Assembly: GCF_046119375.1 (NCBI RefSeq)
Contig: NW_027362764.1
Span: forward strand, 452,538,001 to 452,602,000
Direction of reading: 5' to 3'
Length of the DNA stretch: 64,000 bases
Source: Phyllobates terribilis
Taxonomy: Eukaryota
Shown: piece after piece, positions 1 to 64,000 of the stretch
Layout: each line of letters opens with the position of its first letter
Position numbering within the stretch: the first letter of the stretch is position 1
Position numbers and translations under genes: made by a program
The notes under the pieces: generated by a model
What the model was told of the DNA's origin: nothing
Databases searched by the model: none
Seen by the model: only the letters and a program-made list of their open reading frames with translations

Positions 1-3000
1 GAGGGGACCATGCATACCAGGATTGGAGGATGAGGGGTGCCATACATACCAGGATTTAGGGGTGAGGGGACCATGCATACCAGGATTGGTGGATGAGGGG
101 TGCCATACATACCAGGATTGGTGGGTGAGGGGACCATACATACAAGAATAGGGATGAGGGGTACCATGCATACCAGGATTGGGGATGAGGGGTACCATAC
201 ATACCAGTATAAGGGATGAGGGGTGCACTACATACCAGGATTGGGGATGAGGGGTGCCATACATTACAAGAATGGGGGTGAGTGAACCATGCATACCAGA
301 TTTGGGGGTAAGGGGTGCCATGCATACCAGGGATCAGGGGTACCATGCATATCAGAATAGAGATGAGAGGTGCCATGCATACCAGGATACGAATGTGGGG
401 TACCATGCATGCCAGAATGAGGGATGGGGTGCCATGCATACCAGAATAGGGATGAGGGGTGCCATGCATACCAGAAAAGGGATGAGGGGTACCATGCATA
501 CCAGGATAAGGGATGGGATGCCATGCATACCAGGATAAGGAATGAGGGGGCCATACATACCAGGATAGGGGATGAGGGAGCCATGCATACTAGGATGAGG
601 GATTGGGTGCCATGCATACCAGGATTGGGGAATGAGGAGGCCATACATACCAGGATTGGGGGATGAGGGGTGCCATGTATACCAGGATGAGGGGTACCAT
701 ACATACCATAGTAGGGATGTGGGGTACCATGCATACCAGGATGAGAGATGGGGTGCCATGCATACCAGGATGAGGGGTACCATACTTACCAGAATAGGGA
801 TGAGGGTTACCATGTATACCAGGATAGGAATGCGGGTACCATGCATACAAGGATGAGAGGGATGGGGTGCCTTGCATACCAGGATTGGGGGATCAGAAGG
901 CCATACATACCAGTATTGGGGGATGAGGGGTGCAATACATACCAGAATTGGAAAGGGGGGTGCCATGCATACCAGGATGAGGGATTGGGTACCATACATA
1001 GCAGGATTGGGGGGTGAAGGGACCATGCATACCAGGATTGAGGGGTGAGGGGATCATGCACACCAGGATTGGTGGATGAGGGATGCCATACATACCAGGA
1101 TTGGGGGTTGAGGGGACCATGCATACTAAAATAGGGATGAGGGGTACCATGCATACCAGGATTGGGGATGAGGGGTGCCATACATACCAGAATTCATGAT
1201 GAGGGGTACCCTACATACCAGGATTGGGGATGAGGGGTGCCATACATACCAGGATTGGGGGTGAGGGTACCATGCATACCAGGTTTGGGGGGTGAGGGGT
1301 GCCATGCATACCAGCATTGTTGGGGAAGAGGGGTGCCATGCATACCAGAGCAGAGATGAGGGGTGCCATGCATACCAGGATAGGAATGTGGGGTGCCATG
1401 CATACCAGAATATGGATGAGGGGTTCCATGCATACCAGAAAAGGGATGGGGGGTGCCATGCATACCAGGATTGGGGGATGAGGATTGACATGCATACCAG
1501 GATAGGGATGAGGGGCCATACATACCAGGATGAGGGATTGGGTGCCATGCATAGCAGGATTGGGGAATGAGGAGGCCATACATGCCTTGATTGGGGGATG
1601 AGGGGTACCATGCATATCAAAATTGGGATGAGGGGTACCATACATACCATAGTAGGGATGCGGGGTGCCATACATACCAGAATGGGGATGAGGGGTGCCA
1701 TACATACCAGAATAGGGATGAGGGGTACCATTCATACCAGGATAGGAATGCGGGGTACCATGCATACCAGGATTGGGGGATGGGAAGGCCATACATACCT
1801 GGATTGGGGGAAGAGGGGTGCCATACATACCAGAATTGGAATGAAGGGTACCATGCATACCTGGATGAGGGATGGGGTGCCATGTATACTAGGATTGGGG
1901 CATGAGGGGTGCCATGCATACCAGGATGAGGGATTGGGTACCATACATACCAGGATTGGGGGATGAGGGGTGCCATACATACCAGGATTGAGATGAGGGG
2001 TGCCATGTATACCAAATTTGGGATGAGAGGGCCATGCATACCAGAATGAAAGATGGGGTGCCATGCATACCAGGATTGGGATGAGGGTTGCAATGTATAC
2101 CGGATTGCAAATGAGGGGTGCAATGCATACCAGGATTAGGGGTGATGGGTGCCATGCATACCCGAATTGTGGGTGTGGGGTGCCATGCATACCAGGATTG
2201 GGGATGAGGTGTGCCATGCATAACAGAATTGGGGATGAAGGGTGCCACGCATACCAGGATTGGGGGTGAGGAGCACCATTCATACCAGGATTGGGGATAG
2301 GGGTGCCATGCCTACCAGGATTGGGTATGAGGGGTGCCACGCATGCCAGGATTGGGGGTGAGACGCACCATTCATACCAGGATTGGGGATAGGGGTGCCA
2401 TGCCTACCAGGATTGGGTATGAGGGGTGCCATGCCTACCAGGATTGGGGGATGAGGGGGCCATGCATACAAGGATTGGGTTGAGGGGGCTATGCATACCT
2501 GGATAGGGATGAAGGGTGCCGTGCATACCAGGATAGGGATGAGGGGTACCATGCATACCAGGATAGGGATGTGGGGGGGCATGCATACCAGGAATAGGGT
2601 GAGGGATGCCATGCATACCAGGATAGGGATGAGGGGTGCCTTGCATACCTGAATAGGGATGAGGGGTACCATGCATACCAGGATAGGGATGTGGGGGGGC
2701 ATGCATACCAGGATTCGTATGAGGGGCCATGCATACCAAGATAGGGATGAGGGGTACCATGTATACCAGGATAAGGAATGGGGTGTCATGCATACCAGGA
2801 TAGGGATGAGGGGTACAATCCATACCAGGATGAGGGGTACCATCCATACCAGGATGAGGGGTACCTTACATACAAAGATAGGGGTGAGGGATGGGGTACC
2901 ATGTGTTCCAGAATAGGAATGAGGTTTAGGTACCATGCATACCAGGATTGGGGATGAGGGGCCCATGCATACCAGGATAAGGATGAGGGGGCCATGCATG

Positions 3001-3355
3001 CCACAATTGGGTACAATGGAGCCATGCATACCAGGACGAGAGATGAGGGGCGCCATGCATGCCAGAATGGGGTTGAGGGACCCATGCATATCAGGATAAG
3101 GCTGAGGGGGCCATGCATACAAGGATTGGGGGTAAGGGGATCATGCATACCAGGATTGGAGGATGAGAGGACCATGCATACCAGGATTGGGAGATGAGGG
3201 GTACCATACATACCAGGATTGGGGGATGAAGGGTACCATACATACCAAGATTGGGGGTGAGGGGACCATGCATACCAGGATTGGGGGTGAGGGGACTATG
3301 TATACCAGGATTGGGGGTGAGGGGTGCCATGCATACCAGGATAGGGATGAGGGCA
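1..3355 (+). repeat. G-rich minisatellite, ~31-33 bp unit (approx. GAGGGGT(A/G)CCATGCATACCAGGATTGGGGAT), inside a Helitron-like element
   Basis: Continuous tandem copies from the window start; the MHGTPHP/LILVCM ORFs in all frames are translations of this repeat. Confidence 0.97.
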
Positions 3356-3509
3356 GCACATAACAGGATGTGGGAACAGGATTGCGTAGCACAAATACCA
3401 GGATGGGGGCAGCACAAATACCAGGAGGGGGGCAGTACATACCAGCATGGGAGACCATATACCAATAAAAATGCTGGCCACCCAGGCGTAGAACGAGTTC
3501 AATAGCTAG
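1..3509 (+). mobile_element. Non-autonomous Helitron-like element, 3' part (5' end outside the window)
   Basis: Ends ...GCCACCCAGGCGTAGAACGAGTTCAATAG-CTAG (3506-3509) followed by T, with a GC-rich imperfect palindrome about 20 nt upstream; the same terminus occurs inverted at 25759. No TIR or TSD. Confidence 0.65.
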
Positions 3510-3515
3510 TGTATT

Positions 3516-5135
3516 CAGTACAGACCAAATGTTTGGACACACCTTCTCATTTAAAGATTTTTCTGAATTTTCATAACTATGAAAATTGTACATTCACAGT
3601 GAAGGCATCGAAACTATGAATTAACACATGTGGAATTATATACTTAACAAAAAAGTGTGAAACAACTGAAAATATGTCTTATATTCTAGGTTCTTCAAAG
3701 TAGCCACGTTTTGCTTTAATGACTGCTTTGCACAATCTTGGCATTCTCTTGATGAGCTTCAAGAGGTAGTCACCAGAAATAGTCTTCCAACAATCTTGAA
3801 GGAGTTCCCAGAGATGTTTAGCACTTGTTGGCCCTTTTGCCTTCACTCTGCGGTCCAGCTCACCCCCAACCATCTCGATTGGGTTCAGGTCTGGTGACTG
3901 TGGAGGCCAGGTCATGTGGCGTAGCTCCCCATCATTCTCCTTCTTGGTCAAATAGCCCTTACATAGCCTGGAGGTGTGTTTGGGGTCATTGTCCTGTTGA
4001 AAAATAAATGATGGTCCAACTAAATGCAAACCGGTTGGAATAGCATGCCGCTGCAAGATGCTGTGGCAGCCATGCTGGTTCAGTATGCCTTCAATTTTGA
4101 ATAAATCCCCAACAGTGTCACCAGCAAAGCACCCCCACACCATCACACCTCCTCCTCCATGCTTCACGGTGGGAACCAGGCATGTAGAGTCCATTCATTC
4201 ACCTTTTCTGCGTCGCACAAAGACACGGTGGTTGGAACCAAGGATCTCAAATTTGGACTCATCAGACCAAAGCACAGATTTCCACTGCTCTAATGTCCAT
4301 TCCTTGTGTTCTTTAGCCCAAACAAGTTTCTTCTGCTTGTTGCCTGTCCTTAGCAGTGGTTTCTTAGCAGCTATTTTAACATTAAGGCCTGCTGCACAAA
4401 GTCTCCTCTTAACAGTTGTTGAAGAGATATGTCTGCTGCTAGAACTCTGCATGGTATTGACCTGGTCTCTAATCTGAGCTGCTGTTAATCTGCAATTTCT
4501 GAGGCTGGTGACTTGGATAAACTTATCCTCAGAAGCAGAGGTGACTCTTGGTCTTCCTTTCCTGGGGCGGTCCTCATGTGAGCCAGTTTCTTTGTAGCAA
4601 TTGATGGTTTTTGCAATTGCACTTGGGGTCACTTTCAAAGTTTTCCCAATTTTTCAGACTGACTGACCTTCATTTCTTAAAGTAATGATGGCCACTCGTT
4701 TTTCTTTACTTAGCTGCTTTTTTTCTTACCATAATACACATTCTAACAGTCTATTCAGTAGGATTATCAGCTGTGTATCCACCTGACTTTTGCGCAACAC
4801 AACTGATGGTCCCAACCCCATTTATAAGGCAAGAAATCCCACTTATTAAACCTGACAGGGCACACCTGTGAAGTGAAAACCATTTCCGGTGACTACCTCT
4901 TGAAGCTCATCAAGAGAATGCCAAGAGTGTGCAAAGCAGTCATCAAAGCAAAAGGTGGCTACTTTGAAGAACCTAGAACATAAGACATATTTTCAGTGAT
5001 TTCACACTTTTTTGTTAAGTATATAATTCCACATGTGTTAATTCATAGTTTTGATGCCTTCAGTGTGAATGTACAATTTTCATAGTCAGAAAACCTTTAA
5101 ATGAGAAGGTATGACCAAACTTTTGGTCTATACTG
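3516..5135 (-). mobile_element. Tc1-like DNA transposon, family A, copy 1
   Basis: ~270-bp TIRs starting CAGTACAGACC and ending GGTCTATACTG; TA on the right flank; DDE transposase remnants on the minus strand. Confidence 0.95.
3679..4732 (-). pseudogene. Tc1 transposase pseudogene (family A)
   Basis: Motifs GRPRVT, WSDESK, FQQDNDPKH and SPDLNPIEM; in-frame TGA at 4195 and a disrupted 5' end. Confidence 0.92.
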
Positions 5136-5143
5136 TATATATA

Positions 5144-5515
5144 CAGTACAGACCGCATGTTTACTTCACAGCAAAACCTTCCAAATGCAAGCACCACACC
5201 TCAAATCAACTCCAGGCCTTTTATCTGCTTAATTGAGAATGACATAATGAAGGGATTGCCCACACCTGTGCATGAAATAGCCTTAGAGTCAATTGTCCAA
5301 TTACTTTTGGTCCCTTTAAAAACAGGGTGGCATATGTTAAGAAGCTGAAACTCCTAAACCCTTCATCCAATTTTAATGTGGATACCCTCAAATGAAAGCT
5401 GAAAGTCTGAACTTCATCTGCATCTAAATTGTTTTGTTTAAAATTCATTGTGGTAATGTCTGGAACCAAAGTTAGAAAAATGTTGTCTCTGTCCAAATAT
5501 ATATGGACCTAACTG
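5144..5515 (-). mobile_element. Chimeric Tc1 fragment: 11 bp of family A TIR fused to the terminal ~360 bp of family B
   Basis: CAGTACAGACC (5144-5154) runs into GACC(G)CATGTTTACTTCACAGC, which matches 29569 onward, and ends at ...GGACCTAACTG followed by TA. Confidence 0.85.
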
Positions 5516-5571
<56 letters not shown>

Positions 5572-5574
5572 TAT
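5516..5574. repeat. (TA)n microsatellite
   Basis: Direct reading of the sequence. Confidence 0.97.
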
Positions 5575-6377
5575 TGTACCCATAAATAAATATTATTCTT
5601 GGAAAAAAATATGGTATTGTCGCGTTTTGAATGACCTGACCTATAAAACTGCCCCACTAGTTAACCCCTTTAGTGAACACGGTAAAAAAAAAAAAAAAAA
5701 GAAACAAAGCAAAAAACAGTGCTTTATCATCATACCACTGAACAAAAAGTGGAATAAAACAGGATCAAAAAGACGAATGTAAATAAAAATGGTACCGCTA
5801 AAAATGTCATATTGTCCTTCAAAAAACAAGCTACCATACAGCTCCGTCAGCCGAAAAACAAAAAAGTTATAGCTCTCAGAATAAAGCGATGCAAAAAAAA
5901 AATATTTTTTCTATAAAATAGTTTTTATTGTGTAAAAGCTCCAAAACATAAAAAAAGATTTAAATGTAGTATCGCTGTAAAAATACTGATCCGAAGAATA
6001 AAGCTGCCTTATCAATTTTACCACATGCGGAATGGCATAAAAAAACAATTCCTGAATTGTTGGCTTTTGTTTATTCTGCCTCACAAAAATCAGAACAGAA
6101 AGCAATCAAAAATTGTTAAGTGCCCGAAATGGTACCAATAAAAACGTAAACTTGTCCAGCCAAAAACAAGCCCGTTCATGTCTTTGTCAGTGGAAATATG
6201 GAAAAGTTATAGCTCTCAAAACTAGTCTATACAAAAAAAAAGCGTCTTTTAGTGTGTGACAGCTGCCAAACATAAAAACAAGATATAAATCTGGTATCGC
6301 TGTAATCACACTGACCCAAAGAATAAAGTGGTCTAATCACTTATACCACTGCCACATTACAGTGAATGGATCCCTCG

Positions 6378-6608
6378 GGATTAGGGTTAGGGTTGGGTTA
6401 GGGTTAGGATTAGGGTTAGGATTAGGGATGGGTTAGGGTTAGGGTTGTGTTGAGGTTAGGGTTGTGTTAGGGCTAGGGTTGTGTTATTGTTGTGCTAGGG
6501 TTAGGATTAGGGTTACGGTTAGGATTAAGGTTAGAGCTGTATGAGAGTTAGGGTTGTATTAGAATTGGGGTTAGGGTTGTGTAAGGGTTAGGGTAGTGTT
6601 GGGGTTGT
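6378..6608 (+). repeat. Degenerate interstitial telomere-like (TTAGGG)n tract
   Basis: Many GGTTAG/TTAGGG units with GGTTGT and GGATTA variants. Confidence 0.85.
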
Positions 6609-6650
6609 GATTTTTTCAAAAGTAAAGAAAAAAAATGATGATATGGCTGC

Positions 6651-6963
6651 AAGTGTTGAGAGAAAGTGCTCGCTACTTGAGTTTGCATCGGGTGCTCTGG
6701 TATGCACCGAGTATTGCGGGTCCTTGAGTGACATGTTCGAGTCTCCGCCCCATATGTTTTGTGGCTGTTTTACAGCCAAAAAAACCATGCGGGGATTGCC
6801 TGTCGTACATGAGAAATCCCTGAATGTTTCTTTTTAGGGTGTCTAACAACCGTGAAACATGTGGGGTGGGGGCTCGAGCATTTCACTCGAGCACCCGCGA
6901 TACTTGCTGCATACCCGAGTACATGATGCAAACTCAAGTACCGAACACTTGTGCTCAAGACTA
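6651..6963. mobile_element. Palindromic hAT-type MITE
   Basis: Ends (A)AGTGTTGAG... and ...CTCAAGACTA, with ~100-bp imperfect inverted arms rich in CTCG/CGAG; no 8-bp TSD recognisable. Confidence 0.7.
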
Positions 6964-7769
6964 TTGACAACTTATTCAATATGATGACCTAATGTTATCA
7001 AATTCTGTGTCGTACCTCTGGGTTCAAATTGTTCACTATACCCCTTGATAAAATCCTTGAGGGGTCTAGTTTCCAAAATGGAGTCACTTCTGGGGGGTTT
7101 CCACTGTTTAGGCACATCAGGGGCTATCCAAAATGCAACATGGTGTCCGCTCTTAATTCCAGCCAGTTTTGCATTCAAAAAGTCACACTTTGCTCCTTTC
7201 CTTCTAAACTCTAGTGTGCGCCCAAACTGTGTTTTTTCCCTATATATGGGGCAACGGCGTACTCAGGAGAAATTGCACAACAGTTTTTGGGGTCCATTTT
7301 TCCTTTTACCCTTGTGAAAATAAAAAAATTTGCTGAAAAGTTTGATTTTTTTTATTTTCACGGCTCCACGTAGTAAACTTCTGTGAAGCACTTGGGGGTT
7401 CAAGGTGCTCGCCACACATCTACAAAAGTTCCAGTCTCTTGTGGAGAGTTTCCACTGCTTAGGCACATCAGGGGCTCCCCAAATGCAATATAGCGTCCGC
7501 TAATTATTCAAGCAAATTTTACATTCAAAAAGTCAAATGGCGCACATTCCCTTCCGAGCCCTGCCATGTGCCCAAATAGTGGTTTTCCCCCACATATGGG
7601 GTATTGGCTTACAAATACTGACCAAATACTGAATGTGTGAATGTGGACTTTACTCTGGAATTTTGAAAATGAATGATCAGTACTGGGGAGAAAAAGAAGT
7701 GTATTTTCATGTGTACTATTTCTTTATTTAAAAAAATTAAATCGACAGTTACTCTTTAAGATTATGCAG

Positions 7770-8110
7770 AAATTGCACATAGAAGCAGATGTTTTAATAC
7801 ATAAGTTTGAGGAAAACGTTTAATATACTGGTAAAATGCTCACCACATTGAATCAAGTCTACAATCCCTAGGGTGAAATTGGTGATGGATCAAATTAAAG
7901 GAATGACTGAATTTACACCTAGAACAGAAAAGCCATTCAAAATTTCATTAGTAACACAGTATACAAACAAAGGAGGTGTTTTAACAAGAATCAGTGAAGA
8001 CACTGGGACATTTTAAAACAAGACAAATCCATAGAGGATTTATTACCAAAACATTCTTGCCTGGCTTACAAATGGGCCCAAAATCCTGGCAGTTTAGCAA
8101 AGTATCTTGT
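7770..8110 (+). pseudogene. Degraded Penelope-like element fragment (RT to GIY-YIG linker)
   Basis: Translation ...ISLVTQY...HWDILKQDKSIEDLLPKH...AYKWAQN resembles the linker in the window's other PLEs (KHWPILTMDP...ITYRRGRS; HILKDDKII). Confidence 0.5.
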
Positions 8111-8294
8111 GTAAAAGATTCAATTAAATCTTCCAAAATAGCAATTCTCTAGAACTAACTGATTTTTACCATTATAAGAAAAATGTAAAGCATACATCTA
8201 ACAATAAGATTATTAAGCAATCACTTGTTTAAAAAATATGTGAAGCAGAAGGAATTTTTAAAAATATTAAATTGTTCAAAGGGCATTATATATA

Positions 8295-8940
8295 CACTGT
8301 GTTCCAAATTATTATGCAAATAATATTTTCTCAGATTTTCCCAAATTACCTATATGAATTGCAGTCATTGTAATTTTCCAGTCAAATAACTATTAGAGTA
8401 CAATTGAAAGGTTTTTGTACAAACTGCCTGATAACAGTATATTTAAAAAAAAAATAAAAAACTCAAACTGCACTCAAAATGCATGTTCCAAATTATTATG
8501 CACAGCAGAGTTTTCAACCTTTTCATTTTAATAAAGACCAAAAAAATGGTCAATTTTGAAATTATAAGCATTAGCAGGTTATTACAAACTGAAATCAAAC
8601 AGTTTTAAACTCAAAACTTTATTCAAGGTGATGTTACATTTGCACATAGGACCGCATGTTCGAAAGGAGCTTCTGAACTCTCTTGTCCATTGAATTTGTC
8701 AGGTTTTGGATGGTTTCTGCTTCAATTGTTTAGCATGAGGACAGAATACCCTCCCAGAGCTGTTGCTTAGATGTGAACTGCCTCCCGCCATCAAATACAC
8801 TCCTTTTGATGATGCTCCAGAGGTTCTCAATGGGGTTGAGGTCAGGGGAGCATGGGTGCCACACCATAAGTTTGTCCCCTTTTATGCCCATAGCTGCCAG
8901 AGATGCAGATGTGTTATGTGCAGCATGAGACGGGGCAATA
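8295..8940 (-). mobile_element. Truncated Tc1 element (TIR CACTGTGTTCCAAATTATTATGCA)
   Basis: TA before the TIR; internal repeat of the TIR motif near 8485; C-terminal transposase motif WHPCSPDLNPIENLW (8730-8948 ORF). Confidence 0.8.
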
Positions 8941-9225
8941 GCTCGCAATATGGAAATGAGAGGGGATACTTCTCATAACTGTGTTCAAGTGGTAGGAAGA
9001 GGACAGGATCCCCAGAACATGATGCAGGAACAGATGTTCAGCATGCAGAAGTCAATTGAGCGGTTGGAAGAAAAGCTGACTTGAATGACAGCTTGGGAAA
9101 ACCCCATTGACTGCCCGAGGGTTCAGTCCGAGTATGTCGGCACCTTCACCCCCTTCAAAATATTTGCCTTGGGAGAGACGGGGGCAGGAGAGACCCCCTC
9201 GTGTGGGGATTGAAGGGGCCCGTGT

Positions 9226-10704
9226 CAGTTGAAGATTAAATGATCTCTAAAAGGCCTAAAGTTAAAGATGACACATTTCCTTTGTATTATAACAATTAAA
9301 ATACTGAGTATATATATTTTCATCTTTTACATTTTCAAAATTACAAAAAGTAAAATGGGCCAATGCAAAAGTTTGGCACCCTGTATAGTTAGTACCTAGT
9401 AGCACCCCATTTTGTAAGTATCACAGCTTATAAACACTTTTTGTAGACAGCCAAGTGTCTTTCAATTTTTGTTCGAGGGATTTTCATCCATATTTCCTTA
9501 GAAAAATCTTCCAGTTGTGTGAGATTCCTAGGTCGTCTTGCATGCACTGCTATTTTGAGGTCTAGCAACAGATTCTCAATGACGTTCAGCTAAGGGGACT
9601 GTGAGGGCCATTGTTAAACCTTCAAATTGCTCATTTTGAGGTAGTTTATTGTGAAGGATGATGTGTGTTTAGGATCATTATCCATTGGTAGAAGCCATCC
9701 TCTTTTCAACTTCAGCTTTTTTTCATATGGTGCTATGTTAGTATGAAGAATTTATTGAAATTTCATTGAATCCATTCTTCCCTCTTCCCTTGTAGTGTTC
9801 CCAGTGCCATTGGCTGCAACACCACTCCAAAGCATGATTGATTCATCCCCATGCTCAAGGGTTGGTGAGACGTTCTTTTCCTTAAATTCTGTGTCTTTTT
9901 TTGTCCACACTTTGACCATTGTGGCCAAAAGAGCTCTATTCTAATATCATCGGTTCACAGGACTTGTATCCTAAGTGTATTAGACTCCCTTAGATGTTCT
10001 TTTGCATATTTCTGATGCTGAATTTTAGGGTGAGGATGCAGGAGAAGTTTTCTTCTGATGACTCTCTCAAGAAGGCCATATTTGTGCAGGTTTCTATAAA
10101 CAGTAGAACAATGTACCACAACTCCAGAGTCTGCTAAATCTTTCTGAAGGACTTTTGCATGCAAGCAAGGAGTCTGATTTGCCTCTCTAGAAATCCTACG
10201 AGCAGGTTTCACTGAAATTTTGCTTGGTCTTCCACACCTTATCTTGACCTCCACTGTTCCTGTTAACTACCATTTCTTAATTACATTTCGAACTGAGAAA
10301 AAGGCAACTTGAAAATACTTTAGCATCTTGTAGCCTTCTCCTACTTTGTGGGCTTCCATCATTTTCATTCTTAGTGTGCTAGGCAGTTGCTTAGAAGAAC
10401 CCATGGCTGCTGTTTTTTGCCACAAAATTAGAGGAGGCTGAATTTATATAAAGCTGTGAAAATTGCATTACCTGGCCTTTCCTAACAATGATAGAGAACA
10501 TGTCATAACCTTAGCAGGCTAAGGTCTGAAACCTTGGTTAGATTTATCTGAGCATATAAAGCTCAAAGGGTTCCCAAAACGTTAGCATTAGTCAATTTTC
10601 TTTTTTGTAATTTTTAAAATGAAAAAAAAAAAAAAAATTTATTTTAGATTTAAAATACAAAGGAAATGTGTCAACATTAACTTTAGGCCTTTTAGAGATC
10701 ATTT
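9226..10704 (-). mobile_element. Degenerate Tc1 element with both outer TIR ends lost
   Basis: Inverted repeats ATGATCTCTAAAAGGCCTAAAGTTAA... near 9240 and 10680-10704; transposase remnant GRPSKIS...HKYGLLERVIRRKLLL (9955-10254). Confidence 0.85.
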
Positions 10705-11404
10705 CTAGAGATCTTTCGAGGTTCGATTCGGTTCCGATCAATGACTTTCTCGATGTTTGCCTAACAGTTCGCCTAATAGCCAAAGTAAATTGGGAGTTTG
10801 CATCAAGTACTTGGGTGGATGGAAAGTAAAATTTACCATAAAGACATTTTATTATTAGACCCCTTTAAGAAATTATGCAAATATAAAGTCACTTGGAAAT
10901 AGATATGTAGTAAATCAGTGCCTCCCAATTTACTTTGGCTATGTAATTTGCCATGCAAATAGACAGCGTGTCTGAAACTCTTAACACATCAGGATGACAA
11001 TCAGAGTGTCAGATATTAAAAGTAAAATACCCCTGTAGTCTGTGTGCTAAATAGGCATAATTTAAAAAAAAAAAAATCATTATTCCTATCAGGAATTGAA
11101 CTCTAACAATGTAGTTTGAGAGGCTAATGCCTTACCATTGACCTATCCAGTGAAGTGATACTAACTGATAGCTTTTCTTGTCTTAGGACATCAACCATGA
11201 AAACACTCAGGTTGACTAAAAGTCATTGTGATTCTGATTCTGATGTTTGAAGAAAGTCACACATCAGACTCACGCATCAAAATCAAACATCATTTGAGTT
11301 TGGCTTGTTTGCAGTCTGTGCATAAGTCCCAATGAGTTATAGACAAGTTTGCACTGAAAATCATATAACCAAATAGAACTCCTAGGTTTTAAGAACTGAG
11401 TTTA

Positions 11405-11467
11405 TAGCTTAGTGGTTAGTGCACTGGCTTTGGGACACAGAATTTCGGGTTCAAGTCCCATCAGCGA
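11405..11467 (+). pseudogene. tRNA-derived Pol III head (SINE head or tRNA pseudogene; TGG/Pro-like loop)
   Basis: A-box TAGCTTAGTGG (11405-11415) and B-box GGTTCAAGTCC (11448-11458) at tRNA-like spacing, followed by a T-rich tract; the stems pair poorly. Confidence 0.5.
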
Positions 11468-11500
11468 TCAGTTACTTTTGTTTTTTTATTATTATAGTTG

Positions 11501-12795
11501 CAAAAGTCACCTGTCAGAATCACTCGTCAAAATCACTCGTCAGAATCACTTGTCAGAATCACTCATCAAAATCACTTGTCTGAATCACTCGTCAGAATCA
11601 CTCGTCAAAATCACTCGTCAGAATCACTTGTCAGAATCACTCATCAAAATCACTCGTCAAAATCACTTGTCAGAATCACTCGTCAAAATCACCTGTCAGA
11701 ATCACTCGTCAGAATCACTCGTCAGAATCACTCATCAGAATCACTTGTCAGAATCACTCATCAAAATCACTCGTCAAAATCACTTGTCAGAATCACTCGT
11801 CAGAATCACTTGTCAGAATCACTTGTCAGAATCACTCATCAAAATCACTCGTCAAAATCACTTGTCAGAATAACTCGTCAAAATCACTTGTCAGAATCAC
11901 TCATCAAAATCACTCGTCAAAATCACTCATCAGAATCACTTGTCAGAATCACTCATCAAAATCACTTGTCTGAATCACTCGTCAGAATCACTCGTCAGAA
12001 TCACTCGTCAAAATCACTTGTCAGAATCACTCGTCAGAATCACTTGTCAGAATCACTCGTCAAAATCACTTGTCAGAATCACTTGTCAGAATCACTTGTC
12101 AGAATCACTCATCAAAATCACTCGTCAAAATCACTTGCCAGAATCACTCGTCAGAATCACTCATCAGAATCACTCAAAATCACCTGTCAGAATCACTCGT
12201 CGGAATCACTCGTCAGAATCACTCATCAGAATCACTTGTCAGAATCACTCATCAAAATCACTCGTCAAAATCACTTGTCAGAATCACTCGTCAGAATCAC
12301 TTGTCAGAATCACTTGTCAGAATCACTCATCAAAATCACTCGTCAAAATCACTTGTCAGAATAACTCGTCAAAATCACTTGTCAGAATAACTCATCAAAA
12401 TCACTTGTCAAAATCACTCGTCAGAATCACTCGTCAAAATCACTTGTCAGAATCACTCGTCAGAATCACTCATCAAAATCACTGATCAGAATCACTTGTC
12501 AGAATCACTCATCAAAATCACTTTTCAAAATCACTTGTCAGAATCACTCATCAAAATCACTCGTCAAAATCACTCGTCAAAATCACTTGTCAGAATCACC
12601 CGTCAGAATCACTCGTCAGAATCCCTCGTCAAAATCACTCGTCAAAATCACTTGTCAGAATCAATCATCAAAATCTCTTTTCAAAATCACTTGTCAGAAT
12701 CACTTGTCAGAATCACTTGTCAGAATTACTCATTAAAATCACTCGTCAAAATCACTTGTCAGAATCACTTATCAAAATCATTTATCAAAATCAGT
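11501..12795 (+). repeat. 13-bp minisatellite (TCA(G/A)AATCACT(C/T)(G/A))n, about 100 copies
   Basis: Direct reading; it produces the SESLVRITRQNH ORFs. Confidence 0.97.
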
Positions 12796-13007
12796 TCTCA
12801 GACAGGGTATTTAGCCTTAAACTGACATCATTCTGATGTTGGATTTTGATATCTGATCATGTCCTAAAATGGACACTGTATGCCTGATGTGCTGGGAGCC
12901 CTGATAACTCATACAACAGCTCAAGCTGCTTTTCTGCTCAGTCACACTCAGGTAGCACAAACATCAGTTTCATAGACAACTACTAGTAGAAAAATTTAAG
13001 GACAGTG

Positions 13008-13238
13008 TAGGGATTGTACTCACTTAGGTGCGGTGGGAGACAAAATGGTGATATGTTCCTTTAAATGTCCAGGACAGTTTATTTTCTTCATAAACGGGTC
13101 AAAAGCAAAATGCAAACAAACAGCCTTAGGTACAGGCAAAAACAAAGAATACAGTCCTTTTAGCAACGTCTCTAGTTAACCACGCTGTGGTCACACAGGC
13201 TGGTAGGCATCCATTACATTGCCGAGTCTGGAGACAAC
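13008..13238 (-). mobile_element. Possible LTR 3' fragment interrupted by the hAT at 13239
   Basis: The minus strand ends ...CCCTACA with an AATAAA upstream; no second LTR or TSD seen. Confidence 0.3.
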
Positions 13239-16200
13239 TAGTGATGAGCGAGCATACTCGCAAGTACTCGGTACTCGCCTGAGCATCTCAGTACTCAAGA
13301 TGCTCAGAGGTCGCCGAGTACATACGAGATGCTCAGGCAGATGCTCGGGTCCCCTCTTTAGAGCGCAAATAAACATGCAGGGACTGCCTGCCACTCACTG
13401 TAATGCCAATGCCATGTTGGTTGTGGCATTACAGTGATTGGCTGGCCGCACAGCCTCATCAGGTCTATATCAGATCTGGCACCACTGTGCTCGTCAGTCT
13501 ACTGCACAATCAGGCTGTGTATGGAGAGGTGCTGCTGAGATAGGGAGAAATTTAGATTTGTATTAGGTAGTGTAGGGAGAAAACAAGTACATTAGACATA
13601 TCCATCTCAGCAAGCAGTCCTTCTGAGGACTAATCCTTCTGCAGAGATATCAGGCAGGCAGTGTATATAGGCTGGCAGGCAGTGTATATAGCAGATTGCA
13701 GTGCATATAGCATAAGAGGCTCCATTTGAGTTCTGCCTACTGCTGCTGTTAGACATTTCTAGACAAAGGCCCAGGTCTCAGGGGCCAGGAATGTTTTTTT
13801 TTGGACCTTAATCCTCATTATTTGCTTAAAAAGCAATCCAGAGATCACCGTTTTTCTGTGCCATTTGCTTATTGGAACTGCAGAATAGAGCCAGGTCCTT
13901 TCTATATTACAGCGCTAAAAATCCAGTTATTTAAAATTGTGGTTTGTCCGTCACATGGATCACATATAATTGCGCTGAAAATTCTGCCATTTTTGGCCTC
14001 CATTCTAATTTTATTTCAGTGTGTCAGCAAAGTTTTTGACACCGGTTTGCTGTTCAAAATAGTTACCTACAGGACAGGTATTTAAAACTGTGGTTTGTCC
14101 GTCACACTGATCACATATACATTTCCAGAACATTCTGCCATTTCTAGCCTCCATTCTAATTTTATTTCAGTGTGTCATCAAAGTTTTTGACATCAGTTTT
14201 CTGTTCTAAATAGTTACCTACAAGACAGGCATTTACTGTGGTTTTCTCCGTCACACGGATTACATATAAATTCGCTCCAAATTCAGCCATCTGTAGTGAG
14301 CTTGGAAGATATTGTCCTCCATTTAAAATGAGCAAGGCATGTGGCAAGGGATGGGGGACTGGACGTGATGGTGATAGTGCATGTAGAGGTCGAGGCCGTG
14401 GGCAAGTTGAAATTGTGCCACAACAAACATTAGCATCTTCTCGCCCGACCTTCCTGTCCCAATTCCTAGGGGACAGCAGTACACCACTATATAAACCAGA
14501 GCAGTGTCAAAAGGTTGTTGGTTGGATAGCGGATAAAGTTTCCAGCCACTTTGCCACCACCACCACCACCACCCTGTATTCCACACGGTCAAGTCTCAGT
14601 AGCCGTGAGTCTGGACTGCATTCCTCCCCCTGATCCTCCTTCCTCCCACCATGCTGAGTGCCCGGAGACAACTGATCCCACACTTGGACACTCAGAAGAG
14701 CTGTTCACTTTTCCATTTATAGATTTGGGCCTCTCGCCCTGTCCACTTGAAGGGGGCAAGAGGAGATCGCATGTAGCGATTCCCAAATACTTGAGCAGCC
14801 ACAGTCACACGAAGGCGATGGTGAGAAAGTGTCACAAGGCGGACGATGATGAGACACAATTGCCAGAAAGTCAGGAGAAGGACCAGGGTGTGGAAGTGGA
14901 AGACAAGGTGGTGGATGATATAGTAACTTACCCAACCTGGCAGAAGGACATGTAGAGCAAGGGTAGCAGCACACAGGGGAAGGGAGGCGTAACACCCCAA
15001 CAGGCAGGAAGAAGCAGTGTGGAGGCTGCAGATAGAAGGAAGGCAACCGTTCCCCGTAACACCAACACGAAGGATGTTGCCAGTACAACTGTTAGGTATT
15101 CCCAAGTCAGGTTGTTTTTTAAAGACTCTGCTGATAACCCCAAAAAGGCCATTTGCACCACCTGCCAGGCCAGCATCAGCAGGGGTGGCAAAACTAGCAG
15201 CCTGACAACCACCTGCATGATCAGGCACATGGCAGCAAAGCACCCGACTTTGTGGGCCGAACTTCAGGGTCCAGGAACAGAGTCTGCGTGTGGCACCACT
15301 GATTCTTCCGCTGTTGGGCATGCAAGCCAATCTCCTGTCTATGGTGCATGCAAAGATGCCTCATGCCATGCATCTGTCGTTGCGCAATCTCAAATAGCAG
15401 CATCAGGAAGCACGTCCACATCCATGTCCCAGCGCAGCGTTCAGTTGTCCATACCCCAGTCCTTGGAACTCAAGTGCAAATACGCAGCCAACGCCCCACA
15501 GGCCACACTACTAAATTTCCACATTTCATGACTACTTGCGCTTGAAATGTTGCCTTTTAGGCTTTTAGAGATGGAAGCACTCCGCAATCAGATGGCTGAA
15601 TATGCTTAGATGACAAACCGCACAATGCTGAAGAGCTGAGGACAGCTCTGGAAGAGCAGCCAGATCTGTGGCTCACACGGCTGAACCTACAGCCAGGCAT
15701 GGTCGTGTGTGACAATGGCCAAAACCTGGTGGTGGCTCTAAGGTGAGGCGAGCTCACACCCGTACCATGCCTAGCCTATGTACTTAAACTCGTAGTTTAG
15801 CAGTTTCTCAAATCCTAACCGAAGCTGCCGAAACTGCTTGTTAAAGTACTCCGCCTGTGTGCCCATTTTAGAAAGTCACCTACAGCTTCTTCCACCCATG
15901 CCATGTTTCAGCAGCGTTTGAAGCATCCAGCTCACAGACTGGTGTGTAATGTCCGCACGCGTTGGAACTCTACACTGCAGATGTTGGGAAGGATTGGTGA
16001 GCAGAAATGGGCAGTTGTTCAGTACCGGCATCAACAAGGCCGTCAATATTCAGTTCAGACTTCACACATAAGACCTCAGGACTGGACATGGATGTCAGAC
16101 ATACATTACAGACAAAAAGTTTGGATACACCTTCTCATTTAAAGATTTTTCTGTATTTTCATGACTATGAAAATTGTACATTCACACTGAAGGCATCAAA

Positions 16201-16842
16201 ACTATGGATTAACACATGTGGAATTATATACTTAACAAAAAAGTGTGAAATAACTGAAAATATGTCTTATATTCTAGGTTCTTCAAAGTAGCCACCTTTT
16301 GCTTTGATGACTGCTTCGAACACTCTTGGCATTCTCTTGATGAGTTTCAAAAGGTAGTCACTGGAAATGGTTTTCACTTCACAGGTGTGCCCTGTCAGGT
16401 TTAATTAGTGGGATTTCTTGCCTTACAAAAGGGGTTGGGACCATCAGTTGAGTTGTGCAGAAGTCTGGTGGATACACAGCTGATAGTCCTACTGAATAGA
16501 CTGTTAGAATTTGTATTATGGTAAGAAAAAAGCAGCTAAGTAAAGAAAAATGAGTGGTCATCATTACTTTAAGAAATGAAGGTCAGTCAGTCCGAAAAAT
16601 TGGGCAAACTTTGAAAGTGTCCCCAAGTGCAGTTGCAAAAACCATCAAGCACTACAAAGAAACTGGCTCACATGAGGACCGCCCCAGGAAAGGAAGACCA
16701 AGAGTCACCACTGCTTCTGAGGATAAGTTTATCCAAGTCACTAGCCTCAGAAATTGCTGGTTAACAGCAGCTCAGATTAGAGACCAGGTCACTGCCACAC
16801 AGAGTTCTAACAGCAGACACATCTCTACAACAACTGTTAAGA

Positions 16843-17461
16843 TATACAACGAAGGAAAAAATACGATCAAAGCTACACAGCAGGTAGTTAATCATAAAAT
16901 CTAGCTTTTATTAAATATATGATATGTCAGTAACCATATAATATAGAAGTAAGGACTACCTGGACAGAAGGCTGGCGGCAGGAATGCTCACATGTGGACC
17001 GCGCGTCCACCCCGACGCGCGTTTCGGCGTTACCTTCTTCAGGGGTTACTGACATGGGTATCTTGTTTACAGTTGGGCAGCACTAGCTGACCACCAATGA
17101 TACACTACTTGGACTTATACAGTAGAGATCTGCTGATCAGGAGCACTAGTGTTTATACTATATTTTGGTGGGTGTTTCACATGTGGACTTCTGTGTCCAT
17201 TGAGCATGATGGTATTTTAAGATATTTTTTGTTATGTACGTTGTGCACTGTTTCTGCCATACTATGAGATGCATTCTTTTTATATCATATATTTAATAAA
17301 AGCTAGATTTTATGATTAACTACCTGCTGTGTAGCTTTGATCGTATTTTTTCCTTCGTTGTATATGTATGATTAGCGTTTTGTCTACAATAAATGTCATT
17401 AGGTGCTAGCCATGGAGCTCTAACTATTAGTTAATATGCACCTGCTGAGAAACTTCTATTA
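16843..17461 (-). mobile_element. Short Penelope-like insertion (terminal-repeat remnant) inside the Tc1
   Basis: 14-bp TSD AACAACTGTTAAGA (16829-16842 and 17462-17475); ~85-bp inverted repeat (16843-16926 vs 17283-17366); hammerhead motif. Confidence 0.85.
17010..17045 (-). ncRNA. Minimal type I hammerhead ribozyme motif (PLE-type)
   Basis: Minus strand reads CCC-CTGAAGA-AGGTAACGCC-GAA-AC GCGC GT-C-GGG: intact core, palindromic stem III and a GUC cleavage triplet. Confidence 0.85.
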
Positions 17462-20400
17462 AACAACTGTTAAGAGGAGACTTTGTGCAGCAGGCCTTCA
17501 TGGTAAAATAGCTGCTAGGAAACCACTGCTAAGGACAGGCAACAAGCAAAAGAGAATTGTTTGGGCTAAAGAACACAAGCAATGGACATTAGAGCAGTGG
17601 AAATCTGTGCTTTGGTCTGATGAGTCCAAATTTGAGATCTTTGGTTCCAACCACCGTGTCTTTGTGCAATGCAGAAAAGGTGAACGGATGGACTCTACAT
17701 GCCTGGTTCCCACCGTGAAGCATGGAGGAGGAGGTGTGATGGTGTGGGGGTGCTTTTCTGGTGACACTGTTGGGGATTTATTCAAAATTGAAGGCATACT
17801 GAACCAGCATGGGTACCACAGCATCTTGCAGCGGCATGTTATTCCATCCGGTTTGCGTTTCGTTGGACCATCATTTATTTTTCAACAGGACAATGACCCC
17901 AAACACACCTCCAGGCTGTGTAAGGGCTATTTGACCAAGACGGAGAGTGATGGGCTGCTACGCCAGATGACCTGGCCTCCACAGTCACCAGACCTGAACC
18001 CAATCGAGATGGTTTGGGGTGAGCTGGACCGCAGAGTGACGGCAAAAGTGCCAACAAGTGCTAAGCATCTCTGGGAACTCCTTCAAGATTGTTGGAACAC
18101 CCTTTCCGGTGACTATTTCTTGAAGCTCATCAAGAGAATGCCAAGAGTGTGCAAAGCAGTCATCAAAGCAAAAGGTGGCTACTTTGAAGAACCTAGAATA
18201 TAAGACATATATCCAGTTGTTTCACACTTTTTTGTTAAGTATATAATTCCACATGTGTTAATTCATAGTTTTTATGCCTTCAGTGTGAATGTACAATTTT
18301 CATAGTCATGAAAATACAGAAAAATCTTTAAATGAGAAGGTGTGTCCAAACTTTTGGTCTGTACTGTATGTATCGTCCTCCAAAACTTTGAGGACTCCAC
18401 CAAGATGGAGAGCGGCAATGAGGTAATAATTAGCATCACCATCCCACTTCTCTGTCTTCTGAAATGCTCTCTGCTCACAATCAAAGAGGATGCATTGCAG
18501 GCGGAGCACCATGAGATTGAGCAACGAACCATACAGGGTGATTACACACAGCCCTGCCTCATCTCATCCCATCGTGGATTGGGTGACAATGAGGAAGAGG
18601 AGGAGGAGGAAGAACAGGAGCTATAGACGGTACTACCTGCACAACTGTCATACCGTTTGTTCAGTGTGGATGGCCTAAGTACAGGGAGGAGGAGGAGAGC
18701 ATGGTCCGTCATCCTCTTGATGAGGACACGGAAGTCTTGCCTGTTAGTTGCCTGAGTTTATGTTGCGCTGCCTTTCCCATGACCCTCGCGTTCTCCAAAT
18801 TTTGGGTGACAGTCATTACTGGTTGGTGACACTTCTAGACCCACGCTACAAGGAGAACTTTATATCTCTTATTCCTGAGGCGGACAGGTCTACAAAATGG
18901 GTCAGTACCAGAAGGCCCTTGTTGTGGAACTATTAAAAAGATTCCCATCTGAAAATGCTGGCGGTAGTGGTCACAGTTCGTTGGACAACCAAGGAGTACA
19001 GCTGAGAGAGACACAACTTCAATCCAGCAGAGGCAGAGGAACACTGTCAAAGTTCTGGGAGAATTTTCTCAGCCCCTCCAATCACTCAGGCCCTGAGGTA
19101 CCTTGCCGACTGTACCAACATCCTCCGTGATTCCTCTGTGCCTTATAATTATTGGGTATCTAAGTTGGATACATGGAATGAACTGGCTCTCTACACCTTG
19201 GAGGTCCTGGCCTGCCCTGCCACTAGCTTTTTATCAGAGCGGGTTCTTAGTGCCGCTGGTGGAATTATTACTCATAAGCGCATAACTGAAAATGCTTACA
19301 GTCTGACTCTTATAAAATTGAACAAGGGCTGGATTGGGCCAGACTTCTCAACACCACCAAATGATAGCAGCGTAACATAAACTCAAATCCAGTTTCTTTT
19401 TTTGGAAGGTGTATTCCCATGCACCTCTTCACACCCACACATGGGTATACGTTTCCTGATTTTGGCTATTTACTCTTGTCCTCCTCCTTCTCCTCATCCT
19501 CATCCTCCACCACCATATCACCAGGGTGACCTTGGTCCATGACCCACATAATTTTTTTTAAAGGATGTTTATGATGCCCGTAAAAACATTTTTTATGCAG
19601 TATGTTCATGTATACCCCCCAGGGGTAAATGTTTGTCAGTCCATACACTTAGTGCATGCGCATTACAAGTATAGGAGACCCGTTCCTTTATAATGCGAAA
19701 ACATTTTATGAGGCCCTCCTCCACGTCTCTTCCAAGGGGCATTGGAGTGCCTCCCAATTTTTGGCAGCCCTTGCATTCACTGCACAGGCCAACACTATGG
19801 GAGACCCACTTCCTAATGATGGGAGCATTTTTTTTTCAGGAGGCCCTCCTCTACGTCTACGTCTCTTCCAAGGGGCATTGGAGTGCCTCTCAGTCATCAA
19901 CCGATACCGAGACCTCAGATAGTGAACATAGAACAAGAAACTTCAGAGGGAGAAATATAAAAAGAGGGAGAGGAAGGGATCAATTTAGGGGACAAAATAA
20001 ATTCCAAACAAATGAGAGTGGTCTTTTTTTAGAAACAAATTAACCACTGTAAAGTCAGATGGATCCTCTGAGAAATATGAAATAGAGGGACAAGTTATCA
20101 ATCTATCATCCCATAACCTAATGGAGATTGAGCTCTCTCTGTGTTAAAAGGTCTGTCATTTGTCCCTTCGTCAGATTTTGATCTTCTTGACACTGTCAAA
20201 GATCTTAATCTATTTGCACACAAATATAAGTGGAGGAAGCTTTTTCTGAGACAAGATAACATGCTGAGTAAGGAATTGGGTGTTCCAACAGATATGATAA
20301 CTGAAATAGACTTCTAGAAAGCCCAGCTTTAGGAGGCCCCAAACGATGGGGAATGGACAGGTCTCAAGAGAAAAAGCACAAAAATGCCACCCCCACAAAA

Positions 20401-21480
20401 TGAAATGTCAAATATAGACATTTTTGTTAGCTTGGTGTCTAAAGATCTTGAGACTCTGAACATATCCAACATCTATTCCAAGTTCAACTGCATGAAAGGA
20501 AAATATGGCAGTGAGGGGTTTGGAACAGAAGCACCACATTGTAATAAAATCTTCAGACAAGGAAGGCAATGTGGTGGTTCTGGGTGTTGATCAGCACCGA
20601 CAGATGTGTATCAACATTTTGGCAGATGGCACAGGATATGCAAAATTAACAGTCAATCCTTTAAAGGTGTTTCAGGCAGAATTTAAGATAATTCCTAAGT
20701 CCCCTAAAAGGAAGACCCATAGTGTCGGGAATCAATAGCTTCTGCCAAAATGTTGGACAGTAGCTGGATCACATTCTGAGACCCTTTGTTTCTCTCTGCC
20801 CTCATATACCAGGAACACGACAGATCTCTTAAAATTGAAAATATCTCAGTCGATAGAGAAAGCCTATTAGTAAGTATAGACGTGGAGGCACTGTATTCGT
20901 CCATTCCACACAGTAAATGGTTGGAAGCTGTAAACCATTTTCTATCCACAATGGGCCAACAATTTGCATTACACAATGAGTTTGTGCTTAAAATCTTGGA
21001 GTTCTGCCTCACAAGGAATTTTTTTGTTTTTGACTGGGTCTTCTACTTCCAGCTCAGGGGCACAGTGATGGGGAGCCCTTGTGCCCCCTCGTTTGTCAAC
21101 TTTATCCTGGGCTGGTGGCAGAGAGGATGGTCTTCAGTGAGGAGAACGAAAATGTGTCAGCTAATGGGAATGTAGAGATGTGGGCCCGCTGTATAAATAT
21201 AGATGATAATTTTGTCATATGGCATGGCACCACTGAAGAATTATTATTATTGTCAATGGTCTTAACAACCATTCCATAGGACTGTGGTTCACCTATGAGT
21301 GCAGCGCAAATAAATTGGCTGTCCTTGACGTGTTGATCTAGAAGACCGAAACGAGCCTTCAGGAAACCTGTACATAAAGGAAACCTACCTCTACTAACAT
21401 TATTTTAAGATGGGAAAGTAACCACCCGGAACCGTTAAAAAGAGGCATACCTAAAAGCCAATATCTTAGAATATAGACGT

Positions 21481-23326
21481 GGTGTTTCAGGTGGTCCTCA
21501 TACGTCTTGGAATATACGATGACATCGTCCAGGTACAACAGGACCGTCTCGAAGTTTCTGTGGCCCAGACAACACTCCATTAATCGTTGGAAGGTTCCTG
21601 GTGCGTTTCAGAGTCCGAACGGCATGCAGGTGAACTCGCTAAGTCCCATCGGGGTGGTGAATGCGGTCTTCTCCCGGTCCGCCTCTGCTACAGGAACCTG
21701 CCAGTACCCGCTAGTGAGATCCAAGGTAGAGAAGAAGTTAGCAGATCTTAAAGCAGCCAATGACTCCTCTATCCTTGGTAAGGGGTACGCATCCTTGTGT
21801 GTGATACGGTTGATTTTCCGGTAATCTACACACATCCTCATGGTGTTGTCTTTTTTTTTGACTAAGACTAGTGGAGCTGCCCAGGGGCTACAGCTATCCC
21901 TAATCACCCCAGCCTCCTTCATGTCTCTAAGCATCCCCTTGGCGTGTTGGTAGTGGGCAGGGGGTACGGGTCGATACCTCTCTTTTATAGGAGGATGGTC
22001 TCCCGTGGGGATGTGGTGTTCTACCCCCTTGACTCGCCCGAAGTCTAACGGGTGTTTACTGAACACTCTCTCGTACTCTTGAACCACCCGATAGACTCCT
22101 TGTTTCTGGTGTGCGGGAGTGGAGTCAGTACCCAGATGTAGTTGCTGACACCAGTCCTCCATGTTTTTCTTAGAGCCGTTACCTTCCTCCGGGTGAGATG
22201 GAGGCAAGGGTTCCACAGATTGTATAGAATTTTGGTTAATGGTATATAATTTGGCTAGCGTGGCATACCGGGGCAGGTACACTTCCCTCTCCCCGATATT
22301 TATTATGCGAACGGGCACCCTCCCATGGCGTACATCAACCACCCCCCGTGCTGTCAAAATGGTGGGCCTACTGTCCGAGTAAACTGGTTCTACCATTGCC
22401 TGGTAATCCCTACCTCTCATGGCAATAGGAAAAGGGTCACACATTCTTACGCTACCAATCTCACCGCCGGAGAGTTCCACCTGTTGCCGTCGCATCAGTG
22501 CCCGGATCTCTTTCTGGAGCACCCGCTGCTCGCCGGAGCTGGCGTTCTTGGCAACCTGCTGTAAAAGGAAAATCACCTCTGCAAGACAATTTTCAATTAC
22601 ATTAGTTCCTAGAGTTATTTTTGGGTGACTCTCATGTTTGTCAATATCTACAATGATCAGTCCCTGTGCTGCCAGTTCGACTCTACCGATTTTGATGGTC
22701 ACCTCTTTAAATCCGATCTGTGGCACGGGCTGGCCATTGCTGGCGATGATACTCAAGTCGTCGTCAGGGTAGCGGGTAATATCCGAGTCATTCCAGTACT
22801 GCTTAAAGAGCACGTACGGGATGGTGGTGACCTGTGACCCGGTGTCCAGTAGGGCACTCATGGGAATGCCATCCAGTACCACAGGCAAGACTGGACGTCC
22901 TCCCAGATATCTGTCGCGCCAGTTCGATGGGCCTGGTGATCTTTTTCCTGGGGGTTGGCCCTCTACCCCAGGTTGTGCCCGTTTAAAGAACAGTACCTTG
23001 CCATATGTCCGGGTTGATTGCAGCGGCGGCAGATGGGTAGTCCGTCCTCGCTGTATCGGTCACTGGGTCTTCCTCTGGCCGGTGGGGTCCTCCTTGGTCG
23101 ACGCCACGGGATGTCCTCCGGTCCGGATGCCAGCTGGATCTTCCCTGGGGTGGAAGCCTGTAAAGACTGCACAGTTCGGGTTAGCGCAGCAACGCTCTTA
23201 GCTAGCTCTTGGACCTAATGGTGTAGGTCTGGAGCCGGGTCATTGTCCAAAGCCTGCGCATCAGCTCCCACAGGCCCTGCCGACAAAGGCGCCGCCTCCT
23301 GGTGGTAAGTGATAGCAGGGCGCCTG
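21481..23326 (-). mobile_element. Gypsy/Ty3 internal fragment without LTRs (gag zinc knuckle, protease, N-terminal RT)
   Basis: CRRCNQPGHMARYC; ALLDTGSQVT; SPWAAPLVLVKKKD..RMCVDYRK; LDLTSGYWQV; LYLDDVIVY. Confidence 0.95.
21608..22888 (-). pseudogene. Gypsy pol fragment (aspartic protease plus RT N-terminal part), 426 aa open
   Basis: Supplied ORF with DTGS and RT motifs; a frameshift follows PFGL. Confidence 0.9.
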
Positions 23327-23456
23327 TAGATGTAACTGCTTAAATGAGACATTGTTCCAGTTACAGGCTAATGATATGCACGTTAGATTAATAAATATAG
23401 GTTATCCAGAGAGAATACTGAAAAAGGCTTACAATCAAACTAAATTCTAAATCAGG

Positions 23457-24044
23457 TTGGAACTTCTGGTCCCCAGGAGAAAGGAGAAAGAAGAGGACAA
23501 TATAATTAGCTTCATAACCACATTCTCAAATGGGTCAAAGAAGGTGAGAAATATATTCAATAAACACTGGCCCATCTTGACAATGGACCCCGAATTTAAA
23601 GTTAAACTGGGACAACATCCAAAAATCACTTACCGCAGGGGAAGATCCTTTAGAGACCAACTCGTAAAAAGCCATTTTTCAACATTGAAACAAAATACCT
23701 GGCTGAGTCGAGATCTCAGGGGGTGTTTCAAATGCGGAGGTTGTGTGGCATGCCCAGTAATGACAAAAAGCAAGACCTTTAAATCTAGCATTACACAAGA
23801 GGAACTTACCATAAACAGTTTTATCAACTGCAAATCCCAGGAGGTCATCTACAAAGAAACGTGTGATTGCGGGCTCGAATATGTCGGTAAGACAAATAAA
23901 GTGCTAAGAAGAAGGTTGGGTGACCACCTTAGCGACATAGTGCATAGGAGAGACACGCCCCTAGCAAAGCATATTAATAGCATACATGGGGGATCCAAAA
24001 AAGCGGTAACATTTAATGGTATAGAGAAAGTCGAAAACCCTTAA
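23457..24044 (+). pseudogene. Penelope GIY-YIG endonuclease domain
   Basis: CFKCGGCVAC; NCKSQEVIYKETCDCGLEYVGKT...RRRLGDH. Confidence 0.9.
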
Positions 24045-24271
24045 GAGGGGACAATTGAGATCGGCTGATCCTACAACGAGAAGCAAGGTGGGTCTTTAAG
24101 CTTAATACTATCTCCTCGCTTGGTCTTAATGAACAACTAAACTTTGGATGCTTCTTATAGACAACTGTGGTATTGGCCACTTTCATCTCACCTGTCCATA
24201 AAAACCCAAACTATATCTCCCTTTAGGTCAACACATGTGGTTGGCAATTGTTAGATGTTCGCAAGAGGAAA

Positions 24272-24313
24272 ATTCCTGATGAAGAAGTCGGATGACTTTG
24301 AAACATGTTGATA
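24272..24313 (+). ncRNA. Degenerate type I hammerhead ribozyme motif
   Basis: ATTC-CTGATGA-A-GAAGTC ggat GACTTT-GAAAC ATGTT-GATA; ACATGT is the CpG-decayed form of the ACGCGT palindrome. Confidence 0.7.
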
Positions 24314-24583
24314 ATAAAACTGCATTGCTACCAATTATGTCTCCTGAAATCTTTCTTTGGATTATTATCAGCAGCAGAGAGGACCCACTCATTCCTACTT
24401 GACACTATACTGGTTTCCTAACCCGTGGGGCTGCAGCAGATGACATTTCTGAGATCCAGCAATCAATGTGTATTACATAACAGAACCAGGTGAGCACCTT
24501 TCACCTTACTGTCTCTGATCATTGGATAAGACCCTATTGCGCTTTTTTGTTCTCCAGTCTTTGCAACAACTTTTGTAATTTAA

Positions 24584-24955
24584 AGGGGTATTCCCATCTC
24601 CAAGATCATATCCCAATATGTAATAGGTGTAGTAATAATAATAATATTAGCAAATGCCTACAATTAGAAATGTAGTATAGTTTTTCTGACACACTATGTC
24701 TCTTTCCTTATGTGCAGGTATTGCAGGACCTTAGGTATCCATGGTTAAGACCACTGATATAGTGATAGTTAGTTAGCTAGTTGCTAGTGGTCGTCACAAT
24801 TGATACCTAAGGTCCTGCAATGCCTGCACATGAGGAAAGAGACATAGCGAATCTGAAAAGCTATACTACATTTCTAATTGGAGGTATTTGCTAATATTAT
24901 TATTATTACACCTACCTACATGCTGGGATAGGATCTTGAAGATGGGAATATCCCT
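24584..24955. mobile_element. T2-type (Kolobok-superfamily) MITE, near-perfect palindrome
   Basis: TTAA flanks on both sides; termini AGGGGTATTCCCATCT and AGATGGGAATATCCCT; arms complementary over about 170 bp. Confidence 0.92.
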
Positions 24956-25758
24956 TTAACATAGTAGTCTTTGCACAGTTAGGCACATCTATATCATGAC
25001 CCTAAAATTGTGATGTTTAAAAAGCCTGTCGATTTTATTCTATACTCTAATTAAAAGTTTAAAATGATTTATTAAGAAATAGAGGATTGTTTGAGCAATG
25101 ACAGTAGTAGGACTGTCAGTATTTATTTTGTAAAGGTTTAAGAACACATAATTTCCACACATCAGACTATTTTATAGACATACCTTCAGTTAAAAAATAC
25201 ACAAATATCCAACTGATACAATTTTTCTCACTTGCAGTATAAAGTTATGGTATCATTATGAAATATGTTTTAATGTTTTTGCAAAAATAAGTTAGGGCAA
25301 TTGGTAAGAAAAATTTTTATAGAAAAAGTAATGAACCTCTAAAATTATTTGTCATTTAAATACTAATTTGGATATTTTTTCTTTATTTAAAGATTTTCTT
25401 TACAGATTGGCAATGGATGATAAGAGTCATCTGTGTCTTTTTGCTTTACTAAGCATTAGCAACATAATTGACAGAAGTCCTGGAGGGTTTTGTCATTTGT
25501 CAAACTAATTAATGGTCAACTAAAATTTAAATCCGCACTAAAGGTCATAGATGTTATTTAATAATAATGAGTGCAAGAGAAGTAATTGCCAAGTAACAGC
25601 CCTAAAACTAAACTACTTCAATACAAACTGCTGTTGCCATGGACAGAATATGTAATGATACTGAAAAAAGAAATATAGCTCTTGTAAATTTAGATTAAAC
25701 TAAATGAACACACTTTCCAACAACAATATGGTGGTAAGTGTATTACTATATATATATA

Positions 25759-28265
25759 CTAGAAATTGAGCCTGTTCTACACCCGGGTGGCGAGCATTTT
25801 TATTGGTATATGGTCTCCCATGCTGGTGTATGCTGCCCTCATCCTGGTATGTGTGCTGCCCCCATCCTGGTATTTGTGCTGTCCCCATCCTGGTATTTGT
25901 GCTCCCCAATACTGTTCCCCCATCCTGTTATGTGCTGCCCTCATCCCTATCCTGGTATGCATGGAACGCCTCATCACTATCCTAGTATGCATGGCACCAC
26001 TCACCCCCAATCCTGGTATGCATGACACCCCTCACCCTTTATCCTGGTACGTATGGCACCCCTCATACTCAATCCTAGTATGCATGGCACCCCTCACCCC
26101 CAATCCTGGTATGCATGGCACCCCTCACCCTCAAACCTGGTATGCATGGTACCCTTCATGCCTATCCTGGCATACATGGTACCCCTCATCCCTATCCTGG
26201 TATGCATGGCCCCCCAGATCTCTATCCTGGTATGCATGGTACCCCTCATCCCCCAATCCTGATATGCATGGTACCCCTCACTCCTGGTATGCATGGAACC
26301 CATCGCCCCTCAATCCTGGTATGTATGGCACCCCTCATCCCCAATCCTGGTATGAATGATATCCCACCATCCCCAATTCTGGTATTCGTGGTACCCTCAC
26401 CCCCAATCCTGGTATGTATGGTCCCCTCACCCCCAATACTGGTATGCATGGTCCCCTCATCCCCACTCCTGGTATGCATGGCACCCCTCATCCCCCAATC
26501 CTGGTATGTGTGGTCCCCTCACCCCTAATCCTGGAATTCATGGCCCCCCTCATCACCTATTCCTTGTATGTATGGTACCCCTCATCCCCCAATACTGGTA
26601 TGTATGGTACCCCTCATCCCCCAATCCTGGTATACGTGGCCACCTCATCCCTCAATCCTGGTAAGTATGGTTCCCTCACCCCCAATCCTGGTATGCATGG
26701 TCCCCTCATCTCCACTCCTGGTATGTATAGTACCCCTCATCCCCAATCCTGGTATATGTGGCCACCTCATCCCTCAATCCTGGTATGCATGGTCCCATCA
26801 CCCCCAATCCTGGTATGCATGGTCCCCTCACCCCAAATCCTGGTATGTATGGTACCCCTCATCCCCCAATCCTGGTATGTATGGTACCCCTCATCCCCCA
26901 ATCCTGTTATGCATGGTTCCCTCATCCCCCAATCCTGGTATGCATGGTCCTCTAACCCCCAATCCTGGTATACATGGTCCCCTCATAACCCCAATCCTGG
27001 TATACATGTTCCCCTCATCCCCCCAATCCTGGTATGTGTGGCTCCCTCATCCCTCAGTCCTGGTATGTATGGTACCCCTCATCCCCCAATCTTGGTATGT
27101 GTGGCTCCCAAATCCCCCAATCCTGGTTTGTCTGGCCCCCTAATCCTGGTATGCGTGGTACACCTCATCCCCAAATCCTGGTATGCATAGTACCCTCACC
27201 CCCAATCCTGGTATGCATGGTCCTCTCACCCCCAATCCTGGTATGCATGGTCCCCTCATCCCCACTCCTGGTATGCATGGCACCCCTCATCCCCCAATTC
27301 TGGTATGTGTGGTCCCCTCACCCCCAATCCTGGTATGCATGGCCCCCCTCATCCCCCAATCCTTGTATGCATGGTACCTCTCATCCCCCAATACTGGTAT
27401 GTATGGTACCCCTCATCCCCCAATACTGGTATACGAGGTCACCTCATCCCTCAATCCTGATATGCTTGGTCCCCTCACCCCCAAGTATGCATGGTCTCCT
27501 CACCCCCAATCCTGGTATGTATGTTACCCCTCATCCCCCAATTCTGGTATGTATGTTACCCCTCATCCCCCAATCCTGGTATGCATGGTCCCCTCACCCT
27601 CAATCCTGGTATACATGGTCCCCTCATCCCCCCAATCCTGGTATGTGTGGCTCCCTCATCCCTCAGTCCTGGTATGTATGGTACCCCTCATCCCCCAATC
27701 TTGGCATGTGTGGCTCCCAAATCCCCCAATCATGGTGTGTCTGGCCCCCTCATCCCCCAATCCTGATATGTGTGGCACCCCTCATCCCTTTCACGCTGCA
27801 CACATACAAAAAAAATAAACACTTATACTCACCTTTCTTCCCTGTGCTCCAGCGCTGCTGTTTCCTGTTCTACCAGAGGCCAGGGGAGGAGTGCGGTGCC
27901 GGAGCACCGCGCTGTCCAGCACCATTTTGCTGATGACACACTGTAAATGTGTCTTCAGTAAAATGGTGCCGGATAGCGCTATGCGCATGCGCTGATTCCG
28001 ACGCCTTCACTCAGCCCCCGGTCTCTGGCCAGAAGAGAGGCACCGCAGCAACGCTCTTCCCGGTCAAGTAAATATGTAAGTATGGCGCCAGAGATCGCGG
28101 TATGCATTCAGTGTCTACGCATACCGCGATTTCCAGCGCCATACACTCATCTTACCTGTAACGGCTCCATGCGCTCTTCTGTCTGGAGCCAGACTGCGCG
28201 TCGCGCATGAGCAGTCTATAGAGGCTTCAGACGCAGGGACGCTTGGCCGATTATATTATGCATAC
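25759..28265 (-). mobile_element. Non-autonomous Helitron-like element carrying the 32-bp minisatellite
   Basis: Minus-strand 3' end ...CACCCGGGTG...TTT-CTAG followed by T, homologous to 3360-3509; hairpin-rich 5' region at 27820-28250; the 5' TC terminus is degenerate. Confidence 0.65.
25830..27790 (-). repeat. Reverse-complement array of the same ~31-33 bp minisatellite
   Basis: CATCCCCCAATCCTGGTATGCATGGTACCCCT units. Confidence 0.97.
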
Positions 28266-28285
28266 ATATATATACAGTGTATATA

Positions 28286-29933
28286 CAGTTAGGTCCATAT
28301 ATATTTAGACAGAGGCAACATTTTTCTAATTTTGGTTCTAGACATTACCACAATGAATTTTAAACAAAACAATTCAGATGCTGTTGAAGTTCAGACTTTC
28401 AGCTTTCATTTGAGGGTATCCACATTAAAATTGGATGAAGGGTTTAGGAGTTTCAGCTCCTTAACATGTGCCACCCTGTTTTTAAAGGGACCAAAAGTTA
28501 TTGGACAGATTAAATAATTGTAAATAAAATGTTCATTTCTAGTACTTGGTTGAAAACCCATTGTTGGCAATGACTGACTGAAGTCTTGAACTCATGGACA
28601 TCACCAGACACTGAGCTTCCTCCTTTTTTATGCTCTGCCAGGCATGCACTGCGGTGGTTTTCAGTTGCTGCTTGTTTGTGGGCCTTTCTGTCTGAAGTTT
28701 AGTCTTTAACAAGTGAAATGCATGCTCAATTGGGTTGAGATCAGGTGACTGACTTGGTCATTCAAGAATATTCCACTTCTTTGCTTTAATAAACTCCTGG
28801 GTGGCTTTGGCTTTATGTTTTGGGGCATTGTCCATCTGTAGTATGAAACGACGACCAATCAGTTTAGCTGCATTTGGCTGGATCTGAGCACACAGTATGG
28901 CTCTGAATACATCAGAATTAATTCGGCTGCTTCTGTCCTGTGTCACATCATCAATTAACACTAGTGACCCAGTGCCACTGGCAGCCATGCATGCCCAAGA
29001 CATCACACTGCCTCCGCCGTGTTTTACAGATGATGTGGTATGCTTTGGATCATGAGCTGTACCACACCTTCGCCATACTTTTCTCTTTCCATCATTCTGG
29101 TAGAGGTTGATCTTAGTTTCATCTGACCAAAGAATGTTCTTCCTGTACAGTGCTGGCTTTTTTAGATGTTTTTTAGCAAAGTCCAGTCTAGCCTTTTTTT
29201 TCTTGATGCTTATAAGTGGCTTGCACCATGCAGTGAACCCTCTGTATTTACTTTTATGCAATCTTCTCTTTATGGTAGATTTGGATATTGATACGCCTAC
29301 CTCCTGGAGAGTGTTGTTCACTTTGTTGGCTGTTGTGAAGGGGTTTCTCTTCACCATGGAGATTATTCTGCGATCATCCACCACTGTTGTCTTCTGTGGG
29401 CACCCAGGTCTTTTTGCATTGATGAGTTCACCAGTGCTTTCTTTCTTTCTCAGGATGAACCAAACTGTAGATTTTGCCACTCCTAATATTGTAGCAATTT
29501 CTCGGATGGGTTTTTTCTGTTTTTGCAGCTTAAGGATGGCTTGTTTCACCGGCATGGAGAGCTCCTTTGACCACATGTTTACTTCACAGCAAAACCTTCC
29601 AAATGCAAGATCCACATCTCAAATCAACTCCAGGTCTTTTATCTGCTTAATTGAGAATGATATAACGAAGGGATTGCCGACACCTGTCCATGAAATAGCC
29701 TTGGAGTCAATTGTTCAATTACTTTTGGTCCCTTTAAAAACAGGGTGGCACATGTTAAGGAGCTGAAACTCCTAAACCCTTCATCCAGTTTTAATGTGGA
29801 TACCCTCAAATAAAAGCTGAAAGTCTGAACTTCAACTGCATCTGAATTGTTTTGCTTAAAATTCATTGTGGTAATGTCTAGAACCAAACTTAGAAAAATG
29901 TTGTCTCTGTCCAAATATATATGGACCTAACTG
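28286..29933 (-). mobile_element. Tc1 family B, full length (1648 bp)
   Basis: ~220-bp TIRs CAGTTAGGTCC...GGACCTAACTG with TA on both flanks. Confidence 0.96.
28539..29576 (-). pseudogene. Tc1 transposase (345 codons) with one visible nonsense change (TGG to TGA at 28758)
   Basis: MWSKELS...WSDETK...LQMDNAPKH...ILE*PSQSPDLNPIEH...STKY*. Confidence 0.9.

Positions 29934-30020
<87 letters not shown>
29934..30020. repeat. (TA)n microsatellite with an internal TACAGTA
   Basis: Direct reading of the sequence. Confidence 0.95.
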
Positions 30021-30021
<1 letters not shown>

Positions 30022-31740
30022 CGGTCTTTGTGCGCTTTAATAAAAATTGCCCATCTTAAATTTTGTAGATATAAATGATTTGAGCAAATGTTCAATTTTT
30101 TTCAACAAGAGGACAGTTTAAATTTGCGCTATTGGTAGTGAGAAGAGTGAAAGCAGGAGAGGTTTTTGTTAAAAAGAAAAACTTTTATTGATACAGACAA
30201 GTGGAGTACTTACAATATTATTTTGGGAGTAGTCTAAACAGTGATATATAGTGATATCACGGGATTGGATACATAGATAACATTAGATAAAATTAAGTTT
30301 TAAAATTGGTAGATAAATAAATAGATAAATAAATATGTGCTTTCTAGTTCCCCAGGGTCTTGGAGTACTAGATTGGAGTTGATGGTTTGGGGGACAGAGG
30401 TTCGTATACCTAGTAGGAGAAATGTGGGGTGTATTAGTTTGATATTTCGACAGCCAATGGAGTATTAGTTCGTTTTAGTTTGGTACATATTTTTATATTT
30501 TTACCTGCTGTGCTTGGTTGGTAGGTCCTTGCAGTAGGTAGGGTGATTTGTTGGCGGTGAGCTGTGGTGGTACCTGTGGTGGAGGACGTGAGGTACCTAG
30601 GGTAGAGAACAAAATTGCTGGAATCGTGGGGGTAGGTGTTCAGTGGTCAGTGGTTGACCTAACTGTGAGTGAGTTGTGAATTACCTGCTATTGGTATGGC
30701 AATCAGCAGGCTGTATGGGCGGTTGTACGGCTGTCTTTCTTGGACTATGGTCCTGTTGTGTTGGGTTCTTCCAGAGGTTTGTCTAGGAGAGACGAATGGG
30801 ATAATACCCAATTAGTAGGGACAATGAAAGATACTGGGTTACCTGGTGGGTGGGCTATAAGGGGTACCAGAGAGAGTCCAGTGATGGTGTAGAGGTAGGG
30901 TCCGTTGAGGTTGATTGGGATCAGGTTGTCCTCGTTATGTGGATACAGCAGGGGGCTCTGGCTGCTTTTTCGGAGTAGGTCTAGAGGAGAAAATAGGGTA
31001 ATAACTGATTAGGTCCTATGATAAAGTACACAGTCTATTTAGTGAGGTGCCTTGAATTACCTGTTAGGTTGGTTACAGGGGGTGTCCAGAGATATCTCAG
31101 GGTAGATATGGGATACTGGTAATGGTCACCATTGGGTGGATGCAGCAGGAGGCTCTGGCTATATCAGTGGTGGCCAGAGGTGGCCAGCCTTCTGTTGGCG
31201 AGAGTTGTTAATTATAAACAAGGTTATGGGCTGGGATACAGACAGGGTGGTCAGTAGTATTTGGTTACTTTGTCCGTACCTGTCTTGGTATAGAGTTTAG
31301 GGTAGGGAAAAGGTTCTGGAGGTCGTCACCGTATTGGTGGGGTGGGTGCAGCAGGAGGCTCAGGCTGAGAAGTCAGTGTCTGGTTGTCGGATCCAGCGGT
31401 AGCTAGTGGCTGGAGCTGCAGGATCAGATTGTGGAATCTGGCTGCAGGTACCGCGGGGAATAGTAAAGAGTGTGGTCCGCAGAATCTTTAGTGGTTCCGG
31501 TGGGGCCTTGGCCCAATCCTACTTACAGTCCGTAGTCCAGCGATGGCGTCGAGAGATGGCAGGGGCCCGGAGTGAGAGCGGAGTCCCAGCCGGTGACTGC
31601 CGCGAGCTTACGTACTTCCGGGTAGAGGGAGGGAGAGAGAGGGGAAGACGCGCTTCTCGTGGAAAGCGCACGAGAGGAGCAGCGTGGCATGCACTAGGTA
31701 CGTAGGCCTGTTGGCGCCTCCTCTGCTGGGTTTAGGAGCA

Positions 31741-31782
31741 ATCCAACGCATTTCTACAGTTGCGGCTGTCTTCATCAGAGAT
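31741..31782 (-). ncRNA. Type I hammerhead ribozyme motif downstream of the GIY-YIG stop
   Basis: Minus strand reads ATCT-CTGATGA-A-GACAG ccgcaa CTGTA-GAAA-TGCGTT-GGAT; stem I ATCT/GGAT; one C to T change in stem III. Confidence 0.75.
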
Positions 31783-31844
31783 GGTCTGACCCAGTCTGGT
31801 GGTGTCCTTATATACCTGGGGGTAGTGGTGTCATTGATTGCTTG

Positions 31845-32414
31845 TCAGTCATTAAACACAAATAGTTCTTTTTCACTATTCAGTCCCCGCGGTCTTAAGG
31901 TGTTTAGTTTAAAGATCCATTCACTCTCTTTCCTTGACATGCTTTTAATAAAATCTCCTTGTCTCCAGTGTTTGTGGACTATTTGTATGCCTACTACTTG
32001 GATTCCTTTTGTAGACCCGTTATGTTTCTCCATAAAATGTTTAGAGAGAGGATGGCCCGTGTATTTGTTTTTAATATTCCGCAGGTGTTCGTTGATCCTA
32101 ATGTTAATAGGTCTTTTTGTTCTACCTACATACAGTTTCTCACACGGGCATAATAGCCCGTAGATGACCCCTGTGGTATTGCAAGTTATAAAGTCTGTGA
32201 TGGGGTATATTTCTTTCTGGTTGCTGACTGTGTGTTGTTTTAGTGTATTTAATGTTTTACACATCTTACATTTTTTGCATGGGAAGAAGCCTTTTAGTTT
32301 TTGTTGGAATGGGGTCTGTGGTTGCTTTTGGATAGTATTATTTCTCACGGTGGGCGCTATAATCGACCCTAGGTTACGTGCCTTTTTAAATATAAACTTA
32401 GGTAAGTTTGGCAC
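31845..32414 (-). pseudogene. Penelope GIY-YIG endonuclease domain
   Basis: CKKCKMC; TCNTTGVIYGLLCPCEKLYVGRTKR...RINEH; RKESEWIFKLNTLRPRGLN. Confidence 0.92.
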
Positions 32415-32582
32415 CTGGTCCCCAATTATCTTGTCATCTTTTAATATGTGCCAATGTTTTTCTATGATTTTTCTAAAGATGTGAGTGTTGGCAGAATAGG
32501 GTGTGATAATAGGGATAGTGGTATTGAGCCTAGGGTCATTTTGTTCTTGTTTAGTTGCGTTTACCTCAGTTAGGAGGTTGTG

Positions 32583-33185
32583 TCATGGTATTTTGGCTAT
32601 TTTTTCTTTTGTGTTTCTGAGGAATTGTGCAATATATCCCTTTTCCAAGAATTTATTTGTGAGTAGTTTTGCTTCCATATTGAATTCTTGGGGTTTAGAG
32701 CAGTTTCTGTGTAGTCGCAGGTATTGGCTGCGGGGGACGTTGAGTAACCAGTTGGGGAGGTGGCAACTATCTATTGGAATGTAGCCATTAGCGTCACTTG
32801 GTTTATGATACATGCGGGTCCGGATGCAGTTGTCCTCAATGTAAATGTTGAGGTCTAAAAAGTTAACTGTAGTGGTGCTGGTGGTAGATGTAAATTCCAA
32901 GAAAAAATCGTTCTTATTAATTTCCTCTATGAATGAGTTTAGTGATGATTGGTCACCTGACCAAATGAATAGGATATCATCAATGAATCTTCGCCATAGG
33001 ACCAGGTTCGTATGTGGGAGGCCTCCGGGGTGTATGGCTAAAGATTCCCATCGGCCCATGTAGAGATTTGCATAACTGGGTGTGAACCTGGTCCCCATGG
33101 CGGTGCCCAACTGCTGGGAGTAGTAGTCCCCCTCGTATAGGAAATAATTGTGCGTCAGTATAAATAACATGCAGTCCGTAATGAA
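32583..33185 (-). pseudogene. Penelope RT, C-terminal half
   Basis: GTAMGTRFTPSYANLYMG; WRRFIDDILFIW; FLDL. The N-terminal part of the supplied ORF is hAT sequence. Confidence 0.92.
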
Positions 33186-33689
33186 TAGTGTTGAGCCACC
33201 CCCGTAGTGTTCGAGTTCGGTTCGTTGAACACCCATGTGTTCGCCGAACTGTTCGTCGAACTGTTCGTCGAACACCTTCGAACACCGTTAAAACCAATGG
33301 CAGGCAAACAAAAACACATAGAAACACATAGAAAACACCTTCAAAGGTGTCCAAAAGCTGACAAACTGCTCAGAAGACACAACTAACACATGGAAAAGTG
33401 ACAAGTACATATAGTCATGCGAAAAGAAAAGAGGTGGAGGAGTAAAAGGAGGGGGAGACACAGATATAGGCATGTCATGCCCTTCTAAAATCCAAAAAGT
33501 GAGAAGCCGACACGGCCAGTCCGTTCCTGCCTGTGCCACCTCTGTGTCGCCGGGTTTGTGCCAGAGCCGCGGTGGACCCTGACGGCCAGCACCCCTATCC
33601 CAATACTGGTGCCTGTCCGCCGGTGGGTCGAGGCCCCCCACGGTGGGGGGGAGTAACATCTGCAGAAGAAAGACCATCTTCCAGCCAAA

Positions 33690-36600
33690 CTAAGATGTCG
33701 ACTTCTTTTCGTGGACAATGTGATACGATCCCATTCTTACGGACACGCCCATCGCTACAAATTCTAGTTGAGGCACAAAAACAGCAGGTGCTTCAACGGA
33801 TATCAAGTGCTCCTTCAAGTGGGCTCTCCATCACCTCAATTTCAACATCACAAATACTCCAGTCCTCAGAGGTGTCACTCCAATCGCACTTGCTTCCTCA
33901 CAGCTCCCAAGTCTCCAGCTGCCCGTCTGAGTATGGGGTAACACAGATGGCTGAGTCTGCCCAGCTGTTTACTCATACTATAGCCTGGGAAACGGAGGTC
34001 TGCTCCAGAGCTTCTGTTAATCCAGATGAGGAAATGATCTGATCCGATGCCCAGAATCTTTATAAGTTGGATCCAGGACCAGATGAAGAAGGTTCTGAGC
34101 ATAATGTAGACCCTTGTTCCCAAACTGTAACTCCTGTTGGTGGAGACAATGATGAAGACGATGATGAGACTCAAATGCCTGATTGGAGCGACAACTTGAC
34201 TTTTCGGTCAGGGCAGGAAGAGGTTGGCTCTGAGGGCGACGGGTGTGATAACACACAGGGTGATGATGACGAGGTTGGAGATCCCACTTACTGTCAACCC
34301 ACAGTCAGACAGTCGATGAGGTCAGCAGAGGAGGTGGAGGAGGATGTGACTAGCCCTGGGGATGGGGATGACTCGGTACCCGGGCATTTGCCTGGCCTTG
34401 GGGATGTCACGGTGGTCGGCTCCCTGGCCCGTACCCTGGGGTCTCTCTTTAAAAGGGTGGATAATTGTTAATTTTATAAGAGTTCATGACGCCACCTGTG
34501 GTATCTGGTGACAAGCACCAGCGCTGCAGCAGTCCACTGAGGCCGGTGATAAGGCAGCTCAATGGTATAGCTCCCCACAGGTGGAGCTAGGTCTCAGGGC
34601 AGCGTATGCAGGGGGAATGCAGGACAGGCGAGACCCAGCTGGGTCAGAGCAAGAACGGGAATGGACACGGTAGTCACTTCAGTACCTTTTACTGGTGGAA
34701 ATTCAGGCACATCCCGGAGCACTGTAGGGTGAAGGGTGCATATCATTATCCTCCCCAATGAGCGGGTGTAGGGCCTCCTGTTTCTTGCCTCTGCGTAGTA
34801 AGTTTCTGACCTGCCTGGAGCTAGGCCTAACTTTGTCTCTGTCCTGCGCTGGCTGACCTTGTGGTAGGGCCTTCTCTTGGAGTTCACGCTCCCAGTAGGC
34901 GGGGCCTAAGCATCTCCTGGCTCTGTTACATATCAGCACCTTAGCGATCCTGGGACTTGTAGTTCTCCAGTGATTCCGGTTATGCCTTACTGGGTCATAG
35001 AGATACCGGTAAGCTCGGATCCTGTGTCCGGTAAATGCTTCGGGGTGAGCTGGTTAAGCTCCTCTGCCCCTTATGTACTAACTCGCCACTCGCCTTCGGC
35101 CTACTCGGGCCCTCACTAGGCTATTCACACTAACGGCAGCTTGCCGCGCTTCACTGATCTTACGGCACCGGCACACCTTAAGCTCTATCTGGGCTCCCTT
35201 AATCTAGCAAGCAGGAGCCTCGTGCTCCACTGCTGAACTATTAACTGCGTTCTCTAGACTAGACTGAGCTCCACTGCAGACTGACCTCTCTTAGGCTTCT
35301 CTACTGCAGGAACTCTTCAGAGGAACTGAACTGCCTAGCTCCACCTTCCCTATTTATATCCCTAACGGGCTCCCTCTGCTGGTCTGAGGTGGAAGGTGGA
35401 GATGTGTGAATGTTTATGGGGGCCTCTTGTGGAGGATTCCATCAATGCACTCTTGTAGGATCTGTGATACCAAGCGCAGCGGGGCATCACAGATGCTATT
35501 AACGACGAGGTTAGGTTGCGCCTTCCTCAACAGAGACGGAGTACTGGAAGCACGTCAACAACTGCATCCTCAACCACAACTCTGCCTCTGACCACAAGTC
35601 GTAGTGGCTCTTCAGGTCACATGGGCTCTAAGCCTTGCATAGCCTGGGCATTTATTCAGATCGATAAGGATGACCCAACTCATGTTATCTGTAATATTTG
35701 TCAGCAAAAGCTAAGTTGAGGCCAAAAAATACATAGTTTGAGTACTTCATGCATGTACCGTCACATGGATATGAAGCATAAGTTGCAGTGGGAAGCTCAC
35801 TGTGCTACAATGCGGCCTAGCCGGCTGGGCCAACCACCGTCTGCCCCATCTTGTGCATCCGCAGCCTCTTCATCCTCTGTGACTGGGGGGACAGCAGTCA
35901 CACATGTTTTTGGACGCAGACCTGCCACCTGTTTACCCGCAACAGCCAGTGTGATTGGCAGGTCGTCAGTTCATTGGGAAGTGAAAAAACCTGCTAGTGT
36001 TGAGCGCTCTCCGACATCGAGAGCACCACCTTTGGATCAAGGCAACCTAACATGTCCGCCTGCATCTTCCTCACAGACCGGCAGTTGCCGGGGACACCCT
36101 ACTCAACACCGTCTAAGCACAACAGCCAGCCCTCGGTCCCTCAGATGTGGAAAAGTAAAAGACCATTTCCTCCTTGCCATGAGAAAGCTAAGAGGTTGAA
36201 TTTCACCATCTGCAAGCTGTTGGCTACAGAAATGCTGCCTTTCCACCTGGAGGACACAGAGGATTTTCAAGACCTTATGTCCGTCACAGTGCCCCAGTAC
36301 CAGATGCCCAGTCGGCACTACTTCTCAAAGAAAGGTGTGCCTGCGCTCCACTAGCATGTCGCACACAACATCACCGCTTCTTTGAGAAACTCTGTGTGTG
36401 ACAGGGTGCACTTCACCACAGACACTTGGACGAGAAGGCATGGACAGGGGCGTTACATGTCGCTGACTGGGCACTGGGTAACTATGGTGACAGCAGGACA
36501 AGGGGCTGCTGTCCAAGTCTTACCGTCCCCACGAGTTGTGTGTTAATCCTCTTTATCTCGAACTTCCTCCACTGCTTCTGCCTCCTCAACCTCCTCTCGG

Positions 36601-38398
36601 TCCTCCACCTGCACCCAAAGCCTGTCTGGTAATGCCACCTGCTTTCTAACTGCGCAGAAGGAATCCTGCACACCTCCTTACTTTGCTGGCAGCAGGGCTC
36701 AAAGCATCAGTGTTTACTTTGAAATGTCTGGGAAATGTGAGTCACACAGCTGAGGAGTTTTGGTCAGCTCTGGAGACCCAGTTTCATGAAAGGTTGTCTC
36801 CACTGGACCTGCAACCAGGGAAGGCCATGTGCGACAATGCTGCAAACCTGGGTGCGGCACTTCGCTGGGGCAATGTCACACACGTGCCTTGTATGGCTCA
36901 CGTGTTGAACCTGGTTGTCCAGCAATTTTTAGCCCACTATCCCGGACTAGATGGCCTTCTGCAGAGTGCACGGTCGCTGTGTGCTCACTTCCGCCGTTCG
37001 CATCCCGCAGTTCAACGACTTACATCTCTACAGAAGTCGTTGGGCCTGCCAGTTCACCGGCTGAAATGCGATGTGCCGACACGGTGGAATTCAACTCTGC
37101 ACATGTTGCAGCGACTGTGGCAGCACCGACAAGCCCTGGTGCAATGCGTTCTGACGTATAGCCTGGGCCAACGAGATCCAGAGGTGGGGCAAATCACGCT
37201 GGAGGAGTGGTCTCAGATCAGGGACCTATGCACCCTTCTGCACAGTCTTGAAATGGCGACGAAGATGTTTAGTGCTGACGATGCCATTATCAGCATGACT
37301 ATTATGGTGATTTACATGCTGGAGCACATGTTAAACAGAATTCGGAGTCAGGTGGTGGGACAAGAGGAGGTGGAGGAAGTAGAGGAGGAGTCGTATGCGG
37401 AAGGGATAACATCTCCAAGGTCCAGACGGTTGGCAGCACCAAGGCGGCAGGCATGGGAGGGTGGGGGAGAGGGATTAACCAGGGCGCATGGTAGCAGCCA
37501 AACTGTTGAGGAAGGTGCAGGAGCCGAGGAAGAAGTGGAGGACGAACTGGCAATGGGCATGGAAGACTCATCAGATGAGGGAGACCTTGATCACATTTCT
37601 GTTGTGCGAGGTTGGAGGGAGAGGGCAGAGGAAGGAAGCATGATTCTTACCTCGCTACCAACACAACAAGGACTTGGTCCTTCTGGATGCGCAAGACACA
37701 TGAGTGCCTTCTTGCTGCACTACCTGCAACATGACCCCCGGATTGTCAGAATTCGAAGTAATCCCGACTACTGGGTTGCCACACTCTTAGATCCCCGGTA
37801 CAAAAGTATATTTGCCGAAATAATTCCTGCCATAAAAAGGTATTGACGAATGCAGGAGTATCTGTTGCAGAATCTTACATGTGCTTTTCCACAAAACACC
37901 AGTGGTGCACGTAGTGAATCTCACAGTTCTAACTTGCCAACGGTGGGACTGTCGAGTCTTCATCACTCAAACAGTAACAGTAACACAGTATCTGCTGGTA
38001 ACAGCAATTTTGTGGAATCGTTTCACCACTTTTTTAGACCATCCTTTGCAAGGCCACAGGAGACAAGAAGTCTGACACATAGTCAATGCCTAGAGAGGAT
38101 GGTACAGGAGAATCTCCAAGTGAACATCGAAGCCATGACTGTGTCACTGGACCCTTGCTCATTTTGGTATTCCAATCTTGAAAAATCGCCGGAGCTCGCC
38201 ACTCACGCCTTGGAGATCTTGTCATGACATGCAGCCAGCGTTCTCTCTGAACGTGTGTTCAGCGCTGCTGGTGGTTTGCTGACAGATAAGCGCACGCGGC
38301 TGTCCACTGAGAATGTAGACAGACTCACGTTCATAAAGATGATCAAATCATGGATTCGCAAGGACATTTCTACCCCTGTGTCATCCTTGGGAGACTAA
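33690..38398 (+). pseudogene. hAT transposase pseudogene
   Basis: BED finger AWAF...VICNICQQKLS; FTTDTWT; CDNAAN; CMAHVLNL; CDVPTRWNST; SERVFSAAG...TDKRTRLS. Has stops, frameshifts and an LTR insertion; the start position is approximate. Confidence 0.92.
34347..35491 (-). mobile_element. Solo LTR (probably Gypsy-type) inside the hAT transposase
   Basis: TG...CA termini with an inverted TGTGA motif; GATG duplicated (34343-46 and 35492-95); removal restores EED-AINDEVRLRLPQ. Confidence 0.75.
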
Positions 38399-39257
38399 AA
38401 GCTTGGGGATTTGGTAAAATCACCTCACCAACCGTTTTAGGCAACAGTGGAGCAATTGATGCCAATTAACGCTAGAACGCATGACCATAAAAATCTACAC
38501 TTTCACATACCTGGGGCCCTTTAGGCCCGTGTGCAAATAACATGTAAAAACTCAAACTCAAATGACAAACAACTATATACATGAAGAATACCTAGAGTTT
38601 CAAAATTCTAACTAAAGCAATCTTGCAGAAAATAGAAAACAATTAACTGGGTGGGCCTGCAAGGCCACAGGTATGCGTTCTAGGGTTAAGTGGTGTCTGT
38701 GCCACAATTTTGGGAGTCCCCTTGCTGTGTCTTACGTGACGTTGGCATCGTCAATTCCAGGTGGGTTGGGTCGCACCCCCCCCTTTTAACTGTAAGAAAC
38801 TACATACACTATGGCTTGGGGTAACACAGATGGTTGAGTCTGAAGAGCTGTTTACTCAGAGGTCTGCTCCAAATCTTCAGTGTCTGCTAGTCAGCGTAGA
38901 ATTTTTAACTGCATCTAGCCTAGGCAATACTTTGGGCGTAGTAGCCCAGCTGCGAAGCAAGCTGCACCGCCTGTGTATCTAATAAGAATTTTTAAATTAA
39001 TCTAGCCTAGGCAGACTGTGGGGACCCCCAACCAAACCCAGATGCTCAGTCCCCCTACCGCCCCCCTTTCATGGACAACCCAATAATGTAACTCTTACAA
39101 CTGGATGGGTGAGGATCGGTCACAGCTTTATTAACTCTTTATACTCATTCCATTAGAAAGGCATTTTATTTCTAAAATAATTCAGCTTGTTGCAGCATTC
39201 CCTGGGTCCCCACTCCGGCAAGTTGGCCAACAAGTGTAACTCTCCAACATGTCCTTT

Positions 39258-39886
39258 CTATTTCCAGGCCACGGAGGATCCAGTGTACTCGTATGCAGGA
39301 CTCTGACCCCCACCCATCACTCTTAACGCTTGTTCCACTCCGTCCTGGAGTCCTGACAGGAATATGTCCAGTCCAATATCTATTAAGTGAACACCGTCGG
39401 GCCGTATGAGGCCTGCTTTATCTCCTTCCAGTTGTCGGTGTCGTATCACTACACCGCCTCTGTCTCTTCTAAATTTTTCCATCCGAATATTTATTACCCG
39501 CCTTGTCCATTCGATGGCCGTGATGTCTCGCGCACCTTGCCATACCGCTATCGGCACAATCTCTGACCATACTATAGCTAATTTTGTGAAAAATTCTCTG
39601 AAGCGCTCAGTGTCTAGTTTCATTATTGCCATTAGTTATGCGCTCTTGTGATGACCTAGGTTGTTTCCCCCGGCCTGTATAACTAAGATGACCGGACCTC
39701 TTGCCTCTCTCCCTACCTTGATTACCTCCATTAGTACCTGTGGCCATAGCAGGCCTCTAATACCTCTCCAGTTGAAATATGTGTTATGAAACTCTAATTT
39801 CCTCCCACCTGGGCGGACTTTCGCCCTTTTTTGTGCCCAATATATATACGAGTGGCCTATCACTCACACTGTTGGCTTAGCGTCAC
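39258..39886 (-). pseudogene. SGNH/GDSL hydrolase domain of the Ngaro-like element
   Basis: VIGHSYIYWA (block I), QAGGN (block III), PDGVHL (block V); internal stops. Confidence 0.85.
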
Positions 39887-39904
39887 CTGTAAAAGAAACA
39901 AACC

Positions 39905-40795
39905 ACGTTAGGATAACAAGTCCGGTCTTATGTATCTCGCCAAACACGTGGATCGCCATCTCCCTATCCTCTGAACTTCCGTTTCTGACAGTCCTGCTCT
40001 TGCTGCTTCCGTGGCCGCACCTATGCGGAATGAGTGTGTCCCGTAATCTTTGGGGTGGTTCCCTGCCGATGTTATGCATTTATTATATATAGCTTGGAAC
40101 AGGTATCTTGATAATGGCGTTCCATCAATGTGTGATACGAAGAAATTACTTTGTGATCTGATGGTTAGATATGTTTTTACTATTGTTACCCGACTCAGTG
40201 TACCGTTTGTGGGTTGTAGAAGTACCCAAGTACCCCTGCCCGCTGGAACCGTTTTCGATTGGTGTATGCGTACACGTATTGCATTATTGGCTATGACTAC
40301 TTACTGGTGTAATAAGCGTCCACTGGTGGTAATTTTGGATTGAGGGACTAATTCGCTTATACATAGCGCCCCGAAGAAGGCGATCACAAATGCAGTAGAC
40401 ATTAGTGTTGCTTCAAATTGTGAGTGTCATGTTAATGGTGTTAGGGATAAGATATGAGAAATCAGTTTTAGTGACACGGGACGGGACGTCTACATTCCTG
40501 ACTTGGCTGACCCCTTTTCCACCCTTTTATGGATTGTCTGATGATGAATCTTTGTCACATCTCCCCAATTCAGTAGTTGGAAGTGAAATGCTACTCCGGT
40601 CAGACACCGCTGCGCTGACGCCCCTGATATGCCCCTCATCATTAGCTGGTGGAGAAATTCTATGGTGAATTGTGATCTGGCTTGTTCACATTGGTCAACC
40701 CGTCTGCCTGCTACTAGTCGTGTCCACTCTTCCCATGCCTTACCGTATGCTTGCCACGTTGACGGGGCAACTGACGCTCTGATTAATGGCATCAA
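39905..40795 (-). pseudogene. Tyrosine recombinase of the Ngaro-like element
   Basis: RASVAPSTWQAYGKAW; HSFRIGAA; GRWRS...Y; frameshifted. Confidence 0.87.
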
Positions 40796-41124
40796 CTATT
40801 CGCCACTAGATCCCATAGGGAGGGTGGGCAACTGTTGCCAGATGGGTGGGCGTTGTGGAAGAGCTCTGTGAAAATCTGCCAATTGAATTGTTATAAAGCG
40901 TTAGCGGGCAGCTTTATACCCCTCAGCATAGTGGCTAGCGCGGACCCATACATTGTGTTTTAGGCACAGGAATACTAGCCTGCGTAGTAGGCCTAGCACT
41001 GGGAGAGACGATGATGCCATCTTATTAATGCAGTGCGCTAGGCTGGTGTTTTGTGTTATGAAGCGTATATTTTTGTTAGCCAGGCGCGCGTCCCATATTT
41101 CTATTGCTACCACTATTGGGAAAA

Positions 41125-43170
41125 ATTATTTTCAGGGCTAGATGCAGCTAAAAATTATTATTAATTTCAAAGCTGGTGGAGCTTGGCATAGATGGCCTAA
41201 TACAATGAGTCCCACACACTGCTAGAAGCCCAAATATTTTTTCAGAGGTAGATGCAGATAAAAATTATTTTTAATTTGCAACCTGATGGAGGTCAGTATA
41301 GATGGACTAATAGAGAAAGTCCCACACACTGCTAGAAGGCCAAATATTTTTTCAGAGCTAGATGCAGATAAAAATTATTTTTCATTTGCAACCTGATGGA
41401 GGTCAGTATAGATGGACTAATACAACAAGTCCCACACACAGCTAGAAGGCCAATATTTTTTCAGAGCTAGATGCAGACAAAAAATTATTTTGAATTTGCA
41501 ACCTGATGGAGGTCAGTATAGATGGACTAATAGAGAAAGTCCCACACACTGCTAGAAGGCCCAATATTTTTTCAGGGGTAGATGCAGAAAAAAATATATT
41601 CAGTTTGCAATCTGATGGAGGTCAGTATAGATGGACTAATACAACAAGTCCCACACACAGCTAGAAGCCCAATATTTTTTCACAGGTAGATGCAGAAAAA
41701 AATATATTCAGTTTGCAACCTGATGGAGGTCTGTATAGATGGATTAATAGAACAAGTCCCACACACAGCTAGAAGCCCAATATTTTTTCAGAGGTAGATG
41801 CAGAAAAAAATATATTCAGTTTGCAACCTGATGGAGGTCTGTATAGATGGATTAATAGAACAAGTCCCACACACAGCTAGAAGCCCAATATTTTTTCAGT
41901 TGTAGGTGCAGAATAAAATATATTCAGTTTGCAACCTGATGGAGGTCTGTATAGATGGATTAATAGAACAAGTCCCACACACAGCTAGAAGCCCAATATT
42001 TTTTCAGAGGTAGATGCAGAAAAAAATATATTCAGTTTGCAACCTGATGGAGGTCAGTATAGATGGACTAATACAACAAGTCCCACACACAGCTAGAAGC
42101 CCAATATTTTTTCAGAGCTAGATGCAGACAAAAAATTATATTCAATTTGCAACCTGATGGAGGTCAGTATAGATGGACTAATAGAGAAAGTTCCACACAC
42201 TGCTAGAAGGCCACATATTTTTTCAGAGGTAGATGCAGAAAAAAATATATTCAGTTTGCAACCTGATGGAGGTCTGTATAGATGGATTAATAGAACAAGT
42301 CCCACACACAGCTAGAAGCCCAATATTTTTTCAGAGGTAGATGCAGAAAAAAATATATTCAGTTTGCAACCTGATGGAGGTCAGTATAGATGGACTAATA
42401 CAACAAGTCCCACACACAGCTAGAAGCCCAATCTTTTTTCAGAGGTAGATGCAGAAAAAAATATATTCAGTTTGCAACCTGATGGAGGTCTGTATAGATG
42501 GATTAATAGAACAAGTCCCACACACAGCTAGAAGCCCAAATATTTTTTCAGAGGTAGATGCAGATAAAAATTATTTTTAATTTGCAACCTGATGGAGGTC
42601 AGTATAGATGGACTAATAGAGAAAGTCCCACACACTGCTAGAAGGCCAAATATTTTTTCAGAGCTAGATGCAGATAAAAATTATATTCAATTTGCAACCT
42701 GATGGAGGTCAGTATAGATGGACTAATAGAACAAGTCCCACACACAGCTAGAAGCCCAAATATTTTTTCAGAGGTACTGTAGATGCAGATAAAAATTATT
42801 TTTAATTTGCAACCTGATGGAGGTCAGTATAGATGGACTAATACAAGTCCCACACACAGCTAGAAGCCTAATATTTTTTCAGAGGTAGATGCAGAAAAAA
42901 ATATATTCAGTTTGCAACCTGATGGAGGTCTGTATAGATGGATTAGTAGAACAAGTCCCACACACAGCTAAAAGCCCAATATTTTTTCAGAGGTAGATGC
43001 AGAAAAAAATATATTCAGTTTGCAACCTGATGGAGGTCAGTATAGATGGACTAATACAACAAGTCCCACACACAGCTAGAAGCCCAATATTTTTTCAGAG
43101 CTAGATGCAGAAAAAAATTATATTCAATTTGCAACCTGATGGAGGTCAGTATAGATGGACTAATAGAATG
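41125..43170 (-). repeat. 110/111-bp satellite array, about 18 monomers, inside hAT copy 1
   Basis: Tandem GCTAGATGCAG...TTGCAACCTGATGGAGGTCAGTATAGATGGACTAATAG...CCCACACAC units; reverse complement of the array at 57350 onward. Confidence 0.97.
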
Positions 43171-44093
43171 ATGCTATGCCCAAAAGATTTTACTTCACTA
43201 GGTGCAGTAAAAAAATTCGTATTCTATACACAGTTGGTATATCTTGCAACACAGATAGGCTACTCCACTGACTAACACACTCTGCAATAGGCCAAAAAGG
43301 ATTAGCTTTGCTAGATTCAGCCAAATGCTGTGAAAAAAACTTGCACAGCACTGGCACAGACCTGCCTGGAAAAAACTGATAGGAACTGATGTAACCTAGT
43401 CCTGAAAAGGACTCCAATTACAATTAGTCTTTACTCCCACAACCTATCTATTTAAGAGCACAGACCTGCCTGATAAAAGTCATAGGAAATGCTGTAACCT
43501 AGTCCTTAAAAGGACTGCAATCACAACTATTCCCTACTCCCAAGCTATCTGTAGATTTGTGCGAAAATTGGCTTGAAATTAACAAGGTATAGTGCACACA
43601 GCAACAGCGGTGCCGTTTAACACGCAGCTGCAGCAGTGAGAAAATGGTGGCGACGGGGAAAATGGCTTGGTCTTATAGTGCAAGGACATGTGACATACAC
43701 TGCCAATGACACATGCCCTTGCTTGTGTGAAAAAAAGCACTTCGCTCCGTGTGTGCGCTGCTGATAGGCTGACAGATTGCACCTCCCCACTGTAAATGCG
43801 GGAAAGAGAAAAAAAAAATGGAGATCTTCATTGTTCCTGCAGAGATTCATCCCCTGCCCCTCCCCCCACCCCGCTGTACACTCAAACTGCGTATTAACAT
43901 TAATTTTCATCATTACTGAGAAAAAATCCAGTTATGATTTTGGTGCACGAACCGTTATCGAACATAACCTCGAACAGCCGAATTTTTCTCAAATTGTTCG
44001 TGTTCGCCGAACGGCTCGAACACCGCCCAAAACAGCTCGAATTTGAGATTGGCGAACAGTTCGAGTAGAACAACGCTCATCTCTAGTAATGAA

Positions 44094-45943
44094 CTTACTT
44101 TGTTCTTGGGGTATATTTTGATTAAGGAAATGGAGGGCAGCTTCACAACCTTTTGTGTGTTGGATATTTGTGTATAGGGATGTTATGTCCATTGTTCCCA
44201 TGATATAGTGGTTCTTCCACGGAATATTATTCAGTAACTGGATAGTGTGTTTGCTATCTTTCAGGTGGGAAGGAAGGTTTGGGACTAGGTCCTGTAGGTG
44301 GTGGTCTACCAGCCTAGAGAGGTTAGCTGTCAGGCATTGTATGCCAGAGATGACTGGTCTCCCTGGTGGGTTATTTTGGTCCTTATGTATTTTGGGTAGG
44401 TGGTAGAAGGCGGCTAGTGTGGGATATTGGATGTTGACATAGTCATATTCGTTTTTGTTAAGGTAACCCTCCTGAAGTCCTTTCTTAGTTAATGTACGTA
44501 GTTCTTCTTGGTAGATGTTCGTTGGATCGGAAGGGATGGTTTGGTAAGTTCTAGAGTCGCCCAGGAGTCTCAATGACTCTTTGTGATAATAGTCTCGATA
44601 GAGGATGACTATACCTCCCCCTTTGTCTGCTGTCCTGATTATTATATTTTTGTTTGTTTGTAATTGTTTCATGGCATTGGTTTCTGATTTTGTGAGGTTA
44701 TTCCTAAATTTTCGGCATTTTTTATTATTTAGACTATGGATGTCATCCGTAACATTTTTTTCAAAGGTGTTGAAGGCCTCTGAGTACTCTTGGAGAGGAT
44801 GAAACATAGATTTATTCTTTCGGTCAGTGTGTGTATATTTAGGTTGGTCTGTTTGGTCTGATATTTTTGTATTGCCTTCTTTCTTGGTGTAGCATTTTTT
44901 TAAAGCCAGTTGGCGCATGAATTTTTGGATACCTATATATGTTTGGAATTTATCCAGTTGTGTCGAGGGAGCATATTTGAGGCCTTTATTCAGTATGGCA
45001 GTTTCATTCTTAGATAATTGGTGTCTACTGAGGTTGAAGATAGATTTTTGGCTGTTTATTTCCTTTGGTTTGCTTTTTTTCTTTTGGGCGAGTTTCCCTC
45101 CCCTAGTGCCTCTTTTACATTTTTTCTTTTGGCCATTTGAAAAAAATCAACATTGCTGGTATGTTTTCGTATTAGTGGGCGCGAGGTAGTGGCTAGAACA
45201 GGGGTTGTTGGTAGTAGGTGGGGGGTGTTTTGGTTTGAGGAGATGGCCTCCTTATTAGGAGTGGTGTGGTTGGTGAGTTATCTGTTTCTTCAGTGGTGGT
45301 TATAAGGGGTAGGAACCTATTCTGTGTGTGGATTGGGGTATCGTGGTCATTTTGTGTTGGGTTGTGTTGTCTTGGGTCTGGTTCGTTTTGGGTTGGGGGG
45401 GATTCAGTGTTGGACGTTGGGTAAATAGAGATGTTGTCGATAGAGGTAATAGAGTTGGTTGGACTTCCGACTACTTCATCCAGGGTCTCAAAGAAGTTTA
45501 ATTGATCCTTCCCCGGTCATTGGTCCGGAAGGGGTACTGCATCTCTGCCAAATTTCGCTCTTTTTCTTTTACTATTTCTGTTTCTTTTTTGGTTGATCCT
45601 GTTCTAGATGCTATTTGTCATGCTCAGGATTTCAGGGTAGTTTTTGTATGGTTTGATTTCATTGAACAGTGCGTTGATTTGCTTTTGTTTTCAGTAGTTG
45701 CTTTTTCCTTTTGCTTATTATGAACTGGACGGTTTGTTTAGAGAATTCATTGAACATAGAGTTCCATTCCTCCAGGGTGGTTGGATCCCCTATGTCTCCT
45801 GATAGTGCCTTAGTCACTACCAAGCCAGATGGTACGATATTAAAGACTAGGTAGTGTTCGAGGGTGGCAACTTCACATAGGTCTCTCATTTCTTTTAGTA
45901 ATAATTGTTCGAGGGTTCTTAGTGAGTCTTTTATTGTTTTCAT
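44094..45943 (-). pseudogene. Penelope ORF, N-terminal half (N-terminal domain plus RT motifs up to SKFIT)
   Basis: TLEHYLVFNIVPSGL; IIRTADKGGGIVI; YHLPKIHK..PPGRPVISG; MDITSLYTNI. Confidence 0.9.
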
Positions 45944-46786
45944 GATTTCAAACTAATACACCTCATATTTCTCCTACTAGGTATACGAACCTCTGTCCCC
46001 CAAACCATCAACTCCATTCGAGTACTTCAAGACCCTGAGGAACTAGAAAGCACATATTTATTTATCTATTTATTTATCTACCAATTTTAATACTTAATTT
46101 TATCTAATTTTATCTATGTATCCAATCCCGTGATATCACTATATATCACTGTTTTAGACTACTCCCAAAATAATATTTTAAGTACTCCACTTGTCTGTAT
46201 CAATAAAAGTTTTTCTTTTTAACAAAAACCTCTCCTGCTTTCTCTCTTCTCACTACCACTAGCGCGAATTTATACTTTTTAACCATAGTTTAACACAATT
46301 CGGACACCCTTGGTTCCCTGTCCACCAATTAGCTGCCATTGCTAGTGACTAGCCTTACAGCACCTCCTTCACCCAATACCATTAAGAGGACAGTTTACTA
46401 CAATGAAATCTACAGCTTATGTTTCAGTTACTTGACAATTATTTTTCTTTCTATAATATAATCTTTGCTATCCTCAAGGCCAGATAGAATCAACATGAAG
46501 ATAACTTTGATGCATACAGATATTCACCTTTACCTTCCTATCAATTTCATTAAAAACTCCATTTTCTCAACATGCAAATACAATATCGCAATATATTAGC
46601 AAGAGCCCAATAGCCTGTAATATACATCACAAACAATGAGAGCCCATATATACACAGATGTGTCCTTTCTTACATTTTCTCTTCTTTGACATATCTGTAA
46701 AAGATATAGCGAATGATGGTCAGCTTAAAAAAATGGGAAAAAAAAGTTTATCATTGTTCTGTTTGCAGATGTTTAAAATACATTAA

Positions 46787-47177
46787 AGGGAACCTGTCAG
46801 AAGGTTTTTGTTATGTAATCTAAGAGAATCATGAAGGAGGGGAAGAGACCCAGATACAAGTGATGTGTCACTTACTGGGCTGTGTTTTGCTGTTTCAATG
46901 CAATCAGTGCTTTATCTTTATCACTACACTGCCTTGTGCCTTGTAGTCCAACCCTGCCCACAGCAATGATTAGCAGCTCTCTGTTACTATACAACATAAA
47001 CAAATTTATACACAGCTCAACAATTGAGATCTGATAGATCTGCAGTAGAGAAAACTGTGACCCTATCATAATTGCTGCACCCAGCAAAGTAAGTGAAACA
47101 TTACTGGAATCAGTGTCTATATTCCTACCTCATACTGCTGTCAGAATACATAGCAAGAACCTGATGACAAATTCCAT
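46787..47177. mobile_element. T2-type (Kolobok) MITE, degenerate
   Basis: TTAA flanks; termini AGGGAACCTGTCA and TGACAAATTCCAT. Confidence 0.7.
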
Positions 47178-47336
47178 TTAAATAAACAAAGCTTTGGTTC
47201 AGTCCAGTTCTTTTTATTCTTAATTAAGCAATTGAATAAAATTAACTAGGTGCTAGTACAAAAATGGTTGACAATAATCACTTCACACCACAAGTATGAA
47301 AATACAAATAAGACTGTTTTTTTAATTTACCATGTA

Positions 47337-48957
47337 CAGTACAGACCAAAAGTTTGGACACACCTTTTCATTTAAATATTTTTCTGTATTTTCATGACTA
47401 TGAAAATTGTACATTCACACTGAAGGCATCAAAACTATGAATTAACACATGTGGAATTATATACTCAACAAAAAAGTGTGAAACAACTGAAAATATGGCT
47501 TATATTCCAGGTTCTTCAAAGTAGCCACCTTTTGCTTTGATGACTGCTTTGCACACTCTTGGCATTCTCTTGATGAGCTTCAAGAGGTAGTCTCCGGAAA
47601 TGGTCTTCCAACAATCTTGAAGGAGTTCCCAGAGATGCTTAGCACTTGTTGGCCCTTTTGCCTTCAGTCTGCGGTCCAGCTTACCCCAAACCATCTCGTT
47701 TGGGTTCAGGTATGGTGACTGTGGAGGCCAAGTCATCTGGCGTAGCACCCCATCACTCTCCTTCTTGGTCAAATAGCCCTTACACAGCCTGTAGGTGTGT
47801 TTGGGGTCATTGTCCTGTTGAAAAATAAATGATGGTCCAACTAAACGCAAACCGGATGGAATAGCATGCCGCTGCAAGATGCTGTGGTAGCCATGCTGGT
47901 TCAGTATGCCTTCAATTTTGAATAAATACCCAACAGTGTCACCAGAAAAGCACCCCCACATCATCACACCTCCATGCTTCACGGTGGGAACCAGGCATGT
48001 AGAGTCCATCCGTTCACCTTTTCTGCATTGCACAAAGACACGATTGGAACCAAAGATCTCAAATTTGGACTCATCAGACCAAAGCACAGATTTCCACTGG
48101 TCTAATGTCCATTCCTTGTGTTCTTTTTCCCAAACAAGTCTCTTCTGCTTGTTGCCTGTCCTTAGCAGTGGTTTCCTAGCAGCTATTTTACCATGAAGGC
48201 CTGCTGCACAAAGTCTCCTCTTGACAGTTGTTGAAGAGATGTGTCTGCTGCTAGAACTCTGTGTGGCATTGACCTGGTCTCTAATCTGAGCTGCTGTTAA
48301 CCTGCGATTTCTGAAGCTGGTGACTCAGATAAACTTATCCTCAGAAGCAGAGGTGACTCTTGGTTTTTCTTTCCTGGGGCGGTCCTCATGTGAGCCAGTT
48401 TCTTTGTAGCGCTTGATGGTTTTTGCAACTGCACTTTGGGACACTTTCAAAGTTTGACCAATTTTTTGGACTGACTGACCTTCATTTCTTAAAGTAATGA
48501 TGGCCACTCGTTTTTCTTTACTTAGCTGCTTTTTTCTTGCCATAATACAAATTCTAACAGTCTATTCAGTAGGACTATCAGCTGTGTATCCACGTGACTT
48601 CTGCACAACACAACTGATGGTCCCAACCCCATTTATAAGGCAAGAAATCCCACTTATTAAACCTGACAGGGCACACCTGTGAAGTGAAAACCATTTCCGG
48701 TGACTACCTCTTTAAGCTCATCAAGAGAATGCCAACAGTGTGCAAAGCAGTCATCAAAGCAAAAGGTGGCTACTTTGAAGAACCTAGAAAATAAGACATA
48801 TTTTCAGTTGTTTCACACTTTTTTGTTAAGTATATAATTCCACATGTGTTAATTCATAGTTTTGATGCCTTCAGTGTGAATGTACAATTTTCAAAGTCAT
48901 GAAAATACAGAAAAATCTTTAAATGAGAAGGTGTGTCCTAACTTTTGGTCTGTAGTG
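47337..48957 (-). mobile_element. Tc1 family A, copy 3
   Basis: TIRs CAGTACAGACC... with TA on both flanks. Confidence 0.95.
47500..48543 (-). pseudogene. Tc1 family A transposase with a nonsense change at 48325 and small in-frame deletions
   Basis: MARKKQLSKE...; WSDESK; FQQDNDPKH; SPYLNPNEM. Confidence 0.9.
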
Positions 48958-49327
48958 TATATTAGTAGATCTATCTACAAAGTCGGTCACAGAAGATAAA
49001 GGAACATTTTAAATGTCAGTACCCATTAACTGCTAATATAGATTAGTTGCTTTATGAAATTTAACAGTTCAAAACATTTTTTAACAAGGTTTAAATATTT
49101 TTTCCATACTTTTTAAAAACTGTAAATTATTTTTAAGTTATCAATCTGCAGAGGAAATAAGCAAAAAGTGAGCTCTAAATCAAATATGTATTTGATGTGA
49201 TTATGCTTTGTCTTCAAAGTCTTTAAAGTACATTTGCACAAAGTCAGGGATTTTTTAGGATTATAGTCAAGTGTAAGAATAACCAGTTATACCAAACAGG
49301 TGATACTAATCATCATTTTCATATGTA

Positions 49328-50956
49328 CAGTGCATTGTGAAAGTATTTGGCCCCCTCAAACTTTTCTACCTTTTGCCAGATTTCTGGCTTCAAACATAAA
49401 GATATAAAATTCTATTTTTTGGGGGAAGACTCAACAACAAGTGGGACATAATCGTGTAGTGGAACAAAATTTATTGGATATTTTAAACTTTTTTAACAAA
49501 TTAAAACCTGAAAAGTGGGGCGTGCAATATTACTCGGCCCCTTTACTTTCAGTGCAGCAAACTCACTCCAGAAGTTCAGTGAGGATCTCTGAATGATCCA
49601 ATGTTGTCCTAAATGACTGGTAATAATAAATAGAATACACCTGTGTGTAATCAAGTCTCCGTATAAATGCACCTGCTCTGTGATAGTCTCAGGGTTCTGT
49701 TTCAAGTGCAGAGAGCATCATGAAGACCAAGGAACACACCAGGCCGGTCCGAGATACTGTTGTGACAAAGTTTAAAGCCGGATTTGGATACAAAAAGATT
49801 TCCCAAGTTTTAAACATCTCAAGGAGCATTGTGCAAGCGATCATATTGAAATGGAAGGAGTATCAGACCACTGTAAATCTACCAAGAACCGGCCGTCCCT
49901 CTAAACTTTCATCTCGAACAAGAAGACTGATCAGAGATGCCGCCAAAAGGCCCATGATCACTCTGGATGAACTGCAGAGATCTACAGCTGAGGTGGGAGA
50001 GTCTGTCCATAGGACAACAATCAGTCATACACTGCACAAATCTGGCCTTTATGAAAGAGTGGCAAGAAGAAAGCCATTTCTCAAAGATATCCATAAAAAG
50101 TGTAATTTGAAGTTTGCCACCAGCCACCTGGGAGACACACCAAACATGTGGAATAAGGTGCTCTGGTCAGATGAAACTAAAATTAAACTTTTTGGCCACA
50201 ATGCAAAATGTTATGTTTGGTGTAAAAGCAACACAGCTTATCACCCTCAAAACACCATCTCCACTGTCAAACATGGTGGTGGCAACATCATGATTTGGGC
50301 CTGCTTTTCTTCAGCAGGGACAGGGAAGATGGTTAAAATTGATGGCAAGATGGACGGAGCCAAATACAGGACCATTCTGGAAGAAAACCTGTTGGAGTCT
50401 GCAAAAGACCTGAGACTGGGATGGAGATTTATCTTCCAACAAGACAATGATCTCAAGCATAAAGCAAAATCTACAATGGAATGGATAAAAAATAAACATA
50501 TCCAGGTGTTAGAATGGCCAAGTCAAAGTCCAGACCTGAATCCAAACGAGAATCTGTGGAAAGAGCTGAAAACTGCTGTTCAAAAACGCCCTCCATCCAA
50601 CCTCAATGAACTCGAGCTGTTATGCAAGAAAGAATGGGCAATAATTTCATCCTCTCGATGTGCAAAACTGATAGAGACATACCCCAAGCGACTTGCAGCT
50701 GTAATCACAGCAAAAGGTGGCGCTACAAAGTATTAACTCAAGGGGGCCAAATAATATTGCACGTCCCACTTTTCAGTTTTTAATTTGTTAAAAAAGTTTA
50801 AAATATCCAATAAATTTCATTCTACTTCATGATTGTGTCCCACTTGTTGTTGATTCTTCCCAAAAAAATTAGAATTTTATATCTTTATGTTTGAAGCCAG
50901 AAATGTGGCAAAAGTTAGAAAAGTTCGAGGGGGCCAAATACTTTCACAATGCACTG
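49328..50956 (+). mobile_element. Passport-like Tc1 transposon, full length (1629 bp)
   Basis: ~213-bp IR/DR-type TIRs CAGTGCATTGTGAAAGTATTTGGCCCC with TA TSD on both sides. Confidence 0.96.
49720..50736 (+). CDS. Tc1 DD34E transposase, 338 aa, open frame (Passport-like)
   Basis: MKTKEH...GRPSKL...WSDETK...FQQDND...SPDLNPNENLW...KGGATKY; 34 residues between the second D and the E, counted by hand. Confidence 0.93.
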   Translation: MKTKEHTRPVRDTVVTKFKAGFGYKKISQVLNISRSIVQAIILKWKEYQTTVNLPRTGRPSKLSSRTRRLIRDAAKRPMITLDELQRSTAEVGESVHRTTISHTLHKSGLYERVARRKPFLKDIHKKCNLKFATSHLGDTPNMWNKVLWSDETKIKLFGHNAKCYVWCKSNTAYHPQNTISTVKHGGGNIMIWACFSSAGTGKMVKIDGKMDGAKYRTILEENLLESAKDLRLGWRFIFQQDNDLKHKAKSTMEWIKNKHIQVLEWPSQSPDLNPNENLWKELKTAVQKRPPSNLNELELLCKKEWAIISSSRCAKLIETYPKRLAAVITAKGGATKY

Positions 50957-51049
50957 TAGGTTGGAGGAGGCTTAAAACTGGGTGCAAAACTCTGCTACAA
51001 AGATGAGACTGTGAAACACAGTTTCATATCCAAGGTCACACACCACGCC

Positions 51050-51620
51050 AACAAGTGTTCTTCATTGAAGCCTCACTATCGACATGGAAACAGGGCCCAG
51101 AAACTCAGTTATGCACAAATACCTATGAACTAAGGTGTAGCAATTGTAGCAGGTGCTCTGAACTGGATACAATAATGAATGTCTGCAGCCAACAGTGAAG
51201 CATGGTGGTGGTACCTTGAAAGTACGGTGCTGCATATAAGCAAATGCAGTTGGATCAATAATTTCCACAGTTCAGAGAAATACAGGCAGATACTAATCCA
51301 TCATGTAATATTATGAGGCAGGTGTCTTATTGGCTCCAAATGTATTCTGCCACAGGACAACGAAAAGCAATTGTAATTAATAACTATTGACAGACTAAAG
51401 TGGAAAAAGGAGTCCTGGAAATGATTACATGGCTCTCAAAGAGCCCTGATCTCAACATCATTAAGTCTGTCTGGAATTTCATGAAGAGACAGAAGGATTT
51501 GTGCAAGCCTACAAGCAGACCTGTGGCTAGTTCTCCAAAATCTTTGGGAAAAACTCCTTACCGTGTTCATTCAAAAACTGTTTGCAATTGTACATAGAAT
51601 TGATGCTTTTTTAACCCAAA
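51050..51620 (+). mobile_element. Highly degraded Tc1 transposase fragment
   Basis: Plus-strand remnants encoding TVKHGGG and WLSKSPDLNIIKSVW. Confidence 0.65.
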
Positions 51621-52574
51621 AACATTTTCTGGCAGCCCTCTAGAGAACGAATTGTGTAGCTGTGAGACATTCAACCTGCCACTCTATTTTGTTAGAATGA
51701 TGAAAAATGTACCATTTCGCCGATTGGTGGGGTTCCCAGATGTCGTACGCACACAGAGCAATACGTTTTCATTTTTTTTGCAGATAGTTGATATTTAACT
51801 GATCAATTGAGTATCTTTAATTATTGTTGGGAGGCCTGAATTTATTCTTGAATTTTGTATTTATACTGGCATTTGTTTGGTTTGTTGAGTCCATAGTTAC
51901 TGTGTGGTCTATCTTCTGGGGTCTTTTCTAAGGAATGTATTTTTTGAGGAACAGCATTTATTCAGAGGTCTTCTCTGGTGTCCGACTTTCTTTTAGGATT
52001 TCGTCTGAATCTTTATTTAGGAGCTTCATCTGAGTCAATATTTATTCACAGGCTCGTTGTTCTATAATAAATTACAATGCATTCTGCTCTGAGGTCTTTA
52101 TCTTAGAGTCTGGCTTCGGGTTTATAAATGTTGCGATGTGATTAAGGATATATACATGGAATTTAAACTCAATAGGTTAGCAGTGTTTGGTGGCATACCT
52201 GTGTAAGTGATTGGCAAATATTACAAACATTATGTAAAATGCTAATGACACTTATTGGAATCTCAGAATTTCATGTCACCTTTCAAAACTAATTCTCCAC
52301 ATAAAAAGGATTTCTGTACTTAGATACTCTTACCCTAGTTATAGACAAATTATTGTGGTACCAGACTTTCTTGTAGTCTTATAAGGTAAGTAAACCCTGT
52401 ATTTCACTAAAAAGTAACCCTTTCCTTTATGTAGACTAGCAATCATCTTTCCATTAAAAAGGGATCTCTAAGAACCAGATAAAATAGTGTCCCTGATATA
52501 ATTCAAACTATAACCAATCCTAGTCGCATGTCACTACCGGTTGCAGATTGAATACATACAACTCCAAAGACCTA

Positions 52575-52855
52575 TTGTGGGAAAAATAAGTATTTGATAC
52601 ACTGATGATTTTGCAAGTTTTTCCACCTACAAAGAATGGAGAGGTCTGTAATTTTTATTGTGTGTACACGTCAACTGTAAGAGACAGAATCTAAAAATAA
52701 AAAACAGAAAATCACATTGTATGATTATGTAAATAATTAAATTGCAGTTTATTACATGAACAAGTCATATAATCATCTACCAACCAGCAAGAATTCTGGC
52801 TATCACAGATCTGTTAGTTTTTCTATAAGAAGCCCTCCTACTCTGCACTCATTAC
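52575..52855 (+). mobile_element. Tc1 left-end fragment cut by the hAT insertion at 52856
   Basis: Tc1-type terminus GTGGGAAAAATAAGTATTTGATAC; sequence stops at CTCATTAC. Confidence 0.55.
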
Positions 52856-53769
52856 TAGACATGAGCGGTGTTCGACTCAAACTGCTCGCCAATCTCAAAT
52901 TCGAGCTGTTTTGGGCGGTGTTCGAGCTGTTCGGCGAACACGAACAATTTGAAAAAAATTTGGCTGTTCGAGATTATGCTCGATAACTGTTCGTGCACCA
53001 AAATCATAACTGGATTTTTCTCAGTAATACTGAAAATTAATGTTAATACGCAGTTTGAGTGTTCAGCAGGGCAGGGGGAGGGGCAGGGGATGGATCTCTG
53101 CATAAATAATGAAGATTTCCATTTTTTTTTCTCTTTCCCGCATTTACAGTGGGGAGGTGCAATCTGTCAGCCTATCAGCAGCGCACACACGGAGCGAACT
53201 GCTTTTTTTCACACAAGCAAGGGCATGTGTCATTGGCAGTGTATGTCACATGTCCTTGCCCTATAAGACCCAGCCATTTTCCACATAGCCACCATTTTCT
53301 CACTGCTGCAGCTGCGTGTTAGACGCCACCGCTGTTGCTGTGTGCGCTATACTTTGAGTGTTAATTTCCAGCCAATTTTCGCACAAATCTACAGATAGCT
53401 TCGGAGTAGGGAACAGTTGTGATTGCAGTCCTTTTGAGGACTAGGTTACATCATTTCCTATGACTTTTATCAGGCAGGTCTGTGCTCTTAAATAGATAGG
53501 TTGGGAGTAAAGACTAATTGTAATTGCAGTCTTTTTGAGGGCTAGGTTACATCAGTTCCTATCACTTTTTGCCAGGCAGGTCTGTGTCAGTGCTGGGCAA
53601 GTTTTTTTTCACAGCATTTGGCTAAATCTAGCTTAGCAAATCCTTTTTGGCCTCTTTAAGTGTGTGTTAGTCAGTGGAGTAGCCTATCTGTGTTGCAAGC
53701 TACACCACCTGTGCATAGAATACAAATTATTTTACTGCACCTAGCCAAGTAAAACCTTTTGGGCATAGC

Positions 53770-54285
53770 ATCATTCTATTAGTCCATCTAAACTAACCTC
53801 GATCAGGTTTCAAATTCAAAATAATTTTTATCTGCATCTAGCTCTGAAAAAATATTTGGGCTTGAAGCAGTGTGTGGGACTTGTTCTATTAGTCCATCTA
53901 TACTAACCTCCACCAGGTTGCAAATTCAAAATAATTTTTATCTGCATCTAGCTCTGAAAAAATATTTTGGCTTGTAGCAGTGTGTGGGAATTGTTCTATT
54001 AGTCCATCTATAGTAACCTCCACCAGGTTGCAAATTCAAAATAATTTTTATCTGCATCTAGCTCTGAAAAAATATTTGGGCTTGTAACATTGTGTGGGAT
54101 TTGTTCTATTAGTCCATCTATACTAACCTCCACCAGGTTGCAAATTCAAAATAATTTTTATCTGCATCTAGCTCTGAAAAAATATTTGGGCTTGTAGCAG
54201 TGTGTGGTACTCATTGTATTAGGCCATCTATACCAAGCTCCACAAGCTTTGAAATTAATAATAATTTTTAGCTGCATCTAGCCCG
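53770..54285 (+). repeat. 110/111-bp satellite, about 5 monomers, inside hAT copy 2
   Basis: Same monomer as 41125-43170. Confidence 0.93.
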
Positions 54286-54294
54286 GAAAATAAT

Positions 54295-56330
54295 TTTTCT
54301 TCCCAATAGTAGTAGCAATAGAAATATGGGGCGCACGCCTGGCTAACAAAAATATACGCTTCATAACAAAAAACACCAGCCTAGCGCATTGCATTAATAA
54401 GATGGCATCATCGTCTCTCCCAGTGATAGGCCTACTACGCCGGCTAGCATTACTGTGCCTAAAACACAATGTATGGGTCCGAGCTAGCCACGATGCTGAG
54501 GGGTCTAACGCTGCTGCTAACGCTTTATCACAATTCAATTGGCAGATTGTCACAGAGCTCCTCCCCAACGCCCACCCATCGGGCAACAGTTGCCCACCCT
54601 CCCTATGGGATCTAGTGGCGAATAGTTGATGCCATTAATCAGAGCGTCAGTTGCCCCGTCGACGTGGCAAGCATACGGTAAGGCATGGGAAGAGTGGACA
54701 CGACTAGTAGCAGGCAGACGGGTTGACCAAGCCAGATTACAAGTCACCATAGAATTTCTCCACCCGCTAATGATGAGGGGCATATCAGGGGCGTCAGCGC
54801 AGCGGTGTCTGACCGGAGTAGCATTTCACTTTCAACTACTGAATTGGGGAGATGTGACAAAGTCACTAAAACTGATTTCTCGCATCATATCCCTAACACC
54901 ATTAACATGACACTCACAATTTGAAGCAACACTACTGTCTACTGCATTTGAGATCGCCTTCTTCGGGGCGCTATGCATAAGCGAATTAGTCCCTCAATCC
55001 AAAATTACCACCAGTGGAGGCTTATTACACCAGGACGTAGTCATAGCCAATAATGCAATACGTCTACGCATACGCAAATCGAAAACGGTTCCAGCGGGCA
55101 GGGGCACTTGGGTACTTCTACAACCCACAAACGGTACACTGAGTCAGGTAACAATAGTAAAAACATATATAACCATAAGATCACAAAGTAATTTCTTCCT
55201 ATCACACATTGATGGAACGCCATTATCAAGATACCAGTTCCAAGCTATATTTAATAAATGCCTAACATCGGCAGGTAACCACCCCAAAGATTACGGGACA
55301 CACTCATTCCGCATAGGCGCGGCCATGGAAGCAGCAAGAGCAGGACTGTCAGAAACGGAAGTTCAGAGGATAGGGAGATGGCGATCCACGTGTTTGGCGA
55401 GATGCATAAGACCGGACTTGTTATCCTAACGTGGTTTGTTTCTTTTACAGGTGACACTAACCCAACAGTGTGGGTGATAGGCCACTCGTAAATATATTGG
55501 GCAGAAAAAAGGGAGAAAGTCCGCTCAGGCGGGAGGAAAATAGAGTTTCATAACACATATTTCAACTGGAGAGGTATTAGAGGCCTGCTATGGCCACAGG
55601 TACTAATGGAGGTAATCAAGGTAGGGAGAGAGGCAAGAGGTCCAGTCATCTTAGTTATACAGGCAGGGGGAAATGACCTAGGTCATCACAAGAGCGCATA
55701 ACTAATGGCAATAATGAAACTAGACACTGAGCGCTTCAGAGAATTTTTCACAAAACTAACTATAGTATGGTCAGAGATTGTGCCGACAGCGGTATGGCAA
55801 GGTGCGCGAGACATCACGGCCATCGAACGGACAAGGCGGGTAATAAATATTCGGATGGCAAAATTTAGAAGAGACAGAGGCGGTGTAGTGATACAACACC
55901 GACAACTGGAAGGAGATAAAGCAGGCCTCATACGGCCCGACGGTGTTCACTTAATGGATATTGGACTGGACATATTCCTGTCAGGATCCAGGATGGAGTG
56001 GAAGAAGCGATAAGAGTGATGGATGGGGGTCAGAGTCCTGCATACGAGTATGCAGGATCCTCCGTGGCCTGGAAATAGAAAGGACATGTTGGAGAGTTAC
56101 ACTTGTTGGCCAACTTGTCGGTGTGGAGACCCAGGGCATGCTGCAACAAGCTGAATTAATTTAGAATTAAAATGCCTTTCTAATGCAATGAGTATAAAGA
56201 GTTAATAAAGCTGTGACCGATCCTCACCCATCCAGTTGTAAGAGTTACATTATTGTATTGTCAAGGAAAGGGAGGCGGTAGGAGGGCTGAGCGTCTGGGT
56301 TTGGTTGGGGTTCCCCACAGTCTGCCTAGG
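54295..56330 (+). mobile_element. Second copy of the Ngaro-like cargo (RNase H, YR with an internal deletion, SGNH)
   Basis: Same satellite/RNase H junction as copy 1; HSFRIGAA near 55300; GHS/GGN/DGVH. Confidence 0.88.
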
Positions 56331-56544
56331 CTAGATGCATTTAAAAATTCTTATTAGATACACAGGCGGTGCAGCTTGCTTCGCAGCTGAGCTACTGCGC
56401 CCAAAGCATTGCCTAAGCTAGATGCAGTTAAAAATTCTACGCTGACTAGCAGACACTGAAGCTTTGGAGCAGACCTCTGAGTAAACAGCTCTTCAGACTC
56501 AACCATCTGTGTTACCCCAAGCCATAGTGTATGTAGGTTCTTAC

Positions 56545-59500
56545 TAGAGATGAGCGTTGTTCGACTCGAACTGTTCGCCAATCTCAAATTCGAGCTGTTT
56601 TGGGCGGTGTTCGAGCCGTTCGGCGAACACGAACGATTTGAGAAAAATTCGGCTGTTCGAGGTTCTGTTCGATAACTGTTCGTGCACCAAAATCATAACT
56701 GGATTTTTTCTCAGTAATGATGAAAATTAATGTTAATACGCAGTTTGAGTGTACAGTGGGGCGGGGGGAGGGGCAGGGGATGGATCTCTGTAGGAATAAT
56801 GAAGATCTCCATTTTTTTTCTCTTTCCCGCATTTACAGTGGGGAGGTGCAATCTGTCAGCCTATCAGCAGCGCACACACGGAGCGAAGTGCTTTTTTTCA
56901 CACAAGCAAGGGCATGTGTCATTGGCAGTGTATGTCACATGTCCTTGCCCTATAAGACCAAGCCATTTTCCCAGTCGCCACCATTTTCTCACTGCTGCAG
57001 CTGCGTGTTAGACGGCACCGCTGTTGCTGTGTGCGCTATACCTTGTTAATTTCAAGCCAATTTTCGCACAAATCTACAGATAGCTTGGGAGTAGGGAATA
57101 GTTGTGATTGCAGTCCTTTTAAGGACTGGGTTACAGCATTTCCTATGACTTTTACCAGGCAGGTCTGTGCCAGTGCTGTGCAAGTTTTTTTCACAGCATT
57201 TGGCTGAATCTAGCAAAGCTAATCCTTTTTGGCCTATTGCAGAGTGTGTTAGTCAGTGGAGTAGCCTATCTGTGTTGCAAGATATACCACCTCTGTATAG
57301 AATACCAATTTTTTTACTGCACCTAGTGAAGTAAAATCTTTTGGGCATAGCATCATTCTATTAGTCCATGTATACTGACCTCCATCAGGTTGCAAATTGA
57401 ATATAATTTTTTTCTGCATCTAGCTCTGAAAAAATATTTGGGCTTCTAGCAGTGTGTGGGACTTGTTCTATTAGTCCATCTATACTGACCTCCATCAGGT
57501 TGCAAACTGAATATAATTTTTTTCTGCATCTAGCTCTGAAAAAATATTTGGCCTTCTGGCAGTGTGTGGGACTTGTTCTATTAGTCCATCTATACTGACC
57601 TCCATCACGTTGCAAATTCAAAATAATTTTTTGTCTGCATCTTGCTCTGAAAAAATATTTGGCCTTCTAGCAGTGTGTGGGACTTTCTCTATTAGTCCAT
57701 CAATACTGACCTCCATCAGGTTGCAAATTAAAAATATTTTTTTGTCTGCATCTAGCTCTGAAAAAATATTTGGCCTTCTAGCAGTGTGTGGGACTTTCTC
57801 TATTAGTCCATCTATACTGACCTCCATCAGGTTGCAAATGAAAAATAATTTTTTGTCTGCATCTAGCTCTGAAAAAATATTTGGCCTTCTAGCAGTGTGT
57901 GGGACTTTCTCTATTAGTCCATCTATACTGACCTCCATCAGGTTGCAAACTGAATATATTTTTTTTCTGCATCTACCTCTGAAAAAATATTTGGGCTTCT
58001 AGCAGTCTGTGGGACTTGTTCTATTAGTCCATCTATACTGACCTCCATTAGGTTGCAAATTGAAAATAATTTTTAACTGCATCTACCTCTGAAAAAATAT
58101 TTGGGCTTCTAGCTGTGTGTGGGACTTGTTCTATTAGTCCATCTATACTGACCTCCATCAGGTTGCAAACTGAATATAATTTTTTCTGCATTTAGCTCTG
58201 AAAAAATATTTGGCCTTCTAGCAGTGTGTGGGACTTTCTCTATTAGTCCATCTATACTGACCTACATCAGGTTGCAAATTGAATATAATTTTTTGTCTGC
58301 ATCTAGCTCTGAAAAAATATTTGGCCTTCTAGCAGTGTGTGGGACTTTCTCTATTAGTCCATCTATACTGACCTCCATCAGGTTGCAAACTGAATATATT
58401 TTTTTTCTGCATCTACCTCACAAAAAATATTTGGGCTTCAAGCTGTGTGTGGGACTTGTTCTATTAGTCCATCTATGCTGACCTCCATAAGGTTGCAAAC
58501 TGAATATAATTTTTTTCTGCATCTACCTCTGAAAAAATATTTGGGCTTCTAGCTGTGTGTGGGACTTGTTCTATTAGTCCATCTATACTGACCTACATCA
58601 GGTTGCAAACTGAATATAATTTTTTTCTGCATCTAGCTCTGAAAAAATATTTGGCCTTCTAGCAGTGTGTGGAACTTGTTCTATTAGTCCACTTATACTG
58701 ACCTCCATCAGGTTACAAATTCTAAATAATTTTTTGTCTGCATCTAGCTCTGAAAAAATATTTGGCCTTCTAGCAGTGTGTGGGACTTTCTCTATTAGTC
58801 CATCTATACTGACCTCCATCAGGTTGCAAATTGAATATAATTTTTTTCTGCATCTAGCTCTGAAAAAATATTTGGCCTTCTGGCAGTGTGTGGGACTTGT
58901 TCTATTAGTCCATCTATACTGACCTCCATCACGTTGCAAATTCAAAATAATTTTTTGTCTGCATCTTGCTCTGAAAAAATATTTGGCCTTCTAGCAGTGT
59001 GTGGGACTTTCTCTATTAGTCCATCAATACTGACCTCCATCAGGTTGCAAATTAAAAATATTTTTTTGTCTGCATCTAGCTCTGAAAAAATATTTGGCCT
59101 TCTAGCAGTGTGTGGGACTTTCTCTATTAGTCCATCTATACTGACCTCCATCAGGTTGCAAACTGAATATATATTTTTTCTGCATCTACCTCTGAAAAAA
59201 TATTTGGGCTTCTAGCTGTGTGTGGGACTTTTTCTATTAGTCCATCTATACTGACCTCCATCAGGTTGCAAACTGAATATAATTTTTTTCTGCATCTAGC
59301 TCTGAAAAAATATTTGGCCTTCTAGCAGTGTGTGGGACTTGTTCTATTAGTCCACCTATACTGACCTCCATCAGGTTGCAAATTCAAAATAACTTTTTGT
59401 CTGCATCTAGCTCTGAAAAAATATTTGGCCTTCTAGCAGTGTGTGGGACTTTCTCTATTAGTCCATCTATACTGACCTCCATCAGGTTGCAAATTGAATA

Positions 59501-62500
59501 TAATATTTTTCTGCATCTAGCTCTGAAAAAATATTTGGGCTTCCAGCAGTGTGTGGGACTTGTTCTTTTAGTCCATCTATACTGACCTCCATCAGGTTGC
59601 AAACTGGATATAATTTTTTTCTGCATCTAGCTCTGAAAAAATATTTGGCCTTCTAGCAGTGTGTGGGATTTGTTCTATTAGTCCATCTATACTGACCTCC
59701 ATCACGTTGCAAATTCAAAATAATTTTTTGTCTGCATCTAGCTCTGAAAAAATATTTAGCCTTCTAGCAGTGTGTGGGACTTTCTCTATTAGTCCATCTA
59801 TACTGACCTCCATCAGGTTGCAAATTAAAAATAATTTTTATCTGCATTTAGCTCTGAAAAAATATTTGGGCTTCTAGCTGTATGTGGGACTTGTTCTATT
59901 AGTCCATCTATACTGACCTCCATCAGGTTGCAAATTAAAAATAATTTTTATCTGCATCTAGCTCTGAAAAAATATTTGGCCTTCTAGCAGTGTGTGGGAC
60001 TTGTTCTATTAGTCCACCTATACTGACCTCCATCACGTTGCAAATTCAAAATAATTTTTTGACTGCATCTAGCTCTGAAAAAATGTTTGGCCTTCTAGCA
60101 GTGTGTGGGACTTTCTCTATTAGTCCATCTATACAGACCTCCATCAGGTTGCAAATTAAAAATAATTTTTATCTGCATCTACCTCTGAAAAAATATTTGG
60201 GCTTCTAGCTGTGTGTGGGACTTGTTCTATTAGTCCATCTATACTGACCTCCATCAGGTTGCAAACTGAATATAATTTTTTTTTGCATCTAGCTCTGAAA
60301 ATATATTTGGCCTTCTAGCAGTGTGTGTGACTTTCTCTATTAGTCCATCTATACTGACCTCCATCAGGTTGCAAATTAAAAATAATTTTTATCTGCATCT
60401 TGCTCTGTTAAAATATTTGGCCTTTTAGCAGTGTGTGGGACTTTCTCTATTAGTCCATCTGTACTGACCTCCATAAGGTTGCAAATTAAAAATAATTTTT
60501 ATCTGCATCTAGCTCTGAAAAAATATTTGACCTTCTAGCAGTGTGTGGAACTTTCTCTATTAGTCCATCTATACTGACCTCCATCAGGTTGCAAATTAAA
60601 AATATTTCTTTGTCTGCGTGTAGCTCTGAAAAAACATTTGGCCTTCTAGCAGTGTGTGGGACTTTCTCTATTAGTCCATCTATACTGACCTCCATCAGGT
60701 TGCAAACTGAATATATTTTTTTTCTGCATCTACCTCTGAAAAAATATTTGGGCTTCTAGCTGTGTGTGGGACTTGTTCTACTAGTCCATCTATACAGACC
60801 TCCATCAGGTTGCAAACTGAATATCATTTTTTTCTGCATCTAGCTCTGAAAAAATATTTGGCCTTCTAGCTGTGTGTGGGACTTGTTCTATTAGTCCGTC
60901 TATACTGACCTCCATCACGTTGCAAATTCAAAATAATTTTTTGTCTGCATCCAGCTCTGAAAAAATATTTGGCCTTCTAGCAGTGTGTGGGACTTTCTCT
61001 ATTAGTCCATCTATACTGACCTCCATCAGGTTGCAAATGAAAAATATTTTTTTGTCTGCATGTAGCTCTGAAAAAATATTTGGCCTTCTAGCAGTGTGTG
61101 GGACTTTCTCTATTAGTCCATCTATACTGACCTCCATCAGGTTGCAAACTGAATATATTTTTTTTCTGCATCTACCTCTGAAAAAATATTTGGGCTTCTA
61201 GCTGTGTGTGGGACTTGTTCTATTAGTCCATCTATACTGACCTACATCAGGTTGCAAACTGAATATAATTTTTTTCTGCATCTAGCTCTGAAAAAATATT
61301 TGGCCTTCTAGCAGTGTGTGGGACTTTCTCTATTAGTCCATCTATACTGACCTCCATCAGGTTGCAAATTGAATATAATTTTTTTCTGCATCTAGCTCTG
61401 AAAAAAAATGTGGGCTTATAGCAGTGTGTGGGACTTGTTCTATTAGTCCATCTATACTGACCTCCATCACGTTGCAAATTCAAAATAATTTTTTGTCTGC
61501 ATCTTGCTCTGAAAAAATATTTGACCTTCTAGCAGTGTGTGGGACTTTCTCTATTAGTCCATCAATACTGACCTCCATCAGGTTGCAAATTAAAAATATT
61601 TTTTTGTCTGCATCTAGCTCTGAAAAAATATTTGGCCTTCTGGCAGTGTGTGGGACTTGTTCTATTAGTCCATCTATACTGACCTCCATCACGTTGCAAA
61701 TTCAAAATAATTTTTTGTCTGCATCTTGCTCTGAAAAAATATTTGGCCTTCTAGCAGTGTGTGGGACTTTCTCTATTAGTCCATCAATACTGACCTCCAT
61801 CAGGTTGCAAATTAAAAATATTTTTTTGTCTGCATCTAGCTCTGAAAAAATATTTGGCCTTCTAGCAGTGTGTGGGACTTTCTCTATTAGTCCATCTATA
61901 CTGACCTCCATCAGGTTGCAAACTGAATATATATTTTTTCTGCATCTACCTCTGAAAAAATATTTGGGCTTCTAGCTGTGTGTGGGACTTTTTCTATTAG
62001 TCCATCTATACTGACCTCCATCAGGTTGCAAACTGAATATAATTTTTTTCTGCATCTAGCTCTGAAAAAATATTTGGCCTTCTAGCAGTGTGTGGGACTT
62101 GTTCTATTAGTCCACCTATACTGACCTCCATCAGGTTGCAAATTCAAAATAACTTTTTGTCTGCATCTAGCTCTGAAAAAATATTTGGCCTTCTAGCAGT
62201 GTGTGGGACTTTCTCTATTAGTCCATCTATACTGACCTCCATCAGGTTGCAAACTGGATATAATTTTTTTCTGCATCTAGCTCTGAAAAAATATTTGGCC
62301 TTCTAGCAGTGTGTGGGACTTTCTCTATTAGTCCATCTATACAGACCTCCATCAGGTTGCAAATTAAAAATAATTTTTATCTGCATCTACCTCTGAAAAA
62401 ATATTTGGGCTTCTAGCTGTGTGTGGGACTTGTTCTATTAGTCCATCTATACTGACCTCCATCAGGTTGCAAACTGAATATAATTTTTTTTTGCATCTAG

Positions 62501-64000
62501 CTCTGAAAATATATTTGGCCTTCTAGCAGTGTGTGTGACTTTCTCTATTAGTCCATCTATACTGACCTCCATCAGGTTGCAAATTAAAAATAATTTTTAT
62601 CTGCATCTTGCTCTGTTAAAATATTTGGCCTTCTAGCAGTGTGTGGGACTTTCTCTATTAGTCCATCTGTACTGACCTCCATAAGGTTGCAAATTAAAAA
62701 TAATTTTTATCTGCATCTAGCACTGAAAAAATATTTGACCTTCTAGCAGTGTGTGGAACTTTCTCTATTAGTCCATCTATACTGACCTCCATCAGGTTGC
62801 AAATTAAAAATATTTCTTTGTCTGCGTGTAGCTCTGAAAAAATATTTGGCCTTCTAGCAGTGTGTGGGACTTTCTCTATTAGTCCATCTATACTGACCTC
62901 CATCAGGTTGCAAACTGAATATATTTTTTTTCTGCATCTACCTCTGAAAAAATATTTGGGCTTCTAGCTGTGTGTGGGACTTGTTCTACTAGTCCATCTA
63001 TACAGACCTCCATCAGGTTGCAAACTGAATATCATTTTTTTCTGCATCTAGCTCTGAAAAAATATTTGGCCTTCTAGCTGTGTGTGGGACTTGTTCTATT
63101 AGTCCGTCTATACTGACCTCCATCACGTTGCAAATTCAAAATAATTTTTTGTCTGCATCCAGCTCTGAAAAAATATTTGGCCTTCTAGCAGTGTGTGGGA
63201 CTTTCTCTATTAGTCCATCTATACTGACCTCCATCAGGTTGCAAATGAAAAATATTTTTTTGTCTGCATGTAGCTCTGAAAAAATATTTGGCCTTCTAGC
63301 AGTGTGTGGGACTTTCTCTATTAGTCCATCTATACTGACCTCCATCAGGTTGCAAACTGAATATATTTTTTTTCTGCATCTACCTCTGAAAAAATATTTG
63401 GGCTTCTAGCTGTGTGTGGGACTTGTTCTACTAGTCCATCTATACAGACCTCCATCAGGTTGCAAACTGAATATCATTTTTTTCTGCATCTAGCTCTGAA
63501 AAAATATTTGGCCTTCTAGCTGTGTGTGGGACTTGTTCTATTAGTCCGTCTATACTGACCTCCATCACGTTGCAAATTCAAAATAATTTTTTGTCTGCAT
63601 CCAGCTCTGAAAAAATATTTGGCCTTCTAGCAGTGTGTGGGACTTTCTCTATTAGTCCATCTATACTGACCTCCATCAGGTTGCAAATGAAAAATAATTT
63701 TTTGTCTGCATCTAGCTCTGAAAAAATATTTGGCCTTCTAGCAGTGTGTGGGACTTTCTCTATTAGTCCATCTATACTGACCTCCATCAGGTTGCAAACT
63801 GAATATATTTTTTTTCTGCATCTACCTCTGAAAAAATATTTGGGCTTCTAGCAGTCTGTGGGACTTGTTCTATTAGTCCATCTATACTGACCTTCATTAG
63901 GTTGCAAATTGAAAATAATTTTTAACTGCATCTACCTCTGAAAAAATATTTGGGCTTCTAGCTGTGTGTGGGACTTGTTCTATTAGTCCATCTATACTGA
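56545..64000 (-). mobile_element. hAT family 1, copy 3, inserted into copy 2; runs off the window
   Basis: TIR TAGAGATGAGCG after GTTCTTAC; the equivalent site in copy 1 (near 38790) is empty. Confidence 0.9.
57350..64000 (+). repeat. Expanded 110/111-bp satellite array, at least 60 monomers, extending past the window end
   Basis: Monomer TGCATCTAGCTCTGAAAAAATATTTGGCCTTCTAGCAGTGTGTGGGACTTTCTCTATTAGTCCATCTATACTGACCTCCATCAGGTTGCAAA...; recurring ORF starts are spaced in multiples of about 110.4 bp. Confidence 0.98.

Follow-up and report, generated by a model that had tools for sequence, protein, structure and literature searches.

The window analysed here, a stretch of 64,000 nucleotides from the 10.6-Gb genome of Phyllobates terribilis, contains a Penelope-like insertion on its minus strand, and it is the 3′ terminal repeat (pLTR) of this one insertion that concerns us (Table 1). 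A 14-bp target-site duplication (30107-30120 and 46384-46397) encloses an inverted 5′ piece, an ORF split by a nested transposon, and the 3′ pLTR, parts that are contiguous in relatives. A single ORF joining a reverse transcriptase (RT) to a C-terminal GIY-YIG endonuclease, partial-tandem pLTRs, the inverted 5′ piece, a tail at one end and the target-site duplication mark it as an EN+ Penelope-like element. The motifs DKG and IDD can be read in the translated ORF of the window, and the ORF of the element is rich in A (37-40%). A Pfam search of the window ORF pieces gave no RT match and placed the GIY-YIG match (E 0.00029, 21.5 bits) under the cut-off of 22.6; relatives of the ORF of sister copy L106 carry PF00078, and the protein relatives of the element are mostly amphibian. 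The linker before the endonuclease (ORF 31845-32582) reads CKKCKMC. Linkers of the form CX2-5CxxC are common to Nematis too according to passages of PMC8557442, and a provisional “Neptune-type” label rests on this linker and on a listing in which the vertebrate clades are Neptune and Poseidon.

The start-codon region of the 5′ ORF part (44086-45945) has been replaced by the inversion, and its frame is broken. The nested transposon, which we take to be a hAT-like element from its 8-bp duplication and the look of an ORF at 36650-37846, is 10.9 kb long and carries a 108-bp tandem array; a Pfam search on it returned no match. With its ORF split, an in-frame stop, a broken frame and a changed intron A acceptor, the window copy is dead. 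The letters of the hammerhead-like core occur in 12 of 14 pLTR units. Rfam searches gave no hammerhead match for the window at the gathering score or for L082 and L095 by E-value, and single-strand folding of the region was no better than that of shuffles. As a separate observation, a 2.5-kb contig of a distant family (run X2, described below) crosses the core (window 31567-31864); uncleaved hammerhead-containing RNA may be common.

The window contains other repeats too. Arrays of 108-110 bp units in both orientations lie at 41129-43168 (in the hAT-like element), 53774-54298 and 57357-64000, related minisatellites of 30-32 bp stand in opposite orientations at 1-3353 and 25938-27788, and a degenerate interstitial TTAGGG tract of ~39 units occupies 6381-6606. 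Frames at 17463-18203, 28758-29618, 47500-48324 and 49687-50736, which from their translations we assume to be Tc1-like transposases, include one that stays open for 349 codons, and the piece at 21608-23059 is, from its translation, presumably LTR-retrotransposon pol.

Table 1. Features of the Penelope-like insertion and its 3′ pLTR in the window
Feature	Position	Strand	Remarks
Entire Penelope-like insertion, made up of an inverted 5′ piece, an ORF interrupted by a nested transposon and a 3′ pLTR	30121-46383	-	parts contiguous in relatives
Start of conserved predicted pseudoknotted region (AATAAA to ORF start)	30121-30140	-	insertion ends in it
AATAAA, predicted poly(A) signal	30184-30189	-	X1 and X3 contigs stop 19 nt past it on L015
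Intron F, 95 nt	30504-30410	-	spliced in X2, X3 on sister copy; kept in intron-less insertion
Intron E, 88 nt	30684-30597	-	spliced in X2, X3 on sister copy; kept in intron-less insertion
Intron D, 85 nt	30867-30783	-	intron-less copies; RNA contigs
Exon repeat, three copies ~200 nt apart	30944-31366	-	at 31366, 31160, 30963
Intron C, 80 nt	31060-30981	-	intron-less copies; contigs X2, X3 on sister copy
Intron B, 88 nt	31279-31192	-	removed so in intron-less copies
Intron A, 76 nt	31526-31451	-	donor ACT/GTAAGT; absent exactly in 3/3 pLTRs of intron-less insertion
CpG-rich promoter-like stretch and predicted short first exon	31527-31700	-	ETS-like CCGGAAG at 31621
Minimal hammerhead-like core CTGATGA ... 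GAAA	31738-31785	-	sequence reading; mismatches in window copy
3′ ORF part: RT motifs, CX2CxxC linker, GIY-YIG endonuclease	31845-33185	-	in-frame stop near 32585
Nested hAT-like DNA transposon splitting RT	33186-44085		8-bp duplication, imperfect terminal repeats
5′ ORF part: N-terminal region, DKG motif, start of RT	44086-45945	-	
Inverted copy of pLTR 3′ end	45945-46383	+	ends ~178 nt past AATAAA

The intron array

Five intron-like segments of 49, 80, 60, 88 and 95 nt had been read in the pLTR in a preliminary description, and their coordinates, lengths and GT..AG ends were borne out. The segment of 49 nt, offered as a possible intron, does mark a real one with its donor at 31279, but the intron-less copies give a true length of 88 nt (intron B). 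For intron D the acceptor and the intron itself stood, but not the donor at 30842 (60 nt), as the donor in use in the intron-less copies and in RNA contigs lies 25 nt upstream at 30867. The second donor, 30842, is conserved, the far lineage included, and its use was not observed in the intron-less copies or the contigs. Intron A had gone unnoticed and is the sixth; its donor is matched in 14 of 14 pLTR units, and its acceptor, GG in the window copy, is AG in all 15 other aligned copies spanning it. Candidate branch-like motifs are present on the minus strand at 31013, 30817, 30652 and 30470/30439, as had been described, and that of intron D varies between lineages; the repeat shared by the exons was likewise found.

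A simple donor-plus-acceptor scan of the window pLTR gave five sense pairs and no antisense pair, a count reached by none of 200 dinucleotide shuffles (mean 0.5); the pair near 30210 is probably a false one, and A and B escaped the scan. The same scan of 14 pLTR units from the subfamily of the window copy and from sister subfamilies, which are related and hence not 14 independent tests, found 3-7 sense pairs versus 0-2 antisense, with no shuffle reaching the count of the unit in 12 of them (1/200 and 3/200 in the other two). That the introns are real and spliceosomal, as first proposed, is almost certain. The evidence consists of exact gaps at A-D in a genomic copy and C-F junctions in transcript contigs, so that removal is documented in an intron-less insertion and a sister copy and not in the window copy.

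A genome search in which the best 40 of 794 candidates were scored found copies that match in abutting pieces. The intron-less locus is a composite insertion (G000:C3:322.35-322.39 Mb; 322349400-322386800; L061-L065) made of an inverted unit and a partial tandem, ~2.7 units in all, broken by later inserts and with a possible worn target duplication. Each of its three pLTRs lacks exactly introns A-D and retains E and F; each of the 12 gaps can be shifted to GT..AG ends, and its 24 flanking letters contain 0-3 mismatches. These pLTRs are 96-97% alike. In a tree built from 13 of the 21 aligned sequences, without the truncated and far copies, they group together (support 88) and nest among intron-bearing copies, so their state is intron loss, not gain. 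Three identical splice patterns fit either one RNA copied repeatedly, through a circle or template jumps, or an intron-less parent. The exact junction A pattern has one joined and 15 intron-bearing genomic matches, that of junction F no joined genomic match, and a search with the joined form found no second intron-less locus among the best 40 of 890 candidates; the intron-less evidence is that of a single insertion event. The hAT-like family that splits the window ORF also interrupts this insertion, two times.

A look-up of sequencing runs listed no RNA run with the window stretch, a blank that has no bearing on its transcription. Three runs (X1-X3), chosen by species label, come from one study and are, at a guess, probably RNA; they were used as contigs only. 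The contigs were aligned to the window at 80% and to sister copy L015 at 92%. L015, a 5′-truncated pLTR behind Tc1-like sequence, has 82% likeness to the window copy. On it introns C (81 nt), D (85 nt), E and F (86 nt) are skipped by a single contig in each of X2 and X3, always with GT..AG ends but for the X2 form of E. The skip at E is 93 nt and GT..AG in X3, and 88 nt with a shifted acceptor and non-GT..AG ends in X2; the latter form fits copy L011, in which a changed base makes an AG five letters earlier. Intron F has its donor 4 nt upstream in the L015 lineage, where the 86-nt skip is GT..AG, and one X1 contig keeps this intron. Because junction C of L015 has no joined and ten intron-bearing matches in genome DNA, the contigs are very likely spliced RNA. 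A search for RNA joining the predicted exons had been suggested as a check, and it succeeded for C-F on L015 (X2, X3) but not for A and B, which no contig in X1-X3 covers at useful likeness. Other joints in the contigs, for example 31158-31344 and 30965-31345, were rejected, as they join repeat copies or come from distant families.

Beyond their stop 19 nt past AATAAA, the X1 and X3 contigs have 20 and 28 unaligned letters, and these stops hint at polyadenylation. The fully spliced contig appears to stop at this poly(A) site, before the ORF. As the predicted structure that follows AATAAA is missing in L015, use of the signal there may not hold for intact elements. L015 (L015:1000-2480) is an example of ten segmentally duplicated truncated pLTRs (L011-L020) behind the start of a Tc1-like transposase gene, copies that are transcribed and spliced as chimeric, apparently non-coding RNA.

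It had also been pointed out that two acceptors are followed at once by GTA (TAG/GTA). The window copy has this at E and F, but some lineages have lost the GT. Recursive splice sites were rejected on this ground and because base +3 after these acceptors is often C or T across lineages; no joint from either site was found in the RNA contigs, the copy that gives the RNA being without that GT. The introns kept in the intron-less insertion, E and F, are the two whose acceptor is followed by GTA (window 30596 and 30409), and in a lineage without GT after these acceptors both are spliced, one case each. A GTA after the acceptor may mark slow splicing.

The splice dinucleotides are better conserved than the intron interiors, a comparison that had likewise been suggested. 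Of the 66 intron slots in the 12 closer copies, all have an intact GT and 64 an intact AG, and between lineages both dinucleotides are 100% alike versus 84-93% for the interiors. In the far lineage, where interiors are ~60% alike, both ends of A, E, F and the short D are kept and C is absent; the B donor and the upstream D donor are not truly conserved, and the GT/AG counts for B, C and the upstream D are unreliable there, since they rest on gap placement.

Tandem duplication of exon-intron units, proposed from the exon repeat, holds as well. Window exons 2-4 are alike (z 7.5-10.3), and in L109 one pair of adjacent exon-intron units aligns over its whole length (z 57; intron interiors z 16). 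The interiors of the window introns have no significant likeness (best 3/200 shuffles among 15 pairs), and the evidence for duplication is therefore that of exons 2-4 and L109. Introns have also been lost. The young subfamily L113, with at least 40 matches at 90-100% and near-identical copies, is without exactly one L109 intron, in exact register (5250-5480), which is probably a second precise intron loss, fixed in a successful lineage. Precise loss occurs in 0 of 146 slots of 25 young L113-type pLTRs. Other copies have lost whole units through deletions of 185 nt, 132 nt and ~1 kb, and lineages C11 and L106 have lost F or several units by deletion; given these losses and that in L113, intron number is not fixed. 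Every pLTR unit examined retains at least 2-3 introns. Deletions whose ends are not at splice sites were rejected as splicing events, namely two large ones in L150 and, in the C11 and C2:487.9 Mb copies, one of 132 nt around F. When 22 units were compared pairwise for further GT..AG gaps, two pairs stood out, L109/L113 and that of the window with L106b, the latter a distant pair whose gap is probably an alignment artefact.

A probable leader and the copy ends

The promoter-like stretch holds 14-27 CpG per 200 nt versus 2-5 in the array, and in 11 of 14 units the ETS-like motif precedes the first donor by 92-96 nt; from these letters we infer promoter activity. Between the ETS-like motif and the last acceptor, nine units contain 27 ATG versus 113 expected, a pooled observed/expected ratio of 0.24 compared with 0.80-1.20 in 16 control strands, and ATG is the most depleted of the 64 triplets in seven of the nine. 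The introns share in this (8 versus 26.6 expected; 16 versus 67.3 in the non-intron rest), in a split for which the intron lists are incomplete for five of eight units. In the joined exons of six units the longest ATG-started frame has 0-65 codons. In tandem copies the pLTR passes through AATAAA and ~230 nt of conserved sequence into the start codon. The preliminary description had left the choice between leader and trailer undecided, and both the shortage of ATG and the continuation to the ORF start favour the leader. With ATG the most depleted triplet, introns included, the array is likely a scanned 5′ leader, and the ATG-poor introns suggest that intron-retaining RNA is translated too.

Copy ends, set by alignment to an accuracy of ~10 nt, fall into two clusters past AATAAA. 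Within 200 nt of it there are 37 distinct ends, 20 of them at +68 to +102 and 13 at +158 to +198; the remaining four, at +41 to +43, are one duplicated event, and 11 further copies continue into the ORF. In the young subfamily 20 of 24 ends are clustered (9 at +74 to +83, 11 at +172 to +184), the other four being at +26, +20, -24 and -140, and one more copy runs on. The end at +20, that of the young copy L148, is close to where the RNA contigs stop but carries no A run. Each of the four inverted pairs with both ends clustered has one end from each cluster.

The region between AATAAA and the ORF start is predicted to fold into six helices with one pseudoknot, and both clusters would lie in unpaired AC-rich loops of this structure. 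Across 13 sequences 96.7% of cells pair and 3 of 38 pairs change on both sides, the structure having been derived from those same sequences. It is present at full length in L081:1490-1730 and relatives; the window has pieces of it at 30121-30140 and, within the inverted copy, at 46251-46383, where the first two thirds are found. Rfam gave no match for this region of L082 and L095. On this model the pseudoknotted region could be an RT-binding element or a ribosome entry site. In Poseidon PAc of the green anole, as described in passages of PMC11167929, two internal RT start sites with AC-rich structure give an optional “tail”, and these two sites parallel the two end clusters here. They differ in lying inside the ORF (one at 111-118 nt) and in giving a tail of 30-40 bp, whereas the clusters described here are upstream of the ATG, ~100 nt apart, in loops of the predicted pseudoknot.

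Splicing state and the template for copying

The reading we favour, and consider somewhat more probable than not, is that the six-intron pLTR, multiplied by unit duplication, is a long 5′ leader, and that a mostly unspliced read-through sense RNA serves as both message and template. Transcription would start at the CpG/ETS stretch just past the hammerhead. Fully spliced RNA would tend to be cut at AATAAA and would then be without the ORF and the structured RT-start region; only RNA passing AATAAA could be translated and copied, and it would be mostly unspliced or would keep its last introns. Splicing of last introns is generally linked to 3′-end cleavage. Such coupling of last-intron removal to cleavage would enrich read-through RNA for introns, and the two end clusters would be two internal RT start sites, one for each target strand. 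Copying of only the read-through, mostly unspliced RNA would explain why copies keep introns that splice well. Nearly all templates had all their introns, and the sole spliced one retained the last two; the template must extend past the poly(A) site. The cleavage-gating steps (the cut at AATAAA and the copying of read-through RNA only) draw on one contig and one insertion, with no contig joining splicing state to ORF read-through.

The intron-less insertion is of ordinary architecture, with its ends at the two usual positions (+80 and +183), which means that a sense RNA was accepted by the ordinary pathway. The existence of a partly spliced genomic copy argues for a sense template, and indicates that sense RNA, usually unspliced, is what is copied back into DNA. 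The choice between antisense and unspliced sense template is left open in the passages of PMC3846280, where an antisense template is proposed. Self-priming on an antisense transcript would account for the retention of all introns in nearly all copies and would make the intron-less insertion a rare exception. We consider this quite improbable, given the ordinary architecture and ends of that insertion, the second precise loss to which L113 against L109 points, and the use of sense RNA as template by the anole element in vitro (PMC11167929).

A different separation of roles had been suggested in the preliminary description, between a spliced mRNA and an unspliced template, and has been argued for the fly Penelope (PMC2377424, in part). 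Spliced read-through RNA would then be the mRNA, splicing aiding export and translation, nuclear unspliced RNA would be the template, and intron-less copies, being poorly expressed, would leave no progeny. The part concerning the template fares well in that nearly every template was unspliced; the exception, spliced at A-D, is a partly spliced RNA that was copied. For the message, the exons are ATG-poor (16 versus 67.3), tandem copies have pLTR and ORF joined, none of the scored matches is a sister of the intron-less insertion, and deletion of the Penelope intron abolished reporter protein with RNA not lowered (PMC2377424, in part); against this, the introns are nearly as ATG-poor as the exons and the fully spliced contig stops 19 nt past AATAAA, before the ORF. 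A spliced mRNA that passes AATAAA is possible, and this separation as a whole appears rather unlikely. Doubtful to about the same degree is a reading that accepts the introns as real and concerns their function, in which only the first intron matters; slippage between exon repeats would have produced the others as by-products, and these would be tolerated and spliced owing to their intron-like look. The variable number of predicted introns (3-7), the gain and loss of whole units, and the first donor being the one site present in all 14 units agree with it, but D, E and F keep their donors and acceptors across lineages with intron interiors only ~60% alike, and no unit examined has fewer than two to three introns. 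That the joined exons encode a small protein seems barely credible: a proline-rich motif recurs in translation and the joined exons of the window have a stop-free frame of 171 codons, but across the three intron-less pLTRs the motif falls in different frames with stops, and ATG is depleted, with no ATG-started frame above 65 codons. A coding role for the exons was rejected on these grounds.

To return to the favoured reading of a long leader on a mostly unspliced template, its furthest extension is a vertebrate retrotransposon family that has evolved a multi-intron leader, gene-like and expandable, and with it controls its own replication: complete splicing would lead to cleavage at the poly(A) site before the RT-start pseudoknot, so that only intron-retaining RNA is copied. 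We put this forward tentatively and regard it as on balance doubtful; if true, it would explain intron retention in Penelope-like elements. By analogy with the HUSH-type silencing of intronless DNA in human cells (passages of PMC8770142), the retained introns may also disguise the A-rich ORF from such silencing.

Relation to known elements

Retention of introns by Penelope-like elements, and single 5′-UTR introns, are already known from passages of PMC2377424, PMC8557442 and PMC4209133. Penelope of Drosophila virilis (PMC2377424) likewise has an internal pLTR promoter with a short spliceosomal intron just behind it, spliced and unspliced RNA both occur, and the intron is retained in genomic copies, as here. 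There the intron is single and 75 bp long, whereas unit duplication has given the window copy six, and sister units a predicted 3-7; the 3′ end of the fly intron abuts the hammerhead (PMC4209133, in part), whereas the introns here lie at least 250 nt behind the hammerhead-like core, and an AATAAA stands between leader and ORF. Chlamys-3_cRei is alike in its pLTR start site and 5′-UTR intron and differs in having a single intron, 398 bp long (751 bp in another isoform), an N-terminal endonuclease and no canonical hammerhead, as far as passages of PMC8557442 describe it; its authors suggest that other Penelope-like elements may have introns upstream of the ORF. Neptune-clade elements share the C-terminal GIY-YIG domain, the CX2-5CxxC linker, a minimal hammerhead in the pLTR, and tandem and inverted insertions, but the text passages of PMC8557442 describe no multi-intron leader. 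A literature search over parts of the published texts found no multi-intron pLTR and no intron-less copy of a Penelope-like element.

How retroelements retain introns through an RNA stage has been an open question since 2003. The present family, compared throughout within one genome, gives six markers of splicing state per repeat and a natural, partly spliced insertion, together with a mapped poly(A) candidate, two likely RT start sites and a young subfamily. It is also a case of introns increasing in number within a mobile element as exon-intron units duplicate, and other transcripts can pick up ready-made exons and a poly(A) site from such repeats. Elsewhere in the genome a junction of a Penelope-like element recurs every ~155-160 kb over G000:C11:399.3-401.3 Mb (L091, L096-L104), a spacing that points to a large tandem segmental array.

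Follow-up and report, generated by a model that had tools for sequence, protein, structure and literature searches.

The locus examined here raises the question of how a hAT-type DNA transposon came to hold a fragment of a tyrosine-recombinase (YR) retroelement, a solo LTR and a tandem satellite, and of how the assembled unit spread. Two copies of this composite lie in the window, the whole stretch of 64,000 nucleotides of Phyllobates terribilis DNA that was analysed. We consider it probable that they belong to a coding-dead hAT family of at least 6,500 members with fixed retroelement debris, that this family was likely moved in trans by a partner family, F3, and that it likely took the satellite-side end of F3 more than once via a shared 110-bp array.

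Anatomy of the two copies

Copy 1 is a 10.9-kb unit with hAT-type ends (33186-44085). It is flanked by an 8-bp target site duplication (TSD) with the same plus-strand letters at 33178..33185 and 44086..44093, and it ends in imperfect 11-bp terminal inverted repeats (TIRs; 33186-33196 and 44075-44085) with two mismatches. The 8-bp TSD, the shared short TIRs and the hAT transposase place it in the hAT superfamily. As the initial annotation had read it, the insertion splits an RT-like frame at F-I-T, the TSD coding these residues in both halves of the minus-strand frame. The host is presumably a Penelope-like element (PLE), with an upstream RT part at 44094..45146 and the rest of the RT and the GIY-YIG domain downstream at 31845..33177, both on the minus strand; this label leans partly on motifs because both RT halves are without a Pfam match and the GIY-YIG match is sub-threshold (21.5 bits against a cut-off of 22.6, E 3e-4).

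On the plus strand, End A (33186..33650; TIR and subterminal region) corresponds to the 3' end of normal-orientation relatives and is without an 820-bp segment present in older stages. The transposase relic (33651..38398, plus strand) has lost its start codon and about 33 codons, has stops and frameshifts common to its subgroup, and is 73-88% identical in amino acids to an intact 1,230-codon hAT frame (tblastn, four pieces). Solo LTR 1 (34347..35491; 1,145 bp, TG...CA, 4-bp TSD), which we take to be of Gypsy type, is fixed cargo; its junction has 4,998 exact matches, and an older copy shows its empty site. The site of a second solo LTR, empty in copy 1, is at 37230/37231. A 216-bp MITE (38470..38685) with a TTAA duplication, 13 of 16 terminal bases inverted and presumably piggyBac-like termini is fixed cargo of the younger subgroups. 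The native 3' repeats of the hAT (38890..39015, plus strand; 87-bp type) contain the insertion site of the YR retroelement, a junction with 9,451 exact matches, and are followed by the YR fragment (39016..41121, minus strand), the 110-bp satellite array (41122..43168, plus strand; about 19 copies of a 108-110-bp unit) and End B (43169..44085, plus strand), which corresponds to the 5' end of normal relatives. Every interior segment of the composite maps to hAT, LTR, MITE, YR element or native repeats. The relic, solo LTR, YR fragment and satellite named in the initial annotation are all present, but the relic is inverted relative to the element ends; that reading had missed the MITE and the LTR 2 empty site, as well as the inversion inside the element, its history in stages and the likely end exchange with the partner.

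None of the broken pieces of transposase, SGNH, RNase H and RT in the window has a Pfam match, and their identity is taken from intact relatives. The YR domain of the window fragment itself matches Phage_integrase above the cut-off (E 1e-6). The fragment, the 3' 2.1 kb of a 6.2-kb element, comprises part of RNase H, YR, SGNH and the 3' end in an Ngaro-like domain order and is coding-dead; by ORF order, free copies carry RT/RH, then YR, then SGNH on one strand. SGNH and RT of a free relative give weak Pfam matches (E 0.002 and 2.5e-5), both below the curated cut-offs. Split direct repeats (A1...B1 A2 B2), a feature of Ngaro-like elements, were absent from 11 free copies; in one free copy, L179, 276 bp of the 3' end are repeated once, upstream. 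Of the features of DIRS-like elements, ITRs with an internal complementary region and an MT domain, self-comparisons showed no long inverted termini and the frames scanned, short of that between RH and YR in an intact copy, no MT match. A piece of 18S rRNA occurs in relatives and is severed from the composite.

Copy 2 lies 9 kb from copy 1, in opposite orientation, and belongs to a different, older subgroup. The initial annotation had recognized a second unit from 52856 onward, and a unit of its own it is, with its own TSD on both sides, but it extends over 37.5 kb to 90386 (window numbering extended into the assembly) and is split: its B-end part (52856..56536, minus strand) resumes outside the window at 82937-90386. 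The interruption, at the equivalent of 38792, is a nested 26.4-kb F3 relative with its own TSD (56545-82936), of which the B end and satellite fall within the window (56545..64000, plus strand), and the satellite array at 57357-64000 is part of this nested element and not of copy 2 proper. The satellite/RNase H fusion said to be shared by the two copies is indeed present in both; the junction string quoted for it is exact in copy 1, but copy 2 has a variant that is 3 nt longer. That the cargo of copy 2 is flanking DNA gained via its outer end is ruled out by the TSD of the nested element and by the far end of copy 2.

Probable staged history of the interior

The stages of the composite are each seen as dispersed copies, and we infer their order. 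P1, the oldest, is a normal-orientation hAT with the retroelement (663 exact junction matches) that retains both YR retroelement ends inside the 3' repeats; P2 is the inverted form (313 exact junction matches). Structures with their own TSDs were found for three of seven P1-type and seven of ten P2 loci. A pattern aimed at free YR elements gave 559 matches, and 17 of the 18 loci extended, from 20 listed loci with 'uncut' RNase H, were older hAT-borne stages.

We suggest the following sequence: (i) the 3' repeats of a hAT that was still intact would have received a YR retrotransposon, whose middle would then have been lost (P1), (ii) the block from transposase to RNase H would have inverted, with loss at both breaks and removal of the start codon (P2), (iii) a new satellite type and B end would have been joined 100 bp deeper into RNase H, giving the junction of the initial annotation (W0), (iv) two solo LTRs would have inserted, (v) a crossover in the first satellite unit would have imported the F3 array and B end, repeatedly, (vi) the 820-bp A-end segment would have been lost and the MITE inserted, and (vii) solo LTR 2 would have been deleted in the window's subgroup (W5) by gene conversion over 143-182 bp, templated by an F3-like sequence without the LTR. 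The engine was likely excision-gap repair with template switching to abundant relatives or, alternatively, nested insertion into the array followed by inter-array deletion.

Given that both YR ends are kept in P1 and that LTR 1 and the MITE are each flanked by a TSD of their own, the cargo itself was gained by insertion and not by gap filling or template switching. The term 'Pack-type' in the initial annotation is accordingly not appropriate: the cargo is transposon DNA from nested insertion, and no captured host genes are present. An intact hAT at the time of capture is indicated by three P1 copies, two of which share a stop at codon 770. Between F3 and P1, changes at the three codon positions number 22/24/62 with no stops; from P2 to W5 they number 28/21/24 with four stops. 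The transposase decayed neutrally after the inversion, and the composite is non-autonomous: its start codon is gone, its stops and frameshifts are shared and its codon pattern was neutral while copies spread.

The inverted block could also be one P-type element nested backwards in another and trimmed by two deletions, a route that we regard as rather unlikely. Nesting of hATs in hATs is common among the loci read, and neither inversion break has clear homology, one of them carrying a short G-rich filler. However, no nested intermediate was found among 18 loci read, the ends, satellite and interior of P2 are all of P type, and, with the commonest codon taken for each column, P1 and P2 show no difference in 924 transposase codons, which fits either route without needing a second element. 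An inversion within a single P1 element is the route that we favor. Its A-side junction is present in all 12 systematic-sample copies that reach that point; the first pattern for this junction found 156 matches only, because the G run varies.

LTR 2, which copy 2 retains, has TG...CA ends with four extra bases on one side and without a TSD, and its junction has 5,187 exact matches elsewhere in the genome. A younger insertion was ruled out as the reason for the empty site, older subgroups carrying LTR 2 and W5 nesting inside W4. Removal in W5 is clean. W5 alone has the F3 letter at both flanking diagnostic sites, and it is without three derived changes of W2-W4; the likely gene-conversion tract around the empty site (37202..37344, plus strand) is defined by these two F3-diagnostic sites and also has two private changes.

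The partner family and a probable exchange of ends

The initial annotation had anticipated an autonomous partner with an intact transposase and the same TIRs, and F3 is such a family. Its junction has 57,484 exact matches, outnumbering the composite by about 9 to 1, and in a tally counted by hand on the best-scoring hits about 78 of 131 scored hits lie within full frames of 1,229-1,270 codons. An intact frame of 1,230 codons has zf-BED (PF02892) and hAT dimerisation (PF05699) domains, and its presumed catalytic motifs were placed from known motifs. Composite and F3 have the same terminal 12 bases at either end. The satellite lies upstream of the transposase in 19 of 20 F3 elements sampled (from the first 26 Mb of contig C1), and we therefore regard the array as native to these hATs and not, as had been supposed, as cargo. 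Shared ends and overlapping ages suggest that the composite was likely mobilised in trans by F3.

In the transposase tree 19 W2-W5 copies, one of them initially labelled W1, form one clade (support 99.7) and all F3 elements another (support 100). In the B-end tree both clades are rejected (AU p 3e-6 for W2-W5 and 2e-12 for F3) and the ends of composite and F3 interleave; keeping W4 and W5 together on this end is not rejected (p 0.056). These AU tests ran with the quick search, and the underlying alignments, 917 columns long, were projected from blast. End B of copy 1 differs by 1.1% from the nearest F3 end versus 10.5% from the nearest ancestral-stage end, and the B end of copy 2 is nearest to the oldest F3 copies. 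In copy 1 the first satellite unit is of the older type and the remaining units are of the F3 type; within that first unit the switch follows 14 diagnostic sites of the old type, and copy 2 switches elsewhere. Satellite typing left out five of six extra sample loci and several P2-or-older copies with unparsed arrays, which were judged by structure reads. A possible precursor, an F3 element nested in an array in the same direction, is found at locus C4:627.7, and no post-deletion swap intermediate was seen in the loci read.

The direction of exchange is inferred, the trees alone being symmetric. The same family and history would also result if ends had flowed mainly from composite to F3, with an intact transposase coming to lie between ends taken from a non-autonomous element that was successful. 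This direction finds some support in the A-end tree, which nests F3 inside the W series, in the 820-bp loss common to both families and in the symmetric ladders of the B-end tree, but we consider it improbable for several reasons. B ends of the F3 type diverge by about 10% from those of the P stages and turn up abruptly in the composite, six of 20 sampled copies of which still have ends of the old type; the oldest F3 copies already have this end, and F3 is the far more numerous family. In addition, the B end of one W3 copy differs by 0.2-0.5% from the youngest F3, while the copy that is its sister in the interior groups with W4. For the B end we thus prefer flow from F3 to the composite. Because neither clade is rejected in the A-end tree (AU p 0.28 and 0.12), the A end may have passed from composite to F3; an A-end swap, hinted at by distances, was set aside as being without AU-test support.

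Tentatively, the internal satellite may be the joint of the swap, the dead element repeatedly trading its end for that of the active helper, and such refreshing may be what sustained the mobility of the composite and drove its copy number from the hundreds into the thousands; we hold this to be possible, with the balance somewhat against it. Since the TIRs are identical in old and new B ends, a swap was unnecessary for TIR recognition, and it may have been neutral and a by-product of how abundant F3 is. If the satellite is the joint, DNA-transposon families here would evolve as pools in which ends and interiors recombine, and neither reverse transcription nor unequal crossing-over would ever have made most of the 'retrotransposon' and 'satellite' copies here.

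Dispersal, cargo and known systems

The satellite/RNase H junction has 6,566 exact matches genome-wide. For all exact junction counts (6,566, 9,451, 4,998, 5,187, 313, 663 and 57,484) there were 0 control matches; the counts are lower bounds, and some copies are incomplete. In a systematic sample from the first 120 Mb of contig C1, 10 of 20 loci have both ends with a matching TSD, as do 13 of 20 best-hit loci; the median length of the composite is 11.7 kb. Among 25 end-to-end copies, including the two of the window, all TSDs differ (22 exact, three with one mismatch), which bears out the proposal that the unit spread as one piece, and did so thousands of times. That the cargo was fixed and non-coding before transposition is likewise upheld: the SGNH stop is present in copies 1 and 2 and in 32 of 32 aligned hAT-borne copies, and a stop in the YR domain is common to every subgroup.

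It is very improbable that the cargo was kept as useful to the element, be it through an LTR promoter, RNA antisense to the transposase or a product of the YR/SGNH part. Thousands of copies still carry the cargo, 19 of 20 sampled copies have a nearly complete YR piece, and antisense RNA from the inverted transposase is conceivable; against this, stops and frameshifts are shared, third-position bias is absent after capture, and LTR 2 was lost without sign of cost. An origin of the copies by segmental duplication or local inversion, for which the closeness and opposite orientation of copies 1 and 2 might speak, is refuted by junction matches on at least 12 of 13 large contigs, by the different TSDs, by flanks that are unrelated save for two copies sitting in the satellites of others, and by the different subgroups of the two window copies.

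In the Ac/Ds system a non-autonomous hAT is moved by an autonomous partner. The non-autonomous hATs nDart/Dart and dTok, like the composite, combine a dead transposase with an 8-bp TSD and with short TIRs that an intact partner has as well; the composite differs in not being short, in being as long as its partner, in having an interior and a B end from different lineages and in the greater number of the partner (PMC4423477). The PIF/Harbinger element MtPH-A6-4 of Medicago is likewise a DNA transposon with nested retrotransposons, internal inversions and subterminal tandem repeats that vary, features attributed to abortive gap repair, but it numbers 23 copies, of which individual ones show inversion or nesting, whereas in the composite, an animal hAT, each change founded hundreds to thousands; MtPH-A6-4 is not known to exchange ends with a partner (PMC2213677). 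Animal Pack-TIRs, such as Pack-hAT-N8_XT, like the composite a frog element (PMC8277862), and plant Pack-TYPE elements (PMC8903248) also carry foreign DNA via repeated transposition with distinct TSDs. Pack-TYPE elements are, however, defined by an interior of captured host coding or non-TE DNA (PMC8903248), and Pack elements acquire host, non-TE or coding DNA by template switching, in contrast to TE DNA by nested insertion in more than 6,500 copies here (PMC8277862, PMC8903248); four of 281 animal Pack-TIRs are multicopy, and the frog example has three copies (PMC8277862). Frog MITE satellites (Xstir/Xmix, miDNA4) are tandem repeats inside a DNA transposon that spread together with it, whereas here the array lies in full-length autonomous hATs, up to 12 kb long, and would mark the end-swap crossover (PMC9659126). 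The amphibian Ngaro-like elements DIRS-53_XT and DIRS-54_XT share the order RT/RH, YR, SGNH and a length of about 6 kb with the YR element, of which most fragment copies here were spread by hAT and not by reverse transcription; the DIRS-54_XT consensus is, like the free relatives, without split direct repeats (PMC9210276). A search of open-access text yielded no account of a family of this kind or of ends being exchanged via an internal satellite.

Repeat landscapes would count thousands of these cut-and-paste copies as young YR-retrotransposon, LTR or satellite DNA. Each historical stage survives as a dated burst, so the long-open question of how non-autonomous elements track changing helpers becomes testable. 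By rough arithmetic, 6,566 composites at the median length amount to about 77 Mb, or 0.7% of the 10.6-Gb genome, and 57,484 F3 elements of about 11 kb to about 0.6 Gb; one hAT group is therefore visible in the bulk of the genome.

Composite copies and their dispersal

Composite copy 1 (33186-44085) ends in imperfect TIRs of 11 bp; the 8 bp duplicated identically on either side repeat the F-I-T of the RT-like frame split by the insertion, as described in the initial annotation. Its interior holds a transposase relic, a solo LTR of 1,145 bp with a 4-bp TSD and a 216-bp MITE flanked by TTAA, together with a minus-strand YR retroelement piece of 2.1 kb, a 110-bp repeat in about 19 units and a terminal region of 917 bp. 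Copy 2, with its own TSD, starts at 52856 as annotated and ends at 90386 (window numbering continued); it is interrupted by a nested relative of 26.4 kb (56545-82936), to which the long array at the window's end belongs. Copy 2 carries copy 1's solo LTR and, in addition, a second solo LTR (LTR 2; continued coordinates 84322-85508). LTR 2 has four extra bases on one side and lacks a target duplication in all six copies checked, reflecting either aberrant integration or later deletion. At least three further relatives lie just past the window, and in the loci read one such hAT frequently sits inside another, within arrays and transposase relics.

In the 10.57-Gb assembly, the satellite/RNase H junction has 6,566 exact pattern matches, the retroelement 3' junction 9,451 and the two LTR junctions 4,998 and 5,187, with no matches to the reversed control patterns. 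We read 20 best-hit loci and 20 systematic loci (one in five of the first 100 junction matches in the list, contig C1 only). Both ends and a matching TSD were found in 13 and 10 of these loci, respectively; in the others, the far end is truncated or lies past the fetched DNA, usually behind a nested insertion. Including the two window copies, all 25 TSDs are different, the outcome that the annotation had named as support (left and right agree exactly in 22), and the flanks are unrelated except in two copies that both lie in another copy's satellite. Copies free of interruptions span a median of 11.7 kb, and arrays measure 0.1-5.6 kb (median 2.4 kb; 19 of 20 sampled). At two loci (S14, L143-L144; S20, L155-L156) the array and the satellite-side (B) end recur in tandem duplications that keep the same 8-mer at the flank, a pattern that unequal crossing-over in the arrays of already inserted elements could produce.

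An intact partner and surviving stages of the lineage

The search for an autonomous partner with an intact transposase and the same TIRs identified a family, F3, whose terminal bases equal those of the composite at both ends. The F3 transposase frame has 1,230 codons with zf-BED and hAT dimerisation domains, and frames of at least 1,229 codons were counted by hand in about 78 of 131 F3 matches (best-scoring matches only). Going by the 57,484 matches to its diagnostic junction, F3 is a major component of the genome; paired TSDs were found in 9 of 20 sampled loci. F3 runs from the B (5') end through satellite, start codon, transposase and 3' repeats to the A (3') end. Because the array lies upstream of the transposase in 19 of the 20 sampled loci, the 110-bp satellite is native to these hATs and not cargo as initially proposed; by the same order, the transposase block of the composite is backwards relative to its ends.

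F3 is itself composite (e.g. L074:2245 to L109:3588), with 3' repeats of an older satellite type and duplicated transposase pieces, and carries a solo LTR that is absent from its oldest copies. At both the composite RNase H junction (window 41122) and the F3 3' junction (about L032:1690), the old-type repeat breaks off at one position within its unit (to within 0-3 bases); this common cut point may reflect a shared origin or a fragile AT-rich palindrome. Inside the A end of normal-orientation relatives (F3/F4, F4 being another relative in the same hAT group) lies a decayed 18S rRNA piece (L033:150-480 and L035:2954-3129, shortly past the window) scoring 80-82 bits against Rfam RF01960, above the gathering score. 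The piece is a true capture of host sequence and probably numbers tens of thousands of copies; in the composite, it disappeared with the inversion break.

The 18 loci with an uncut RNase H motif comprise one free 6.2-kb YR element, seven copies of a type termed P1 and ten inverted copies (P2). P1 (663 junction matches) is a normal-orientation hAT with the YR element inside its 3' repeats, its middle deleted and both retroelement ends present where seen. P2 (313 junction matches) has lost its start codon along with about 33 codons, and on the A side 1.8 kb is missing; no clear homology was found at its two inversion breaks, one of which contains a short filler rich in G. The window family (W) has the same A-side break as P2 and therefore descends from it. 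In W0 the satellite type and the B end are both new and are joined 100 bp further in, and there are no LTRs; W1 gained both LTRs; later subgroups lost 820 bp of the A end and gained the MITE; and W5, to which copy 1 belongs, lacks LTR 2. Interior trees reproduce this ladder, with W5 inside W4, and within-group divergence declines from about 4-5% (P, W1) to about 1% (W5). We suggest that the stages arose in the order P1, P2 and W0-W5.

The cargo was already coding-dead on arrival in the hAT. The SGNH stop, correctly annotated as a fixed cargo trait, is present in all 32 aligned hAT-borne copies (the codon is identical in 31, and one has a different stop codon) and in two of seven free copies, and a YR stop is common to all subgroups. 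Free YR copies vary mostly at third codon positions (e.g. 16/11/29 among themselves), and changes from P2 to W5 show no third-position excess (YR 6/4/4, SGNH 5/2/2). The transposase behaves likewise: changes between F3 and P1 are 22/24/62 with no stops, and those from P2 to W5 are 28/21/24 with four stops. No frameshift is common to P1 and P2, so P1 had likely kept its autonomy at the time it took up the cargo, as judged from three P1 copies; two of these have the stop at codon 770 in common, and this CpG codon is probably prone to mutation.

The cargo is 85-90% identical to free elements. Its description as Ngaro-like holds for the domain order and not for split direct repeats, which were found in none of 11 free YR copies; YR-plus-SGNH retroelements are reported for amphibians in the open-access text of PMC9210276. 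Two of ten free YR elements (L178:481-7751, L179:1086-9577) adjoin or lie inside cargo-like copies of their own sequence, and L179 has a 276-bp copy of its own 3' end that precedes its 5' end; the recombinase may target related sequence. Many near-identical YR elements with the same flanks (L183-L186 and others on contig C12 and unplaced small contigs) suggest one insertion inside a tandemly repeated unit.

Probable exchange of ends with the partner family

The ends and the interior of the composite differ in ancestry. The B end of copy 1 differs by 1.1% from its closest F3 counterpart and by 10.5% from its closest P counterpart, whereas the distances of its transposase are 4.1% to P and 6.4% to F3. 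In the transposase tree, 19 W2-W5 copies form one clade (support 99.7) and the F3 copies another (100). At the B end, composite subgroups are intermixed with F3 copies of comparable age and AU tests based on quick searches reject both clades (W2-W5, p 3e-6; F3, p 2e-12); such tests rejected neither a W4+W5 grouping at the B end (p 0.056) nor the W2-W5 and F3 groupings at the A end (p 0.28 and 0.12). In one W3 copy the B end is 0.2-0.5% from the youngest F3, which does not hold for its interior sister. Satellite units comprise a single old-type unit by the retroelement and F3-type units beyond, the switch falling after 14 diagnostic sites in W3-W5 and elsewhere in copy 2; the TIRs themselves are unchanged by the proposed end swap. 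In the systematic sample, 14 of 20 B ends are F3-type (at least 94% identical to the window's) and 6 of 20 are of an 87-89% type. Given that the B type jumps, that old F3 copies already have the F3 type and that F3 is ninefold commoner, the direction of exchange is probably from F3 to the composite.

All eight W5 copies agree with F3 at positions -29 and +99 relative to the LTR 2 empty site and lack a 3-bp insertion and two substitutions common to W2-W4; W letters resume at -53 and +129. Loss of LTR 2 thus appears to be a conversion-like tract of 143-182 bp from an LTR-free template, within which two more changes are private to W5. Exchange is not limited to the array, as a few smaller F3-like patches sit elsewhere in the relic.

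We suggest that F3 mobilises the composite in trans and that ends are exchanged by excision-gap repair with template switching, a route put forward for MtPH elements that bear tandem repeats (PMC2213677, open-access text). Alternatively, ends could be exchanged by nested insertion followed by deletion between arrays, and a candidate precursor for this route lies at C4:627.7.

Related elements and other repeats of the window

In its mode of operation the composite resembles non-autonomous hATs of the Ds or nDart type, and it behaved as a hAT in the tests for this group. The label Pack-type was dropped, as the definition in the accessible text of PMC8903248 requires host coding DNA. In the accessible texts, animal Pack-TIRs are nearly all single-copy, a multicopy frog example having three copies (PMC8277862), and frog MITEs with internal satellites are already described (PMC9659126). 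Thus, the single ingredients are known; in open-access text we found no precedent for a family of this scale, for the survival of its stages or for ends exchanged repeatedly at a satellite inside the element.

Minisatellites and a decayed telomere-type repeat occupy 1-3450, 25810-27790, 11500-12800 and 6381-6606 of the window, including an array of 13-bp units and one of 30-32-bp units that occurs twice, in opposite orientations. Elements with long inverted repeats, which from their translations we take to be Tc1/mariner-like, lie at 3512-5140, 16101-18371, 47332-48962, 28758-29618 and 49326-50958, and have 92-95% mutual identity.

What the first reader, a model, noticed from the sequence alone, without database searches (positions are those of the whole stretch)
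41125..64000. Satellite expansion within a transposon: about 5, 18 and at least 60 monomers in three copies of one hAT
Seen: the same 110/111-bp monomer occupies the same position, about 0.8-0.9 kb inside the TAGAGATGAGC end, in all three copies: ~0.5 kb (53770), ~2.0 kb (41125) and at least 6.6 kb (57350 to the window end). Edge monomers are degenerate. Inferred: the hAT seeds satellite arrays at new loci, and copy 3 has expanded towards a stand-alone satellite block, possibly at a heterochromatin boundary.
Basis: partly seen in the sequence, partly recalled or inferred. Interest (0 to 1): 0.78.

Follow-up and report, generated by a model that had tools for sequence, protein, structure and literature searches.

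The report
Frog hAT transposon carrying expanding satellite
Three copies of one poison-frog "cut-and-paste" (hAT) transposon, one of them inserted inside another, carry the same 110-base tandem repeat at the same internal spot with 5, 19 and at least 60 units; this is a clear local example of a known way that mobile elements spread and grow satellite DNA.

Summary
Three arrays of one 110-bp unit lie at 41129-43168 (18 units plus a degenerate end unit), 53774-54298 (4+1) and 57357 to the window end (at least 60). All sit in the same register, 0.8-0.9 kb inside a TAGAGATGAGC terminus.

The carrier is a real hAT. Copy A (33178-44089) has a perfect 8-bp target duplication, a related second terminus, GTTCG-rich subtermini and a decayed transposase homologous to Hermes and to dendrobatid frog hAT proteins.

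Copy B is the oldest: its arms are 7% diverged from A and C, while A and C differ by 2%. Copy B's similarity to A stops exactly where copy C's terminus begins. Copy C is therefore most simply a nested insertion into B.

Units cluster by array. Array C contains stretches of up to 797 nt, nearly identical, at offsets of 4, 20 and 25 units, which points to recent block duplication.

"The hAT seeds arrays at new loci" is supported. "Stand-alone block" and "heterochromatin boundary" cannot be tested, because the window ends inside the array.

This scan has already noted the same 110-bp hAT-borne satellite on other DNA of this genome (for example s1-196784, s1-224838). Frog precedents exist (Xstir, miDNA4, FEDoR). 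My verdict is a new member of a known kind, of modest interest.

The parts
33170..33177 (.). Target-site duplication of copy A, left copy (GTAATGAA)
   Evidence: Read directly. It is identical to 44090-44097.
33178..33290 (+). Copy A, transposase-side terminus: TIR TAGTGTTGAGCC plus a GTTCG/CGAAC-rich subterminal region
   Evidence: The TIR matches TAGAGATGAGCG at 9 of 12 positions. Ten GTTCG/CGAAC pentamers lie in 33209-33279, against a window mean of 0.2 per 200 bp.
35627..38395 (+). Decayed hAT transposase of copy A (frame changes 2>1>2; in-frame stop at 37844-37846)
   Evidence: ORF 36683-37846 matches the Hermes transposase at E 4e-6. It is 83% identical to a Ranitomeya variabilis protein and 70% to an Anomaloglossus protein that carries PF05699. 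tblastn maps BED-side to hATC-side residues across 35627-38395.
38792..41128 (-). Copy A, inner non-coding arm between the transposase and the array; shared with copy B
   Evidence: 95.5% identical to 54299-56544.
41129..43168 (-). Array A: 18 full units of 108-111 bp plus one degenerate 85-nt end unit (at the 41.1 kb side)
43169..44089 (-). Copy A, terminus-proximal arm with TIR TAGAGATGAGCG (44078-44089 region) and a 104-bp two-unit repeat (43354-43542)
44090..44097 (.). Target-site duplication of copy A, right copy (GTAATGAA on the + strand)
52856..53773 (+). Copy B, terminus (TAGACATGAGCG) and proximal arm; the 8 bp outside are CTCATTAC
   Evidence: Arm K2P distance is 0.071 to A and 0.070 to C.
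53774..54298 (+). Array B: 4 full units plus the same degenerate end unit as in A
54299..56544 (+). Copy B, inner arm, cut off by copy C; its last 8 bp (56537-56544, GTTCTTAC) are the likely target site of C
   Evidence: Similarity to A ends exactly at 56544, which corresponds to 38792 in A. A contig of a related organism runs on from 56544 into the sequence that follows 38792 in copy A.
56545..57356 (+). Copy C, terminus (TAGAGATGAGCG) and proximal arm (one 104-bp unit fewer)
   Evidence: K2P distance to A is 0.021.
57357..64000 (+). Array C: at least 60 units, runs off the window, contains near-identical multi-unit blocks
   Evidence: Ungapped stretches with at most 2 mismatches: 797 nt (60426-61222 = 62634-63430), 658 nt and 584 nt.

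Best explanation
A family of hAT DNA transposons in a dendrobatid-type frog carries a 110-bp tandem array as part of its non-coding region. In copy A the array lies about 2.7 kb downstream of the transposase and 0.9 kb inside one terminus.

Each transposition places a short array at a new site. The array then changes length locally by ordinary tandem-repeat mechanisms: unequal exchange, replication slippage, or break repair through repeats.

The window holds three insertions. B is the oldest, with 5 units. A has 19 units. C has at least 60 units and inserted into B's inner arm.

Shown here: the element's identity, the conserved junctions, the relative ages, the clustering of units by array, and the recent block duplications in C. 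Inferred: the molecular mechanism of expansion, and that the block duplications happened at the present locus.
For: The carrier is a hAT.
- Copy A has a perfect 8-bp duplication, GTAATGAA, on both sides of 33178-44089.
- 36 of the window's 69 GTTCG/CGAAC pentamers lie in the four subterminal regions.
- The transposase relic matches Hermes at E 4e-6 and frog hAT proteins carrying PF05699.
- The three outer 8-mers (GTAATGAA, CTCATTAC, GTTCTTAC) all fit the hAT target consensus nTnnnnAn. The sequences were read directly; the consensus comes from established knowledge of hobo, Hermes and Ac.

The array is cargo of the element.
- The arm/array junctions are identical in all copies.
- No units occur outside the three copies in this window.

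Relative ages are consistent.
- Arm K2P distance is 0.021 for A-C and 0.07 for B against either.
- This fits C being nested in B.
- A contig of a related organism shows the uninterrupted form past 56544.

The arrays changed locally.
- 75 of 82 units have their nearest neighbour in the same array. With shuffled labels the mean is 47.6 and the maximum 63.
- Array C has 797-, 658- and 584-nt stretches with at most 2 mismatches at offsets of 20, 25 and 4 units. The mean identity between units is 92%.

Contigs of two other organisms hold both arms and units.
Against: - Copy C's far end, its second terminus and the second GTTCTTAC are outside the window, so nesting is inferred, not seen.
- No genome-wide count of arrays with and without hAT flanks could be made.
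- Some contigs join units to sequences not found in this window (loose ends at 54297, 53950 and 57422). These could be arrays in other contexts.
- Related hAT copies fetched from Ranitomeya and Anomaloglossus lack the array, but both are truncated just after the transposase, so they say nothing either way.
- Array lengths rest on one assembly.
Confidence: 0.85

Rival explanations
1. An old, independent satellite was captured once by the hAT. Most genomic arrays of the unit are stand-alone and owe nothing to the element, so the hAT copies are passengers of the satellite's history and not its seeders.
For: Summed contig word depth is highest over the units in all four runs. A few contigs join units to sequences absent from the window.
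Against: All three arrays in the window sit in hAT copies, with identical junctions on both sides. This includes the oldest copy. High unit depth is expected anyway when each element holds many units, and the tool warns that depth is not copy number. Other notes of this scan also describe the unit inside hAT copies, but I did not check them.
Confidence: 0.08
2. Copies B and C are a head-to-tail tandem pair, or B is a 3.7-kb deletion derivative that ends at 56544 and C happened to land beside it. On this reading C is not nested inside a longer B.
For: B's last base abuts C's first base. At first sight no inverted terminus is visible at B's right end.
Against: B's right end has no terminal repeat and no GTTCG cluster. 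In copy A, and in a contig of a related organism, the same sequence continues uninterrupted into the transposase side. The 8 bp before C fit the hAT target consensus. B is older than C.
Confidence: 0.1
3. The differences in unit number are contractions from a long ancestral array, or an assembly artefact, and not expansions.
For: Copy B, the oldest, has the fewest units, and loss cannot be excluded there. Only contig-level read data were available.
Against: Array C holds multi-unit blocks at 99.7% identity or more, much younger than the 2% A-C arm divergence. Array A also has identical or near-identical unit pairs (A08=A11, A07/A13/A14). These are signatures of duplication.
Confidence: 0.07

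Closest known systems
miDNA4 (Tc1/mariner MITE with a satellite motif, Xenopus tropicalis) and Xstir/Xmix (Xenopus laevis)
   Same: A frog DNA transposon carries a tandem-repeat motif between its inverted termini. Unit number varies between copies, and the element spreads arrays. This is as summarised in PMC9659126 and PMC12054243.
   Different: Those are small non-autonomous MITEs of other superfamilies. Here the carrier is a roughly 11-kb hAT with a transposase relic, and the unit is 110 bp.
[quoted passage not shown]
   Same: A frog non-coding element of about 3.5 kb with internal tandem arrays, inverted repeats and target duplications, and a short hAT-like flank.
   Different: FEDoR has four arrays built on 22/47-bp motifs, paired forward and reverse inverted repeats and no coding relative. 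It is not the same element.
Central tandem repeats of DINE-1/DINE-TR1 and CgHINE Helentrons (Drosophila, oyster)
   Same: Arrays sit at a fixed internal position of a mobile element. They are dispersed by transposition and are sometimes expanded into satellite blocks (PMC9659126).
   Different: Those are rolling-circle elements without target duplications. This element has an 8-bp duplication and hAT termini.
Other hAT copies with the 110-bp array noted by this scan in the same genome (s1-196784, s1-224838, s1-224837, s1-237574)
   Same: The notes describe the same unit length and the same kind of carrier, with unit numbers from about 9 to about 150.
   Different: Several of those notes place the array upstream of the transposase. 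In copy A here it lies downstream, and no unit lies on the other side. I did not see their sequences.

Membership tests
hAT superfamily DNA transposon | 8-bp target-site duplication | tested here: met
   GTAATGAA at 33170-33177 and 44090-44097 flanks copy A. The far ends of B and C are outside the window.
hAT superfamily DNA transposon | Short terminal inverted repeats with subterminal repeated motifs | tested here: met
   TAGTGTTGAGCC and TAGAGATGAGCG match at 9 of 12 positions. GTTCG/CGAAC clusters lie at all four visible termini.
hAT superfamily DNA transposon | Transposase of the hAT type (Hermes-like catalytic core, C-terminal hAT dimerisation domain) | tested here: met
   Hermes match at E 4e-6. 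The region 37103-38395 is 69% identical to a 438-aa protein carrying PF05699. Pfam itself gave no hit on the window's ORF pieces.
hAT superfamily DNA transposon | Target preference nTnnnnAn | tested here: met
   GTAATGAA, CTCATTAC and GTTCTTAC all have T at position 2 and A at position 7. The consensus itself is from established knowledge.
Autonomous (active) element | Uninterrupted transposase reading frame | tested here: not met
   In-frame stop at 37844-37846 and at least two frame changes between 35627 and 36650.
Transposon-borne satellite (MITE/DINE-type central repeats) | Same array, same internal position and same junctions in independently inserted copies, with variable unit number | tested here: met
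Satellite DNA in the strict sense | Long stand-alone arrays, high abundance, heterochromatic location | not testable with these tools
   Array C is at least 6.6 kb but runs off the window. Contig depth is not a copy number. No cytological data are available.
Helitron/Helentron | 5'-TC and 3'-CTRR ends with a 3' hairpin, no target duplication | tested here: not met
   The termini were read directly. An 8-bp duplication and hAT termini were found instead.
FEDoR | Four internal arrays built on a 22/47-bp motif, paired inverted repeats of 91 and 49 bp | tested here: not met
   The element here has one 110-bp array and one 104-bp two-unit repeat.

The most novel reading that the evidence does not exclude
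This hAT family may be a main generator of satellite blocks in a giant poison-frog genome. On this reading, array growth is coupled to the element's own activity, for example repair synthesis through the array after excision. Copies such as C would then be caught on the way to becoming multi-10-kb heterochromatic satellites. Self-nesting and local hopping would concentrate arrays in particular regions.
Probability: 0.1. Interest if true: 0.6.

Novelty: new member of a known kind. Interest (0 to 1): 0.3.

Why it matters
The window offers a small natural experiment. One old and two young copies of the same element lie within 31 kb, with 5, 19 and at least 60 units. This shows that array size does not track copy age, and that growth proceeds by recent multi-unit block duplication.

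Together with the other copies noted in this genome, the family could be used to measure how fast transposon-borne arrays grow and how much they add to the very large dendrobatid genomes. The principle itself (transposons seeding satellites) is well established, including in frogs.

Tried and rejected
- Helitron or rolling-circle reading. B and C abut head to tail, and the shared region's inner end has no inverted terminus. I dropped this once the partner terminus and the 8-bp duplication of copy A were read at 33178.
- Identity with FEDoR of Rana temporaria: rejected because the repeat units differ.
- Rfam: no family anywhere in the window.
- Units elsewhere in the window: none.
- Tyrosine-recombinase fragment in the shared inner arm. 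I found only one sub-threshold Pfam hit (Phage_int_SAM_1, E 0.01, 16.5 bits against a cutoff of 22.3) on ORF 40490-40795. The PDB search gave nothing, and the homologous ORFs of copy B gave nothing. I do not rely on it.
- Age of the association, from related copies in Anomaloglossus (L001) and Ranitomeya (L002). Both share only the transposase region and stop before the arm, so they give no answer.
- Literature. I found no paper on dendrobatid satellites in the library, and the Dendrobates tinctorius genome paper does not mention satellites.
- BLAST self-comparison of array C returned nothing usable. I replaced it with a direct offset scan.

Full report
**Observation**

Tandem Repeats Finder reports three arrays of one unit:
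- 41129-43168: period 108, 18.7 copies, reverse-complement orientation.
- 53774-54298: period 110, 4.8 copies.
- 57357-64000: period 110, 60.2 copies, cut by the window end.

Cutting the arrays in register against the consensus gives 18 full units plus one 85-nt degenerate unit in A, 4+1 in B and at least 60 in C. The window contains no N. No unit of this satellite occurs outside these three places.

**The three copies**

A self-comparison shows one element present three times:
- Copy A spans 38792-44089 on the minus strand.
- Copy B spans 52852-56544 on the plus strand.
- Copy C spans 56541 to the window end on the plus strand.

The terminus TAGAGATGAGC is at 44075-44085 (minus) and 56545 (plus). 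It occurs with one mismatch at 52856.

A three-way alignment of the terminus-proximal arm shows the same arm/array junction in all copies. The arms are 917, 918 and 812 bp long. C is shorter because it has one unit, not two, of a second 104-bp repeat.

The opposite junction, including a diverged last unit, is the same in A and B. About 35 nt before the first unit look like a decayed partial unit. Support for this is weak: the score is 33, against a shuffle mean of 16 and a maximum of 32.

**What the carrier is**

The inner end of the A/B shared region has no inverted terminus, and B abuts C head to tail. This first suggested a rolling-circle element.

- At 33178 the sequence reads TAGTGTTGAGCC, a 9 of 12 match to TAGAGATGAGCG.
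- The 8 bp outside both ends are the same, GTAATGAA (33170-33177 and 44090-44097).
- The pentamers GTTCG/CGAAC occur 69 times in the window. 36 of them lie within about 150 bp of the four visible termini.

Between the ends, ORF 36683-37846 matches the Hermes transposase at E 4e-6. It also matches hAT proteins of frogs: 83% identity to Ranitomeya variabilis and 70% to an Anomaloglossus protein that carries the hAT dimerisation domain PF05699. Further hits are in R. imitator and Phyllobates.

tblastn maps the coding relic to 35627-38395 on the plus strand. It has two frame changes and an in-frame stop at 37844-37846.

Copy A is therefore a dead, once-autonomous hAT of 10.9 kb in a dendrobatid-type frog. 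The array lies about 2.7 kb downstream of the transposase and 0.9 kb inside the terminus.

**B and C**

B's similarity to A stops at 56544, which corresponds to 38792 in A. That is exactly one base before C's terminus. In A the sequence continues past this point toward the transposase.

Laying contigs of four public runs on 52700-58600 showed a contig of a related organism that runs from 56544 into AGTTAAAAGGGG.... That is the sequence following 38792 in copy A. Sequences preceding 56545 in other contigs disagree with each other (agreement 0.52-0.65), as expected for a mobile-element end.

The 8 bp before C (GTTCTTAC), before B (CTCATTAC) and around A (GTAATGAA) all fit the hAT target pattern nTnnnnAn. 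That pattern comes from established knowledge of hobo, Hermes and Ac.

Arm divergence (K2P) is 0.021 for A-C and 0.070-0.071 for B against either. The inner arm A-B distance is 0.046.

An older B hosting a younger C is the simplest reading. I give it about 85-90%. C's far end is not in the window.

**Array dynamics**

- Mean identity between units is 92% within A and within C, 94% within B, 90% between A and C, and 87-88% between B and the others.
- 75 of 82 units have their nearest neighbour in their own array. With shuffled labels the mean is 47.6 and the maximum 63 in 2000 trials.
- The first unit (A01-C01, 0.97) and the penultimate unit (A18-B04, 0.94) still pair across copies. Change has therefore been internal.
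- Array C contains ungapped stretches with at most 2 mismatches of 797 nt (offset 20 units), 658 nt (25 units), 584 nt (4 units) and 414 nt (53 units). The last of these runs into the window end.
- These blocks are about 99.7% identical, younger than the 2% A-C arm divergence. C therefore grew by recent multi-unit duplications.
- Array A has identical or near-identical unit pairs (A08=A11; A07, A13, A14) but no long blocks. B has neither.

Array size does not follow copy age.

**Mechanism**

Shown here: the array is part of the transposed unit, and the unit number changed after the copies separated.

Inferred: growth by unequal exchange, slippage, or break repair through repeats. Repair synthesis after hAT excision is a possible extra source of length change. 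I could not test it.

**Other species and RNA**

Contigs from two other coded organisms hold arms and units, many at 99% identity or more. Runs guessed to be RNA also hold them. This does not prove transcription.

Summed word depth is highest over the units and is higher over the terminus-proximal arm than over the inner arm. This hints at many shorter derivatives. The tool warns that this depth is not a copy number.

Related copies fetched from Anomaloglossus (L001, with a TAGAGTAGAGCG terminus at 6969) and Ranitomeya (L002) share only the transposase region. They end before the arm, so they do not date the association.

**Comparison with what is known**

Transposon-borne arrays that expand are well documented. 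Examples are Xstir/Xmix and miDNA4 in Xenopus, DINE-TR1 in Drosophila and CgHINE in oyster (review PMC9659126), and FEDoR in Rana temporaria (PMC12054243). FEDoR is a different element (22/47-bp motifs).

I found no paper on dendrobatid satellites.

This scan has already reported the same 110-bp hAT-borne array on other DNA of this genome, with about 9 to about 150 units. Several of those notes place the array upstream of the transposase. In copy A it is downstream, and there is none on the other side. I could not compare sequences.

**Verdict**

The reading "a hAT seeds arrays that then expand" is supported. The readings "stand-alone block" and "heterochromatin boundary" are untested.

This is a new member of a known kind. 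Its local interest lies in the self-nested pair and in the clear, recent block duplications.

Noticed in passing
window 1-3451 and 25817-27788: A 30-32-bp satellite (3.3 kb and 1.9 kb), each with an adjoining 23-bp mini-array, is present twice in inverted orientation about 22 kb apart. It could be two copies, or the two ends, of another repeat-carrying element.
   Followed up: partly
window 15079-19377 (+): A second, different hAT transposase relic (31-75% identity to frog hAT proteins), split by other insertions.
   Followed up: partly
window 49720-50736 (+); 28758-29615 (-); 47500-48087 (-): Tc1/mariner transposase ORFs. The 338-aa one has HTH and DDE_3 domains and looks uninterrupted. It lies between hAT copies A and B.
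   Followed up: partly
window 38817-38858 / 56478-56519 versus 33940-33976: A roughly 40-bp segment of the hAT inner arm is an inverted copy of a segment in the transposase-upstream region of copy A. Public contigs show the segment in both contexts.
   Followed up: partly
window 53950, 54297 and 57422 (loose ends in read laying): Contigs of related organisms join satellite units to sequences not present in this window (for example ACCCAGCCAATACTTTTGGCC..., GGGGCTCCGAGATGCGCAAG...). These may be deletion derivatives, insertions into arrays, or arrays in another context.
   Followed up: no
window 34347-35491: About 1.1 kb of copy A, upstream of the transposase, has no counterpart in the Anomaloglossus copy (L001 joins 8415/8412). 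It is either an insertion in A or a deletion in L001.
   Followed up: no
window 6381-6606 and 11513-12780: A degenerate interstitial TTAGGG run, and a 13-bp array of about 98 units.
   Followed up: no
window 21608-22888 (-): An ORF with aspartyl protease and reverse transcriptase domains (an LTR-retroelement relic).
   Followed up: no
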